Source: an uncultured Candidatus Saccharibacteria bacterium
GTDB taxonomy: Bacteria > Patescibacteriota > Minisyncoccia > Ryanbacterales > HO2-45-13
DNA length: 41,532 bases
Direction: 5' to 3'
NCBI GenBank assembly: GCA_964360995.1
Contig: CAYHYZ010000004.1
Location: 1-41,532 of the forward strand
Part shown: positions 1 to 41,532 of the stretch, piece by piece
Layout of the letters: the number at the start of each line of letters is the position of its first letter
How positions within the stretch are numbered: position 1 is the stretch's first letter
Notes under the pieces: model-generated
The model's input: the letters and a program-made list of their open reading frames with translations, nothing else
Database searches by the model: none
Told to the model about the DNA's origin: nothing
Translations under genes and position numbers: made by a program

Positions 1-436
1 CCACAACAAGCATATGCGGCACCGCGCCAAACGCTTGTGCCATTTCTACCACCGTATTAGTTACTACGCCCCCTACAAGGCCTTTCCATCCGACATGCGC
101 GATGCCGACTGCTTTGTGTATGGGATCACATAAATATAAGGGGAAACAATCCGCGCCAGTCACTGAAACAAAAAGGTTTTTAATATTGGTAACCAGCGCA
201 TCGGTTGAGCCGATCATCGTCCCCGCCGCTTCGTCAGAAACCCTTACAACTTTTGTTCCATGCACCAAGTCAGCTGTTACTACGCGATAGGGATCAATGC
301 CTATTTTTCTAAAGTACACCTCCCTGTTCTCTTTTTCCAAATGCCGATGCATCGAACCATCACTCCGATTCGAAAAGCCATGTTTTAAATTCGGATACCG
401 ACTAGACTGTGGGATATAAAATATATTATTTTCCAT
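1..436 (-). CDS. pgeF: PgeF/YfiH family protein (DUF152, laccase-domain / peptidoglycan-editing factor type). Only the N-terminal part is present; the C-terminus runs off the window start.
   Basis: This ORF is absent from the supplied track because it is open at the window edge. My reverse-strand translation from ATG 436-434 reads MENNIFYIPQSSRYPNLKHGFSNRSDGS..VVTADLVHGTKVVRV..STDALVTNIKNLFVSVTGADCFPLYLCDP..AVGIAHVGWKGLVGGVV. This carries the family motifs HG..V, DAL.T, ADC.P and H.GW.G. Confidence 0.8.
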   Translation of the reverse strand, partial: MENNIFYIPQSSRYPNLKHGFSNRSDGSMHRHLEKENREVYFRKIGIDPYRVVTADLVHGTKVVRVSDEAAGTMIGSTDALVTNIKNLFVSVTGADCFPLYLCDPIHKAVGIAHVGWKGLVGGVVTNTVVEMAQAFGAVPHMLVV

Positions 437-460
437 GGCACTTTTTGAGTTTCTTACTAT

Positions 461-892
461 TTACGCAGGAACTTTTATGCTACCTACGTCTTGAATGGTA
501 ATCCATGCAGCACCAGTCCCAAATCCTTTCTTGTTAATCTGAAATGGCGTGTCAATCTTCGTGGGAATTTGAAGACTAAGAAGTATGCAATACCGAGCTA
601 ACTTTTTCCAACTTTTTGGGTCTGGGTTAACTAAACAAATCTTTTGACCGTACTTCTCGACAATTTGCAACACATCATTGATACCATGAATCTCAAACTG
701 TTTAATCTCTCCGACCACCGCTGTGGCAATGATTGGTTCTCCTGCATTTTTGAAGAATACAATGTCGCCAGATTTTGCCTTATTCCATGGCGTGCGTTTA
801 GTCTGATACCACCGCGACTCAATGGATTTCTCGCCCGAAAGAATTTTCGGGATTAAGTTCCAAGACTTATTCATGATTGCGACATGATGCAT
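461..892 (-). CDS. ASCH (PUA-like fold) domain protein
   Basis: The track ORF 461..1012 overlaps the secA 3' end. The first ATG clear of the secA stop (897) is at 892 (MHHVAIMNKSW..), and the next is at 874. The body ..ILSGEKSIESRWYQTKRTPWNKAKSGDIVFF..IIATAVVGEI.. fits the ASCH pattern. Confidence 0.65.
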   Translation of the reverse strand: MHHVAIMNKSWNLIPKILSGEKSIESRWYQTKRTPWNKAKSGDIVFFKNAGEPIIATAVVGEIKQFEIHGINDVLQIVEKYGQKICLVNPDPKSWKKLARYCILLSLQIPTKIDTPFQINKKGFGTGAAWITIQDVGSIKVPA

Positions 893-896
893 ATTC

Positions 897-3515
897 CTAC
901 TTCCCATGACACCTCTTATATTTCTTCCCGGAACCGCATGGACATGGGTCATTGCGGCCAATTTTTTCCCCTGCTTTGTCGCGTGGAACGCTCGGTAAAT
1001 TTCCACCGGCACCGAGCATTACTTGTGATGGACGCAATTGATGCTTTTCGGTTTCGTCCGCAACTTTCACAATATTCTGCGTAAATAACTCCTCAAGTGT
1101 TTGGTGAAATGTTTTATAGAGTCGTGACGCTTCATTTTTATATTCGACGAGTGGATCGCGCTGTCCGTATGCGCGGAGGCGCACCGAACTGCGTGTGTAG
1201 TCCATGAGCTCGAGATGATCACGCCACAAATAATCAATGACTTGCATGTACACCGACCGCACGACATCAAAAAACTTGTCCCCTTCGCGTTCGTGTCGCG
1301 CTTTCACCGCAAGTGCGCCAATACCGAGTACAATGTCGCGTACCGCTTCAGAGTCTGTAGCGGCACTCAGTCGTGAAAGCACGTCGCGCTCATGAAAGTT
1401 TGCCTCGATGAGACGCGCGAGCTCTTCGAGTTTCCAGTGGTCCTTAATATCTCCGGTGTGCGCATCTGCAATGCGCGTGAGCGACGCAATCATCGCTTGA
1501 TTTAATTTTTCTTCGAGCACTTCGGGTGTGGCAAATAACACGTCTTTGCGCTCACGATACACTGCGCTGCGCTGTTTGGTGAGCACCGTGTCGTAATCGA
1601 GAAGGTGTTTGCGCGCATCAAAATGAAATCCCTCGATGCGCTCCTGCGCAGACTCAATGGATTTTGACACCATACCTGACTCAATCGGCTGATCTTCCGG
1701 AATTCCAAATGTTCCCATGAGACTTTTCAGCCGCTCCGAACCGAACACGCGCATCAGTTCATCTTCAAGCGAAATATAAAATTGCGTTGTTCCAGGATCT
1801 CCCTGACGCCCTGAGCGTCCTCGGAGCTGATTGTCGATACGTCGCGCTTCATGCCGCACCGTTCCAATCACGAGTAGCCCTCCAAGCCCGCGCACCACAT
1901 CCGCCTCCGCAGCAATATATGGAGCTCCACCTAAAATAATATCGACTCCGCGTCCGGCCATGTTGGTCGCAACCGTGACTGCGCTCTTCCGTCCTGCTTG
2001 AGCGATAATTTCTCCTTCTCGCTCGTGGTTCTTTGCGTTGAGCACCTCGTGACGCACCCCTTCTACTTTGAGCATGGTGGATAATTTTTCGTTCTGCTCA
2101 ATGGAAACGGTACCCACGAGCACTGGACGCCCCGCTGTATTCGCCTCCGCAATTGACCTCACCACCGCTTTCCATTTTCCTTGTTCAGATTGGAAAATTG
2201 CGTCCGGCAAATCTTGACGAATCGCCACGCGATGTGTTGGCACCACCATCACGTTTAAGTTGTATACCTGTTGAAATTCTTCTTCGGATGTTTTACCAGT
2301 TCCCGTCATTCCGGCAAGTTTTTCGTACATTTTAAAATAGTTCTGGAACGTTACCGAAGCGAGCGTGCGCGATTCTTTCTGCACGGCCACACCTTCCTTT
2401 GCCTCTACCGCTTGATGCAGCCCATCCGACCAACGACGTCCCGGCATGAGACGTCCAGTGAATTCATCGACGATAATCACCTGCCCGTTGCGCACGACAT
2501 ACTCCTGATCACGCTGAAAAAGTGCCTGCGCACGGAGCGCTTGCTCCAGGTGACGCACATATTTAATGCCCTTCTCATTGTAAATATCTCCAATCCCAAG
2601 TTGTCCTTCTACATACTCAATACCTTCTTCGGTGAGCGTAACGGCTTTTTGTTTTTCATCGACTTCGAAATGCGTATCTTTTTTTAGTGAGGGAATGAGC
2701 TTGGAAAATACCTGGTAGAGCTCGCCAGACGCTTCGTCGGGCGCGGAGATAATAAGCGGCGTTCGCGCCTCATCAATTAAAATAGAATCCACCTCGTCAA
2801 CAATTGCGAAGTAATGATCCCTCTGACGAATGCCAGTCTTACTGTGTTCAAGATTGTCACGCAACCAATCAAAACCGAATTCATTGTTGGTGCCGTAGGT
2901 AATATCGGCAGCGTATGCCTCCCCTCTGCTCACGGGGCGCAAATATTCTTGTACTACATGAAAACTCGCGGTTGCGTCGCGCGTAGCTTCTGGTGTGTCG
3001 TCGTGCTTCTTTCCCCATTCCGGGTCGTATACATATGAGGTGTCGTGCGTGATACATCCGACAGAAAAACCCAGCGCAAAATATATTTGTCCCATCCATG
3101 CGGCATCGCGGCGCGCAAGATAATCATTCACCGTGACAACGTGTACTCCTCTTCCAGTGAGCGCGTTCAATGCGACCGCGGGAGTTGCCGCAAGCGTCTT
3201 CCCTTCTCCGGTGCGCATTTCCGCAATGTTACCGTGATGGAGTGCGGCGGCACCGAGCAACTGCACATCATAATGGCGCTGACCAAGTGTGCGACGCGCG
3301 GCCTCACGTGTTGCCGCAAACATCGGAACGAGCAGATCATTGACATCGGTTCCTGATGTTACTTGCTCTTTGAGTTCTTTCACGCGCGCTTTCAGCGCAT
3401 CATCACTTAGTGCTTTCCATTCTGATTCTGTATCAGAAACAGCCGCAACGAGCGGCTTCCAGTGCTCAAGTTGCTTTGAAGAAGCATCTCCGAAGATACG
3501 AGAGAGTAGTGACAT
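897..3515 (-). CDS. secA: Preprotein translocase ATPase SecA
   Basis: The ORF has motor motifs MRTGEGKTL, VTVNDYLARRD, DEVDSILIDEARTPLIIS, GMTGT and ATNMAGRGVDI. It ends in the zinc-binding tail CPCGSGKKYKRCHGK. The track start at 3524 is GTG; the first ATG is at 3515 (MSLLSRIFG..), and either start is possible. Confidence 0.97.
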   Translation of the reverse strand: MSLLSRIFGDASSKQLEHWKPLVAAVSDTESEWKALSDDALKARVKELKEQVTSGTDVNDLLVPMFAATREAARRTLGQRHYDVQLLGAAALHHGNIAEMRTGEGKTLAATPAVALNALTGRGVHVVTVNDYLARRDAAWMGQIYFALGFSVGCITHDTSYVYDPEWGKKHDDTPEATRDATASFHVVQEYLRPVSRGEAYAADITYGTNNEFGFDWLRDNLEHSKTGIRQRDHYFAIVDEVDSILIDEARTPLIISAPDEASGELYQVFSKLIPSLKKDTHFEVDEKQKAVTLTEEGIEYVEGQLGIGDIYNEKGIKYVRHLEQALRAQALFQRDQEYVVRNGQVIIVDEFTGRLMPGRRWSDGLHQAVEAKEGVAVQKESRTLASVTFQNYFKMYEKLAGMTGTGKTSEEEFQQVYNLNVMVVPTHRVAIRQDLPDAIFQSEQGKWKAVVRSIAEANTAGRPVLVGTVSIEQNEKLSTMLKVEGVRHEVLNAKNHEREGEIIAQAGRKSAVTVATNMAGRGVDIILGGAPYIAAEADVVRGLGGLLVIGTVRHEARRIDNQLRGRSGRQGDPGTTQFYISLEDELMRVFGSERLKSLMGTFGIPEDQPIESGMVSKSIESAQERIEGFHFDARKHLLDYDTVLTKQRSAVYRERKDVLFATPEVLEEKLNQAMIASLTRIADAHTGDIKDHWKLEELARLIEANFHERDVLSRLSAATDSEAVRDIVLGIGALAVKARHEREGDKFFDVVRSVYMQVIDYLWRDHLELMDYTRSSVRLRAYGQRDPLVEYKNEASRLYKTFHQTLEELFTQNIVKVADETEKHQLRPSQVMLGAGGNLPSVPRDKAGEKIGRNDPCPCGSGKKYKRCHGK

Positions 3516-3565
3516 ATCCAGCACATTCTAGCGCTGAAAGAACCGAAAATCAACGCGGGGAGTGT

Positions 3566-4936
3566 CTAGGCGAGATACCCCCAACTTTGGAGACGATCGG
3601 AGTCTTCATTCCACCGTAGTCCAATATCCGTCCGATAAAACATGTTTTGCAATTGAATATTCTCGATGCGGTTATATGCCTGCCTGCGCGCTTCAGCAAC
3701 TGTGCTCCCTGCGCCCGTCACCACAAGCGCATATCCCGTTACTCCCGCAAGACGCCAAGAACTCCCTACTTTACGCACTTCTCCAATCCACACTCCTTCA
3801 GGATTTGGCTTTGTGAAGAAAATAGATGAGTCACGGTATACCGCCATTTCCACTTTACTAATATATGGAAACGGTGGCACTGCAATGACAACGCCAATTT
3901 GAAATCCTCGCTTTGTATCTACTTCAAACAATTCTCCCGCCGCCATTTTGTACAGCATCTCTCCTATCGGCATTGCGATGCCTTCCATTTGGATACTAAT
4001 AGTCGGGTACCCAAAGCGTGATGTAAATTCGAGCGGATAAATCCCGCGCGAATTCGCGATGCAGTTGATATCGATGTATCCCACATACTTGCATGCACGG
4101 AGCTTCTCTTTCATTTTTTCGAGCGTCTGACGAAAAATTGAGTTGGGCTCTGACCAGTACATCAGCGTGCCCATCTCTCCCACCATGGGACCTAAATCTC
4201 CCGGGTAGAGCCGCTTGTGCTCAAAATTGATATTCACCGGAAGCAAAAAATCTTTCCCATTAAAAAACGCTCCCGCTGCAATTTCCACTCCAGTCACAAA
4301 TTTCTGGATGTGAAAGTTTGGCATCACATGCGACCACCCCTCTTTGTTTTGCTCGAGCATTTCAATGAGGTCTTTACCATCCTCTTCTTTCCCAATAAAC
4401 ACATAGGTACGGCTGTCATAAGAAACATCTCCGGATGGCTTAAACACATATCTTCCGGGATGCGACTTTAAAAATCTCACTGCATCGTCGTAATCGTTGA
4501 AGTTCCAGCTCGGAGGTGTGAGCATGCCCGCGTCGGACATTTCGGTTTGTCCAAATTCGCGATCTGCTTCTAATCGATCCGTATATTCACTTCCACCTAC
4601 TACCAACTTGCCCGCTGCCCGAAGTTCATCTGCTTTTGACCCAAATCCAATGGTGTCAAACACCACCACGTCCGCCCAATCGAGATGCTGCTTCCAATGT
4701 TTTATTTTTTCAACAAAACCATCATAGACATCTTGATCGAGTGGCTGCTGAATATACATTTTTACCAAATGCCCCTCTTCTTTCAATTGCAATGCAACCG
4801 ATCCACTCAGTGCTTCGTCGCAGACAAATAAAAACTTCTTCCGCTTAAACTGGGGAGGCTTTACTCCATTTGTTTTTGATCCATTGGAACCGTTGAGCGT
4901 ATGTTTCGTTTCTGGCTTTTCGCGCGAATCTGACAT
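3566..4936 (-). CDS. ATP-grasp ligase, PurD-like (phosphoribosylamine-glycine ligase-like), with a low-complexity N-terminal extension
   Basis: The track start at 4957 is TTG; the first ATG is at 4936 (MSDSREK..). A Ser/Asn/Lys-rich stretch of about 40 aa precedes ATP-grasp-type segments: VVFDTIGFGSKADELRAAGKLVVGGS, YVFKPSGD, GVEIAAGAFFNG, GDLGPMVGEMGT, VGYIDINCI..PLEFTSRFGYP. No other pur genes lie nearby, so the substrate is not assignable. Confidence 0.6.
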   Translation of the reverse strand: MSDSREKPETKHTLNGSNGSKTNGVKPPQFKRKKFLFVCDEALSGSVALQLKEEGHLVKMYIQQPLDQDVYDGFVEKIKHWKQHLDWADVVVFDTIGFGSKADELRAAGKLVVGGSEYTDRLEADREFGQTEMSDAGMLTPPSWNFNDYDDAVRFLKSHPGRYVFKPSGDVSYDSRTYVFIGKEEDGKDLIEMLEQNKEGWSHVMPNFHIQKFVTGVEIAAGAFFNGKDFLLPVNINFEHKRLYPGDLGPMVGEMGTLMYWSEPNSIFRQTLEKMKEKLRACKYVGYIDINCIANSRGIYPLEFTSRFGYPTISIQMEGIAMPIGEMLYKMAAGELFEVDTKRGFQIGVVIAVPPFPYISKVEMAVYRDSSIFFTKPNPEGVWIGEVRKVGSSWRLAGVTGYALVVTGAGSTVAEARRQAYNRIENIQLQNMFYRTDIGLRWNEDSDRLQSWGYLA

Positions 4937-4962
4937 GATGTGCACGTAGTCTAGCAATCAGT

Positions 4963-4999
4963 TGGAAAAAAAGAAACGCATGACTGTACATGCATTTCT
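4963..4999 (-). terminator. Rho-independent terminator downstream of hpf
   Basis: On the minus-strand sense the sequence reads AGAAATGCATG-tacagt-CATGCGTTTCT. This is an 11-bp stem with one U-G pair, followed by TTTTTTT. It begins 3 nt after the hpf stop codon. Confidence 0.6.
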
Positions 5000-5001
5000 T
5001 T

Positions 5002-5367
5002 TTACGAAGTCCACCGTCGGAGAAAATCTTTAAACTTTCTTCCTCCTTCTCGTGAATTTGTTCTTGTCCGATCTTTAAATTTTTTCGTTTCTCTCACTAT
5101 TTCTTCTTCCACGAGATCGATCGCGGTGTGAATATCTTCTGCAGTCTTCTCTACGCGAATCATCTGCCCTCCCATGGAAAGATTTGCTTCCGTACGCCAC
5201 ACGTCTCCTTTTTTGTGATGCTTGGTTGTGAGCTCAAGCTCAATGTCGAGCATCGCAGACTCATCGGATCCCACCAATGGGCGTAGCGAAGCCACAATCT
5301 TCCCCTCCACATATTCACGAAGTGCGGGGGTAAGCGTTGTCCCGTTCGCATGAATATTTGTTCTCAT
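5002..5367 (-). CDS. hpf: Ribosome hibernation promoting factor (short HPF/RaiA, sigma-54 modulation protein family)
   Basis: The 121-aa protein has an ATG start. The sequence MRTNIHANGTTLTPALREYVEGKI..LDIELELT..WRTEANLSMGGQMIRVEKTAEDIHTAIDLVEEEI matches the HPF/YfiA pattern. It ends in a basic C-terminal tail. Confidence 0.85.
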   Translation of the reverse strand: MRTNIHANGTTLTPALREYVEGKIVASLRPLVGSDESAMLDIELELTTKHHKKGDVWRTEANLSMGGQMIRVEKTAEDIHTAIDLVEEEIVRETKKFKDRTRTNSREGGRKFKDFLRRWTS

Positions 5368-5413
5368 ATGGTTAGTGTATCACGCGAACAGAAATATGGA
5401 ATATCCACCTATA

Positions 5414-6172
5414 CTATCCCCCAAAAACACTCACTGGCACTCTGGTATCTACAAAAATTAGCGATGGTCCTGACCGAGAATACAGCGCGTATTCTTTCTC
5501 CAGTAAGAACGTGTATATTTTACTCTTTATTGGTTTTCTAAAATTGAAATGATTATCCTCAATTACAACAATCGACGGCCTATATGTAATCCAATCATTT
5601 GAATGTAAAACCTCTAGGTCGTATCCTTCAACATCAACCGTCAATAGATCAATATGCTGGCTTGTGGACAAGTGTTTCCTAATAATCTCTCTTAGCGGAT
5701 AGGTTTGCACTTTCACCTTACCTAAATAATGAATCCAGCCCTTATTCATCCAGCGTTGTGCCTGAATAACATCGAGAGAATTCACCGCAGGATCAGAAAA
5801 TGAAAAGTATTCATGACCACCAGCCACTTCTGTGACTCCGCACAAAACATTAATATCATTTGGCCTTTCTTTATTAAACATACGGATCGCTTCTGGGCTA
5901 ATATCAATATTCATTCCGTTCCACCCCAACTGTGATAATAAATATGTGTTTGAATATCTCCGAGGGTGATGCGCGCCCACATCAATATAGAAGCCTTTTG
6001 TCTGAGACTTCAGTAAATAGGACAAGATGATATCCTCTCCAAATTGAGAGTAATGGAGACGCCCATACGATGTGCGCCTTCTCCGCCACATATTCATTAC
6101 AGAAAAATACCACGCGTGTGGAATAAATCTGATTAAGATGGACTTTACAGTTTTTGTTGTAATGATGCGCAT
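5414..6172 (-). CDS. FkbM-family SAM-dependent methyltransferase
   Basis: The segments FYIDVGAHHP..YSNTYLL, NGMNIDISPEAIRMF and HIDLLTVDVEGYDLEVL..RPSIVVIE are typical of FkbM (Methyltransf_21) enzymes. Confidence 0.75.
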   Translation of the reverse strand: MRIITTKTVKSILIRFIPHAWYFSVMNMWRRRRTSYGRLHYSQFGEDIILSYLLKSQTKGFYIDVGAHHPRRYSNTYLLSQLGWNGMNIDISPEAIRMFNKERPNDINVLCGVTEVAGGHEYFSFSDPAVNSLDVIQAQRWMNKGWIHYLGKVKVQTYPLREIIRKHLSTSQHIDLLTVDVEGYDLEVLHSNDWITYRPSIVVIEDNHFNFRKPIKSKIYTFLLEKEYALYSRSGPSLIFVDTRVPVSVFGG

Positions 6173-6202
6173 GATTTTTTAACGACTCCTGAATATGAAT
6201 GA

Positions 6203-7102
6203 TTAGATATCCTCACGTGACAAATTTTTTGCTCCCGCAAAACCAATATATTGAATTTCTGGTTCTAACTCGATACCAAACCGTTCTTTTACGACCGCCT
6301 GCGCGTGCGCGGCAAGCGCGGCAATGTCAGACGCGGTGGCGCCGTGTGTATTTAAAAAATAATTTGCATGGCGCTCGGATATTTGCGCCCCACCAATGGC
6401 GTACCCCTTAAGCCCCGCTTGGTCAATAAGTTTTCCTGCGGGAGTATCTGTTGAAGGATTTTTGAATATACATCCGGCACACCTCGCCCCGATGTCTTGC
6501 TTGGACACGCGCTCGAGCGTGTAAGACTTCACTAGTTTTTGACTCGCCTCTTTCTCACCGGAGCACAAACGAAATGTGGCCTCAAGAATAATAAACTCCG
6601 GATGGTGTTTAAACACACTGTCGCGATACCCAAATTCACATACGCTCGCGGGCATTGATTCCACTTCTCCTGTTTCAGTATTGAGCACATATGCAGAATC
6701 GAGCACACTCGCAACGTCTCCACCAAAACATCCGGCGTTTCCTCTCACTGAACCACCCACCGCACCGGGGATACCAATTGCCCACTCAATCCCCGCAAGC
6801 CCCTGCTTGACCGATTCACTGACCACCTGCGCCATCGGAACTCCAGCGCCCGCAGTAATAGTATGTAACTCCGTGAACATGCGTCGTAAATCCATTTTGA
6901 TCACGAGCCCTGGAAATCCATTATCAGACACGAGCACATTTGATCCGCCGGAGATCACCACAAAAGGAAGGGCATGCGCTTGTGCAAATGCAACTGCTTC
7001 GCGCACGTCATCAATCGACGTGGCAACCGCAAAAAAACGAGCTGGCCCGCCAATCTTAAAATAGGTGTGTGGTGCGATCGGCACCGCGCTGCGAATATCC
7101 AT
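6203..7102 (-). CDS. murB: UDP-N-acetylenolpyruvoylglucosamine reductase MurB
   Basis: The 299-aa protein has an FAD/PCMH-domain part (TYFKIGGPARFF, VISGGSNVLVSD). It also has a MurB C-terminal part (AGCIFKNP, AGKLIDQAGLKGYAIGGAQISERHANYFLN). Confidence 0.93.
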   Translation of the reverse strand: MDIRSAVPIAPHTYFKIGGPARFFAVATSIDDVREAVAFAQAHALPFVVISGGSNVLVSDNGFPGLVIKMDLRRMFTELHTITAGAGVPMAQVVSESVKQGLAGIEWAIGIPGAVGGSVRGNAGCFGGDVASVLDSAYVLNTETGEVESMPASVCEFGYRDSVFKHHPEFIILEATFRLCSGEKEASQKLVKSYTLERVSKQDIGARCAGCIFKNPSTDTPAGKLIDQAGLKGYAIGGAQISERHANYFLNTHGATASDIAALAAHAQAVVKERFGIELEPEIQYIGFAGAKNLSREDI

Positions 7103-7116
7103 ATCAGTGCTTCAGC

Positions 7117-7170
7117 GGCCAGAGAGAGGTCCGACTCCGAACTACGTCTATGAGTGCCGTCTCTCTGGCC
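7117..7170 (-). other. Stem-loop in the putative murB 5' leader (11-bp stem, 32-nt loop)
   Basis: GGCCAGAGAGA (7117-7127) is perfectly complementary to TCTCTCTGGCC (7160-7170). The structure lies 15 nt upstream of the murB ATG and downstream of the predicted promoter. Confidence 0.4.
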
Positions 7171-7255
7171 ACTGAAATACTCAATGGCTTTTTTATTTTT
7201 CGAACCCTTGCTATCGCGCTTCTATTGGTGCGCCACACTATCGGGATATGCACAT

Positions 7256-7283
7256 ATTATAGGCTAGAGACACCATAAAACAA
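7256..7283 (-). promoter_or_regulatory. Sigma-70-like promoter for murB (minus strand)
   Basis: The minus-sense sequence is TTGTTT, a 16-nt spacer, then TATAAT (reverse complement of 7278-7283 and 7256-7261). This would give a leader of about 145 nt before murB. Confidence 0.4.
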
Positions 7284-7302
7284 AAAACCCCGCTTTCGCG
7301 GG
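7282..7302 (-). terminator. Rho-independent terminator downstream of the Wzy_C-TPR gene
   Basis: The minus-sense sequence is CCCGC-GAAA-GCGGG followed by GTTTTTTGTTTT. The stem is short but GC-only with a GNRA-type loop and a T-tract. Confidence 0.5.
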
Positions 7303-7386
7303 ATCTTTCGATGACGTAGTTCGTGCCGAGCCTTACCCAGAGCACTCAATAGCAAGAGTATAGCAGATATCCGAATAAATGCAAGC

Positions 7387-9600
7387 CTACTGCCCACCCA
7401 TGGTTTTCAGCCACGCATCAACCGCTGAAGTATATTTTGGATCCATTTGGACAGCGCGTTCTGCATGTTTGATTGCTTCAGTTTTATTACCAAGATCAGC
7501 ATAGGTTTGGGCGAATGCGATGTGCAGTTCTGCAGTGCCATCTTTATTAGCTGTGTGCATTTCAAGGAATTTAATAATATCCAAGCGCTTCGCTGTATCG
7601 TTTATTCCCATTACCCTTTGAAGCATGCTATTGATTTCTTCATCTGCAAGGATAGTAATGGCTCCGCTGGCGATCTTCTCCGTCAGAATTTTTTGAGCTC
7701 CCACAATGTCGCCTCCCTGTAAATACACATTCACAATGACAATAAGTAGTGAGCGCTTCTCTCCGGAAATTTGATACGCCGTATTTACCAATTGCAGCGC
7801 TTCGGGAAACTTTCCCTGTACCATACGAAGTTCTGCAAAACTGATGTAGTTCTGTACATACCCAGGGGCTTCGGAGAGTGCCTCCTCATATAATTTTTCA
7901 GAACGAACGCCTGAAGGCCCTCTCGCATCCTGGATGGCAAGAAGGCGTGCGAGTAGTAATTTATTTTTTAACACCTCCGGTTCGTCTGCTACTTGTTCCT
8001 CCATTTTTGCAATTGCAAAGGAAAGGAGTTTACTTGTATTATCATTGGGTTGCGTGGCCTTGAGGGCATAGTCCATCGAGACAATACCAATCCGCTCACG
8101 AATCTCACGAGATCCAAGTGTACGCAGCGCAAGTATTTCATCAGTCCGCTGCGCAATTTCTTCAAACGATGTCTGCTTCTGAAAAGACTGTAGTACATCA
8201 ATAGCGCCGGTGGCGGCTTGTATCGGTCGAACATTCAGGAATGAAACCAACAACACGATTGCAACAAGCGCCCCCGCGGGCACCATCGCCGCAAATGCTG
8301 GATCGACTGGCTTCGTATTTTTTGCCCCATGCTCGACTGATACTGTATGGAGAAACGCAAGCGCAAACACAAGCGTGAGATACGTTGTGATGGTGTCAAA
8401 CACGAAAAAATTTTGCGCCAAATACGCGCCGTATCCTCCTGCAAATGCGAGCGCAATTACCGAGTGTAGCGTTCTTGATTTCCACAATCGGAATAACGTA
8501 TATAGGGCAGCGGCATGTATAGAGAGAAACGCGATAAAACCAAGAATCCCTGCGTCAACCAACCACTCAAGAAATACATTGTGTGTTCGATCAAACCATG
8601 GTTCATTCCCGAATAATGATGGATTGTAATATTTTGCAAATGGAACAATAAATGTATCTGGGCCCCACCCAAGCACTGGGCGCTCACGCGCAGCCTCAAT
8701 TGCCATGCCCCAAATTTTGATACGTGGTTGATTCTTTATATCGGTCGAGAATATTTCTGAAAAACGACTAAATAATGGAACTTGCTTCACGATAAAACTA
8801 TTCGGATACATTTTAATCCCCCCCAACAAACATAATCCGGCCATTACTATTGCCGCAGCTCCATATTTAAACGTGCGTTGCTTTGAAAAAATAAGGATAA
8901 GCACGGTCATTGTGCCAACACCCGCAAGTAACCCTAAAAATGCTCCGCGACTCGCAGGTAGTAAAAATGCTCCGAGTAACACTAGCTCTACGGCGATGAG
9001 CGTCCACCGCTTCAATGGATTCTTCCACTCGCTCGCAAGTAGTCCTCCCACCACGAACATGTGAGTCATGAGATACACCGCGAGATAAATAAAATTTCCA
9101 AACGTGGCAAAAGGACGGTCTTCTGTCCCATATCCCTTTATTACATCGAACCCCTCTCCAAGAGTGAACAGCGCAACGAACGTTGCGACACCAATACTGA
9201 CATACGAAAAACGCAACCAATCCATTTTATTTTTGAGAATATGCGCTGCGGCCAAAAATAGGGCGAAGAGATGCAGGTAGGTAATGGTCCCCTCCATTCG
9301 CTCAAAATTGGACCAAAAACTTTGGTATGGATTTACCCCAAGGATACCTGCGAGCGTCGCGATGCCCACAAACCCTCCGAATGCATAGAGCACGACACTC
9401 TTTCTTGGACGAAATGATGCGTCCAGCACCGCAAGCGACACCCATGCGACAAAGACAATTTCCGTGACAATGCGAAAAAAGAAGTTTTTCCCCGTAATAA
9501 ACGGAAAATACATCGACTGACTCACAATAAGTGGGGTCAGCAACAACAGCCCAAGCCCAATGTACGCAATCCAACGCACAAATGATTCGTAAGAATTCAT
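7387..9600 (-). CDS. O-antigen ligase/polymerase-like (Wzy_C domain) polytopic membrane protein fused to a C-terminal TPR-repeat domain
   Basis: The protein is 737 aa. The N-terminal ~470 aa are multi-pass hydrophobic and include the ..PASRGAFLGLLAG.. loop typical of the Wzy_C/WaaL/PglL family. The C-terminal ~260 aa (about 7387-8160) are TPR-like (..AELHIAFAQTYADLGNKTEAIKHAERAVQMDPKY..). Confidence 0.75.
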   Translation of the reverse strand: MNSYESFVRWIAYIGLGLLLLTPLIVSQSMYFPFITGKNFFFRIVTEIVFVAWVSLAVLDASFRPRKSVVLYAFGGFVGIATLAGILGVNPYQSFWSNFERMEGTITYLHLFALFLAAAHILKNKMDWLRFSYVSIGVATFVALFTLGEGFDVIKGYGTEDRPFATFGNFIYLAVYLMTHMFVVGGLLASEWKNPLKRWTLIAVELVLLGAFLLPASRGAFLGLLAGVGTMTVLILIFSKQRTFKYGAAAIVMAGLCLLGGIKMYPNSFIVKQVPLFSRFSEIFSTDIKNQPRIKIWGMAIEAARERPVLGWGPDTFIVPFAKYYNPSLFGNEPWFDRTHNVFLEWLVDAGILGFIAFLSIHAAALYTLFRLWKSRTLHSVIALAFAGGYGAYLAQNFFVFDTITTYLTLVFALAFLHTVSVEHGAKNTKPVDPAFAAMVPAGALVAIVLLVSFLNVRPIQAATGAIDVLQSFQKQTSFEEIAQRTDEILALRTLGSREIRERIGIVSMDYALKATQPNDNTSKLLSFAIAKMEEQVADEPEVLKNKLLLARLLAIQDARGPSGVRSEKLYEEALSEAPGYVQNYISFAELRMVQGKFPEALQLVNTAYQISGEKRSLLIVIVNVYLQGGDIVGAQKILTEKIASGAITILADEEINSMLQRVMGINDTAKRLDIIKFLEMHTANKDGTAELHIAFAQTYADLGNKTEAIKHAERAVQMDPKYTSAVDAWLKTMGGQ

Positions 9601-9633
9601 AGATTGGGATTAGTATGCCACGCGCTACCAAAA

Positions 9634-10989
9634 ATGACAAAAAGCGTTATAGTACATGCAATGCTTAGTCGCGCGTTTGCCTACCGCATCCTCCCCGCCA
9701 TTGATGGCGTATTTTTAATGCTGGGTCTTGTCATTGCCCTTGGCATTCGATATGGATCACATGCACTTATGGCGCAATTTTCTGTTCACGCACTTCCATT
9801 CGTTATTGTGTTTTCGGCGTGGTTGTTTATTTTGCGCATCAATGACATGTATCACCCGTACGAATCTCTCGACATCCGGAAAATTCTTGAAGGCTCATTC
9901 CGATCTCTCCTGGTGGGTGTTAGTGCCGCAGTCATCTTCTTCTATGCGTTTCCAGTGTTTGGTATTACCCCTCGAAAAAATCTCCTGCTGATCGGCGGCA
10001 TTGCACTTATTATCATCATTCTTTGGAGATATGTATTTGCTGAAATTATCAAACGATACGCCCCACTCAAAATATTTCTTATTGGAGGCGCGCCGGAGAT
10101 TACTGAAGTCGCTGCATACATACAATCCCGCCCGCAGCTTGGCATCAATGTCGAACAGCATCCGGAGATTACACCTGCTATGGTATCTGTGATGAGTGCG
10201 GCAGGTCGCAATTATTATGTGGTGATTCCGCAGTCCGTAAAGTCATCGGGGGAGCCAATGAATCGCATATATGCACTCCTTCCTTCGGGGGTGCAATTAC
10301 TGGATTTTGCTGCACTGCACGAGCGACTTTATCACAGAATTCCTGTATCACTGATTACGGAACTGTGGTTTCTCGAACATATTGCTGAAGGGAAAAAACC
10401 CATTTACTCGGGTGTAAAACGTATCATTGATATTGTTATCGGACTGATAGTAGGCACAATTACATTGGTTTTATTTCCATTCATTGCATTCGCTATCAAA
10501 ATTAACAGCAAGGGGCCCGTCATACTTCCCAATCACTACCGGGTAGGACAAAATGGGAAAATATTTCAACTATACAAATTCCGCTCCATGGAAGATAACG
10601 CCGAAAAACACGGGCCTCAATGGACCCAGCATAATGATCCTCGCATTACCCGAATTGGAAAATATTTGCGAGAATTACGAATAGACGAACTCCCACAAGT
10701 ATTCAATATATTAAGAGGCGATCTTTCATTTGTTGGTCCGCGCCCCGAGCGACCGGAATTTGTCGCTGAACTGCGCAAAGAAATTCCCTTCTACGATATG
10801 CGTCACCTCGTGAAGCCGGGGCTATCTGGTTGGGCGCAAACAAACCCACCGTTCTATTACACAGGCACCACCGAGACCATCATCAAACTGCAATATGATC
10901 TTTACTATATCAAGAATCGCAGCATGATCCTTGACCTATCAGTACTCCTCAACACAATAGTAGTGCTTTTTTCCCGTCTGGGCCGCTGA
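9634..10989 (+). CDS. Polyprenyl-phosphate hexose-1-phosphate transferase (WbaP-like 'bacterial sugar transferase'), the initiating enzyme
   Basis: The C-terminal catalytic domain reads KRIIDIVIGL..GPVIL..RVGQNGKIFQLYKFRSM..DPRITRIGKYLRELRIDELPQVFNILRGDLSFVGPRPERPEF. The N-terminus has transmembrane helices. The track start at 9604 is TTG; ATG candidates are at 9634 and 9661, and the latter has TATAGT 7 nt upstream. Confidence 0.9.
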   Translation: MTKSVIVHAMLSRAFAYRILPAIDGVFLMLGLVIALGIRYGSHALMAQFSVHALPFVIVFSAWLFILRINDMYHPYESLDIRKILEGSFRSLLVGVSAAVIFFYAFPVFGITPRKNLLLIGGIALIIIILWRYVFAEIIKRYAPLKIFLIGGAPEITEVAAYIQSRPQLGINVEQHPEITPAMVSVMSAAGRNYYVVIPQSVKSSGEPMNRIYALLPSGVQLLDFAALHERLYHRIPVSLITELWFLEHIAEGKKPIYSGVKRIIDIVIGLIVGTITLVLFPFIAFAIKINSKGPVILPNHYRVGQNGKIFQLYKFRSMEDNAEKHGPQWTQHNDPRITRIGKYLRELRIDELPQVFNILRGDLSFVGPRPERPEFVAELRKEIPFYDMRHLVKPGLSGWAQTNPPFYYTGTTETIIKLQYDLYYIKNRSMILDLSVLLNTIVVLFSRLGR

Positions 10990-10990
10990 T

Positions 10991-11992
10991 ATGGGCATCT
11001 TCATTGTCACCCAATCAATTGACGAGAAGGATTCGGTGCTATCTTTTTTTCTCGATTGGGTGAATGAATTCGCGCGACATACAAACGTCATTGTCGTTGC
11101 GAATAAAGTCGGCTCACATCATCTTCCAAAACATGTGCAAGTATTCTCACTCGGAGGCGAACAAAACTCTTGGCGTATTACAAAGGTGATGCGCTTACAA
11201 TATCTGTTTTTAAGACACCGGAGGGATATTTCACGCATTTTTTTTCATATGTGCCCAGAATATGTTGTCTCTCTCCACATTCTTCCAAAAATACTGCGTA
11301 AGCGATCCATCTTATGGTATGTCCACAAAAGAATTTCAATCTATCTACGAGCTGCACACCTCCTCGTCAATAGGATAGTGACTGCAACAGAATCCTCATG
11401 CAACCTTTCCTCAAGAAAAATCTTGGTTTGTGGCCACGGCATCAATACCGAACGCTTCTCCCCAGGCACGCTACCAAAAACAAACACACTGGAAATTGTA
11501 TTAGTCGGAAGAATAAGTCCAGTAAAACGATATGAACTACTACTTCCAGTGGCTGTCGCACTCCGATCTAAAAATAGACATTTCCATATGCGTATTGCGG
11601 GTCCAATAGCCGCTCAGGATGTCGATTACTATAATAATTTGCAGCAGACAATCAAAAACGATCATCTGTCAGAATACATTGAATTCGTGGGGGTCATCCC
11701 TCATGAAAAACTGCCTATGTTTTATCATTCGTCGCATGCATTAATCAGCTTTACCCCTACAGGCAGCTTCGACAAGGTGATTTTGGAAGCCATGTCATCT
11801 GGCCTACATGTGTACTGTACGAATGTAAGCCTTGAGGGAATACTGAACGAAGGATATATAAAGGAAGGAACCACAAACACACTTGCACAGTTATTGGCGG
11901 AAGTCCCACTGGAGCATAATTATCGAAACCGAAACTATATTGTACAGTACCACAATTTGCATGAACTCATTAAGCGATTACTAAGCGCGTAG
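10991..11992 (+). CDS. Glycosyltransferase, GT4-like (GT-B fold)
   Basis: The 333-aa protein starts 1 nt after the preceding stop. Its C-terminal half has the GT-B donor-binding pattern (..LVGRISPVKRYE.., ..GSFDKVILEAMSSG..). Confidence 0.75.
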   Translation: MGIFIVTQSIDEKDSVLSFFLDWVNEFARHTNVIVVANKVGSHHLPKHVQVFSLGGEQNSWRITKVMRLQYLFLRHRRDISRIFFHMCPEYVVSLHILPKILRKRSILWYVHKRISIYLRAAHLLVNRIVTATESSCNLSSRKILVCGHGINTERFSPGTLPKTNTLEIVLVGRISPVKRYELLLPVAVALRSKNRHFHMRIAGPIAAQDVDYYNNLQQTIKNDHLSEYIEFVGVIPHEKLPMFYHSSHALISFTPTGSFDKVILEAMSSGLHVYCTNVSLEGILNEGYIKEGTTNTLAQLLAEVPLEHNYRNRNYIVQYHNLHELIKRLLSA

Positions 11993-11993
11993 C

Positions 11994-13805
11994 ATGTGCG
12001 CCATCAACGGTTTCACATTTGAAAACAAGAACCTTATAGACGCGATGAATACCTGTACGCGTCATCGGGGTCCTGACGCCACATGCACGTGGATTTCTCA
12101 TGACATTTCATTAGGACATAATCGTCTCAAAATTATTGATTTACGCGATGACGCAAATCAGCCCCTCACAAGCAGCGATGGCCGGTACGTGATTGTCTTC
12201 AATGGCGAAATATACAATTTTAAGGAGCTCCGGAGGGAACTCAATTATCCATTTGCAACTGAATCGGATACAGAGGTGTTGCTCGCAGGATTCATCACGT
12301 GGGGAGAAAAAGTTGTATCGAAGCTCAACGGGATATTTGCGTTCGCGGTTTTCGACACATTTGAACGCGCTCTCTTTCTCGCGCGAGATCACAATGGTAT
12401 TAAGCCGCTGTATTACTTTCATAAGGATAATACATTGATCTTTGCATCAGAAATAAAAGCTATCTTAGTGCACCCCGCGGTATCAAGGCAACTCGATCAC
12501 ATTGCCCTATCTCATCATTTGTTGCTGCAATATACACCAGAACCCATGACGCTCTTTAAAGATATCAAAAAGTTTCCCGCAGCACACTTTGCATGGTTTC
12601 AAAATGAACTACTACATTTCACGAAATACTGGTCCCCGACCATACCAAAAAACTTTGATCGATTGGATCTGCCGCGCGTACTCGATTGTATTCACACTGC
12701 AGTTAAAGCGGAGCTGGTCAGTGACCGTCCGGTCGGTCTTTATCTTTCCGGAGGCATTGACTCTAGCACTATTCTCCATTTTGCCCGCCCGCATATTCGT
12801 GAACTCAACACATTTTCCATACGATTTGATCTTTCAGAATCTGAACAACAAGAGAAATTCAATGTTGACGCGGACATCGCGCTACGTCTATCCAAGCACT
12901 ATGAAACCATGCATCATGAACTGCTTATAGACAGTCGGCAGGTAGTGTCAGAAATCGCGCACGCACTCCTGCACCTAGAGGAGCCGATCGCGAATGCAAC
13001 GATCATTCCAATGTTTCTACTCTCCCGTTTTGCGAAAAACCGAGTGGCGGTCGCGCTCTCTGGCGAGGGTGGGGACGAACTGTTTGGCGGCTATGAAAGA
13101 TACCGATTGAGTCGCATCGCAAATATTGTCGGGAGTATGCCCCATATACTAAGTCAACGGATCGCAAAATTAGTTAACTCAAAATTACTATTTCCCCCGG
13201 GTGCGGAACGCTACGCGGCACTAATGATGCCGGGACGGATGCATATGGGAGATATATTTCGATTGGATATTGATGAGCGTACCGCGTCAGCTTGGATAAA
13301 CGAGCGCTTTGCCACAGTACCAGATCAAGATTTTGAACGGCAGATGATGGAAGTCGACAGACAAACGTGGCTTACTGATGAAGCGCTGTTGCGCTCAGAC
13401 AAAATGAGTATGGCTCACGGGCTTGAAATGCGTGTGCCTCTTTTAGAGCGCTCAGTGATTAATATGGCGAGAAGTTTTCCTTCAACATATCACGTAGGTT
13501 TATTTCAAACAAAAAAGTTGCTGAGAAAAGAACTCTTCGGAGTATTGCCAAAATATGTTCTCAAGCAGCCAAAACGCGGATGGTTCTCCCCATCTGCAAA
13601 ATGGATGCGACACCCGGAATTAAAGAAGATGATGTCAGAAACCTTTACGCAGTCGTATTACGCAGAAACCTCGACTCTTATCGACTTTGAGCGCTTACAA
13701 CAAATGCACCGATTGCACGCCGGGGGTTCAGCGTACTTTGCCAATGAATTATGGGCTGTATTCGTTTTTCAAATATGGGCAAGAACATTTCAAATACACT
13801 TATGA
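11994..13805 (+). CDS. Asparagine synthase (glutamine-hydrolysing) family amidotransferase, AsnB-like
   Basis: It has the MCAINGF N-terminal nucleophile Cys2, the Ntn glutaminase domain and the PP-loop YLSGGIDSSTIL. The segment ..ALSGEGGDELFGGY.. is also present. Confidence 0.9.
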   Translation: MCAINGFTFENKNLIDAMNTCTRHRGPDATCTWISHDISLGHNRLKIIDLRDDANQPLTSSDGRYVIVFNGEIYNFKELRRELNYPFATESDTEVLLAGFITWGEKVVSKLNGIFAFAVFDTFERALFLARDHNGIKPLYYFHKDNTLIFASEIKAILVHPAVSRQLDHIALSHHLLLQYTPEPMTLFKDIKKFPAAHFAWFQNELLHFTKYWSPTIPKNFDRLDLPRVLDCIHTAVKAELVSDRPVGLYLSGGIDSSTILHFARPHIRELNTFSIRFDLSESEQQEKFNVDADIALRLSKHYETMHHELLIDSRQVVSEIAHALLHLEEPIANATIIPMFLLSRFAKNRVAVALSGEGGDELFGGYERYRLSRIANIVGSMPHILSQRIAKLVNSKLLFPPGAERYAALMMPGRMHMGDIFRLDIDERTASAWINERFATVPDQDFERQMMEVDRQTWLTDEALLRSDKMSMAHGLEMRVPLLERSVINMARSFPSTYHVGLFQTKKLLRKELFGVLPKYVLKQPKRGWFSPSAKWMRHPELKKMMSETFTQSYYAETSTLIDFERLQQMHRLHAGGSAYFANELWAVFVFQIWARTFQIHL

Positions 13806-14977
13806 AAAGAATTCTTATTTGCACTTCTGATTTTTCCTTCCGAGAACGGGGCGCGGAAGAAGCGGATCGCACGTCTGGAATTCTTCAACTCAAGAATTTC
13901 GGATACGAGTTAACGGTGTATGCAAAAACTCACGCGCCACTACAGGCGCAAAGAGAGACCGTTGAGAGGGCACACAGTATGGGCATTAAGCTCGTGTATT
14001 TCCCCTACCGAAAAAAGAGCATTCTTAATCGTATCAACCCGCGGTGGCTGGATGGAGCAAGCCTGGAATATCGAGACCCGGGTTTGCAAGTTGCAATAAA
14101 ACATAAGATAGAGAGTTGGCATCCCGATGTCGTGTGGTTGGAACCGAGTTTTCTTTGGCCGCTCGCACGGACGGTGAGGCGCCTAGGTGTGCCCATTATC
14201 ATGCGCTCGGTTAATTTTGAATCACAGCACTACTTACAAGAGGCAGGTATAGGGCCGTTTACATTGTTGAAGGCGGCATCAAAACTTCTCAATGAATACA
14301 CCGCCGCGCACTCCTGTGACGTGTTATTTGCGATCTCTCCGGATGATCGAGATAAATACAAAAAATTCGGTGCAAAATACTGTGCGGTCCTCCCCCTACG
14401 AAAACTACCGGACTTTCTCAAGTTTGAACATATTCCGAAGGAAACAAAGATACTGCACGTCGCTTTCGCCGGCTCTTCCTATAATGTGCGGCACAATTTG
14501 GCCGCTGCAAGAATGATCATTGAAGAAATTGCACCGACCGTAAACCAATTAATGCCCGGCGTGTTTGTCTTTCATATTTTTGGCGCCAAGCTTCCTGCTT
14601 ATTTACAACGCGAATGCTTGGATAATGTTATCTACGAATCTTACGTGCCGAACCTCGATCGTTTTTATCATGAAATTGACATCGCACTCGCACCGAAATT
14701 GTATGGTGGCGGCATGCAGCAGAAAGTATTTGAACCTATTGTGCGCGGAATTCCGACAATTACCTCAAAAAATGCTCTTGTGGGATATCCGATGCGCCCA
14801 TCAGAAGAGGTGCTACTAGCACATTCACCAAAGGAATATGCGGATCGACTCATTGATCTCGCTGATGTTACACTCAGAAAACAAATATCAGCCGCCGCGC
14901 AGAAGAGTGCGCGCAATCTTTTTTCCCAAGAAATATTAAATCAAATAATTGTTCAAGGACTTAGTCACATTGCCTGA
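13802..14977 (+). CDS. Glycosyltransferase (GT-B, GT4-like)
   Basis: The track ORF begins inside asnB. ATG 13802 forms an ATGA overlap with the asnB stop (MKRILICTSDF..). The C-terminal ..GGGMQQKVFEPIVRGIPTITS.. resembles the GT-B E-x7-E region. Confidence 0.7.
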   Translation: MKRILICTSDFSFRERGAEEADRTSGILQLKNFGYELTVYAKTHAPLQAQRETVERAHSMGIKLVYFPYRKKSILNRINPRWLDGASLEYRDPGLQVAIKHKIESWHPDVVWLEPSFLWPLARTVRRLGVPIIMRSVNFESQHYLQEAGIGPFTLLKAASKLLNEYTAAHSCDVLFAISPDDRDKYKKFGAKYCAVLPLRKLPDFLKFEHIPKETKILHVAFAGSSYNVRHNLAAARMIIEEIAPTVNQLMPGVFVFHIFGAKLPAYLQRECLDNVIYESYVPNLDRFYHEIDIALAPKLYGGGMQQKVFEPIVRGIPTITSKNALVGYPMRPSEEVLLAHSPKEYADRLIDLADVTLRKQISAAAQKSARNLFSQEILNQIIVQGLSHIA

Positions 14978-14980
14978 TTA

Positions 14981-16015
14981 ATGAAAAATCTTTACGCACC
15001 ACGAATTCTCGGGAGATCGTTGCGCCATCTACCATTTTTTTACCCTCACTGGGGCATCCTCAGTAAGCCAAAGCGATTATTTGCCGACACTGCGGCAACA
15101 GTATTTTTCGAGACAAAATTATTTAATCTGGTTGAAAATCCCGCAACGGCCGAATATATCATCATCCCCTATGATTTTTTTCTGATTGAGAGTGAGCGAG
15201 AATATTTGCAAAACGTTGTCGCGGTTTCCGAGGCGCATGGAAAGCAGATCCTCATTTTTGATTTTAGTGATTTTGACAAACCAATTCATGTGCCTAACGC
15301 AAATATTTTCCGCACTTCGCTATACCGGTCAAAACGAATGCCACATGAACACCCAATACCTCCCATCATTTTACCCTTACCCAAAGAACAACGATGTATC
15401 AGGAGCAAATCTTCAATACCTACCATCGGATTTTGCGGCTGGGCAGCACGCGAATCAGCATTAAGAACTCTCCGCGATTCTCTCCATCTCACTTTGACTC
15501 GCACACTCGATATCATTTTTCATACACAACGTACGGCTCACGTGCGCGGTGTAGCAATTCGCCAGGAGGCGCTACGCATCCTCGCTTTGGACGAGAGGGT
15601 AAATACAAATTTTATTGTGCGCACGACGTATTCTGGTCATGCGGATACCATTCAGCTTGATGCGATGCAAGCAAGAATGCAATATGTAGAAAATATGCGC
15701 AACTGTGATTTTTCTCTGTGTGTCAAAGGTGACGGGAACTATTCAAATAGATTTTATGAAGCGCTCAGTCTGTCCCGTCTCCCCCTTCTCGTCGACACAG
15801 ATACGATCCTACCCCTCGCAGAAGAAATCAATTACGATGAGTTTGTACTCACTGTTTCTATCCAAAAGATAAATGACCTGCCCGGAGCCACTGCCCAATG
15901 GTGGAACAATCTTACCCCGGCCTCATATCAGGAAAAGCAGGAATCTGCCTTTCAAATGTTCAACAGATTTCTCCGAGCAGATAAATATTTTACAAGACTT
16001 TTTAATCAACTATGA
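14981..16015 (+). CDS. Exostosin-family (GT47-like) glycosyltransferase
   Basis: The segment ..NCDFSLCVKGDGNYSNRFYEALSLSRLPLLVDTDTILPLAEEINYDEFVLTV.. is the characteristic exostosin-domain core. Confidence 0.7.
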   Translation: MKNLYAPRILGRSLRHLPFFYPHWGILSKPKRLFADTAATVFFETKLFNLVENPATAEYIIIPYDFFLIESEREYLQNVVAVSEAHGKQILIFDFSDFDKPIHVPNANIFRTSLYRSKRMPHEHPIPPIILPLPKEQRCIRSKSSIPTIGFCGWAARESALRTLRDSLHLTLTRTLDIIFHTQRTAHVRGVAIRQEALRILALDERVNTNFIVRTTYSGHADTIQLDAMQARMQYVENMRNCDFSLCVKGDGNYSNRFYEALSLSRLPLLVDTDTILPLAEEINYDEFVLTVSIQKINDLPGATAQWWNNLTPASYQEKQESAFQMFNRFLRADKYFTRLFNQL

Positions 16016-16116
16016 AAGTATTGTTTCTTTTTTCTGGGTCCAGGAACGTGAGTCCCGATTCGGCACCGAATGAAATACCTAATACACAATTTTATGGTAT
16101 CAGAAATAGCATATAA
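16012..16116 (+). pseudogene. Remnant of a GT4 glycosyltransferase: first ~30 codons only, then a stop
   Basis: My translation reads MKVLFLFSGSRNVSPDSAPNEIPNTQFYGIRNSI*. It keeps the ATGA overlap with the exostosin stop. It aligns with the N-terminus of the intact downstream GT, MNILYIFSGTRKDKTRGRIHVDYPDTQLYGQN (shared FSG.R and P.TQ.YG). Confidence 0.7.
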
Positions 16117-16282
16117 AGATATTATGATGAGAATTTCTTATACGCAGATTGACATGGCTCCTGGGGTAGTCCAGAGTTGGTGGAATAATCTTTCGGAATC
16201 ATCTTATCACGCGACGCGGAAGGCAGTATGGGAAGAATGTAATACGCGTCTGCGTGCGGACATATTTTTTCCAGTATTCTAG
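16100..16282 (+). pseudogene. Remnant of the C-terminal ~60 codons of a second exostosin-family gene (inside track ORF 16070..16282)
   Basis: ..SEIAYKDIMMRISYTQIDMAPGVVQSWWNNLSESSYHATRKAVWEECNTRLRADIFFPVF* aligns with the end of the intact gene. That end reads ..EEINYDEFVLTVSIQKINDLPGATAQWWNNLTPASYQEKQESAFQMFNRFLRADKYFTRLF. There is no upstream catalytic part. Confidence 0.7.
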
Positions 16283-16289
16283 AATCACT

Positions 16290-17348
16290 ATGAATATTTT
16301 ATATATTTTTTCAGGAACCAGAAAGGACAAAACGCGTGGAAGAATTCACGTAGACTACCCCGACACACAACTATATGGCCAGAATCATTTAGTGAAATTT
16401 GGTATGAATGCGGAGTATAGAGAATTTAAAGACCAATACCCAATTATCGGTTTTTTTTCAAAAATCATCGGATTTCGCGGCAGACACTCCTTGATGTTTT
16501 TCTTAGCACGCCATTATGATGTCGTTTTTGGGATTTCCGTTTTGTACATGCTTATTTGGAAAAAATTTATCCGAACTGAAACGAAGTTTATCATTTTTAA
16601 TTCTGTTCTCAGTCGATTACTTAATGTGCATAAGCAGAGTTCTATAAAATTTAAAATACTCGTATGGATTCTCAGAGAGGTTGACGGTATTGTGTTCTTA
16701 GCACAGATTGATTTGAAAAATGTAGCCTCACGTCTTCCATTTTTAAAGGAGAAATTATTTATTGTTCATATGGGTGTTGATAAAGACTACTATAAATTTA
16801 TCTGCCATGGAAGGGAAGATTTTTTACTTTCCGTAGGGCGAGACGATGCTCGTGATTATAAAACTGTAATCGACGTTGCAAAAAAAATGCCTATGGAAAA
16901 ATTCCATCTTGTGTGCCTTCCACGTAATATACAACACATCCAAGATATACCGCCAAACGTTCATATTCATGTAAATATATCAATAAACGAATTGCAAGAT
17001 TTTTATGGAAAAGCAAAGGCGCTCCTTTTGATCACCCACAAAGATACATATAGTGAGGGTTCGGACTCCTCCGGTCCAACCGTTCTTCTTGAGGCGATGG
17101 CATCGGGGCTACCAATCATCGCGAGCAAAAAAGAATATCTCAATGATTATGTCGAGCATGAAAAAGATGTACTACTCGTTGATTTCTATGACAGCGATGC
17201 TATTGTGAATGGCATTCGTACAATATCCAAAGGTGACATGGGACTAAACATGGCGAAGAATGCGCGACTAAAAGTCGATACATCATTGAACACCGAAGAG
17301 ATGGCTCATAAACTCGCACGAGTATTTAAAATAATCCATGAAAAATAA
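16290..17348 (+). CDS. Glycosyltransferase, GT4-like
   Basis: The start is taken at ATG 16290 (MNILYIFSG..), just after the remnant stop. The C-terminal ..EGSDSSGPTVLLEAMASGLPIIASK.. is a GT-B signature. Confidence 0.8.
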   Translation: MNILYIFSGTRKDKTRGRIHVDYPDTQLYGQNHLVKFGMNAEYREFKDQYPIIGFFSKIIGFRGRHSLMFFLARHYDVVFGISVLYMLIWKKFIRTETKFIIFNSVLSRLLNVHKQSSIKFKILVWILREVDGIVFLAQIDLKNVASRLPFLKEKLFIVHMGVDKDYYKFICHGREDFLLSVGRDDARDYKTVIDVAKKMPMEKFHLVCLPRNIQHIQDIPPNVHIHVNISINELQDFYGKAKALLLITHKDTYSEGSDSSGPTVLLEAMASGLPIIASKKEYLNDYVEHEKDVLLVDFYDSDAIVNGIRTISKGDMGLNMAKNARLKVDTSLNTEEMAHKLARVFKIIHEK

Positions 17349-18363
17349 ATTACAATATTACTGCAATACATGTTTGCAATCTTACGAAGCTTCGTCTGAA
17401 AAGCTTTTCTGTTTATATTGTAAGAAGGTCGTTCCGATTATCCATGGAATTCCCGTATTTTCTAACGACATCTACTGGGGAAAAATTGCAGAACCAGAGC
17501 TCAAAAATATTATCGATCTTATCGAGAACCATGGTTTTGATGCTTTTTCTCTTCAGTTGCAGAAAAAGCTTGATTTCACATTTGATGAAGATCGTGCAGA
17601 TTGGATTTTTTTTATTCCTCCTTCAAACGAATTAGTAGTTCTCGATATTGGAGCTGGCCTCGGACGGATAACTATTCCACTCGCAAAAATTGCTAAACAT
17701 GTTATTGCGTGCGATCAATCGATTTCACGTATGCGTTTTTTGAAAAAACGCGCCGAAGCAGAGCAATTGAATAATGTCAGTGTATTTGTTGGTGATATAT
17801 TTGATTTACCAATAAAGGAAAATAGCATTGACCTTATCGTTATGAATGGCGTCCTTGAATGGGTCGGGCAGACAAAATTGTACAATAATCCACGCCATGC
17901 GCAAATCAAAAGTTTAGAAATATGCCGCAAGCTACTTAAAAAGGGTGGGCATATTTATATAGGTATAGAAAATCGCTTTGCCTTTGTGTATGCGAGAGCA
18001 TTCGACCATGGGGGTTTAAGATACACCAGCTTTATGCCCAGACCAATCGCAAATATTTATTCACAACTACGCATAAATGCTCCTTATAGGACCTATACGT
18101 ATTCTAAACGTAGTTATGAAACATTATTACGCGAATCTGGATTTACAGATCGGGCAAAATTTTATTTAGAGTATCCTGGTTATAATTTGCCACGGATCAT
18201 TATCCCTTATGATAATATACATATCCTTCAATATGCGATGACAACGTTCAAGCGCTCGCAGAACATTTTTGTGCAGATGTTACTATTTTTGTTGCGCTCC
18301 TTGGCGGTTGTTCGAGTGTACCGTTTCGTATTTTATAGTTTCGGTATAATAGTAAAAAAATGA
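17338..18363 (+). CDS. Class I SAM-dependent methyltransferase with an N-terminal Trm112-like zinc-ribbon and a hydrophobic C-terminal tail
   Basis: The N-terminus has CNTC..(x15)..CLYC followed by IIHGIPVF. SAM motif I is VLDIGAGLGRITIPLA, and motif II/III is DLIVMNGVLEW. The tail is ..IFVQMLLFLLRSLAVVRVYRFVFYSFGIIV. Confidence 0.75.
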   Translation: MKNKLQYYCNTCLQSYEASSEKLFCLYCKKVVPIIHGIPVFSNDIYWGKIAEPELKNIIDLIENHGFDAFSLQLQKKLDFTFDEDRADWIFFIPPSNELVVLDIGAGLGRITIPLAKIAKHVIACDQSISRMRFLKKRAEAEQLNNVSVFVGDIFDLPIKENSIDLIVMNGVLEWVGQTKLYNNPRHAQIKSLEICRKLLKKGGHIYIGIENRFAFVYARAFDHGGLRYTSFMPRPIANIYSQLRINAPYRTYTYSKRSYETLLRESGFTDRAKFYLEYPGYNLPRIIIPYDNIHILQYAMTTFKRSQNIFVQMLLFLLRSLAVVRVYRFVFYSFGIIVKK

Positions 18364-19232
18364 TTTCGTTTATTGAAAAAATACTGAAGGATAGCCCGGG
18401 CATTTTACCTATTTCAACTACTGATCGACTAGGATTTTTAAAATATAGTACAGCAATTTCCGGAAAAGGAGTTGGGAATAAGGTCATTTTTTTTGTTTTT
18501 ACTGACAGAAACATTATTCCGGTGGCAATCGTTAAAACTGTTAGGTCGTATCGAGATGCCGAGGTAATACGGCGCTCGTATGGCGCTTTACAGATGTTAA
18601 ATAAGCTCACTAAATATTCATCGTTCTCTGCGATGTTTCCACAAGCAATTCTGGTTTATGACGATGGCCACATCATTTTTAACGTAGAAACAATGTGCAT
18701 TGGTAATAAGGTCAACAGCGAGCGAGATATGGAGAAGATTATAGAAGCATATTTTTCGTTTTCTAAGTATATTGCAATGCGTACTTCTGATAATATCGTG
18801 TTGGACATACACTACGGCGTACAGTTAATAAAGGAACTTCAGGGTCCTAGGGAAACAATCGATGGAATTATTAAGTATTTTACTGATCTGTGGGGCAATG
18901 TTTCACTCCAATTACCGCGTATCCCGCAACATGGTGACCTGACTACCGATAATGTCCTTATTGACGGAGATAAGATAATGTTTATTGATTGTGATACGTT
19001 CGGCATGATCAATATTCCTGGCTTTGATGTATTTCACTTAGTGGCGAGAAAACAAAATAATAATTGGCGCAATGTACTTGATGCCTATTACGATCAAGTA
19101 AATATTCAGTGCACTTTCAGAGAAAAACTATTGATTATGTATCTTCTGCACGAGATACACATAAAAAAAGATTATATTCTTTTTCAGAAAAGTCTGGAAA
19201 CTATTATTAGTGAGTTTGCGGCTTTGATATAA
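18360..19232 (+). CDS. APH/choline-kinase-like phosphotransferase (protein-kinase-like fold)
   Basis: The catalytic loop is PQHGDLTTDNVLIDGDKIMFIDCDTFG (HGD....N plus the metal-binding D). The start forms an ATGA overlap with the preceding gene. Confidence 0.7.
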   Translation: MISFIEKILKDSPGILPISTTDRLGFLKYSTAISGKGVGNKVIFFVFTDRNIIPVAIVKTVRSYRDAEVIRRSYGALQMLNKLTKYSSFSAMFPQAILVYDDGHIIFNVETMCIGNKVNSERDMEKIIEAYFSFSKYIAMRTSDNIVLDIHYGVQLIKELQGPRETIDGIIKYFTDLWGNVSLQLPRIPQHGDLTTDNVLIDGDKIMFIDCDTFGMINIPGFDVFHLVARKQNNNWRNVLDAYYDQVNIQCTFREKLLIMYLLHEIHIKKDYILFQKSLETIISEFAALI

Positions 19233-19253
19233 TTATCTACTTTCCTGCGTATT

Positions 19254-20450
19254 ATGACCATTCTTCATATATCAAGAATGAACTTTCTTTCCGACAAAGC
19301 ACATGTATATACAACCACAAAAACATGTGAGGCATTAGCGGAGCAAACTGACACTCAAGTTATTTTACTTAGTTCCGACAACAGTCTTGTCGGTGAATCT
19401 GCTCTACAGAGCTTTTTTCGAAAGCACAACGTGAAAAAGAATTTCGAAATTATTTCAGTATCGTCATACGGAAACATATTTAGGGGAAGTAGTATCCGCC
19501 TCGTCAATTGGTTCGAGACAATTGCTATAAATATTTCTATTTTGAGATACATTATTCTTCATAGAAATACATTCGATATCTTATATGTTCGCGACTGTAC
19601 ATTATTCATGCCGATTTTGGCTTGCAAATATATATTGAAGAAACCCATTTTTATCGAGCTTCATGCTGTTCTCCACAAAAAGCATGGGCAATTTATGAAT
19701 AATTATTTTTCGAAAATTTCAGACGGGCTCATTGCGATTAGTTTTGGTCTTCGCGAGTATTACAAACACATGAATCCAAATATCATTGTTGCCTTTTGCG
19801 CTGCTGCGGAACCAGAGCGCTTCGCGCGCATTATTAATAGCAAAGAATTCCTGCGAGAAGAATTGAAACTGCCAAGGGAAAGAGTCATTCTTATGTATGC
19901 TGGAAATCTTTATAAAACCGGCAACAATGACTCTTACGGGCTTGAGGATATCGTAGAAGCGATGGTATATGTGAATGATTCAACACTGTTTATTGGATTA
20001 GGAAAGAGAGGAAATGAAACGAAAGAACTTGAAGATTTGGCAACACACCTTCGAGTGGATAAAAAAATTCTGTTTCTCCCTTGGGTTCCAAAGCATATGG
20101 TCTATCGCTATTGGAAAGCCGCTGATGTTCTTATGCTCCCATCATCCGGTGCTCAAATCGGAAATTCTCCTACAAAAATGTTTGAATATCTCTCTTCAGA
20201 ACGGGTCATCATAGCAGCAAGAACGAAAGCGATTGAAGAAGTATTACATCATGAAAAAAATGCATTGCTAGTTTCTGATTTCAAGAACCCCAGAGAATGG
20301 GCGGCAGCAATCAATCGTGTGCTTGGCGACCACCAGCTTCGCGACACGCTTACCAAGGCAGCCCTCCAGGATAGCCGTAAATATTCTTGGAATGACCGAG
20401 GATATCATATTCATGAATTTATTAAACAAACAATTGCAACAAAATCATGA
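19254..20450 (+). CDS. Glycosyltransferase, GT4-like
   Basis: The 398-aa protein begins MTILHISRMNF... The C-terminal ..DVLMLPSSGAQIGNSPTKMFEYLSSERVIIAA.. is a GT-B donor-site pattern. Confidence 0.75.
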   Translation: MTILHISRMNFLSDKAHVYTTTKTCEALAEQTDTQVILLSSDNSLVGESALQSFFRKHNVKKNFEIISVSSYGNIFRGSSIRLVNWFETIAINISILRYIILHRNTFDILYVRDCTLFMPILACKYILKKPIFIELHAVLHKKHGQFMNNYFSKISDGLIAISFGLREYYKHMNPNIIVAFCAAAEPERFARIINSKEFLREELKLPRERVILMYAGNLYKTGNNDSYGLEDIVEAMVYVNDSTLFIGLGKRGNETKELEDLATHLRVDKKILFLPWVPKHMVYRYWKAADVLMLPSSGAQIGNSPTKMFEYLSSERVIIAARTKAIEEVLHHEKNALLVSDFKNPREWAAAINRVLGDHQLRDTLTKAALQDSRKYSWNDRGYHIHEFIKQTIATKS

Positions 20451-21379
20451 CACTAAGGCACATCATATATTACCTAATATATTGGAGTGGCTTTAATGAT
20501 ATCTGTAGCCTATTTCTCAAAAAAAAAGTTTTCGTTGTAATGTACCATAGTATTTGCTCTCCAAAAAATTCCGAGGAATTTAAAAACTATCTCTATGAAC
20601 ATATTTCAATTGAGGAAGATCTCTTCGAGCAGCAGATCCTCTACCTCAAAAAACGAGGACATACATTTATTTCATTTAAGGATCTTGCTACCGCCGACAT
20701 TAGAAATATTTATAAACCGACCATTATTTATTTTGATGATGGATTCAAAAACTTACTAACGAATGCGGCTCCAATTTTACATAAATATGGCATACCCGCA
20801 ACCATTTTTCTTATTACTGGGATTTTGGATCACACGCACATGCTTTGGACAATACAATACAAGCATGCGTCACATGAAGGTGGTATCGCAAAAGACGAGC
20901 AAAATTATCAAATTGAAAATATAAAAAATAAAACTGATCGAAAACGAATTGAGGTGATGCGTCAATTTCCGATTGATAAGCACTCCCCCCTTTTTCATAT
21001 TTTTTTATCATGGAATGATGTTGCTCTTCTTGTTAAAAACAATTTCGAACTCGGTTCCCATAGTGTTTCGCACGCGCGTCTTACTGAGTGCAGTCCACAG
21101 GAACTCCAGTTTGAAATTGTGCATTCGAAGCGGCGTATTGAGGAAGAGACTGGTCAAAAAGTCGATTCTTTTTCTTTTCCCCACAGCAGGGGAAGTGAAC
21201 AACTTATTGGTGAGTTAGGTAAATATGGCTATCGGTTTGGAGTATCGGCTGGAAAAGGACTCAATAATATGCCAATCTCAAATCACATGATGCACTATTT
21301 AAAGAATATATCGCCCAAACCAGGAGAATCATTGTGGATGTTTGCATTACGAATTTACTTTTTAAACATCAAAACGTGA
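20447..21379 (+). CDS. Polysaccharide deacetylase (CE4, NodB homology domain)
   Basis: Motif 1 is IIYFDDGF. The segments IPATIFLITG and motif 2 GSHSVSHARL are also present. The start forms an ATGA overlap with the upstream GT. Confidence 0.8.
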   Translation: MTLRHIIYYLIYWSGFNDICSLFLKKKVFVVMYHSICSPKNSEEFKNYLYEHISIEEDLFEQQILYLKKRGHTFISFKDLATADIRNIYKPTIIYFDDGFKNLLTNAAPILHKYGIPATIFLITGILDHTHMLWTIQYKHASHEGGIAKDEQNYQIENIKNKTDRKRIEVMRQFPIDKHSPLFHIFLSWNDVALLVKNNFELGSHSVSHARLTECSPQELQFEIVHSKRRIEEETGQKVDSFSFPHSRGSEQLIGELGKYGYRFGVSAGKGLNNMPISNHMMHYLKNISPKPGESLWMFALRIYFLNIKT

Positions 21380-22143
21380 TCATCGAACAAAGGAGATTAT
21401 TTTTTAAAACAGCTTCCATTATTCTTGATGATAACAAGATTCAAGAAGTGATCAATAGTGGAGTGTATTCCTCAATCGTCATTTTATCATATAAACAAAT
21501 GAAATTGCCTGGATTCCATTCATTTTCAAAGCCAACACTTTTGATAGATCTCACGCGGAGCAAGGAAGATATACTCCGAGAGTTCAATAACACGACCAGA
21601 AACGAAATTCGTAGATCGTATAAAATTGACAACTTCCGCGTGATTACGAATGATATCCCCGATGATCGATCCTATGCGCTCTATAAAAAATTTGAGTTTT
21701 CGCAAGGACGTGTTCCTGTTTCCCAACATGTCCTAGCGCAAACATTTTTTTTAGGCATTGAGCTGGAAGATGAATTGATTTCTGGGTTATTTATAACGAA
21801 AAGCCCTCCGTATTTACGAGTCCGCTCAATTTTTTCAAAAAGACTTGCCACCCATGACAGGGAACTTCTCAAACTCATTGGATTTGCGACTCGGCGACTT
21901 ATTTGGGAAGCCTGTCTATGGGGAAAACGAAATGACTTTCAGCTCCTTGATCTTGCTTCTGTCAATATTCACAATCCAAAAACCGAGAACATCGCTAAAT
22001 TTAAGATGTCATTTGGCAAAGATTTAACTCCAGAGTTCACATATATATATAAATCACGATTTTTTACCTTTTTTGAAAAAGCAATAACGGTGAAGCTTGT
22101 TTGGAAAAGAATAATGAATTATTTAGAACGAATTACTTTGTGA
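21334..22143 (+). CDS. FemAB-like / GNAT (Acetyltransf_6-type) acyl- or aminoacyl-transferase
   Basis: The start is GTG at 21334, preceded by AGGAGA with a 6-nt spacer. The segments ..LIDLTRSKEDILREFNNTTRNEIRRSYK.. and ..LDLASVNIHNPKTENIAKFKMSFG.. resemble the FemAB/Acetyltransf_6 layout. The assignment is from pattern memory only. Confidence 0.5.
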   Translation: MDVCITNLLFKHQNVIIEQRRLFFKTASIILDDNKIQEVINSGVYSSIVILSYKQMKLPGFHSFSKPTLLIDLTRSKEDILREFNNTTRNEIRRSYKIDNFRVITNDIPDDRSYALYKKFEFSQGRVPVSQHVLAQTFFLGIELEDELISGLFITKSPPYLRVRSIFSKRLATHDRELLKLIGFATRRLIWEACLWGKRNDFQLLDLASVNIHNPKTENIAKFKMSFGKDLTPEFTYIYKSRFFTFFEKAITVKLVWKRIMNYLERITL

Positions 22144-23270
22144 AATTGCTCATCATTACAAATTATCTTGGAAACCGAGGCGGATTAGGAAGATACTCTT
22201 TTGAGGTCGTCAAAGCGCTTGAATCCTACGCTATTGATATGAAGGTAATTTCTGAAGCAAGCACTCCTACCGTCCCTTTTGAACACAATATTCTGAGGCC
22301 AGTTTTTCGACAAAAACCAGTAAGGCGTATCTGGAATTTTATTTTGAATATCTACACTGTCCGACGTTTCGCCAAAAATGTAGACATCATACACGCCCAC
22401 GATGGTTGGCCATATGGGGTATATGGCTGGTTGGCGGTCCTTGGAACATCAAAAAAACTTTTTATTACAGGCATTGGCACATACACTCTAGCCCCTCTGC
22501 AGGAAACACTAATGGGTATGTTGCTGTGCAGGTCGTATCGGAGAGCGGAGGTCATTCTTTGCATTAGTGATTATCTTCGGAGTCAATTAAAGGAACTTTG
22601 TCCTGAAGTCGTTACTACCACGGTTTTGATGGGACCTCCGTCGTTACCGGTACCGAACGATGAACAACTGCGTAACTTTGGGTTAACGTATAAAATTTCT
22701 TGGCGATACCCGATCATACTCACCGTAGGTGACATTAAACATCGAAAGGGGCAATTGAATACATTACTTGCACTTAAAAGTCTGCAAAATATATATCCTC
22801 ATTTTCTATATATTATTATTGGTTCAGATAATGATCAGACCTACGTTAGGAAAATTATTGATTTTGTCGAGATGCATCATCTTCAAAATAATATCCTCAT
22901 GATTTCAAACAATTACGACGATCTCACGCTCGCATGTTTTTATCAGTCATGTCATCTTTTTGCCCTTTCTTCAAACAACGACGGATTGCACATCGAAGGG
23001 TTTGGGCTCGCACTTTTAGAGGCCGCGCAATTTGGTAAGCCGGTTGTTGGTAGTAGAAATTGCGGTATTGAAAGTGCGCTAAAAGACGGGTACAATGGGC
23101 TTCTCACTGCTCAAGGTAATTCAACTGATATCGCCAACAAAATCAATGATATCCTGGGACCAAACTATGATACCTATTCCCTCCACGCTCGGGATTTCTA
23201 TTCCCGTTTCTCTTGGAAACGAACGCTTGAAATATATATTCAGTATTTCACAAATAGCGCTAAGAAATGA
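22140..23270 (+). CDS. Glycosyltransferase, GT4-like
   Basis: The track start at 22101 is TTG. GTG 22140 gives a GTGA overlap with the upstream stop and a typical GT4 N-terminus (V)KLLIITNYLGNRGGLGRY. The C-terminus reads ..EGFGLALLEAAQFGKPVVGS... Confidence 0.8.
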   Translation: MKLLIITNYLGNRGGLGRYSFEVVKALESYAIDMKVISEASTPTVPFEHNILRPVFRQKPVRRIWNFILNIYTVRRFAKNVDIIHAHDGWPYGVYGWLAVLGTSKKLFITGIGTYTLAPLQETLMGMLLCRSYRRAEVILCISDYLRSQLKELCPEVVTTTVLMGPPSLPVPNDEQLRNFGLTYKISWRYPIILTVGDIKHRKGQLNTLLALKSLQNIYPHFLYIIIGSDNDQTYVRKIIDFVEMHHLQNNILMISNNYDDLTLACFYQSCHLFALSSNNDGLHIEGFGLALLEAAQFGKPVVGSRNCGIESALKDGYNGLLTAQGNSTDIANKINDILGPNYDTYSLHARDFYSRFSWKRTLEIYIQYFTNSAKK

Positions 23271-23276
23271 AATCGC

Positions 23277-24467
23277 ATGTTAACTATTTTTGGTAATTTA
23301 CGAATAAACTCTGGGGAGCGCCTTCAACACATGAAGGACTCTCTTCAGTCATTTAAGGACATTAGTGATAACTGGGTCATTAATATTCGTGGATCATTTC
23401 GTGAAGAGGCCATATTATTTTTGAAACAGCACCTTGGCGATAAATTGTCGTTGTGTGAGTTCCTGGACGATGGGAGGGGGTGGATCGAGAACGCCCTCGA
23501 CATGATGCCAAATGTAAAGCATGACTATATTCTGTTGTGGATTGAAGACCACATCAACGTTTCTCCGACCGAAATATACACTGAAATCATTCAAGACATG
23601 AAAACTGCCCATGCAGATTACCTGCTATATTCTTGGTGGATGTTTGGAAAATCTCGCGAGGCATTTTCTGTAGTTCCAATGGAAAAACTACAGCATATTG
23701 ATGTTATTAAACTGGATGAGCAGTTGTGGAAGAAAATAATGGGCCATGGGCACCCATATTATCTTCTTTCCCTTCTTGGGATATATCGAAAATCGTTTTT
23801 GATACGAATGATGAAAAACGATCGAAGAAAGCTGCCGAGACAAACTATCCGATATATTTTTATGACGATGGCGTTATTGGACAAATTAGGAATCCACTTC
23901 GACCACACAAAAGCATTCCAATCTTTGCATCGCCTCACTGGTTACCGACTACGTCGATTCAGCAAAGAGGCTCCATTTGATCTCGAAAAATCTTCCGACC
24001 GATTTGACATGTTGCCATTTACCATGGCACTCTCCCGCCAAGAGCTTTTTGCATGTATAGACGACAATCTCGGTATGCCAGGATATAGTTTAGAATCTCG
24101 TGGTTTATACAAAGAAAAAAACCTTGAAGGACCTAGAAAAATCAACGAGCGCATAGAGAAAGCTTGGGGATATGAGGAAATACTTGAAACTAATTCTCAC
24201 TATACCGTCAAGCGCTTATTTATGAAAAAAAGTTTCCAATGCTCGTTTCAGTATCATAAAAAAATGACGGTGACAGTTGTAGGACTCTCCGGCGAACTAC
24301 ATGTCATTCTCGAAAATGGTGTCCGCGTCCTACATCAGGGAGATGTTATTACCATTCCTCCACTCATGAAACATCGCATGTTTGCTCCTACTGAAAATGC
24401 TCTGTATCTTGAACTTTCTACCTCGGAAATAGATGCCGTTGTACAATTCAACGATGATCACAGCTAA
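23277..24467 (+). CDS. Two-domain protein: N-terminal ~290 aa of unknown family plus a C-terminal PMI-type (type II mannose-6-phosphate-isomerase-like) cupin
   Basis: The cupin part (about 24159-24467) reads KAWGYEEILETNSHYTVKRLF..SFQYHKK..HVILENG..GDVITIPPLMKHRMFA..LELSTSEID. It is paralogous to the stand-alone cupin at 28369. I recognise no family in the N-domain (..DYILLWIEDHINV..). Confidence 0.6.
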   Translation: MLTIFGNLRINSGERLQHMKDSLQSFKDISDNWVINIRGSFREEAILFLKQHLGDKLSLCEFLDDGRGWIENALDMMPNVKHDYILLWIEDHINVSPTEIYTEIIQDMKTAHADYLLYSWWMFGKSREAFSVVPMEKLQHIDVIKLDEQLWKKIMGHGHPYYLLSLLGIYRKSFLIRMMKNDRRKLPRQTIRYIFMTMALLDKLGIHFDHTKAFQSLHRLTGYRLRRFSKEAPFDLEKSSDRFDMLPFTMALSRQELFACIDDNLGMPGYSLESRGLYKEKNLEGPRKINERIEKAWGYEEILETNSHYTVKRLFMKKSFQCSFQYHKKMTVTVVGLSGELHVILENGVRVLHQGDVITIPPLMKHRMFAPTENALYLELSTSEIDAVVQFNDDHS

Positions 24468-25491
24468 ACAGAAAATAATGCCAGATACTACATCCGGTAA
24501 ACCCATAAGCAAGATAGGTATCGGTCCCATGAGTCCAGAAATTATTGATGCTGTATATCGCTTTTCCGCCGATAACAATATTCCCATGATGCTTATTGCA
24601 TCAAAAAACCAAATCGATTGGGACGGTGGCTATGTGAATAACTGGAATACCGCGCAATATAGAAATTATTTAAACACCATGGTGGCCAAATATCCTGACG
24701 CAAAAGTTTTTATTTGTAGAGATCACTGTGGTCCGGGGTTTAAAAATCATCACCTTGATGATACATACAACACCATTAATGCCGATATTGAAAACGACTT
24801 TGATTTAATCCATGTAGATTATTGTCACCTCAAGGGCGATAAAACACAAATCCTTGAGAAATCTCAAAAAGCAATAGAATATATTCTCAAAAAAAACAAG
24901 GACATTCTTATTGAGGTGGGAACGGACGAAAATACCGGAGCATATTTAACAAATTTGGACGCGATTAAACGAGAAATGGAGTTTTTTACGAGCATTACGC
25001 CTATTCATTTCTTTGTGTGCCAAACTGGCAGTCTGGTTACTGAAACTAACCAGGCAGGATCATTTAACGATACTTTTTTAAGAAAAGTAAAAGGGGTCGC
25101 AAATCAATTTGGTATATTTCTTAAAGAACACAACGCTGACTATATTGATAAAAGGACCATCGCGCGTCGTTCGGGTATCATTGACGCAGTAAACGTGGCG
25201 CCCCAATACGGCGTCATTCAAACAAAATTAACACTCCATAAAGCATTTGTTTATGGACTCGATCCTCGTGAATTTCTGGAGGAAGCGTATCAAAGTGAGC
25301 GCTGGAAAAAATGGCTCGATGTGAACACGAGGGAAAATAAGTACCTCTGCTCAATTATCGCCGGACATTATGTATTCTCAAGCGATGCATATAAAAAGCT
25401 CTACGAAAAAATCAACTCCCATGAAGATTTTAGAGAAACAATTATTCAAGAAATGATGCGCAACTTTAAAATTTATGCGGATAATCTCTGA
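24454..25491 (+). CDS. Divergent GatZ/KbaZ-like protein (class II tagatose/fructose-bisphosphate aldolase superfamily TIM barrel)
   Basis: Blocks match my memory of E. coli GatZ: MMLIASKNQIDWDGGYVNNWNTAQY ([23 protein letters not shown]), ICRDHCGPG (GGDHLGP) and LIHVDY (IHLDAS). Further blocks are IEVGTDE (IGTEVP), KEHNADY (EAHSTDY) and AVNVAPQ (ILKVGPA). Start ATG candidates are 24433, 24454 and 24478. Confidence 0.6.
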   Translation: MITAKQKIMPDTTSGKPISKIGIGPMSPEIIDAVYRFSADNNIPMMLIASKNQIDWDGGYVNNWNTAQYRNYLNTMVAKYPDAKVFICRDHCGPGFKNHHLDDTYNTINADIENDFDLIHVDYCHLKGDKTQILEKSQKAIEYILKKNKDILIEVGTDENTGAYLTNLDAIKREMEFFTSITPIHFFVCQTGSLVTETNQAGSFNDTFLRKVKGVANQFGIFLKEHNADYIDKRTIARRSGIIDAVNVAPQYGVIQTKLTLHKAFVYGLDPREFLEEAYQSERWKKWLDVNTRENKYLCSIIAGHYVFSSDAYKKLYEKINSHEDFRETIIQEMMRNFKIYADNL

Positions 25492-25494
25492 TAA

Positions 25495-25971
25495 ATGAGC
25501 AAACCGATCAAAAACTTCATTCTCGATGTTGATGGCGTGCTTACCACCGGACAATTTCTTTATACAATAGATGGTAAGTTCGCCAAGGTATTCGGACCAC
25601 ACGACAATGATGGAATTAAATTAATTATCCCCCACCTTAATGTGTTCGCTATTTCTGCAGATAAACGTGGATTTTTAATCACAAAAAAAAGGGTCGCTGA
25701 TGATATGGGCCTGGAACTCAAATTGGTCCCCGAAGCAGAAAGACTTTCCTGGCTGCGACAAAATTTCGATCTTTCTGAATCCGTATATATGGGTGATGGA
25801 ATTCACGATGCTATTATTTTTGATTTTGTGGCATATAGCATCGCTCCGTCAAGTGCATTCTATACCGCACGTGCGAAAGCAGCATTTGTTACCAACGCAA
25901 AAGCTGGCGAGGGAGCCGTGGCTGAGGCGTGTCTTCATCTTCTAGAAAAATTCTTTACCCAACATAAATGA
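25495..25971 (+). CDS. HAD-IIIA phosphatase, KdsC/YrbI-like (sugar-acid/sugar phosphate phosphatase)
   Basis: Motif I is FILDVDGVLTTG. The segments SADKRG and YMGDGIHD (motif IV GD...D) are present. The 158-aa size and the tail ..AKAGEGAVAEACLHLL fit the KdsC family. Confidence 0.75.
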   Translation: MSKPIKNFILDVDGVLTTGQFLYTIDGKFAKVFGPHDNDGIKLIIPHLNVFAISADKRGFLITKKRVADDMGLELKLVPEAERLSWLRQNFDLSESVYMGDGIHDAIIFDFVAYSIAPSSAFYTARAKAAFVTNAKAGEGAVAEACLHLLEKFFTQHK

Positions 25972-27557
25972 AGTATACGAGTTACAAAGTATGTATTTTG
26001 GCTGCGAGGGTCGAACATTCAATGCAAAAGCTGACACATAGCATCAATAAAGCAATTCTTCCGGTAAATTTTAAAGCTGTTATATCACATATTATTGAAA
26101 AGTTTCCTGCAGAAATTGAACTGGTGGTTGCTTTGGGCCACAAAAAAGATACCATAGTGGATTACCTCACTCTTGCACACCCAAATCGAAAATTTACTTT
26201 TGTTGAAATTAATAATATTGCCGAACCAAGAACTAATAATGGTTGCGCGCTACTGCAATGCAGGCCCAATCTCCAATGCCCATTTATTTTTTGCACTACA
26301 GATACTTTCGTACTGGAAGAGGTTCCCGCGCCAGAGTATAACTGGCTTGGAGTCGGACCGGAAGAGAGCTCCGAACTGTTCAGTACTGTGAAAATACGGG
26401 ACAAACGTATCTATCAGATTGACAACGAGACAAAAGATAATAATGAATTCGGCTTCATCGGCTTAGCTGGCATTAAAGATTATGAAAAGTTCTTTGAAGG
26501 ATTGTCGAAAAGCATAGAAGACACAAAAGGCGCGATCCATATATTTAATGGACTAAGACATTTAATCGAATACGATCTCTCCCCAATTGCGTTTACTTGG
26601 CATAATACACACACCTTAGAAGCCTATACCAAAACAAATAAGCTCTTCAGTGGAGAAAATAAATTTAATTTCAGTAAGGGTAGTGGCGACGAATTCTTGT
26701 ACTTTGTTGGAAACAAAGTTATTAAATTTTTTGCTGATAAAACCATTACGGAGAATCGACATGAGCGGGCCCAAAAATATTTAAATGATCTTTGCCCAAA
26801 AATTGATCCTCGAAAAGGTAATTTTTATTCTTACAATAAAATAGAAGGACAAGTGTTTTATGATGTACTCGATCGCCAAATGGTTATTGATTTCTTAGAA
26901 TGGGCAAGAACTCATCTATGGAAACAAATAAACCTTACCGAAGAAGCAAGGCGGGAATACGCCGAGGCTTGCGAAGAATTTTATGTAAACAAAACCAAGA
27001 AACGCATACAGAAATTTTACGATAAAACAGGTATCACAGATACCACAACTTTTATCAACGGTATATCGGTACCACCACTTTATGAACTTTTTAAAAAAAT
27101 AAATTGGCTCCATGTAAAGGACGGAACCCCGAGTAACTTCCATGGTGATCTTCAGTTCGACAACATTCTTTTTATAAAAGACGCCGTGGACAAAAAAAAT
27201 AAGTTTCTTCTTCTTGATTGGAGACAGGATTTTGCGGGGCTAGTCAGTCACGGGGACATGTATTATGACTTGGCAAAGCTCTATGGGGGCACGCTAGTCT
27301 CTTATAAGCTTATTAAAGAAGCGATGTTTTCTTTTGATATGTCGGATAATATTGTCCACTATAACTATTTCATTAAAAATGATCTTAACGAAGCGAGAGA
27401 AGAATTCGAATATTTTTTAAAAAAGCACGACTTCGACATAAAAAAAGTGAAAATTATTACTGCGCTTATTTTCCTTAATATGTCGCCCTTACATGAAGAA
27501 CCATTCGATAAACTTCTTTACTTCATGGGGAGAAGTATGCTGAGTAGACTTATATGA
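25968..27557 (+). CDS. Fusion protein: N-terminal nucleotidyltransferase-like domain (degenerate G-loop) plus C-terminal APH/choline-kinase-like kinase domain
   Basis: The N-terminal ~235 aa are paralogous to the NTase at 28745 (shared LQCPF[IV]F, NW[LI]G, IGL.GI.DY). The C-terminal domain has the catalytic loop FHGDLQFDNILF..FLLLDWRQDF. The start forms an ATGA overlap with the upstream gene. Confidence 0.7.
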   Translation: MKYTSYKVCILAARVEHSMQKLTHSINKAILPVNFKAVISHIIEKFPAEIELVVALGHKKDTIVDYLTLAHPNRKFTFVEINNIAEPRTNNGCALLQCRPNLQCPFIFCTTDTFVLEEVPAPEYNWLGVGPEESSELFSTVKIRDKRIYQIDNETKDNNEFGFIGLAGIKDYEKFFEGLSKSIEDTKGAIHIFNGLRHLIEYDLSPIAFTWHNTHTLEAYTKTNKLFSGENKFNFSKGSGDEFLYFVGNKVIKFFADKTITENRHERAQKYLNDLCPKIDPRKGNFYSYNKIEGQVFYDVLDRQMVIDFLEWARTHLWKQINLTEEARREYAEACEEFYVNKTKKRIQKFYDKTGITDTTTFINGISVPPLYELFKKINWLHVKDGTPSNFHGDLQFDNILFIKDAVDKKNKFLLLDWRQDFAGLVSHGDMYYDLAKLYGGTLVSYKLIKEAMFSFDMSDNIVHYNYFIKNDLNEAREEFEYFLKKHDFDIKKVKIITALIFLNMSPLHEEPFDKLLYFMGRSMLSRLI

Positions 27558-28324
27558 AGGAAGGAGTATTTAATGTACTATCAGGTGATACATCACCACA
27601 CCCAATGTTACGAGAAAAAACAATTTTAATAACAGGCTCCTCGAAGGGTATTGGGGCAGTAACTGCAAGGCTCGCTAAAAATTATGGCGCCAATGTCATC
27701 CTTCACGGCAGAACTGAATCTGCAAACTTAAAAAAACTCTCACGAGAGCTCAATGCTCCATATATTTTTTGCGATGTCGGTGATGAAGGCAGTGTAAAGG
27801 CAGCGCTGGAAAAATTTCCAAAAATAGATGTATTAATAAACAATGCTGGCATCAGCATCTCTAAACCCTTCCAGGAACTCACAAGTCAAGAATGGCTCGA
27901 GACATTTAATACCAACGTGCTTGGTGCGGTTCATTTTTCAAAAACGGTTATCCCACAGATGATCAGACAAAAAGGAGGAAAAATAATACACATATCCTCA
28001 ATCAAGGGCCTCCCAAATACGGCAGGTCGGGCTGCTTTTGCTTCCTCAAAAGCCGCGCTTATTACTATGACTGCAAGTATGGCAAGAGAGCTCGCTGAGT
28101 ATAATATTCTAGTAAACTGCGTCGCTCCGGGATTTACGGAGACGGAGACAGCAACATCGGTTTGGACTAGTAGAATATATAATCAAATTAAAGAAACTCC
28201 CATTGGTAGAGCTGCTCGGCCTGAAGAAATCGCGGAGGTAATTTTATTTCTCGCCAGTGATAAGTCGAGCTATATTACTGGACAGACTATTATTGTTGAC
28301 GGTGGATACAGTATTTCTGGTTAA
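27554..28324 (+). CDS. Classical short-chain dehydrogenase/reductase (FabG-like) with Phe in place of the catalytic Tyr
   Basis: The motifs TGSSKGIG, NNAGI, ISSIKG and VNCVAPGF are present. The Y-x3-K motif reads F-A-S-S-K (AAFASSKAAL). Confidence 0.8.
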   Translation: MKEGVFNVLSGDTSPHPMLREKTILITGSSKGIGAVTARLAKNYGANVILHGRTESANLKKLSRELNAPYIFCDVGDEGSVKAALEKFPKIDVLINNAGISISKPFQELTSQEWLETFNTNVLGAVHFSKTVIPQMIRQKGGKIIHISSIKGLPNTAGRAAFASSKAALITMTASMARELAEYNILVNCVAPGFTETETATSVWTSRIYNQIKETPIGRAARPEEIAEVILFLASDKSSYITGQTIIVDGGYSISG

Positions 28325-28368
28325 ATAGTAGCATCAGTAAAATACATTAATGTGGGTTTACAAATCAC

Positions 28369-28758
28369 ATGAAACATAAAACTCCAAAAACGGTCATAAA
28401 GCCTTGGGGCAAAGAAATTTGGCTAGAGCTCAATGATAAGTATTGTTATAAGCGAATCTACATCAATGCAGGCACTAAAACGAGCTATCAATACCACAAC
28501 CAAAAGTTGGAAACCAATTACATTATCGACGGCGAAGCTGAAGTGTGGCTTGAAAATGATCATGGCGTCGTAGAAAAACAAAAAATGAAAAAAGATGACT
28601 TCTTCAACGTCGCACCCTTAAAGAAACACCGCATTATTGCAATTACAGATATCATTCTTCAGGAAGTTTCAACTCCTGAAGTAGATGATGTAATTAGAAT
28701 TGAGGACGATACAAATCGTCCGGATGGTCGAATCAATAGTGAACATGGAACAGTATAA
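28369..28758 (+). CDS. Stand-alone PMI-type cupin (type II mannose-6-phosphate isomerase C-terminal-domain-like)
   Basis: The 129-aa protein reads KPWGKEIWLELNDKYCYKRIYINAGTKTSYQYHNQKLETNYIIDGEAEVWLEN..APLKKHRIIA..LQEVSTPEVDD. This matches the rPWG..vK.i.v.pG..lS.Q.H..R.E pattern of ManC-type cupins. Confidence 0.7.
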   Translation: MKHKTPKTVIKPWGKEIWLELNDKYCYKRIYINAGTKTSYQYHNQKLETNYIIDGEAEVWLENDHGVVEKQKMKKDDFFNVAPLKKHRIIAITDIILQEVSTPEVDDVIRIEDDTNRPDGRINSEHGTV

Positions 28759-29473
28759 GGTACTATTGCCAACCTCGGGCACTGGTTCGCGGCTCAAAGA
28801 AATAACTGCAAACACCAATAAAGCATTGCTGTCTCTTCATGGTAAGCCCACCATTACTTACATAATCGATTCCTATCCCCAAGAGGTAACTTTTGTCGTT
28901 ACGCTTGGTTATTTAGGCAACAGCGTAAAAACATTTCTTGAAACAAATTACCCCGATAGGCAATTTGAATTTGTGTGGGTTGATAAATATAAAGGTCCTG
29001 GAAGCAGCCTTGGGTACTCGATACTGAAAGCTCAAAAAGAGTTGCAATGCCCGTTTGTTTTTCATGCCTGCGATGGAATATTTATAGAAAAAATACCGCC
29101 ACCTGATCATAATTGGATTGGAGGATTTGTAGAAGATTGGGATAGAAGCATTCTTGCCCTTGCTGAATATCGCTCACATCGTATGAATGATGGAAACATT
29201 GTGTCATTTATCGAACGGGGAGTACCGGGTTTTGATTCACTTCATATAGGATTGGACGGTATTAGAGATTACAAACTCTGGTGGCAAGTACTTGAAGAAG
29301 TCGTTCACAACGACCCTCACAACACTCAAATATCCGACGTGCCAATCCTTGATTTAATGATGAAACGCGGTGCTAAATTTTCATGGATTCCTTTTAAAGT
29401 GTGGCTCGATATAGGAAATCTCCCAGGACTCACACGAGCAAAAGAATACTTATCTGAAAAAGAAATGATATGA
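28745..29473 (+). CDS. Sugar-phosphate nucleotidyltransferase (canonical G-loop)
   Basis: The start is taken at ATG 28745 (MEQYKVLLPTSGTGSRLKEITANTNKALLSL), a 14-nt overlap with the cupin gene. The G-x-G-x-R signature is intact. Nucleotide and sugar specificity cannot be called. Confidence 0.75.
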   Translation: MEQYKVLLPTSGTGSRLKEITANTNKALLSLHGKPTITYIIDSYPQEVTFVVTLGYLGNSVKTFLETNYPDRQFEFVWVDKYKGPGSSLGYSILKAQKELQCPFVFHACDGIFIEKIPPPDHNWIGGFVEDWDRSILALAEYRSHRMNDGNIVSFIERGVPGFDSLHIGLDGIRDYKLWWQVLEEVVHNDPHNTQISDVPILDLMMKRGAKFSWIPFKVWLDIGNLPGLTRAKEYLSEKEMI

Positions 29474-30618
29474 AACAATCTAACGACTGCACTATTCGGG
29501 ATAAAAGTTTGCTGAAAGAAACGGCAAAGCTTGAACATCTTTTTACTTTTAAAGATTTCCCCGTATTCATGGGCTGTGTCGACACACCTCAAAGCGAAGA
29601 TATTGTTGCAGATATGATTTGGGATATTTGCAAAGACACGGGCATCATTCAGCTGCGAGAATTACTTCCACTTGAAATACTCTATCTTGGACAACATAAC
29701 GATGGAATTGGAGTAATTTGGCATGGACTCTACAAGCAATTCGCAGAATTTATCTATCAACAATCCCCCGGTAAACATATACTTGAAATTGGTGGTGCGA
29801 ATGACGCCATTGCAAAGTATTTTTTGGAACGCGATGCTAGTGTATCATGGACCATTGTCGAACCACATCCAGATTTTGTGAGTGATCCGCGCATACGAGT
29901 TGTAAGATCATGGTTTGATGAAGATTTTTCAATTGACGAAGAAGTAGATACTATTATCCACTCGCATGTGTTTGAACATACGTATGACCCTGTCGCATTC
30001 CTTACACATATTAATCACTTTCTAAAACCTGGGAAAAGGCATATTTTTACTTTCCCGAATATGCTTCCGATGCTAGAGCATAAATTTACCAACTGTCTCA
30101 ATTTCGAACATACCGCTTTCCTCACCGAAGATATTATAGAATACCTACTAACAACCATTGGATTCGAAATTGTTGCTAAAGAATATTATGGTGATCCACA
30201 TAGTATTCTGTATTCAACAATTAAACGTCAGGCGCCAAGCGCTCCCCCATCATTACCAAATCACTACAAAGAATACAAAAAAATATTCATGGAATTTATT
30301 TCCTACCACAACAATATGGTGAGCGACCTTAATAATAAAATACACGCGGAAATACTACCGATCTATCTTTTCGGTGCGCATATTTTTTCACAGTATTTAA
30401 TTCAATTCGGACTTAAAACCAAAAAGATCGTCTCAATTCTTGATAATAGTCCGCAAAAAAACGGAAAACGCCTGTATGGTACGAATCTTTTGGTCGCTTC
30501 TCCAAAAATACTCAGAGATAAAGGACGAGTTATCGTTATTCTAAAAGCCGGTATCTATAACGAGGAGATTAAAAAAGACATCCTGGAGAATATAAACAGC
30601 GAGGTAGAGTTTTGGTAA
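29470..30618 (+). CDS. SAM-dependent methyltransferase of the NDP-sugar C-methyltransferase type (TylCIII-like, with C-methyltransferase C-terminal domain)
   Basis: The segments ..ICKDTGIIQLRELLPLEILY.., SAM motif ILEIGGANDAIAKYF and IHSHVFEHTYDP are present. The C-terminal Rossmann-like part is PIYLFGAHIFSQYLIQFG..ILDNSPQKNGKRLYGTN. The N-terminal four-Cys zinc site usual in this family is absent. Confidence 0.6.
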   Translation: MKQSNDCTIRDKSLLKETAKLEHLFTFKDFPVFMGCVDTPQSEDIVADMIWDICKDTGIIQLRELLPLEILYLGQHNDGIGVIWHGLYKQFAEFIYQQSPGKHILEIGGANDAIAKYFLERDASVSWTIVEPHPDFVSDPRIRVVRSWFDEDFSIDEEVDTIIHSHVFEHTYDPVAFLTHINHFLKPGKRHIFTFPNMLPMLEHKFTNCLNFEHTAFLTEDIIEYLLTTIGFEIVAKEYYGDPHSILYSTIKRQAPSAPPSLPNHYKEYKKIFMEFISYHNNMVSDLNNKIHAEILPIYLFGAHIFSQYLIQFGLKTKKIVSILDNSPQKNGKRLYGTNLLVASPKILRDKGRVIVILKAGIYNEEIKKDILENINSEVEFW

Positions 30619-30704
30619 AATGAAGTCCTTCATGCACTTGCTCGAAACATTTTCTCACGTTGGAGCGTGAACCAACATACGATCGTGAGGGATTTCCTAT
30701 ACGG

Positions 30705-30743
30705 AAGAAAAAATTGAGTGCGTTGCCGCTCGGCAACGCACTC
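30705..30743 (-). terminator. Strong rho-independent terminator between convergent operons (T-tract on the minus-strand side)
   Basis: The hairpin GAGTGCGTTGCC-gctc-GGCAACGCACTC (30716-30743) is a perfect 12-bp stem. On the minus-strand sense it is followed by AATTTTTT. It lies 28 nt beyond the stop of the 30771..31400 gene. Confidence 0.7.
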
Positions 30744-30770
30744 AAGATACTAAAACTCTTTTCCCGGGAA

Positions 30771-31400
30771 TTACACGCGGTATATCCCTGGCTTCCACGG
30801 GATTTCTCCGGAGGAATCTCCGAATAGGCCCATGGCCGCGCAGAGAAACTGAAAGTAGATATGGGTTCCGGAATTTCCGTATCTGCCGAAAATCTCCGGC
30901 CAACTCATCCACCCAATCTCTTCAAGGGACCCATTCCCTTCCCCCCGCTTCTTCGCGAGACTCATATCTACAGCATAAACATGAGCAATGAAGGGCACTT
31001 CTGGTTCGGCCGGCCTGTCTTCGATGATGAGCTCATGCTCACCTGCTTCGACGTGCGACCAATTGAGCGCCGGTCCGGCGGTACCAATGATTCTGATGCC
31101 TCTCGGATCCACATCGTAACCAATTTTTTCAGCAATGGATCTTACAACTGCGTCACGTGGAGTATCATCCTTACCGGGAAGAATGTGACCACCCCCGGGA
31201 TTCGATGTTGTGCACGCCGGCGGCTTTGCAACCGACAACGCACCCTTCAGGCGCCGACAAACGAGAACCTCAGGAAGACCTTGTGTTACGGATCGGAACA
31301 AAACGGGCTCGACAACGGGAAATGCTGTCGGTCCCCAGTTTTTCATTCCTTCCCGCTGTTTGGAACCATCAAGACCGTCGAAACCACGAAACTTGCCCAT
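30771..31400 (-). CDS. Hypothetical protein, possibly a Nudix-fold protein with a degenerate Nudix box
   Basis: The start is taken at ATG 31400, preceded by GGGAGG with a 4-nt spacer (the track start at 31418 is TTG). The segment ..GGGHILPGKDDTPRDAVVRSIAEKIGY.. loosely fits G-x5-E-x7-REUxEExGU, but two Glu positions are S and K. Coding status is supported by its own promoter, SD and terminator; the function is weakly supported. Confidence 0.5.
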   Translation of the reverse strand: MGKFRGFDGLDGSKQREGMKNWGPTAFPVVEPVLFRSVTQGLPEVLVCRRLKGALSVAKPPACTTSNPGGGHILPGKDDTPRDAVVRSIAEKIGYDVDPRGIRIIGTAGPALNWSHVEAGEHELIIEDRPAEPEVPFIAHVYAVDMSLAKKRGEGNGSLEEIGWMSWPEIFGRYGNSGTHIYFQFLCAAMGLFGDSSGEIPWKPGIYRV

Positions 31401-31433
31401 AAAACCTCCCAAGAACAAATGAACAACGTGCGC

Positions 31434-31462
31434 ATAGTAACAGACAGGTCCTGTTCTGTCAA
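31434..31462 (-). promoter_or_regulatory. Near-consensus sigma-70-like promoter for the 30771..31400 gene, with a palindrome in the spacer
   Basis: The minus-sense sequence is TTGACA, a 17-nt spacer, then TACTAT. The spacer contains ACAGG-n-CCTGT (31444-31454). The -10 element lies 33 nt upstream of the ATG. Confidence 0.5.
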
Positions 31463-31479
31463 TACTGCGCGAGGCGAAT

Positions 31480-32058
31480 TCAAATGACGCCCTTTCCCAG
31501 ATCGGGATTCTCGATAAATGCGTAGGTGAGAATATTACAAATGGTCATTTGCACATCCTCGACGCGGCCATAATGCGTTTCATTTATCGCAATGACATGT
31601 TTGGCAATGTCTGCTATCCTCCCCCGCTTTGCCCCTACAAGCGCAATTGTTTCGAGACCGTTGTCTATCGCCCATTCGAACGCCTTCACGCAGTTCGGCG
31701 AGTTACCGCTTACACTGATCCCAAAAACAATATCTCCGGATACCGCATAATTCTTAAGCTGACCAACGAACACATCTTCATACGAGTAGTCGTTCGCGAG
31801 CGCTGTTATCCAACTGACATTATCATTGAGAGAAAGTATTTTAAAACACTTGCCAACTTTCATAGATGCTGACTTTCCAAGTACTGTCGCAAAGTGAGAG
31901 GCGTTTGACGCGCTACCTCCATTGCCAAATACGAAAATATTTTTATTCTTCTCGAGTGCATTACGTAATTTCTCAATCAATACAACCACAACATCGACGG
32001 GTATGGAATCGTAAGCATTTTTTTGAGCACGAATATAATCAGCGACCCATTGTTTCAT
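31480..32058 (-). CDS. gmhA: D-sedoheptulose-7-phosphate isomerase (phosphoheptose isomerase, SIS domain)
   Basis: The 192-aa protein reads ..IFVFGNGGSASNASHFATVLGK.., ..GDIVFGISVSGNSPNCVKA.., ..ALVGAKRGRIADIA... This matches the GmhA SIS pattern. Confidence 0.85.
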   Translation of the reverse strand: MKQWVADYIRAQKNAYDSIPVDVVVVLIEKLRNALEKNKNIFVFGNGGSASNASHFATVLGKSASMKVGKCFKILSLNDNVSWITALANDYSYEDVFVGQLKNYAVSGDIVFGISVSGNSPNCVKAFEWAIDNGLETIALVGAKRGRIADIAKHVIAINETHYGRVEDVQMTICNILTYAFIENPDLGKGVI

Positions 32059-32112
32059 ATCTATTCAGGCAATTAGAATTATAATTTAACATTTTAAATT
32101 TTTTTGTTCAAC

Positions 32113-32140
32113 TTGTTTAAGACGACCGGTAAGGTATACT
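32113..32140 (+). promoter_or_regulatory. Sigma-70-like promoter immediately upstream of hddC (possible leaderless transcript)
   Basis: The sequence is TTGTTT (32113-32118), a 16-nt spacer, then TATACT (32135-32140). The ATG at 32147 lies only 6 nt after the -10 box, and there is no SD. Confidence 0.35.
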
Positions 32141-32146
32141 TATTCG

Positions 32147-32821
32147 ATGAAACTCGTAATTCTGGCGGCTGGGGAGGGTGTGCGCATGAGGCCGCTGACC
32201 TATACAGTACCGAAGCCCCTTTTGTGCTATCGAAATAAGACAGCACTTGACCATCTCTTTGACGCTCTGCCTGATGCCATAGACGAAGTCTCTATTATTG
32301 TTCAGTATTTACATGAACATATACGCTCATATTGTGGTAGTGTTTTTCATGGTAAAACTATTCACTATATTGAAGGTGAAAAAACAGGCAATGCATTGGG
32401 ATTTATGAAGAGCAGAAAATTCATTGATGATGGCGAACGTTTTGCAGTCGCGTATGCTGACGATGTGCTCACCAAAAAAGAAGTACTGGACTGCTTGTCA
32501 TACGAATTTTCTTGGCTGTATTATATTATCGCAAACCCAAAGAACGTGGGAGTACTAGAAGTCGATCAACATAACATCGTGAGTAACCTCATTGAAAAGC
32601 CCGAGAACCCCACTTCGAATTTAGTTGCAGATGGATTTATGGTGGTGAATTCCGATATTTTCGCATATACACCCATGCTTCACCCGAACGGAGAATATTA
32701 TTTCTCCGACCTTATGGCTCAATTTTGCAAAGACCATAAGGTGGTGGCTGTTGCGGGTGACCCAAAACATTCTCAATTAACAAGCCCGCAAGACATTGAA
32801 CGGTTAAATACACTGCCATGA
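32147..32821 (+). CDS. hddC: Sugar-1-phosphate nucleotidyltransferase, by context D-glycero-alpha-D-manno-heptose-1-phosphate guanylyltransferase
   Basis: MKLVILAAGEGVRMRPLTYTVPKPLL is a canonical NTase signature. The 224-aa gene is translationally coupled to hddA and gmhB. The NTase fold is secure; the heptose/GTP specificity is inferred from the neighbourhood. Confidence 0.7.
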   Translation: MKLVILAAGEGVRMRPLTYTVPKPLLCYRNKTALDHLFDALPDAIDEVSIIVQYLHEHIRSYCGSVFHGKTIHYIEGEKTGNALGFMKSRKFIDDGERFAVAYADDVLTKKEVLDCLSYEFSWLYYIIANPKNVGVLEVDQHNIVSNLIEKPENPTSNLVADGFMVVNSDIFAYTPMLHPNGEYYFSDLMAQFCKDHKVVAVAGDPKHSQLTSPQDIERLNTLP

Positions 32822-33822
32822 TTCTTGTCCGGGCACCACTTCGTATAAGTTTTATGGGAGGCGGCACCGACCTTCCAAATTATTATCGTGTTTCTCCGGG
32901 TCGCGTTATTTCAACGAGTATTAATCAGCACGTCTATCTCGCTATACATCGGACACAATTCATTGATAAAATCATGGTTAAATATTCCACGACTGAAATT
33001 GTAAATAGTCTCCATGAATTAAAACACGATCGTGTGCGTGAAGGACTTCTTTCCTTACATATTGAAAACAATATCGAAATTGGGTCTTTCGCATCAATAC
33101 CCATGCGTATCGGTCTCGGTTCATCGTCTAGTTTCACTGTGGCACTCATAAAAGGACTCCACGCTTTACTTGGAAAGGAATTGAATAATAGGTCGGTTGC
33201 GGAGGCCGCCTGTCAAATTGAAATCGATCGGCTCCAAGAGCCGATCGGCAAGCAGGATCAATATGCCTCTGCATTTGGAGGATTGAACATTCTTGAATTT
33301 GGAAGTGACGAGAGTGTAGTAGTAAAACCTGTTGACCTTACAGCTTCACAACGATCGAAATTTGAGAAATGCCTATTACTTTTTTTTACCGGGATGACAA
33401 GAGATGCATCCAGTGTTCTGAGAACGCAGATCCAGGATATCAAAAAGCATATCGAAACATATACACTTTTAAGTCAGATGGTCCAGGAGTTTTACACTGC
33501 GCTCAAATCGGAAAACATCGAAACAGCTGGGTACATATTACACAAAAGCTGGGAACTAAAAAAAAGTTTATCTTCAAATATTTCGAACAATATCATTGAT
33601 GATTTCTATAGTATTGGCCTATCATCTGGAGCCTGGGGCGGTAAAATTGTAGGTGCAGGTGGAGGAGGTTGTGTGTTGTTTATGGCGCCAGAAGAAACAC
33701 ATGATGCGATACGTAAATCCCTCCACGTTTTCGCAACCATAAATCAGCTACTGGACTACAAAGAAATACCCGTCGAATTTGAAGATAAGGGTGTGGAAAT
33801 AGTGTTTAACGCACTCACATGA
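32818..33822 (+). CDS. hddA: GHMP-family D-glycero-alpha-D-manno-heptose-7-phosphate kinase
   Basis: MILVRAPLRISFMGGGTDLPNYY is an HddA-type N-terminus. The GHMP motif PMRIGLGSSSSF and the C-terminal ..GGKIVGAGGGGCVLF.. are also present. Confidence 0.85.
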   Translation: MILVRAPLRISFMGGGTDLPNYYRVSPGRVISTSINQHVYLAIHRTQFIDKIMVKYSTTEIVNSLHELKHDRVREGLLSLHIENNIEIGSFASIPMRIGLGSSSSFTVALIKGLHALLGKELNNRSVAEAACQIEIDRLQEPIGKQDQYASAFGGLNILEFGSDESVVVKPVDLTASQRSKFEKCLLLFFTGMTRDASSVLRTQIQDIKKHIETYTLLSQMVQEFYTALKSENIETAGYILHKSWELKKSLSSNISNNIIDDFYSIGLSSGAWGGKIVGAGGGGCVLFMAPEETHDAIRKSLHVFATINQLLDYKEIPVEFEDKGVEIVFNALT

Positions 33823-34382
33823 AAAGATCCGCAATCTTCCTAGATCGCGATGGAACAATAAATGAACTCGTAGATCCAAGAAATGTGACTAACAAGCTCC
33901 TCATCCTTCCGATGGCAGCCGAAGCAATCCGAGAGTTGAACAAAATGGGTTTTGTCGTTATTGTTATTACGAATCAGGCCGCAATAGCGCGCGGTCTGCT
34001 CACTGAACACATTCTTCATGAAATTCACGAATCTTTGCGTCTTGAACTTCTCCGCTCTCGTGCAGTAATTGATGCTTTTTATCACTGTCCTCATCACCCC
34101 ACCGAAGCGATTGTATCTAAATATAATCTCGTCTGTTCCTGTCGCAAGCCAGCGACTGGCCTTATCCAAAACGCCGTCGAAGATTTTGACATTAACGTGG
34201 AGCGAAGTTTTCTTATCGGTGACATGACCACAGATATCGCCGCGGGAAGAGCAATGGGTATAAAAACTATTTTGGTGGAAACAGGATTCGCTGGAAAAGA
34301 TAAACTCGTTACAGCACTTTCCGACTACACAAGTAAACATCTCATGGATGCGGTGTCCATAATAAGACAGTCGATAAAATAG
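33819..34382 (+). CDS. gmhB: D-glycero-D-manno-heptose-1,7-bisphosphate 7-phosphatase (HAD-IIIA)
   Basis: The motifs FLDRDGTIN and VITNQAAIARG are present. The zinc motif is CPHHP..(x13)..CSCRKP, and LIGDMTTDIAAG follows. Confidence 0.85.
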   Translation: MKRSAIFLDRDGTINELVDPRNVTNKLLILPMAAEAIRELNKMGFVVIVITNQAAIARGLLTEHILHEIHESLRLELLRSRAVIDAFYHCPHHPTEAIVSKYNLVCSCRKPATGLIQNAVEDFDINVERSFLIGDMTTDIAAGRAMGIKTILVETGFAGKDKLVTALSDYTSKHLMDAVSIIRQSIK

Positions 34383-34442
34383 ATTGAGCTGTAAAATACT
34401 TGAAATAGAATAATTTTTGCACTATCATTTCTTTGTTACAAT

Positions 34443-35291
34443 ATGGAACACTCTCAAGAACCAACAATTTCAGTTTGTGCGTCAGTCGATACAGAAGAAA
34501 AAAGAATAGACGAATTTCTTTCGTCTCTTATCGAATTTGCTGATGAAATTATCATTTCTGACACTGGGTCGCTGGATAATACAGTACAAATCGTGGAGCA
34601 TCACCGGAAAACGAATCCGAAAATTTTTCTGTATCATTATGTATCTCCTGGCGCGTTTCATTTCGGTTTAGCAAAAAATTTCGCAATGTCAAAAGCCTCT
34701 AAAGATTATATTCTTGTCCTCGACGCAGATGAACGTTTAAGTCCCGAATTTAAAAAAAATATTCGCCCCTTCCTAAAAGCGCACGCACCGAACGCAGTTG
34801 CTATTGTTCGATGCGATGACTTACTCACTACCTTGGAAGAACCAATCGAGCGTATTGCAAAGCGAGGTAGCGGCGTTTTACATGGAACGGATGATGCTTC
34901 AAAAGTGCATGAACATTTTGTACATACATTCCCCGTACTCACATTTCCCTATCCCGTGTGGCATTGCCAAAGAGAAAAACATTGGCTCCTTCGTCCGCAC
35001 AGTCGTTTTTTTTACCTCGCGTTAGAAATTGACCGAACTCCAAAAACAAAAAGTTTTTTTGGACATTTTTTGCGCGGCATTTGGATGTTTCAATATAAAT
35101 TCAGACGTGTCTATTTTGCACAGCGTATGAATCAAGAGGGGCTAATGGGACTTCGTTACTCTATTCTTCGGGCAACGTATGCATTTCTCATTCAATTTTT
35201 TGTTGGATTGAAACGGGAAAGTGATATATACTGGACAACCGATACGTATAAAAAACGTATGCAAAATAAAGTGATATCGGACTTCAAGTAA
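34443..35291 (+). CDS. Glycosyltransferase family 2 (GT-A fold)
   Basis: The segments ISVCASVDTEEKRIDEFLSSL..ADEIIISDTGSLDNT and YILVLDADERL (the D-x-D region) are present. Confidence 0.8.
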   Translation: MEHSQEPTISVCASVDTEEKRIDEFLSSLIEFADEIIISDTGSLDNTVQIVEHHRKTNPKIFLYHYVSPGAFHFGLAKNFAMSKASKDYILVLDADERLSPEFKKNIRPFLKAHAPNAVAIVRCDDLLTTLEEPIERIAKRGSGVLHGTDDASKVHEHFVHTFPVLTFPYPVWHCQREKHWLLRPHSRFFYLALEIDRTPKTKSFFGHFLRGIWMFQYKFRRVYFAQRMNQEGLMGLRYSILRATYAFLIQFFVGLKRESDIYWTTDTYKKRMQNKVISDFK

Positions 35292-35292
35292 C

Positions 35293-35949
35293 ATGATGTA
35301 TATTTTTCAGCCAGAACGTTTGTTACTGCGCAAACAAGTCATGAAGTATGCGCACTATATTACAGGTAAAGTACTCGATGTGGGCGCTGGTGACGGAGAA
35401 AGATATAAAGGATTATTTTCCTGCGAGCAGTATCTTACAATGGACGTACATGCTGGACCTGGAATCGATGTAGTGGGCAGAGGAGAAAAAATACCACTTC
35501 CCTCCATGAGCATTGATTCTATCGTCTGTACCCAAGTCTTCGAACATCTTAATTTGCCATTTGAAGCCGTTAAGGAGTTTCACCGCATTTTAAAACAGGG
35601 CGGCTACGTTTTACTTACCGCACCACAAATGAATGAACTCCATGAAGAGCCGAACGATTTTTTCCGCTATACGAAATATGGTCTCATTCATATGTTCGAA
35701 AATGGGGGGTTTAAAACAATTGCGCACGAACAGAGAGGTGGCTTTTTTACCACACGCGCTCAAATGCTTATACGATATTTAATAGACCGATTCCACCTTT
35801 ATCAGCATCCGATAATAGGAAAATTAGTTGGTAAATGTATTCTCCCCTATGGAAAGATGATGATGTGGTTTGACGTCCTTGATACGAGTCAATCGAATAG
35901 AAAACATACACTAGGATGGTGTATGGTTTTTCAAAAGAATAACTCATGA
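35293..35949 (+). CDS. Class I SAM-dependent methyltransferase (Methyltransf_11-like)
   Basis: The motifs VLDVGAGDGERY, DSIVCTQVFEHL and LKQGGYVLLTAP are present. Confidence 0.8.
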   Translation: MMYIFQPERLLLRKQVMKYAHYITGKVLDVGAGDGERYKGLFSCEQYLTMDVHAGPGIDVVGRGEKIPLPSMSIDSIVCTQVFEHLNLPFEAVKEFHRILKQGGYVLLTAPQMNELHEEPNDFFRYTKYGLIHMFENGGFKTIAHEQRGGFFTTRAQMLIRYLIDRFHLYQHPIIGKLVGKCILPYGKMMMWFDVLDTSQSNRKHTLGWCMVFQKNNS

Positions 35950-37190
35950 AGATACTTTTTCTCGCAGATGATTTTCCACCAAATTCATTTGGAGGTGCGG
36001 GAATCATCACTGCAGAACTTGCACGCGGCTTGTCGCGAGCAGGTCACGAAGTACACGTTATTTCAGGCGTAGAAGATGCGTCGAAGATTGGGAGTTACAC
36101 CGATGAAGCCCTCCATATACACCGAATTTATGCTCCATACCCGCCAAAACTCGAAGCATATTATTGTATCTACAACCCGTCGGCGATCAAGCAAATCCGT
36201 CATTATTTTCAACAATTACGACCAGACATCATCCACTTTCATAATATTCATCATGTCTTTTCCTTTCACGCGATCCGCGTCGCCCAAACATTCACTCCAA
36301 ATATTTTTTTTACTGCGCATGACACAATGACTTTTAATTTTGGAAAATTGGTTGACTTTTATAACAACAAGAATTCCGGATCCACGCATGAATTTCACTA
36401 CAAAAGATCGTTCATATCACAAATGAAAATTGCGAAAAAACGCTTTAATCCATTTCATAATCTTGCAATTCGATATTATCTAAGAAAAGTAAAAAAAATA
36501 TTTGCTATTTCTTGCGAATTAGAGCGCGCTCTTCATGCGAATGGAATTAAAAATACCGCGGTCATCCACTATGGAATTAATGTGAACGAATGGAACACAT
36601 CTGCAAAACCAACAATGAAATTTCGAAATCAGTATGGTCTAGAGGGGAAAAAAATCATCTTGTTTGGAGGACGGATCAGTTACCATAAAGGCGGTGATGC
36701 AATTCTTGACGCCTTCAGTCGCGTTCAAAAAAAGTTGTCCAATGCCCATCTACTTATAGCTGGAGTGGAAAACGCTTACGCGAAACATATCTGTCTTAAA
36801 TCAAAAACACTCGGAATAGATGGGAGTATAACAATCACCGGATGGTTGAATAGAACATCTATGCGAGAGGCGTTTTTGTCGTCTGATGTCGTGGCAATAC
36901 CGTCAATTTATTTTGATCCCTTCAATCTCTTTAATATTGAAGCGATGGCTGCTAAAAAACCCGTGGTGGGGACATGTTTTGGAGGAACACCAGAAATAAC
37001 TCTTGATGGTGAAACTGGATATATTGTCAATCCACTCGACACGGAAGATTTCGCTCAAAAGTTATTACTCCTACTTCAAAATGAAAAGATGTTAAAAGAA
37101 ATGGGAGAAAAGGGATACGCTCGATTATTAAAATATTTTACTATCGAGGGTTACGTTGATCAAACGCTGCGCTATTATATGAGAGGTTAG
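35946..37190 (+). CDS. Glycosyltransferase, GT4
   Basis: The protein reads MKILFLADDFPPNSFGGAGII.. and ..FGGRISYHKGGD... The segment ..PSIYFDPFNLFNIEAMAAKKPVVGT..GGTPEI.. is also present. The start forms an ATGA overlap with the upstream methyltransferase. Confidence 0.85.
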   Translation: MKILFLADDFPPNSFGGAGIITAELARGLSRAGHEVHVISGVEDASKIGSYTDEALHIHRIYAPYPPKLEAYYCIYNPSAIKQIRHYFQQLRPDIIHFHNIHHVFSFHAIRVAQTFTPNIFFTAHDTMTFNFGKLVDFYNNKNSGSTHEFHYKRSFISQMKIAKKRFNPFHNLAIRYYLRKVKKIFAISCELERALHANGIKNTAVIHYGINVNEWNTSAKPTMKFRNQYGLEGKKIILFGGRISYHKGGDAILDAFSRVQKKLSNAHLLIAGVENAYAKHICLKSKTLGIDGSITITGWLNRTSMREAFLSSDVVAIPSIYFDPFNLFNIEAMAAKKPVVGTCFGGTPEITLDGETGYIVNPLDTEDFAQKLLLLLQNEKMLKEMGEKGYARLLKYFTIEGYVDQTLRYYMRG

Positions 37191-38473
37191 GTTGTAACGT
37201 TTTTTTCTCTTTTGATTAATATGTACCAAATGACAAAACTAATTATGAGAACAAGGATGTTATCAATCAATCTCCCAACAACGACACTCAACACACCTAA
37301 TCGTTGTATGGTCAAAATAATAAACAATGTCGCTACGAATCCTGGAATATTCCATAAATAGAATAGGCGCTTTGGCGTTTCAGAAATCCGTGACGAAACG
37401 ACCGCTCCAATCATTGTATTTGGTGTTGAAACAATAAGAATCAACGCCAAAATCTTTGAGTAATACGCTGACTCTACATATTGTGGAAAAAATATCTCAT
37501 ACATATATTCTGCGGCGAAAATATATATTATTGCTCCAATTGCTCCCGCCACAGCCAAAGCAAATAGCCTTTTTTTCAACAGTACTTGAATAGAGCTCGT
37601 ACTTCGTTCGGCGAGTTTGGGCATCGCAAGGATTGGAATATTTCGGAATATACCGTTGAGTTGCGTTATTGGGGCGAGGGCGAAGGCAAATATTGCCACA
37701 CCAGCCGCTCCGATAAAATGAAAAATGAGAATTTGATCGATCGATGAAATGCCCGTTGCGATGGTCGCAACAACGCTAGATTGTATCCCTAAAGGCACAA
37801 CCCCTAAATCATTTTTGTTGTTCGGTGGAAAACGTTTCAACGAGGACCATAAAAAGAATAGACGGAGGAGTGTCCAGCTTGCAAGATATGCAAAGAGAAT
37901 GTAAATGATGTTATTCGTAAAAAACAGCGTAAGCACCACGATGCCAACGGCAATAAATTGTGTCACCGCAAGAGACGTACTAAAAAAATCAAACTGTTTT
38001 TTGCCTTGTAAATAACTTTGATATAGTGTCAGAGAATCAAAAAAAGGAATAAATGGTGCAACTACAAGAAACATCGTTCCCAACAAGAAATTTTCCTGAA
38101 CAAAATAGTAGGCAGCAATGATACAACTTCCTAAAGCGCCTATATATCCCCAACGGATTCGTGCACGCAATGCTGGAAAAATACTTCCTTCAAACCCTTT
38201 TGAGACTGCCTGCGCCAAAACTCCCGCAATCCCCGAAAGCGTAGTAATAGAGAGAACGCTAATGATCGAAAGGACATATTTATATGTGCCATACTTTTCC
38301 ACGGAAATGAGGTTTGCAAAAGCAAGAGATGAAAAGAAGACGACTCCGGTAGAAAAAATATGACCAGCAGTGAGCCAAAAACTTCCCCTGAAAAAATACA
38401 CCATGTCTGTTTTGGTATATTTTTCGCTCCATCGAAGCCACAAAACCAAAAGATTTTTTATTTTTTCAATCAT
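37187..38473 (-). CDS. Wzx-like oligosaccharide flippase (MOP superfamily polysaccharide biosynthesis protein)
   Basis: The protein has about 12-14 hydrophobic helices and an N-terminal ..FANLISVEKYGTYKYVLSI.. pattern. The start is taken at ATG 38473, which forms an ATGA overlap with the upstream GT stop; the track start at 38494 is GTG. Confidence 0.75.
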   Translation of the reverse strand: MIEKIKNLLVLWLRWSEKYTKTDMVYFFRGSFWLTAGHIFSTGVVFFSSLAFANLISVEKYGTYKYVLSIISVLSITTLSGIAGVLAQAVSKGFEGSIFPALRARIRWGYIGALGSCIIAAYYFVQENFLLGTMFLVVAPFIPFFDSLTLYQSYLQGKKQFDFFSTSLAVTQFIAVGIVVLTLFFTNNIIYILFAYLASWTLLRLFFLWSSLKRFPPNNKNDLGVVPLGIQSSVVATIATGISSIDQILIFHFIGAAGVAIFAFALAPITQLNGIFRNIPILAMPKLAERSTSSIQVLLKKRLFALAVAGAIGAIIYIFAAEYMYEIFFPQYVESAYYSKILALILIVSTPNTMIGAVVSSRISETPKRLFYLWNIPGFVATLFIILTIQRLGVLSVVVGRLIDNILVLIISFVIWYILIKREKNVTT

Positions 38474-39564
38474 CTTGTGATGCAATACTCCCACGATCGC
38501 TTGAGATGGCCAAGATAATCTTCTTTCGAAAACAAATGTACTGATGATTGTTGTGCGCCATTTTGTAACTGTGCTAATTTTCCAGGAATTGAAAAAATAG
38601 ACTTCATGCGACCAATAAACGCAGCCTCATCACCAATGTCAATCACATAACCATTCACATCATCAATAATATATTCACTCGCAATGCCTACGTTTGTTGT
38701 GACGACAGGTACACCACGGACAAGCGCTTCGAGGATCTGGCGACCATAACTTTCATATAAAGATGGAACGAAAAGTAAAGAAGCATTTGTATATTCCCGA
38801 TTTAACTCTTCTGTATTGAGCCACCCTAAGAATTGCACCGGTGATTGTGAACGTTTAGCGATGTTCTCTAATTTTTTTTGTTCGCGCCCATTACCGGCAA
38901 TTACGAGTGTGCTATTGGGAATGAACGAAGCAATTTGTGAAAATACGTTAATCGCAAATTCCACATTTTTTTCTTTTTCGAGTCGAGCGACTACCAGAAT
39001 GCGGGGATCAATTACTTCACCACTTCTGGTGTATATGCTTGGTGTATATTCCATAAATACCGGCAAAATAGTAATGCGTTTTACTTTCCCTCTCTTACGG
39101 AGTTGTTGTGCAATTGCCTCACTTACCACTCTGACACATGATGCTCGACCATAAAGAAGTCGACTCAATAATCCTCGAAATCGATGGAGTATGGATTGCG
39201 ACCGATAATAAGGACTAAACATATCTCCATGAATCTGCGCCTGCCATGGAACACCGTGTATACACTGCAACAGATACCCTGTAATAGCAGTATACTCGTC
39301 CTGTGTGGTCACAAGTTGAATCTTATGTTTGTTATGAATTTTTCGAGATATGTAATACATCGTCCACCAAGACCAAAGAATGGACTTTGATCCCGTAGAC
39401 TCAATCCATAAGTAATCTCCAATCCGATTTTCTTTATATTTTTGAGCTGACAGGATAACCACATGAAGTTCATCAACGGCTTCACTATAAAATGCCATTC
39501 GGTTTTGGGCATGACTTCCCTTTTGAAGAATGGATTCGTCGGTACTTAACATTAATATTTTCAT
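38470..39564 (-). CDS. Glycosyltransferase, GT4
   Basis: The protein reads MKILMLSTDESI.. and ..LVVARLEKEKN... The segment ..PSLYESYGRQILEALVRGVPVVTTNVG.. is also present. Confidence 0.85.
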   Translation of the reverse strand: MKILMLSTDESILQKGSHAQNRMAFYSEAVDELHVVILSAQKYKENRIGDYLWIESTGSKSILWSWWTMYYISRKIHNKHKIQLVTTQDEYTAITGYLLQCIHGVPWQAQIHGDMFSPYYRSQSILHRFRGLLSRLLYGRASCVRVVSEAIAQQLRKRGKVKRITILPVFMEYTPSIYTRSGEVIDPRILVVARLEKEKNVEFAINVFSQIASFIPNSTLVIAGNGREQKKLENIAKRSQSPVQFLGWLNTEELNREYTNASLLFVPSLYESYGRQILEALVRGVPVVTTNVGIASEYIIDDVNGYVIDIGDEAAFIGRMKSIFSIPGKLAQLQNGAQQSSVHLFSKEDYLGHLKRSWEYCITR

Positions 39565-40664
39565 ACTAATAATTCTGATAGTTCCTTGATCAATCGATGA
39601 GATGAAAACTGTTCCTTTTTTTCATTACGCGCCTCTTCTCGCTCTGCGTCAGATATATTAATATTTAAAACCTTTTTTATCGCCGCTGCTAATTCATTAA
39701 TATTTCCAGGATCTTTTGTTTGACAGCTCAACGTATAATCTTTCAAAACTTCTGGATTTCCTCCTATTGCAGTAGCAATGATGGGCGTCCCGAGCAATAC
39801 TGCCTCAATAAGCACATGCGATAACCCCTCATATGAGGAGTTGAGCACGAACACATCCCCGGCCTTTAAATATTTGAGAAGTTCATTGTTTGAAATACTC
39901 CCCGTGAATAAAACCCTGTCGGAAATTTGCAATTCGTGTACTAATTGTAGTAATAATTTTCTTTGAGGTCCGTCTCCTGCAATAATAAGTCTCACATTCA
40001 TTTTGTCATCGCGAAATTGACTGAATGCTTTAATCAGCACATCAAAATTTTTCCATGGTACAAACCTTCCCGCTGAAATAATAACTTTTCCATCAATTTG
40101 AAGCTCACGACGCAAATCCAATTTTGAAGACAATGTGGGAATATCTATGGCGTTGTAAATTACTTGTATTTTTTTTTCTACAACCCCCCACGTTTTAACA
40201 ATTTTTTTTAAATATTCACTTGGTACGACAACGATTGTCGCTCGCTTGAGGGAAAAACGTTGCAACATCGAAATAACTCGGACAATAATTCTTTCTTGTT
40301 GGGGATTAAAATCGTCAAGTGAAGAAGTCACACCAAACCGTTGTGTACCTTGTTCCCACGCATAATCTCCCGTAACGCGCGCGTAGAACGGCCTAGGGAT
40401 AATCAGTGTAGCAATAGATGCGATCCCAGCTGTCATGGGATCCTGTGCGAACACAACATCATTATGGAAAATTAATCTTAACATTTTTATCCCATACACC
40501 ATATGTCGAATAATAACCGGAAAATGATGTACTTCTCGAAATGCAAAAACGGAAATTATAAAGCCTTTTTCAGTTAGTCTTTTTTCAATAAGCGCCGTAT
40601 ACGTAGCAGGACCACCGACGTCGGGGGGGTAAAGTCCGGTCACAATAAGAATTTTTTTTCTCAT
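39561..40664 (-). CDS. Glycosyltransferase, GT4
   Basis: The protein reads MRKKILIVTGLYPPDVGGPATY.. and ..SAGRFVPWKN... The segment ..NSSYEGLSHVLIEAVLLGTPIIATAIGGNPEV.. is also present. Confidence 0.85.
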   Translation of the reverse strand: MRKKILIVTGLYPPDVGGPATYTALIEKRLTEKGFIISVFAFREVHHFPVIIRHMVYGIKMLRLIFHNDVVFAQDPMTAGIASIATLIIPRPFYARVTGDYAWEQGTQRFGVTSSLDDFNPQQERIIVRVISMLQRFSLKRATIVVVPSEYLKKIVKTWGVVEKKIQVIYNAIDIPTLSSKLDLRRELQIDGKVIISAGRFVPWKNFDVLIKAFSQFRDDKMNVRLIIAGDGPQRKLLLQLVHELQISDRVLFTGSISNNELLKYLKAGDVFVLNSSYEGLSHVLIEAVLLGTPIIATAIGGNPEVLKDYTLSCQTKDPGNINELAAAIKKVLNINISDAEREEARNEKKEQFSSHRLIKELSELLV

Positions 40665-41532
40665 AAACTGTAAAAGAATGTTTTCATTCGTGCGGCGACA
40701 AAATCCAAAGAATATTTTTCCTGAATAAGTTGTTTGCCTTTTTTTTGCAACTTTTCTACAAGTACATTATCTGACATGAGCACTTTTACCTCGCGTTCAA
40801 TGACATCTGAATCTATGACAGGAACACTTAACCCAGTCTCTTGGTTTATTAAAAATTCTTTAATACCACCAACCGGTGTGCCAATAACCGGAAGTCCTGC
40901 GGCCATTGCTTCTAAAAATGCAGTGCCAAGTCCCTCCGATTTGGAGAGCCGAATGAATGCGTGTGATGCATGGAGATAGTTTGGTACTTCCTCTAGCGGT
41001 ACCGAACCTGAAAAAATAACACGATCTGAAACTCCAAGCGAAGATGCGAGCGTAGTCAGTGAAGCGCGCAGCGGCCCGTCACCAACAATAAGAAACCCAA
41101 CGCCGTGAAGTTGCGGGAGCGCGCGAATCACATCGGCAAGTCCATTTTTTTCAACGAGGCGAGAAACGGATACTAGTACGAATGAAAAGCGTGACAGCGC
41201 GTATAGGCGTTGAATTTCTGCAATGCGCGCAACATTGCGACGTGAAAATAAAGCAACATCTACGCCATTGGGAATAATATGAATTTCTTTGTGATATCCA
41301 AAATTACGCGCGAGTTCCGCGAGATATTTACTAATAGCGTGCACGTCCGTGGCAACTGCCAGTAGTCGCCTCCACCAAAATGGAACGACGCCAAATTTTC
41401 TCCCCTCAATCACGTCCCCTTCCTGTAACGTAAGAATGAGTCGAAGGTTGGGGTTCTTGCGTTTCAAATAGTACCCCGCAATAGATGCGTAGGAAACCAT
41501 GACACACCACAGGGAAGTCTCGGGACGCAGGA
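40661..41532 (-). CDS. Glycosyltransferase, GT4 (N-terminus probably outside the window)
   Basis: The segments ..VSRLVEKNG.. and ..LSKSEGLGTAFLEAMAAGLPVIGTPVGGIKE.. are present. The frame stays open upstream of the track ATG (41500) to the window edge (..LRPETSLWCV-M..). A GT4 N-domain of normal length would need about 80 more residues. Confidence 0.8.
   Translation of the reverse strand, partial: LRPETSLWCVMVSYASIAGYYLKRKNPNLRLILTLQEGDVIEGRKFGVVPFWWRRLLAVATDVHAISKYLAELARNFGYHKEIHIIPNGVDVALFSRRNVARIAEIQRLYALSRFSFVLVSVSRLVEKNGLADVIRALPQLHGVGFLIVGDGPLRASLTTLASSLGVSDRVIFSGSVPLEEVPNYLHASHAFIRLSKSEGLGTAFLEAMAAGLPVIGTPVGGIKEFLINQETGLSVPVIDSDVIEREVKVLMSDNVLVEKLQKKGKQLIQEKYSLDFVAARMKTFFYSL

Follow-up and report, generated by a model that had tools for sequence, protein, structure and literature searches.

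The window analysed here is a stretch of 41,532 nucleotides from an uncultured groundwater bacterium that probably belongs to the Patescibacteria/CPR. In its surface-polysaccharide cluster, 278 bp separate an intact exostosin gene (exoA) from an intact GT4-family glycosyltransferase gene (GT4B), and two gene remnants, truncated copies of gene types that are intact elsewhere in the cluster, fill that interval between the intact genes. How did these remnants come to lie there, and what does their arrangement record? The preliminary description of this DNA read the interval as the product of recombination between two diverged exostosin-GT4 pairs. We consider it likely that the 278 bp are the recombination scar of a cassette exchange that left two gene remnants and in which a foreign segment of ~7.2 kb replaced resident genes. 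Judged gene by gene, the unit of exchange appears to be this entire ~7.2-kb, seven-gene cassette, beyond the exostosin-GT4 pair.

The gene on the left of the interval, exoA (14981-16015, forward strand), encodes an intact GT47-like exostosin of 344 aa (Pfam PF03016, E 1e-8) with a GC content of 0.44 and 50 homologues at 27-42% identity, the best relative reaching 42%. It appears to close the left, resident part of the cluster, which is L094-like. The database cluster representative for exoA is a 132-aa fragment, which explains its absent self-match. The exoA stop (TGA) overlaps the ATG of the following frame as ATGA (16012-16015, forward strand), and the same overlap in the same context (CACTATGAAA) is present in L008/L094; it is most probably the native coupled junction of the resident pair. 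The frame that begins there, an ORF of 34 aa (16012-16116), contains the first 29 codons of a resident GT4 gene, GT4A (stub 1, 16012-16098, forward strand). By BLASTP, stub 1 matched the N-terminal end of the intact GT4 that starts at 16290 (13/33, E 2e-5). It aligned to residues 1-30 in 99 of the 112 family homologues, and the GT4 profile HMM, run over all six frames of the window, recovered it at model positions 1-31 (E 7e-6). The N-terminal sequence of GT4A, which begins MKVLFLFSGSRNVSPDSAPNEIPNTQFYG, matches the motif MKVLYxxSGxR...(Y/F)PDTQ(F/L)YG and places the stub in this GT4 subfamily, with N replacing the near-invariant D of PDTQ(F/L)YG. The agreement of BLASTP, homologue alignment and HMM bears out the earlier observation of a GT4 5' stub in the ATGA-coupled position after the exostosin stop. 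The 34 codons first attributed to it have to be divided, in that 29 derive from GT4 and the remaining five, read past the join (IRNSI) up to a TAA at 16114-16116, are unrelated. With 29 codons, stub 1 is without both Rossmann-like domains and is not a functional member of the family.

The second remnant (stub 2, 16100-16293, forward strand) comprises the last ~65 codons of another exostosin gene, exoB. It aligned with exoA residues 279-337 at 20/59 identical positions, i.e., 34% (E 3e-13) rather than the ~40% estimated earlier; about 30 exostosin family members aligned with it over their C-terminal ~55 residues. An exostosin-family HMM built from alignment A1 found it in a six-frame search at positions 280-336 in the right register (E 1e-10). 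Formal alignment with the intact genes was hence significant for both stubs, and the proposal that an exostosin paralogue's 3' end starts near 16100 in another frame holds. The present stub 2 ORF (16094-16282, 62 aa) has its ATG at the join, partly within stub-1 sequence, and stops at 16280-16282, where a -1 frameshift in a T6 run (16265-16270) produced a premature TAG. Addition of one T to this run restores a terminus ending in RLRADIFFSSILESL, whose TGA overlaps the GT4 ATG, raises the profile score from 38.1 to 42.2 bits and extends the alignment to model position 342. The ancestral end of stub 2 accordingly overlapped the GT4B start as ATGA (16290-16293), and the 7-nt gap noted before the intact GT4, correct as a description of the present spacing, is a secondary consequence of the one-nucleotide frameshift. 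Neither stub was recognised by Pfam; for stub 2, the PF03016 match of exoA (residues 223-300) overlaps the stub region, which starts at residue 279, by ~20 residues. Holding ~65 of ~344 codons and frameshifted, stub 2 is without a complete catalytic domain and appears to be a remnant, not a working enzyme. Its mean identity to the family in this region is 23.5%, compared with 28.5-45% for intact members, and part of its divergence may reflect decay. The T6 frameshift and the D-to-N change in the PDTQFYG motif show that decay has begun.

Were there two exostosin-GT4 pairs? Elsewhere, an exostosin was found directly before this GT4 family only in L007/L008/L009/L094, which represent one organism, again with the ATGA overlap; L007/L094 have the same gene order with the stubs absent. 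The two genes are separated by 0.9 kb in L039 and by 3 kb in L053, and the regions fetched for the remaining ~78 loci contain no member of the GT4 family. A widely conserved exostosin-then-GT4 pair was accordingly rejected as a candidate. The donor pair, once frameshift-corrected, is likewise coupled by an ATGA overlap and shares the ...TCACTATGAA junction sequence, and the closest relatives of stub 2 are exactly the two exostosins that occupy the same slot before GT4. Together with the ATGA-coupled pair of L007/L094, these features support the existence of two diverged pairs as originally postulated. The expected unrearranged alleles in relatives, on the other hand, were found neither among 1.84 billion database representatives nor in the JGI metagenomes. 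An exhaustive HMMER search of those representatives for the parent of stub 2 gave nothing closer than 36%, the only matches being the stub 2 ORF, a pair of repetitive proteins and P0001 (36%), and a degenerate DNA pattern for VSPDSAPNEIPNTQFYG, representing the parent of stub 1, had 0 matches in the JGI metagenomes. No full-length GT4A or exoB was found, leaving the two parents not both identifiable. When 87 other loci (80 from GTDB Patescibacteria, the rest from metagenomes) were searched with the HMMs in six frames, no exostosin or GT4 fragments of a similar scar were detected, although the positive control in the window was recovered. The set of genes in the slot just upstream of GT4 differs between nearly all of the loci compared.

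The join itself can be placed within a few nucleotides. Alignment to the GT4 profile runs out at 16098-16101, in line with the reported loss of GT4 homology at about 16098, and alignment to the exostosin profile begins at 16100, which narrows the breakpoint from the previous 16096-16103 to 16098-16103. Within ~5 nt, GT4A codon 29/30 is joined out of frame to about codon 282 of exoB. A repeat search found only chance-level short matches at 16000-16300 and nothing connecting both cassette boundaries; no transposase or integrase domains were detected in the window, and the junction carries neither an IS fragment nor terminal repeats. The join is of the illegitimate rather than the homologous kind, and the junction does not have the features of an event mediated by a mobile element of the IS or H-repeat type. 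Rfam and tRNA scans of the window gave no matches, promoter and terminator scans yielded no more matches than chance would give (weak sites at 16245-16285 carry no evidential weight), and the scar region was not found in any RNA run searched.

The join also separates parts of the cluster with different relatives. We compared seven loci at 27-64% protein identity by means of identity matrices. Genes left of the join are 53% identical to those of L094 and 39-43% to those of the other loci. GT4B (16290-17348, forward strand; 352 aa, Pfam Glycos_transf_1), the first intact gene on the right, is 60-62% identical to its counterparts in L010/L011/L012 and 41% to that of L094; in the database ranking, the L094 protein is ~97th of 112 for GT4B, yet the best match for GT391. 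Per-gene identity and GC delimit a putative imported cassette of ~7.2 kb (16100-23270, forward strand) that consists of the exoB remnant, GT4B, a SAM methyltransferase, an APH-like gene, a GT (398 aa), a polysaccharide deacetylase, a hypothetical gene (269 aa) and a GT4 (389 aa). For 7/7 cassette genes, identity among the loci compared is highest to L010-L012 (46-64%) and lowest to L094 (27-47%); the seven genes at 16290-23270 group with L010-L012 at 57-59%, against 38% to L094. Since L010-L012 are mutually 57-61% identical in the cassette, the window's cassette appears to sit inside the L010-L012 group. None of these three closest relatives has an exostosin in the slot, which suggests that the donor lineage is unsampled. 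The right boundary is approximate (23150-23290) and shows no visible scar. The next gene (23277-24467) is L094-like: its first 278 aa are 71% identical to L094 and 42-45% to L010/L012, and its first 40 aa 87% versus 61-65%. Other backbone genes adjacent to the cluster are similarly L094-like (Wzy-TPR 83%, Bac_transf 65%).

This change of partners is confined to the window. Its upstream part (AsnB + GT391) is 53% identical to L094 and 39-42% to L010-L012, whereas its cassette (six genes) is 38% identical to L094 and 57-59% to L010-L012. By comparison, L094 stands at 38-44% (upstream) and 38-40% (cassette) to all other loci, and the control pairs retain their level in both parts (L095 versus L096, 81% and 80%; L010 versus L012, 58% and 61%). 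Because L094 and the control pairs keep their partners across both parts, it is the window that is recombinant, and the direction of transfer is likewise supported, as only the window changes partners. The junction separates blocks of differing phylogenetic affinity, with gene remnants lying at a recombination junction. Base composition changes as well. GC steps from 0.45 to 0.37, and the cassette genes (0.36-0.40) lie below the upstream genes (0.42-0.46). The junction had been equated with the exact point of compositional change; there is a step near the join, but the maximum-likelihood change point is at 15950, ~150 nt away, with a support interval of 15815-16262 that varies with the range analysed. 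At the right boundary no GC step is seen, GC being 0.38-0.41 through the window end, so composition alone cannot delimit the cassette.

Other origins of this arrangement have to be weighed. A misjoining by the assembler of two co-occurring strains or organisms at 16096-16103 would agree with the rough coincidence of the join and a GC step, and in the low-depth run X8 one contig does end at 16095 and another starts at 16099. However, contigs with 0 differences span the join in runs X1-X7, which stem from two studies (2021 and 2025) and reach up to 24-28x depth: 31.5-kb contigs cross it at 24-28x in X2/X3, short independent contigs do so in X5, X6 and X7, and the ENA assembly Hain_H52 spans it with identical sequence. 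No sequence common to both sides could have misled a k-mer assembler, and X8 is merely fragmented (2-3x depth; 12 short contigs over a 6.5-kb stretch), so its break was rejected as a sign of misjoining and regarded as a coincidence of low coverage. Because the join is present, with identical sequence, in contigs of seven runs from two studies and in an ENA assembly, it is not an assembly artefact, as the preliminary description had wanted excluded, and we give a chimera next to no probability. Among the contigs compared there is no population variation at the scar. A tandem duplication in place of ~270 bp (the 3' end of exoA and the 5' end of GT4), followed by neutral decay, would yield the same order of exostosin, GT4 stub, exostosin stub and GT4, as the copy would straddle the gene boundary. 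Neutral decay should affect all three codon positions equally and scatter stops across the 62 codons, whereas exoA and stub 2 are 58/59/32% identical at the three positions, closely resembling the 54/56/26% of the intact genes exoA and P0001. Since the differences concentrate at third positions, exoB diverged as a working gene and is not a local duplicate; the divergence accrued under purifying selection. In addition, overall DNA identity is only ~50% with no detectable DNA repeat, stub 2 bears family-consensus residues missing in exoA (e.g., R aligned with exoA position 291), and phylogenetic affinity and GC change at the join. We regard a local duplication as extremely unlikely.

A scar alone proves only that two modules were joined, and the join could in principle have formed with no transfer at all, by an internal deletion from GT4A codon 30 to exoB codon ~282 between two old tandem paralogous modules, the discordance with L094 then reflecting differential paralogue loss, or replacement in L094. 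The cluster centre is indeed divergent in every pairwise comparison (GT1 33% and exoA 39% to L094), and GC remains low past the right boundary. Such a history sits poorly with the equidistance of L094 throughout (38-44%), the stable control pairs and a shift toward L010-L012 in the window only; the return of affinity to L094 at 23277 fits a two-ended replacement better than a one-ended deletion, and tandem modules occur in 0/8 loci compared. We consider this explanation improbable. A further question is whether the 34-aa (16012-16116) and 62-aa (16094-16282) ORFs are themselves under selection, as a relay for coupled translation or as small proteins. The ORF chain from exoA to GT4B is unbroken, running through the ATGA overlap and the overlapping ORFs to a stop that precedes the GT4B ATG by 7 nt. 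The 62/70-aa ORF is predicted by gene callers, and by eye no Shine-Dalgarno-like sequence can be seen ahead of GT4B. The T6 frameshift and the D-to-N change suggest drift rather than constraint, however, and the 62-aa ORF is without homologues other than full-length exostosins, which makes selection on these ORFs very unlikely. We infer that the stubs themselves have no function. Protein databases already list the 62/70-aa ORF that the scar created as a predicted protein, even though it is a pseudogene fragment.

Returning to a cassette exchange as the likely origin, we propose the following history. A resident L094-type cluster would have carried ATGA-coupled exoA-GT4A, followed by methyltransferase, APH-like, GT, deacetylase, hypothetical and GT4 genes. 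DNA of another lineage with a homologous module, comprising L010-L012-like genes and its own ATGA-coupled exoB-GT4B, would then have replaced the resident genes. The right end of the exchange probably fell around 23270, on a gene boundary or not far from one, and the left end would be the illegitimate, out-of-frame join of GT4A codon 29/30 to exoB codon ~282. This join would have left the GT4A 5' stub and the exoB 3' stub and retained one working copy of each enzyme. The event may have taken place in one step or in two, namely tandem integration of the foreign cluster followed by a deletion. With one working copy of each enzyme, a hybrid glycan is predicted, whose early steps would be carried out by resident and later steps by imported enzymes.

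Similar exchanges are familiar from other surface-polysaccharide loci. In the capsule loci of Streptococcus pneumoniae (cps) and Klebsiella (K-locus), central serotype-specific genes are exchanged between conserved flanks, GC is lower in the centre, and pseudogene fragments occur frequently; the exchange normally proceeds by homologous recombination in the conserved flanking genes. Like these loci, the window shows cassette exchange with gene fragments; unlike them, its left end appears to be an illegitimate join inside coding sequence. Recombinant O-antigen clusters carry gene remnants and GC blocks at their junctions (PMC3715488; PMC7685785). The Salmonella enterica group D2 cluster is a recombinant of groups D1 and E, and groups B1/D1 carry wzy remnants (PMC3715488). 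As in D2, the cluster in the window is a hybrid whose 5' and 3' parts come from different clusters, and it shares with the Salmonella clusters a non-functional remnant at the junction, blocks unlike in GC and level of divergence, and later small lesions that degrade the remnants (PMC3715488). The two cases differ in that the D2 junction contains an H-repeat remnant, a mobile element thought to be the mediator, whereas the join in the window is gene-to-gene with no repeat or mobile element; both parental clusters of D2 are known, and neither was found for the window; and Salmonella is an enterobacterium. Across 178 serogroups, 9 of 68 listed anomalies are gene remnants, and remnants of cluster genes have been taken to indicate that the cluster underwent a genetic event fairly recently (PMC7685785). 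Unlike the scar in the window, those remnants come from a well-typed species with known glycan structures.

The scar represents the ordinary mode of evolution for such clusters, with no new mechanism or kind of element. One could go further and suppose that groundwater bacteria of this kind, probably Patescibacteria/CPR, swap enzyme cassettes at a fixed hot spot upstream of GT4, also via illegitimate joins, and that this scar is the first captured intermediate, whose leftover ORF chain may be tolerated, or even retained for keeping translation of the imported genes coupled; we put this forward as a speculation of rather low probability. We know of no genetics for uncultured groundwater Patescibacteria/CPR-type organisms, in which cell-surface glycans are thought to be relevant to host attachment and phage escape. 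Taken together, the interval provides a base-pair-resolved footprint of a likely horizontal cassette exchange in a surface-polysaccharide cluster of such a bacterium, implying that the glycan loci of these bacteria evolve like O-antigen and capsule loci, and the variable slot upstream of GT4 could be tracked across populations.

The window holds a long polysaccharide-biosynthesis cluster on the plus strand, with SecA, MurB and a Wzy-TPR gene on its left side. It runs through Bac_transf (from 9604), GT1 (10991-11992), an asparagine-synthase-like gene (AsnB, from 11994), a 391-aa GT (GT391, from 13802), the exostosin/GT47-like gene exoA (14981-16015) and the GT4-family gene GT4B (16290-17348), followed by genes for a SAM methyltransferase, an APH-like protein, a GT, a polysaccharide deacetylase, a hypothetical protein and a GT4, and then by more sugar-modifying genes, reaching at least 30.6 kb. 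The 274-nt interval between exoA and GT4B holds two short plus-strand ORFs, one of 34 aa (16012-16116), whose ATG shares an ATGA with the exoA stop, and one of 62 aa (16094-16282; 70 aa from the ATG at 16070), whose stop lies 7 nt 5' of the GT4B ATG.

The preliminary description read this interval as a GT4 5' stub joined to an exostosin 3' stub, an observation that alignments and family HMMs clearly bear out. The first 29 codons of the 34-aa ORF (stub 1) match the GT4B N-terminus in pairwise alignment (13/33, E 2e-5), and stub 1 aligns to residues 1-30 in 99 of 112 database homologues, covering the family motif MKVLYxxSGxR...(Y/F)PDTQ(F/L)YG. The second ORF (stub 2) matches exoA residues 279-337 (20/59, 34%, E 3e-13) and also the C-terminal ~55 residues in about 30 members of the family, without exception in the same register. 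Six-frame searches of the whole window matched stub 1 to the GT4 family profile HMM (model positions 1-31, E 7e-6) and stub 2 to the exostosin family HMM (model positions 280-336, E 1e-10). These matches show that both stubs are real remnants, of a resident GT4 (GT4A) and of a second exostosin (exoB). Because the GT4 profile alignment stops at 16098-16101 and the exostosin alignment starts at 16100, the breakpoint lies inside 16098-16103. Since the two stubs are read in different frames, they do not yield a fusion protein. Several assemblies predict the scar ORF (16070-16282 or 16094-16282) as a gene, and protein collections list it as 62-aa and 70-aa predicted proteins (P0163, P0255); these entries are a pseudogene fragment.

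The join is real and no assembly artefact. Logan contigs from seven runs, belonging to two studies (2021 groundwater, 2025), carry its exact sequence, as does the independent ENA assembly Hain_H52. Among these contigs are some of 31.5 kb with a depth of 24-28x and independent short ones (15682-16383, 15500-16439 and 15938-16236). Compared over 4-12 kb, whole loci show 0-4 substitutions relative to the window; the window and the matching loci are one population in which the scar is fixed. In run X8, one contig ends at 16095 and another starts at 16099, exactly at the join (depths 2.1x and 2.7x). Such a break might reflect a minor second allele there, but X8 lies in 150-300 nt contigs across the whole region at 2-3x depth, so that the break is likely a coincidence. 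A 267-nt contig of run X11, a groundwater metagenome of another study, falls within GT4B (16352-16616) and differs by substitution at 14 of 265 nt (about 95% identity), indicating that a related strain or species exists.

We further compared the two exostosin-GT4 pairs. Stub 2 now ends in ...RLRADIFFPVF; with one more T in the T6 run at 16265-16270 it would end in ...RLRADIFFSSILESL before the stop, which equals in length, and resembles, the ends of exoA (...FLRADKYFTRLFNQL) and of the exostosin of the homologous locus L094 (...LLRADQFLSHMFDSL). The corrected TGA overlaps the GT4B ATG as ATGA, and the match to the family profile reaches as far as model position 342 (38.1 to 42.2 bits). The present 7-nt spacer before GT4B is therefore secondary, a by-product of the frameshift within a dead remnant. 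The DNA directly 5' of GT4B (GAATCACTATGAA) matches the junctions of L094 (GATTCACTATGAA) and of the resident exoA-GT4A pair (AATCAACTATGAA), whereas exostosin-free loci carry unrelated sequence directly 5' of GT4. The nearest relatives of stub 2 are exoA (34%) and the L094 exostosin (37%), the only two exostosins found directly upstream of GT4B's GT4 family. (The exoA database search lacked an exoA self-match because the representative of its 90% cluster is P0257, a 132-aa fragment.) Taken together, the corrected end, the shared junction DNA and these relatives indicate that the donor carried the same ATGA-coupled pair.

The affinities of the flanking genes also change at the join. L094 (L007; a 99.5-kb contig) is collinear with the window from Wzy-TPR through the SIS gene and free of stubs, with an ATGA overlap between its exostosin and GT4 genes. 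The AsnB-GT ... GT4-MTase-x-GT-deacetylase-hyp arrangement recurs in six other loci, with AsnB and GT reversed in L011; their slot 5' of GT4 holds one or two copies of Methyltransf_21, Methyltransf_23, NTP_transf_2 plus a hypothetical gene, radical SAM plus GtrA, or nothing. Across the window (13802-16290), L094, L010, L011, L012, L095, L096 and L097, this slot between the ~400-aa GT and GT4 varies in content, exostosin included, and the modules on either side are conserved. Relatives are annotated as Patescibacteria, Peregrinibacteria/Peribacteria and Paceibacterota.

By mean protein identity over upstream genes (AsnB and GT391) and six cassette genes, respectively, the window shows 53% and 38% to L094 versus 39-42% and 57-59% to L010-L012. 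The latter show 47-58% and 57-61% among themselves, so that the window's cassette genes match theirs as closely as theirs match one another. L094 shows 38-44% and 38-40% to every other locus, and the controls are stable (L095 versus L096, 81% and 80%; L010 versus L012, 58% and 61%). Since only the window switches partner, these identities point to the window as the recombinant. In database searches, the L094 protein was the best match of GT391 (48%) and ranked about 97th of 112 for GT4B. All seven genes at 16290-23270 show L010-L012 affinity, and the gene at 23277 is 71% identical to L094 in residues 1-278 versus 42-45% to L010/L012; backbone genes beside the cluster are also L094-like (Wzy-TPR 83%, Bac_transf 65%). 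The imported segment thus spans ~7.2 kb, from 16100 to ~23270, with the scar as its left end and a clean gene boundary as its right end. These results support and extend the proposal that two diverged exostosin-GT4 pairs recombined.

Several other irregularities were observed in the cluster. GT1 shows only 33% identity to its L094 counterpart (neighbouring Bac_transf, 65%, and AsnB, 57%) and may be another single-gene replacement, in the window or the L094 lineage. The 396-aa product of 23277-24467 looks chimeric: residues 1-278 match the N-terminal portion of the 469-aa SIS-domain protein of L094, and the C-terminal ~115 residues form a cupin/mannose-6-phosphate-isomerase-like domain that bears no relation to the C-terminus of the L094 protein (sliding windows, 6-11% identity). 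Near 24110 there may be a second mosaic boundary. ORFs 25968-27557 (529 aa; 34%, full length) and 28700-29473 (257 aa; 46%, N-terminal 236 residues) both match one 526-aa L094 protein (19057-20637), resembling a full-length copy accompanied by a shorter paralogue or by a further remnant. A GC-rich island at 30600-31500 (0.46-0.53 versus ~0.39 around it) holds two long ORFs overlapping on opposite strands (30771-31418, minus; 30861-31487, plus), neither with a Pfam match, and gave no Rfam hit.

A tandem duplication of the exoA/GT4 gene boundary would yield an identical layout. However, exoA and stub 2 are 58%, 59% and 32% identical at codon positions 1, 2 and 3, much like exoA and its intact orthologue P0001 (54/56/26%), implying that exoA and exoB diverged while both were functional genes; this pattern rules out a local duplication as the origin of the scar. 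Signs of drift in the recombination remnants after truncation are the T6-run frameshift, a D to N change at the near-invariant D of the stub 1 PDTQFYG motif, and a mean identity of stub 2 to its family of 23.5%, under that of every intact member (28.5-45%); the stubs have begun to decay. The join could have formed in one step, by illegitimate recombination as foreign DNA entered, or in two, with a foreign cluster integrated in tandem and a deletion afterwards. Repeat search and domain scans of the window found no repeat, IS fragment or recombinase near the join. The GC content does step down from about 0.45 to 0.37, but the claim that the scar marks the exact junction was too strong: the maximum-likelihood change point is 15950, with a support interval, depending on the range analysed, that contains the join (15816-16262) or falls just short of it (15820-16073). 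GC is still 0.38-0.41 past the right boundary, so composition does not outline the cassette.

Recombinant O-antigen clusters likewise carry gene remnants at junctions and blocks differing in GC, as in Salmonella group D2 (D1 x E) and in the wzy remnants (PMC3715488). Unlike those cases, the window scar, in an uncultured groundwater host, joins gene to gene illegitimately and lacks a mobile element, and neither stub has a full-length parent in the collections searched; no comparable scar occurred among 87 related loci. In a review of E. coli O-antigens, gene remnants account for 9 of 68 listed anomalies in 178 serogroups, and such anomalies are taken to point to a recent genetic event (PMC7685785). 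As gene remnants at a recombinant cluster junction, the window scar is the same phenomenon.

Follow-up and report, generated by a model that had tools for sequence, protein, structure and literature searches.

A conserved gene cassette with a GatZ-like barrel and a nucleotidyltransferase-kinase fusion as an undescribed variant of nucleotide-sugar pathway

Eight genes that an uncultured groundwater bacterium carries in a surface-polysaccharide locus raise the question of whether they serve one pathway, and what that pathway might make. The genes lie in a stretch of 41,532 nucleotides, which was analysed as a whole and is referred to here as the window. The original prediction had taken them as a single module repeating the logic of heptose activation (isomerase, kinase, phosphatase and nucleotidyltransferase (NTase)) with unrelated folds. 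The ORF list contains all eight plus-strand frames at the coordinates in Table 1, and their close co-directional packing was borne out. With the family-supported starts of g2 (24478) and g7 (28745), adjacent genes overlap by 4-14 nt (4 nt at g3/g4, g4/g5 and g7/g8; 14 nt at g6/g7) or are separated by 3-44 nt (10 nt at g1/g2, 3 nt at g2/g3 and 44 nt at g5/g6).

Table 1. Genes of the module and the downstream hairpin (window coordinates)
Feature	Position	Strand	Length and alternative starts	Description	Status
g1	23277..24467	+	396 aa	N-domain plus degenerate PMI-like cupin	accessory
g2	24478..25491	+	337 aa; alternative ATG 24433	short GatZ/KbaZ-like TIM barrel	core
g3	25495..25971	+	158 aa	KdsC/YrbI-type HAD sugar-phosphate phosphatase (predicted)	core
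g4	25968..27557	+	529 aa	NTase-like domain plus APH-fold kinase	signature gene of the cassette
g5	27554..28324	+	256 aa	classical FabG-like SDR	core oxidoreductase function
g6	28369..28758	+	129 aa	stand-alone PMI-type cupin	core
g7	28745..29473	+	242 aa from ATG 28745; alternative starts 28700, 28724	stand-alone NTase	
g8	29470..30618	+	382 aa	TylC3/TcaB9-like sugar C-methyltransferase	accessory tailoring gene
Hairpin	30714..30745	.	14-bp stem	palindromic, G+C-rich; between the g8 end and convergent minus-strand genes	

The module closes a 21-kb co-directional array (9604-30618); it lacks a 5' boundary of its own and is not a separate operon there. The hairpin at 30714-30745 is the strongest terminator-like site within 15.5-32.5 kb, and the strand switches after 30618; the two features together indicate that the transcription unit probably ends at the hairpin. 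Among the window neighbours with a Pfam assignment are GT1, GT4 and GT2 glycosyltransferases, a flippase, a Wzy_C protein and an initiating transferase. The orthodox heptose set predicted at 31480-34382 is there, its top matches being GmhA, HddC, HddA and GmhB, below the equivalog cut-offs. The window genes that were scanned or carry a Pfam annotation, a set outside which the ORFs at 38470-41500 lie, include no 4,6-dehydratase, aminotransferase or Kdo/nonulosonate synthase, and the predicted absence of these enzymes holds to that extent.

Conservation of the cassette

Gene neighbourhoods around the NTase-kinase fusion (g4) were compared in 56 independent loci where each flank extends for at least 4 kb, and in a wider set of 85 loci. 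The 56 well-flanked loci are spread over CPR bacteria, DPANN archaea and more than 10 further phyla. All 56 contain the GatZ-like barrel gene and a PMI-type cupin gene, 55 an oxidoreductase gene and 49 a KdsC-like HAD phosphatase gene; in 48 all four are found together. The order of the core genes varies among loci. In addition, HAD-NTase fusions occur in two loci (L043 and L053), an NTase-kinase-GatZ-like fusion was found, cupin-NTase-kinase fusions recur in several independent clusters, and one family member carries an NTase-kinase-GT2 fusion. The co-occurrence counts define a conserved core of GatZ-like protein, cupin, HAD phosphatase, NTase-kinase and oxidoreductase, i.e. g2-g6, and the cassette genes form a conserved functional unit. 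Co-occurrence in other genomes, which the original prediction had named as its test, is thus strongly confirmed (core genes in 48-56 of the 56 loci, together with Rosetta-stone fusions). The unit of eight genes did not stand: g1 and g8 are optional, with homologues of the g1 N-domain in 10 of the 85 loci and of g8 in 13 of the 85 (8 of the 56 well-flanked ones).

The SDR encoded by g5 (adh_short_C2, E 1.7e-60) had been regarded as a tailoring enzyme, and this view must be given up. A g5-like SDR occurs in 22-24 loci and a shikimate-dehydrogenase-like (AroE-like) enzyme in 51, and no locus has both (Fisher p = 1.6e-13). Because an oxidoreductase is present in 55 of the 56 loci and the two types are mutually exclusive, the SDR is a core function, and the shikimate-dehydrogenase-like enzyme takes its place in 51 loci. 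The oxidoreductase gene adjoins the NTase-kinase fusion. In g5, Phe162 stands in place of the catalytic Tyr, and of the 21 other g5-like SDRs 4 also have Phe there.

Predicted activities of the cassette proteins

The folds proposed for g1-g8 were all confirmed by Pfam, NCBIfam, AF2/Foldseek and profile alignments. The g2 protein matches Pfam PF08013 (E 6.7e-6), and its AF2 model (pLDDT 92) retrieves the GatZ structures 2fiq/3txv in Foldseek (E 4e-16, TM 0.78). Asp82-His83, Asp150 and His218 of g2 align with Asp87-His88, Glu171 and His257 of GatZ; across 73 homologues conservation reaches at least 95% at these positions and at about 40 more, the Glu171 counterpart being Asp or Glu. A GatY-like partner is absent from all loci examined. 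GatZ and KbaZ confer fructose-6-phosphate (F6P)/tagatose-6-phosphate (T6P) 4-epimerase activity in engineered E. coli strains, and the zinc retro-aldol mechanism and ligand set of GatZ are a docking model from the same study (PMC11907403). The third His ligand and the HGxSG phosphate loop that DHAP-dependent class II aldolases carry are missing from g2 exactly as they are from GatZ, and like GatZ it has no C1-phosphate binding site. However, three proposed substrate contacts differ from those of GatZ, and two of them resemble true aldolases: Glu146 and Asn239, i.e. the aldolase-type Glu at the EaELG position and Asn at the GatY KINVAT position, both of which GatZ lacks. We therefore predict that g2 is a metal-dependent retro-aldol/aldol enzyme of the class II aldolase superfamily, either a ketose-phosphate 4-epimerase or an aldolase; because of the two aldolase-like contacts, it may not be an epimerase.

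The HAD protein g3 matches TIGR01670 (E 2.5e-16) as well as the KdsC and KDN-9-P phosphatase models, all below cut-offs, and across 65 homologues its DxD and GDGxxD motifs show conservation of at least 95%. The stand-alone cupin g6 matches PF01050 above the cut-off (E 1.2e-8) and is up to 85% identical to homologues from distant taxa. Its Gln41, His43, Glu48 and His87 are conserved to at least 95% across 73 homologues, as are several Lys/Arg; the Gln/His/Glu/His set resembles the metal site of PMI, and g6 is predicted to be an aldose-ketose phosphate isomerase. As for g1, the proposed N-domain (about residues 1-285; no Pfam or PDB match, also with the family profile) and PMI-type cupin (about 290-396; Cupin_2 and PF01050 just above threshold) are present, but the cupin, judged from its residues, is a degenerate paralogue: QxH and the second His remain, and Val takes the place of the Glu metal ligand.

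The g4 protein consists of an NTase-like domain (about residues 1-230) and an APH-fold kinase domain (about 240-529). Homologues in CPR and DPANN share 52-68% identity over the full length, and the family comprises 591 clusters (50% identity) at E<=1e-30. The NTase fold of the family matches RmlA, MurU, LicC and PntC; the best solved relative of the fusion NTase profile is LicC, a phospho-alcohol cytidylyltransferase. The APH Pfam model matches 22 of 26 family members, the kinase motifs HGDLQFDN and DWRxDF..GDxxYDLAK are invariant, and the Brenner and Mg motifs are present. In the window protein the NTase motifs GxGxR and GPGTGPG read RVEHS and EPRTNNG, pLDDT falls below 50 at exactly these two loops, and this is the only one of 26 family members with no NTP_transf_3 match; the domain is thus degenerate, with its catalytic motifs lost. 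The g7 protein, which gives weak NTase matches in Pfam and NCBIfam, is 28-40% identical to the fusion N-domains and has SGTGSRL, GPGSSLG and QCPFVF in common with the family consensus; it is a stand-alone paralogue of that domain with intact catalytic motifs. Close orthologues of g7 (55-66% identity) occur in five loci, in four of which the fusion Arg is lost. More generally, a stand-alone NTase lies nearby in 12 of 15 loci flagged for loss of the motif Arg versus 8 of 63 with it intact (p ~1e-6). This association points to g7 as a replacement for the g4 N-domain, and g7 is predicted to carry out nucleotidyl transfer in the window, compensating the decay of that domain in g4, rather than being an extra canonical NTase as proposed earlier.

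The C-methyltransferase assignment of g8 (Methyltransf_23 and Methyltransf_14) was upheld by a full-length alignment of the family profile to D-mycarose 3-C-methyltransferase 4rv9 (TylC3; E 1.2e-13), TcaB9 and KijD1. The NFEH motif is invariant. The N-terminal zinc ribbon is missing from g8. Such an enzyme implies an NDP-linked keto intermediate.

Candidate pathways

From the fold assignments, conserved residues and genetic linkage, we infer the chemical steps, substrate, nucleotide, order and product of a scheme to which we give about an even chance: g2-g7 would form one conserved pathway, in phosphate-walk order, that starts from a central ketose phosphate and supplies the polysaccharide locus around these genes with a nucleotide-activated rare sugar. 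The GatZ-like metal enzyme g2 would use retro-aldol/aldol chemistry to epimerise C4 of the ketose phosphate (e.g. fructose-6-P to tagatose-6-P), and the cupin g6 would convert the ketose phosphate to an aldose phosphate. The kinase domain of g4 would then phosphorylate a second, probably anomeric, position, and the KdsC-like g3 would take off the original distal phosphate, kinase and phosphatase replacing a mutase as in the heptose pathway. An NTase, the fusion N-domain in most organisms and g7 in the window, would make the NDP-sugar. An NAD(P)-dependent oxidoreductase (g5, elsewhere the shikimate-dehydrogenase-like enzyme) would contribute an obligatory redox step somewhere in the pathway, and g8, where present, would C-methylate an NDP-linked keto intermediate ahead of reduction by the oxidoreductase. 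The single GT2 fusion and the glycosyltransferase-rich neighbourhood suggest that the product is a glycosyl donor. The recurrent cupin-NTase fusions mirror the PMI-GMP enzymes of aldose pathways, which strengthens the proposed analogy to an isomerase-kinase-phosphatase-NTase sequence with other folds; that part is reasonable, but the analogy leaves the obligatory redox step unexplained. Against the scheme, the universally present oxidoreductase has no role, an aldose route with no dehydratase supplies no NDP-keto intermediate for g8, the best solved NTase relative is LicC, the window SDR has Phe for the catalytic Tyr, and g2 is aldolase-like at two contacts.

Several of these points are accommodated by a serious rival, which we nevertheless consider rather unlikely. 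The GatZ-like enzyme would yield a rare ketose phosphate, kinase and phosphatase would shift its phosphate to the opposite primary carbon, and the LicC-like NTase would give an NDP-linked open-chain ketose; g8, where present, would methylate the carbon beside the keto group, and the SDR or AroE-like enzyme would reduce the product to an NDP-hexitol or -pentitol, transferred as alditol phosphate, in resemblance to CDP-ribitol, CDP-arabinitol and CDP-6-glucitol. The APH fold takes in choline-type kinases acting on primary alcohols, as this route asks of g4. The obligatory oxidoreductase next to the fusion, the relationship of the NTase to LicC and the keto substrate needed by a TylC3-like g8 favour it too. 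In the CDP-6-D-glucitol pathway the order of NTase and then NADPH reductase on the CDP-ketose has been proven (PMC10918830), and reduction of a keto-sugar is known for a member of the shikimate-dehydrogenase family (PMC7954740). However, the universal cupin would have no role and its NTase fusions mirror aldose enzymes; no TagF- or LicD-type phosphotransferase match is among the Pfam assignments for window genes, and one family member carries a GT2 fusion; and the known CDP-alditol routes need neither kinase nor phosphatase. Both product types raised in the original prediction, one reached through tagatose-6-P and the other an NDP-alditol, stand as candidates.

Alternatively, g2 could be a true aldolase that condenses an aldehyde or aldose phosphate with a dihydroxyacetone-type donor, giving a longer or unusual ketose that would be dephosphorylated by the HAD enzyme, isomerised by the cupin and activated salvage-style by the kinase-NTase, with the oxidoreductase preparing the acceptor or reducing the product. 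Similar logic is seen in CMP-Kdo (isomerase, C-C synthase, KdsC, NTase) and in lincomycin GDP-octose (transaldolase, isomerase, kinase, phosphatase, NTase), onto which the functional classes of the cassette presumably map one to one. All six core functions are used, g2 has the aldolase-type Glu and Asn, and KdsC-family phosphatases, whose models g3 matches, typically have sugar phosphates of 8 or 9 carbons as substrates. We nevertheless regard this route as improbable, because g2 shares with GatZ the missing His ligand and HGxSG loop, and neither a source of free dihydroxyacetone nor a suitable acceptor is evident; for the GatZ family no activity other than 4-epimerisation has been demonstrated (PMC11907403). 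The idea that the genes are mere neighbours in a crowded glycan island, serving several unrelated pathways with a non-catalytic chaperone as the GatZ-like member, might draw on the missing 5' boundary in the 21-kb array, on the minority occurrence of g1 and g8 and on the database annotation of GatZ as non-catalytic. It is contradicted for the core genes by the co-occurrence of five functions in 48-56 of 56 bacterial and archaeal loci, in varied orders and with repeated fusions, and the conserved catalytic residues of g2, the absence of GatY from every locus and the epimerase activity of GatZ itself (PMC11907403) leave it very little credibility.

There is also a slight chance that the cassette is already described under other names or in other papers and that the window holds only a new member. 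The CDP-2-glycerol pathway of S. pneumoniae, with reductase Gtp1, kinase Gtp3 and NTase Gtp2, has three of the six functional classes. On the other hand, no cassette protein reached any model of NCBIfam release 20 (June 2026) at its cut-off, no solved structure in the PDB is closer than generic family level, and the source names of the roughly 360 homologues listed are all generic. A literature search on the gene combination and on related CDP-polyol pathways, with most subscription journals outside its reach, found no account of the cassette, whose carriers are nearly all uncultured. The earlier statement that the module maps to no known pathway is in agreement with these results, as the module is explained neither by a described pathway nor by a curated family or a close solved structure.

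The cassette is therefore a real, undescribed variant of nucleotide-sugar pathway, near-constant across hundreds of uncultured bacteria and archaea and built from families not known to work together. Its product is most likely a nucleotide-activated rare sugar or sugar alcohol made from a common sugar phosphate.

Gene order and genomic setting

The eight genes g1-g8 (Table) are tightly packed ORFs of one orientation, and with the chosen starts they are separated by gaps of 10, 3 and 44 nt or overlap by 4, 4, 14 and 4 nt, junction sizes that match those of the original prediction. The shorter form of g2 was preferred because the N-termini of its family align with it. On the 3' side they close a longer run of genes of the same orientation (9604-30618), which encodes an initiating sugar transferase, several GT1/GT4 enzymes, an asparagine-synthase-like protein, methyltransferases, a deacetylase and a second APH-like kinase. 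The last of these, a 290-aa protein within 17338-19232, is unrelated to the kinase of g4, shows weak APH and weak GntI kinase matches, and is translationally coupled with a class I methyltransferase; the pair could be another phospho-modification system. The locus also encodes, at 7387-9600, an O-antigen ligase/polymerase-like Wzy_C protein with TPR repeats at its C-terminus and, at 11994-13805, an asparagine-synthase homologue that depends on glutamine and is of a type often used to amidate sugars.

Features of the module and its likely downstream boundary (positions in the window)
Feature	Position	Strand	Predicted product	Source and remarks
g1	23277-24467	+	degenerate-cupin protein	ORF listing
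g2	24478-25491	+	GatZ-like barrel	ORF listing; upstream ATG 24433 less likely
g3	25495-25971	+	KdsC-like HAD	ORF listing
g4	25968-27557	+	NTase-kinase fusion	ORF listing
g5	27554-28324	+	SDR	ORF listing
g6	28369-28758	+	cupin	ORF listing
g7	28745-29473	+	NTase	ORF listing; family N-termini start M-x-YKV
g8	29470-30618	+	C-methyltransferase	ORF listing
Hairpin, 14-bp stem	30714-30745			after g8; strand switch there

The contig derives from a groundwater metagenome (Hainich well H52, 0.1 um fraction), and it is bacterial, as it encodes SecA and MurB. Its G+C content is 42-52% in the first 16 kb and 36-42% in the glycan island. The fall at about 16 kb (1-16000 versus 16000-41532) sits inside the polysaccharide locus, which suggests horizontal acquisition of the distal glycan genes, including those studied here. 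Between g8 and a gmhA-like gene lies a G+C-rich patch (30771-31487; 48.6% against about 40% nearby) with a 215-aa minus-strand ORF, nearly all of which is overlapped by a 208-aa ORF on the opposite strand. The gene caller chose the minus-strand ORF, as 209 aa, and this ORF has no match in Pfam or NCBIfam.

Conservation of the cassette and exchange of its oxidoreductase

Full-length relatives of g4 with 52-68% identity number more than 2000 and occur in CPR bacteria (among them Falkowbacteria and Peribacteria) and in DPANN archaea (Pace-, Woese- and Nanoarchaeota, Diapherotrites), while a second clade of this NTase-kinase fusion, with 33-40% identity, is spread over many other phyla. An exhaustive HMMER search returned 591 fusion clusters (50% identity) at E<=1e-30. 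Among the matches listed, all source names are generic ("choline kinase", "NDP-sugar pyrophosphorylase family protein", "hypothetical"). A tblastn search of the fusion gave a single match among phages, an unannotated marine contig, and nothing among plasmids. GenBank MH319741.1, a single-cell amplification contig named 'Marine virus AG-345-E15', carries a full-length homologue at 16034-17557 (30% identity, E 4e-74) and is either a virus with glycan genes or a misassigned cellular contig.

Eighty genomic loci were fetched, and all window proteins were compared with their six-frame ORFs. Co-occurrence was counted in the 56 independent loci where the fusion is flanked by 4 kb or more on each side. 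A GatZ-like gene and a g6-like cupin accompany the fusion in 56/56 loci, an oxidoreductase in 55/56 and a g3-like HAD in 49/56, and all four functions are present in 48/56. Co-occurrence in other genomes had been named beforehand as a test of the original prediction, and the core functions passed it. The gene order varies by clade (HAD-AroE-fusion-GatZ-cupin versus HAD-GatZ-X-cupin-fusion-AroE); therefore, the linkage appears to be selected rather than inherited as synteny. Heptose genes stand alongside this conserved cassette in only 3-9 of 85 loci, indicating that the two gene sets are independent.

A shikimate-dehydrogenase-family (AroE-like) protein, matching Pfam Shikimate_dh_N, Shikimate_DH and SDH_C and TIGR00507 (211 bits), is encoded immediately next to the fusion in 51 loci, and a g5-like SDR was found in 22-24 loci. 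The two never occur together (0 loci), and the eight loci with neither are mostly truncated (Fisher p = 1.6e-13). This mutual exclusion and the near-universal presence of an oxidoreductase argue that the SDR belongs to the core and not to the tailoring enzymes, among which it had originally been placed. The SDR and the AroE-like protein would be alternative enzymes for a redox step that is obligatory in the cassette. A precedent for a shikimate-dehydrogenase-family enzyme acting on a keto-sugar is the 5-ketofructose reductase (PMC7954740).

The cassette genes are also found fused with one another. The loci contain HAD-NTase (L043, L053), NTase-kinase-GatZ-like (L046, L047) and cupin-NTase-kinase (L067, L077) proteins, and the protein library adds NTase-APH-GatZ (P0367), five separate clusters of PMI-cupin-NTase-APH, and one NTase-APH-GT2 (P0426). 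Fusion to a GT2 suggests a glycosyl donor as the product of the cassette. In two archaeal contigs of GW2011_AR17 type (L003 and L004, 6990-7913), a gene of the inositol-monophosphatase family lies directly upstream of the fusion, beside the HAD and SDR genes, and may encode an alternative or extra phosphatase.

Features of the encoded proteins

The fold proposed for each gene was recovered with Pfam and NCBIfam models, almost always under the curated thresholds. For g2, g4 and g8, single-sequence PDB searches gave marginal matches only, and family profiles were needed.

The AlphaFold model of g2 (pLDDT 92) retrieves the GatZ-family structures 2fiq and 3txv on top in Foldseek (E 4e-16, TM 0.78, TMq 0.76-0.79), and class II FBP/TBP aldolases come next at about 1e-10. 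The curated GatZ models are not reached (PF08013, 25.5 bits against a cut-off of 26.7; TIGR02810, 23.1 against 568.8), and their alignments cover the N-terminal third only. With E. coli GatZ, hhalign aligned the first 100 residues of the family only, and the remaining correspondences come from MAFFT alignment with GatZ and GatY. Asp82-His83 and His218, which are invariant, and the acidic residue of GT[DE] (D/E150) in g2, all at least 95% conserved, correspond to D87, H88, H257 and E171 of GatZ, which are catalytic or metal residues in the docking model of PMC11907403. The protein thus has the Asp-His dyad of GatZ, its beta-7 His and its acidic ligand in GT[ED]. It also resembles GatZ in lacking the beta-6 His and the HGxSG loop, which binds the C1 phosphate of DHAP; therefore, a ketose with a free C1 hydroxyl is favoured as its substrate. 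However, the two are only about 15% identical, g2 is shorter (337 versus about 420 aa), and Cys20, Glu44 and Lys279 of GatZ are replaced by Gly16, Ile40 and Asn239, the beta-8 correspondence of Lys279 with Asn239 resting on the four-way alignment and not on the first one. Glu146 and Asn239 of g2, conserved like its R81, K216 and K278, match the true aldolase GatY rather than GatZ. In addition, g2 lies in a biosynthetic glycan setting and not beside gatY or PTS genes.

E. coli GatZ and KbaZ have long been annotated as aldolase chaperones. Such a role of g2 toward GatY was ruled out, since no GatY-like protein was found in any of the 85 loci, and, with no C1-phosphate loop in g2, a route to 6-deoxy sugars by a DHAP-dependent aldolase was not retained. 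The residue pattern suggests that g2 represents a catalytic third branch of the GatZ/class II aldolase superfamily. Epimerization would be its best-precedented function, as E. coli GatZ and KbaZ confer fructose-6-P/tagatose-6-P 4-epimerase activity in engineered E. coli strains (PMC11907403); an aldolase function is also possible.

The N-terminal half of g4 has the fold of RmlA, MurU, LicC and PntC, as judged from Foldseek with the full-length model, whose top 50 matches concern the NTase domain only. Among solved structures, LicC is the nearest in sequence to the NTase profile of the fusion family (E 4.9e-8). In the C-terminal half, the motifs HGDLQFDN and DWRxDF..GDxxYDLAK (as in DWRQDF..GDMYYDLAK) are invariant. 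The APH model (PF01636) matches 22 of 26 fusion members (best E 1.9e-6) and the window copy below threshold (E 0.033), while the Choline_kinase match is negligible. The NTase half of the window copy appears decayed: it has R-V-E-H-S at the position of the family signature G-x-G-x-R and EPRTNNG at the otherwise invariant GPGTGPG loop, it alone among the 26 members fails the NTP_transf_3 model, and the AlphaFold confidence drops exactly at these loops. The GxGxR signature, present in the family consensus, is retained in g7, a stand-alone paralogue of the fusion NTase domain with intact SGTGSR and GPGSSLG. Fusions scored by motif search as lacking the Arg have a separate NTase gene nearby in 12/15 cases, against 8/63 of the Arg-intact ones (p ~1e-6). 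Of the three flagged loci that have no stand-alone NTase, L063 and L076 look like artefacts of the search pattern, as the Arg is visible by eye, and correction would make the ratio 12/13. From the motif decay in g4 and the tracking of Arg loss by stand-alone NTases, we conclude that g7 has probably taken over nucleotidyl transfer and that the window g4 would act mainly as a kinase.

The g3 protein is a capless HAD of 158 aa and KdsC-like (E 2.5e-16), although under the KdsC cut-offs (TIGR01670, 60.0 bits versus 106.95; NF007019, 48.2 versus 208). Its residues D11, D13 and G100-D101-G102..D105 (DxDxT, GDGxxD) are at least 95% conserved. The classical SDR g5 (Pfam E 1.7e-60) has the cofactor motif TGSSKGIG, and Phe162 (FASSK; 28037, codon TTT) replaces the catalytic Tyr of the SDR YxxxK motif; the same replacement has become fixed in L010, L038, L058 and L064, four of the 21 other g5-like SDRs. 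The cupin g6 exceeds the cut-off of PF01050 (35.6 bits versus 23.6) and is far under that of the NCBIfam model GMP_PMI (36.8 versus 373). At its cupin motif positions, Q41, H43, E48 and H87 are at least 95% conserved among 73 homologues, a Gln/His/Glu/His set which we take to resemble the metal ligands of PMI.

The remaining two proteins, g1 and g8, are accessory. The cupin of g1 has lost the Glu metal ligand, and its N-domain has homologues in 10 loci only and no Pfam or PDB match, even with the family profile. A conserved protein of about 274 aa is encoded within the cassette, with the GatZ-like gene on one side and the cupin on the other, in L075 (8348-9172) and a further 11 loci of the distant clade (Legionella-type); it has no Pfam match and a GT-A-like start (IILNRN...; FFLLTNDTE). 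The g1 N-domain and this protein are unrelated by hhalign, and our guess from their motifs is that both may have a GT-A fold. The g8-type C-methyltransferase stands beside the fusion in 8/56 loci. Positions 13-366 of its family profile align with TylC3 (D-mycarose 3-C-methyltransferase, 4rv9 residues 13-393; E 1.2e-13), and TcaB9 and KijD1 are also aligned end to end. The Glu-His motif NFEH is invariant in the family; the N-terminal Cys4 zinc ribbon is missing, with a single invariant Cys (C36). Distant g8 homologues in L026 and L046 retain the N-terminal CxxC...CxxC zinc ribbon of TylC3-type enzymes.

Candidate pathway and relation to known sugar activation

The heptose pathway (GmhA, HddA, GmhB, HddC) has the same logic as that proposed here: an isomerase, a kinase acting at a second position, a HAD enzyme removing the first phosphate, and an NTase. 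A set resembling these four proteins indeed forms a separate gene group at 31480-34382, as originally noted. However, the families all differ, with cupin instead of SIS, APH instead of GHMP, KdsC-type instead of GmhB-type HAD and a distant NTase, and the module proteins match the cupin, APH and KdsC-type models and not the SIS, GHMP and GmhB-type ones. In addition, the heptose pathway has neither a GatZ-like barrel nor an oxidoreductase, both obligatory in the cassette. The type II PMI-GMP enzymes (ManC/AlgA/XanB) share with g6 the PMI C-terminal domain PF01050, and cupin and NTase are likewise fused in relatives of the cassette, but in reversed domain order (cupin-NTase-kinase); where GDP-mannose synthesis uses a phosphomannomutase, the cassette has a kinase and a phosphatase.

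An APH-fold kinase and a small NTase also activate a free alcohol or sugar in the LicC/LicA (CDP-choline) and AmgK/MurU (UDP-MurNAc salvage) systems, and LicC and MurU are among the nearest relatives of the cassette NTase domain by sequence and structure, respectively. Those are separate proteins, whereas the cassette has a fusion with remote similarity to them (best E 5e-8) that is tied to four more enzymes making the substrate de novo. CMP-Kdo synthesis (KdsD, KdsA, KdsC, KdsB) similarly employs an isomerase, a C-C-forming TIM barrel, a KdsC-type phosphatase, to which g3 is akin, and an NTase, and lincomycin GDP-octose synthesis (LmbR, N, P, K, O) uses an isomerase, a C-C-forming barrel, a HAD phosphatase with a kinase, and an NTase. 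Both rely on other isomerase and barrel families; the cassette has no PEP-dependent synthase or transaldolase and has an extra redox step. The NDP-4-keto-sugar 3-C-methyltransferases TylC3, TcaB9 and KijD1 can be aligned with the g8 family over all domains except the Cys4 ribbon, but in their systems a 4,6-dehydratase supplies the usual 4-keto-6-deoxy substrate, and none was seen among the window genes that were scanned or carry Pfam hits. The routes to CDP-6-D-glucitol (Campylobacter jejuni HS:5), CDP-ribitol and CDP-arabinitol likewise combine an NTase with an NAD(P)H reductase, but consist of two enzymes using an existing phosphate, with no counterpart of the cassette's kinase, phosphatase, cupin and aldolase-like enzyme.

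We consider the chances about even that the cassette encodes a single pathway in which the phosphate is walked along a ketose phosphate to yield an NDP-sugar. Evidence exists for the folds, the conservation of catalytic residues, the gene linkage, the fusions and the complementation pattern of g7 and g4; the substrates, the step order, the nucleotide and the product are inferred. The g2 protein would convert a ketose phosphate to its C4-epimer, which the g6 cupin would isomerize to an aldose phosphate; the g4 kinase would form a bisphosphate, g3 would release the aldose-1-phosphate, and g7 (elsewhere the fusion's own NTase) would produce the NDP-sugar. A keto intermediate would be the substrate of the reductase and, where present, of the C-methyltransferase. 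The scheme is weak in that it defines no substrate for the obligatory oxidoreductase and gives no source of the keto group for the TylC3-like enzyme.

Both would be accounted for if an NDP-ketose were formed and reduced to an NDP-alditol, as in CDP-6-glucitol synthesis, where the NTase acts first and the reductase follows on the nucleotide-linked open-chain ketose (PMC10918830). We regard this route as less likely than the phosphate walk, though as a serious rival; it leaves the universal cupin idle and receives no support from the window transferases, which are all of GT type wherever Pfam assigns them. A chain-building aldolase route following the Kdo and lincomycin octose logic would employ all cassette functions, but it conflicts with the GatZ-like donor site of g2 and seems improbable.

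No cassette protein reaches the cut-off of any NCBIfam model (June 2026 release), and among solved structures none is nearer than superfamily level. The literature search, with partial coverage of subscription journals, found background on single enzymes and related pathways and no description of the gene combination. That almost all carriers are uncultured would explain why the cassette has scarcely been studied. We therefore file it as an undescribed form of nucleotide-activated sugar biosynthesis outside any named pathway. The original prediction of an undescribed activated-sugar pathway built from unorthodox folds is thus strengthened by the co-occurrence, while its parts list and the role of the SDR had to be corrected.

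Tentatively, the phosphate-walk pathway or one of its alternatives may yield an undescribed nucleotide-activated compound (an NDP-D-talose-type hexose, a C-methyl-branched hexose or hexitol, or a longer-chain sugar), with the cassette families, among them a GatZ-like retro-aldol enzyme, in place of the textbook isomerase, mutase, dehydratase and reductase, and this compound may be a common surface sugar of ultra-small host-dependent microbes. Solving the pathway would reveal a nucleotide sugar or nucleotide alditol that is new, give the GatZ family its first role in biosynthesis and a shikimate-dehydrogenase-like enzyme a new function, and add a clean example of non-orthologous displacement at almost all steps of a familiar pathway logic. 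The cassette proteins are all small and soluble-looking, and the cassette could serve as an annotation marker for thousands of genes now called "choline kinase", "NDP-sugar pyrophosphorylase", "shikimate dehydrogenase" or "hypothetical". Attachment to host cells is the way of life of CPR bacteria and DPANN archaea, and to our knowledge almost nothing is known of their surface chemistry. The cassette probably supplies a common building block of these surfaces, given that identity of the cupin between domains reaches 85% and the fusion comprises so many clusters; if so, through its exchange among CPR bacteria, DPANN archaea and free-living bacteria the cassette would define a sugar common to the surfaces of ultra-small, host-dependent microbes.
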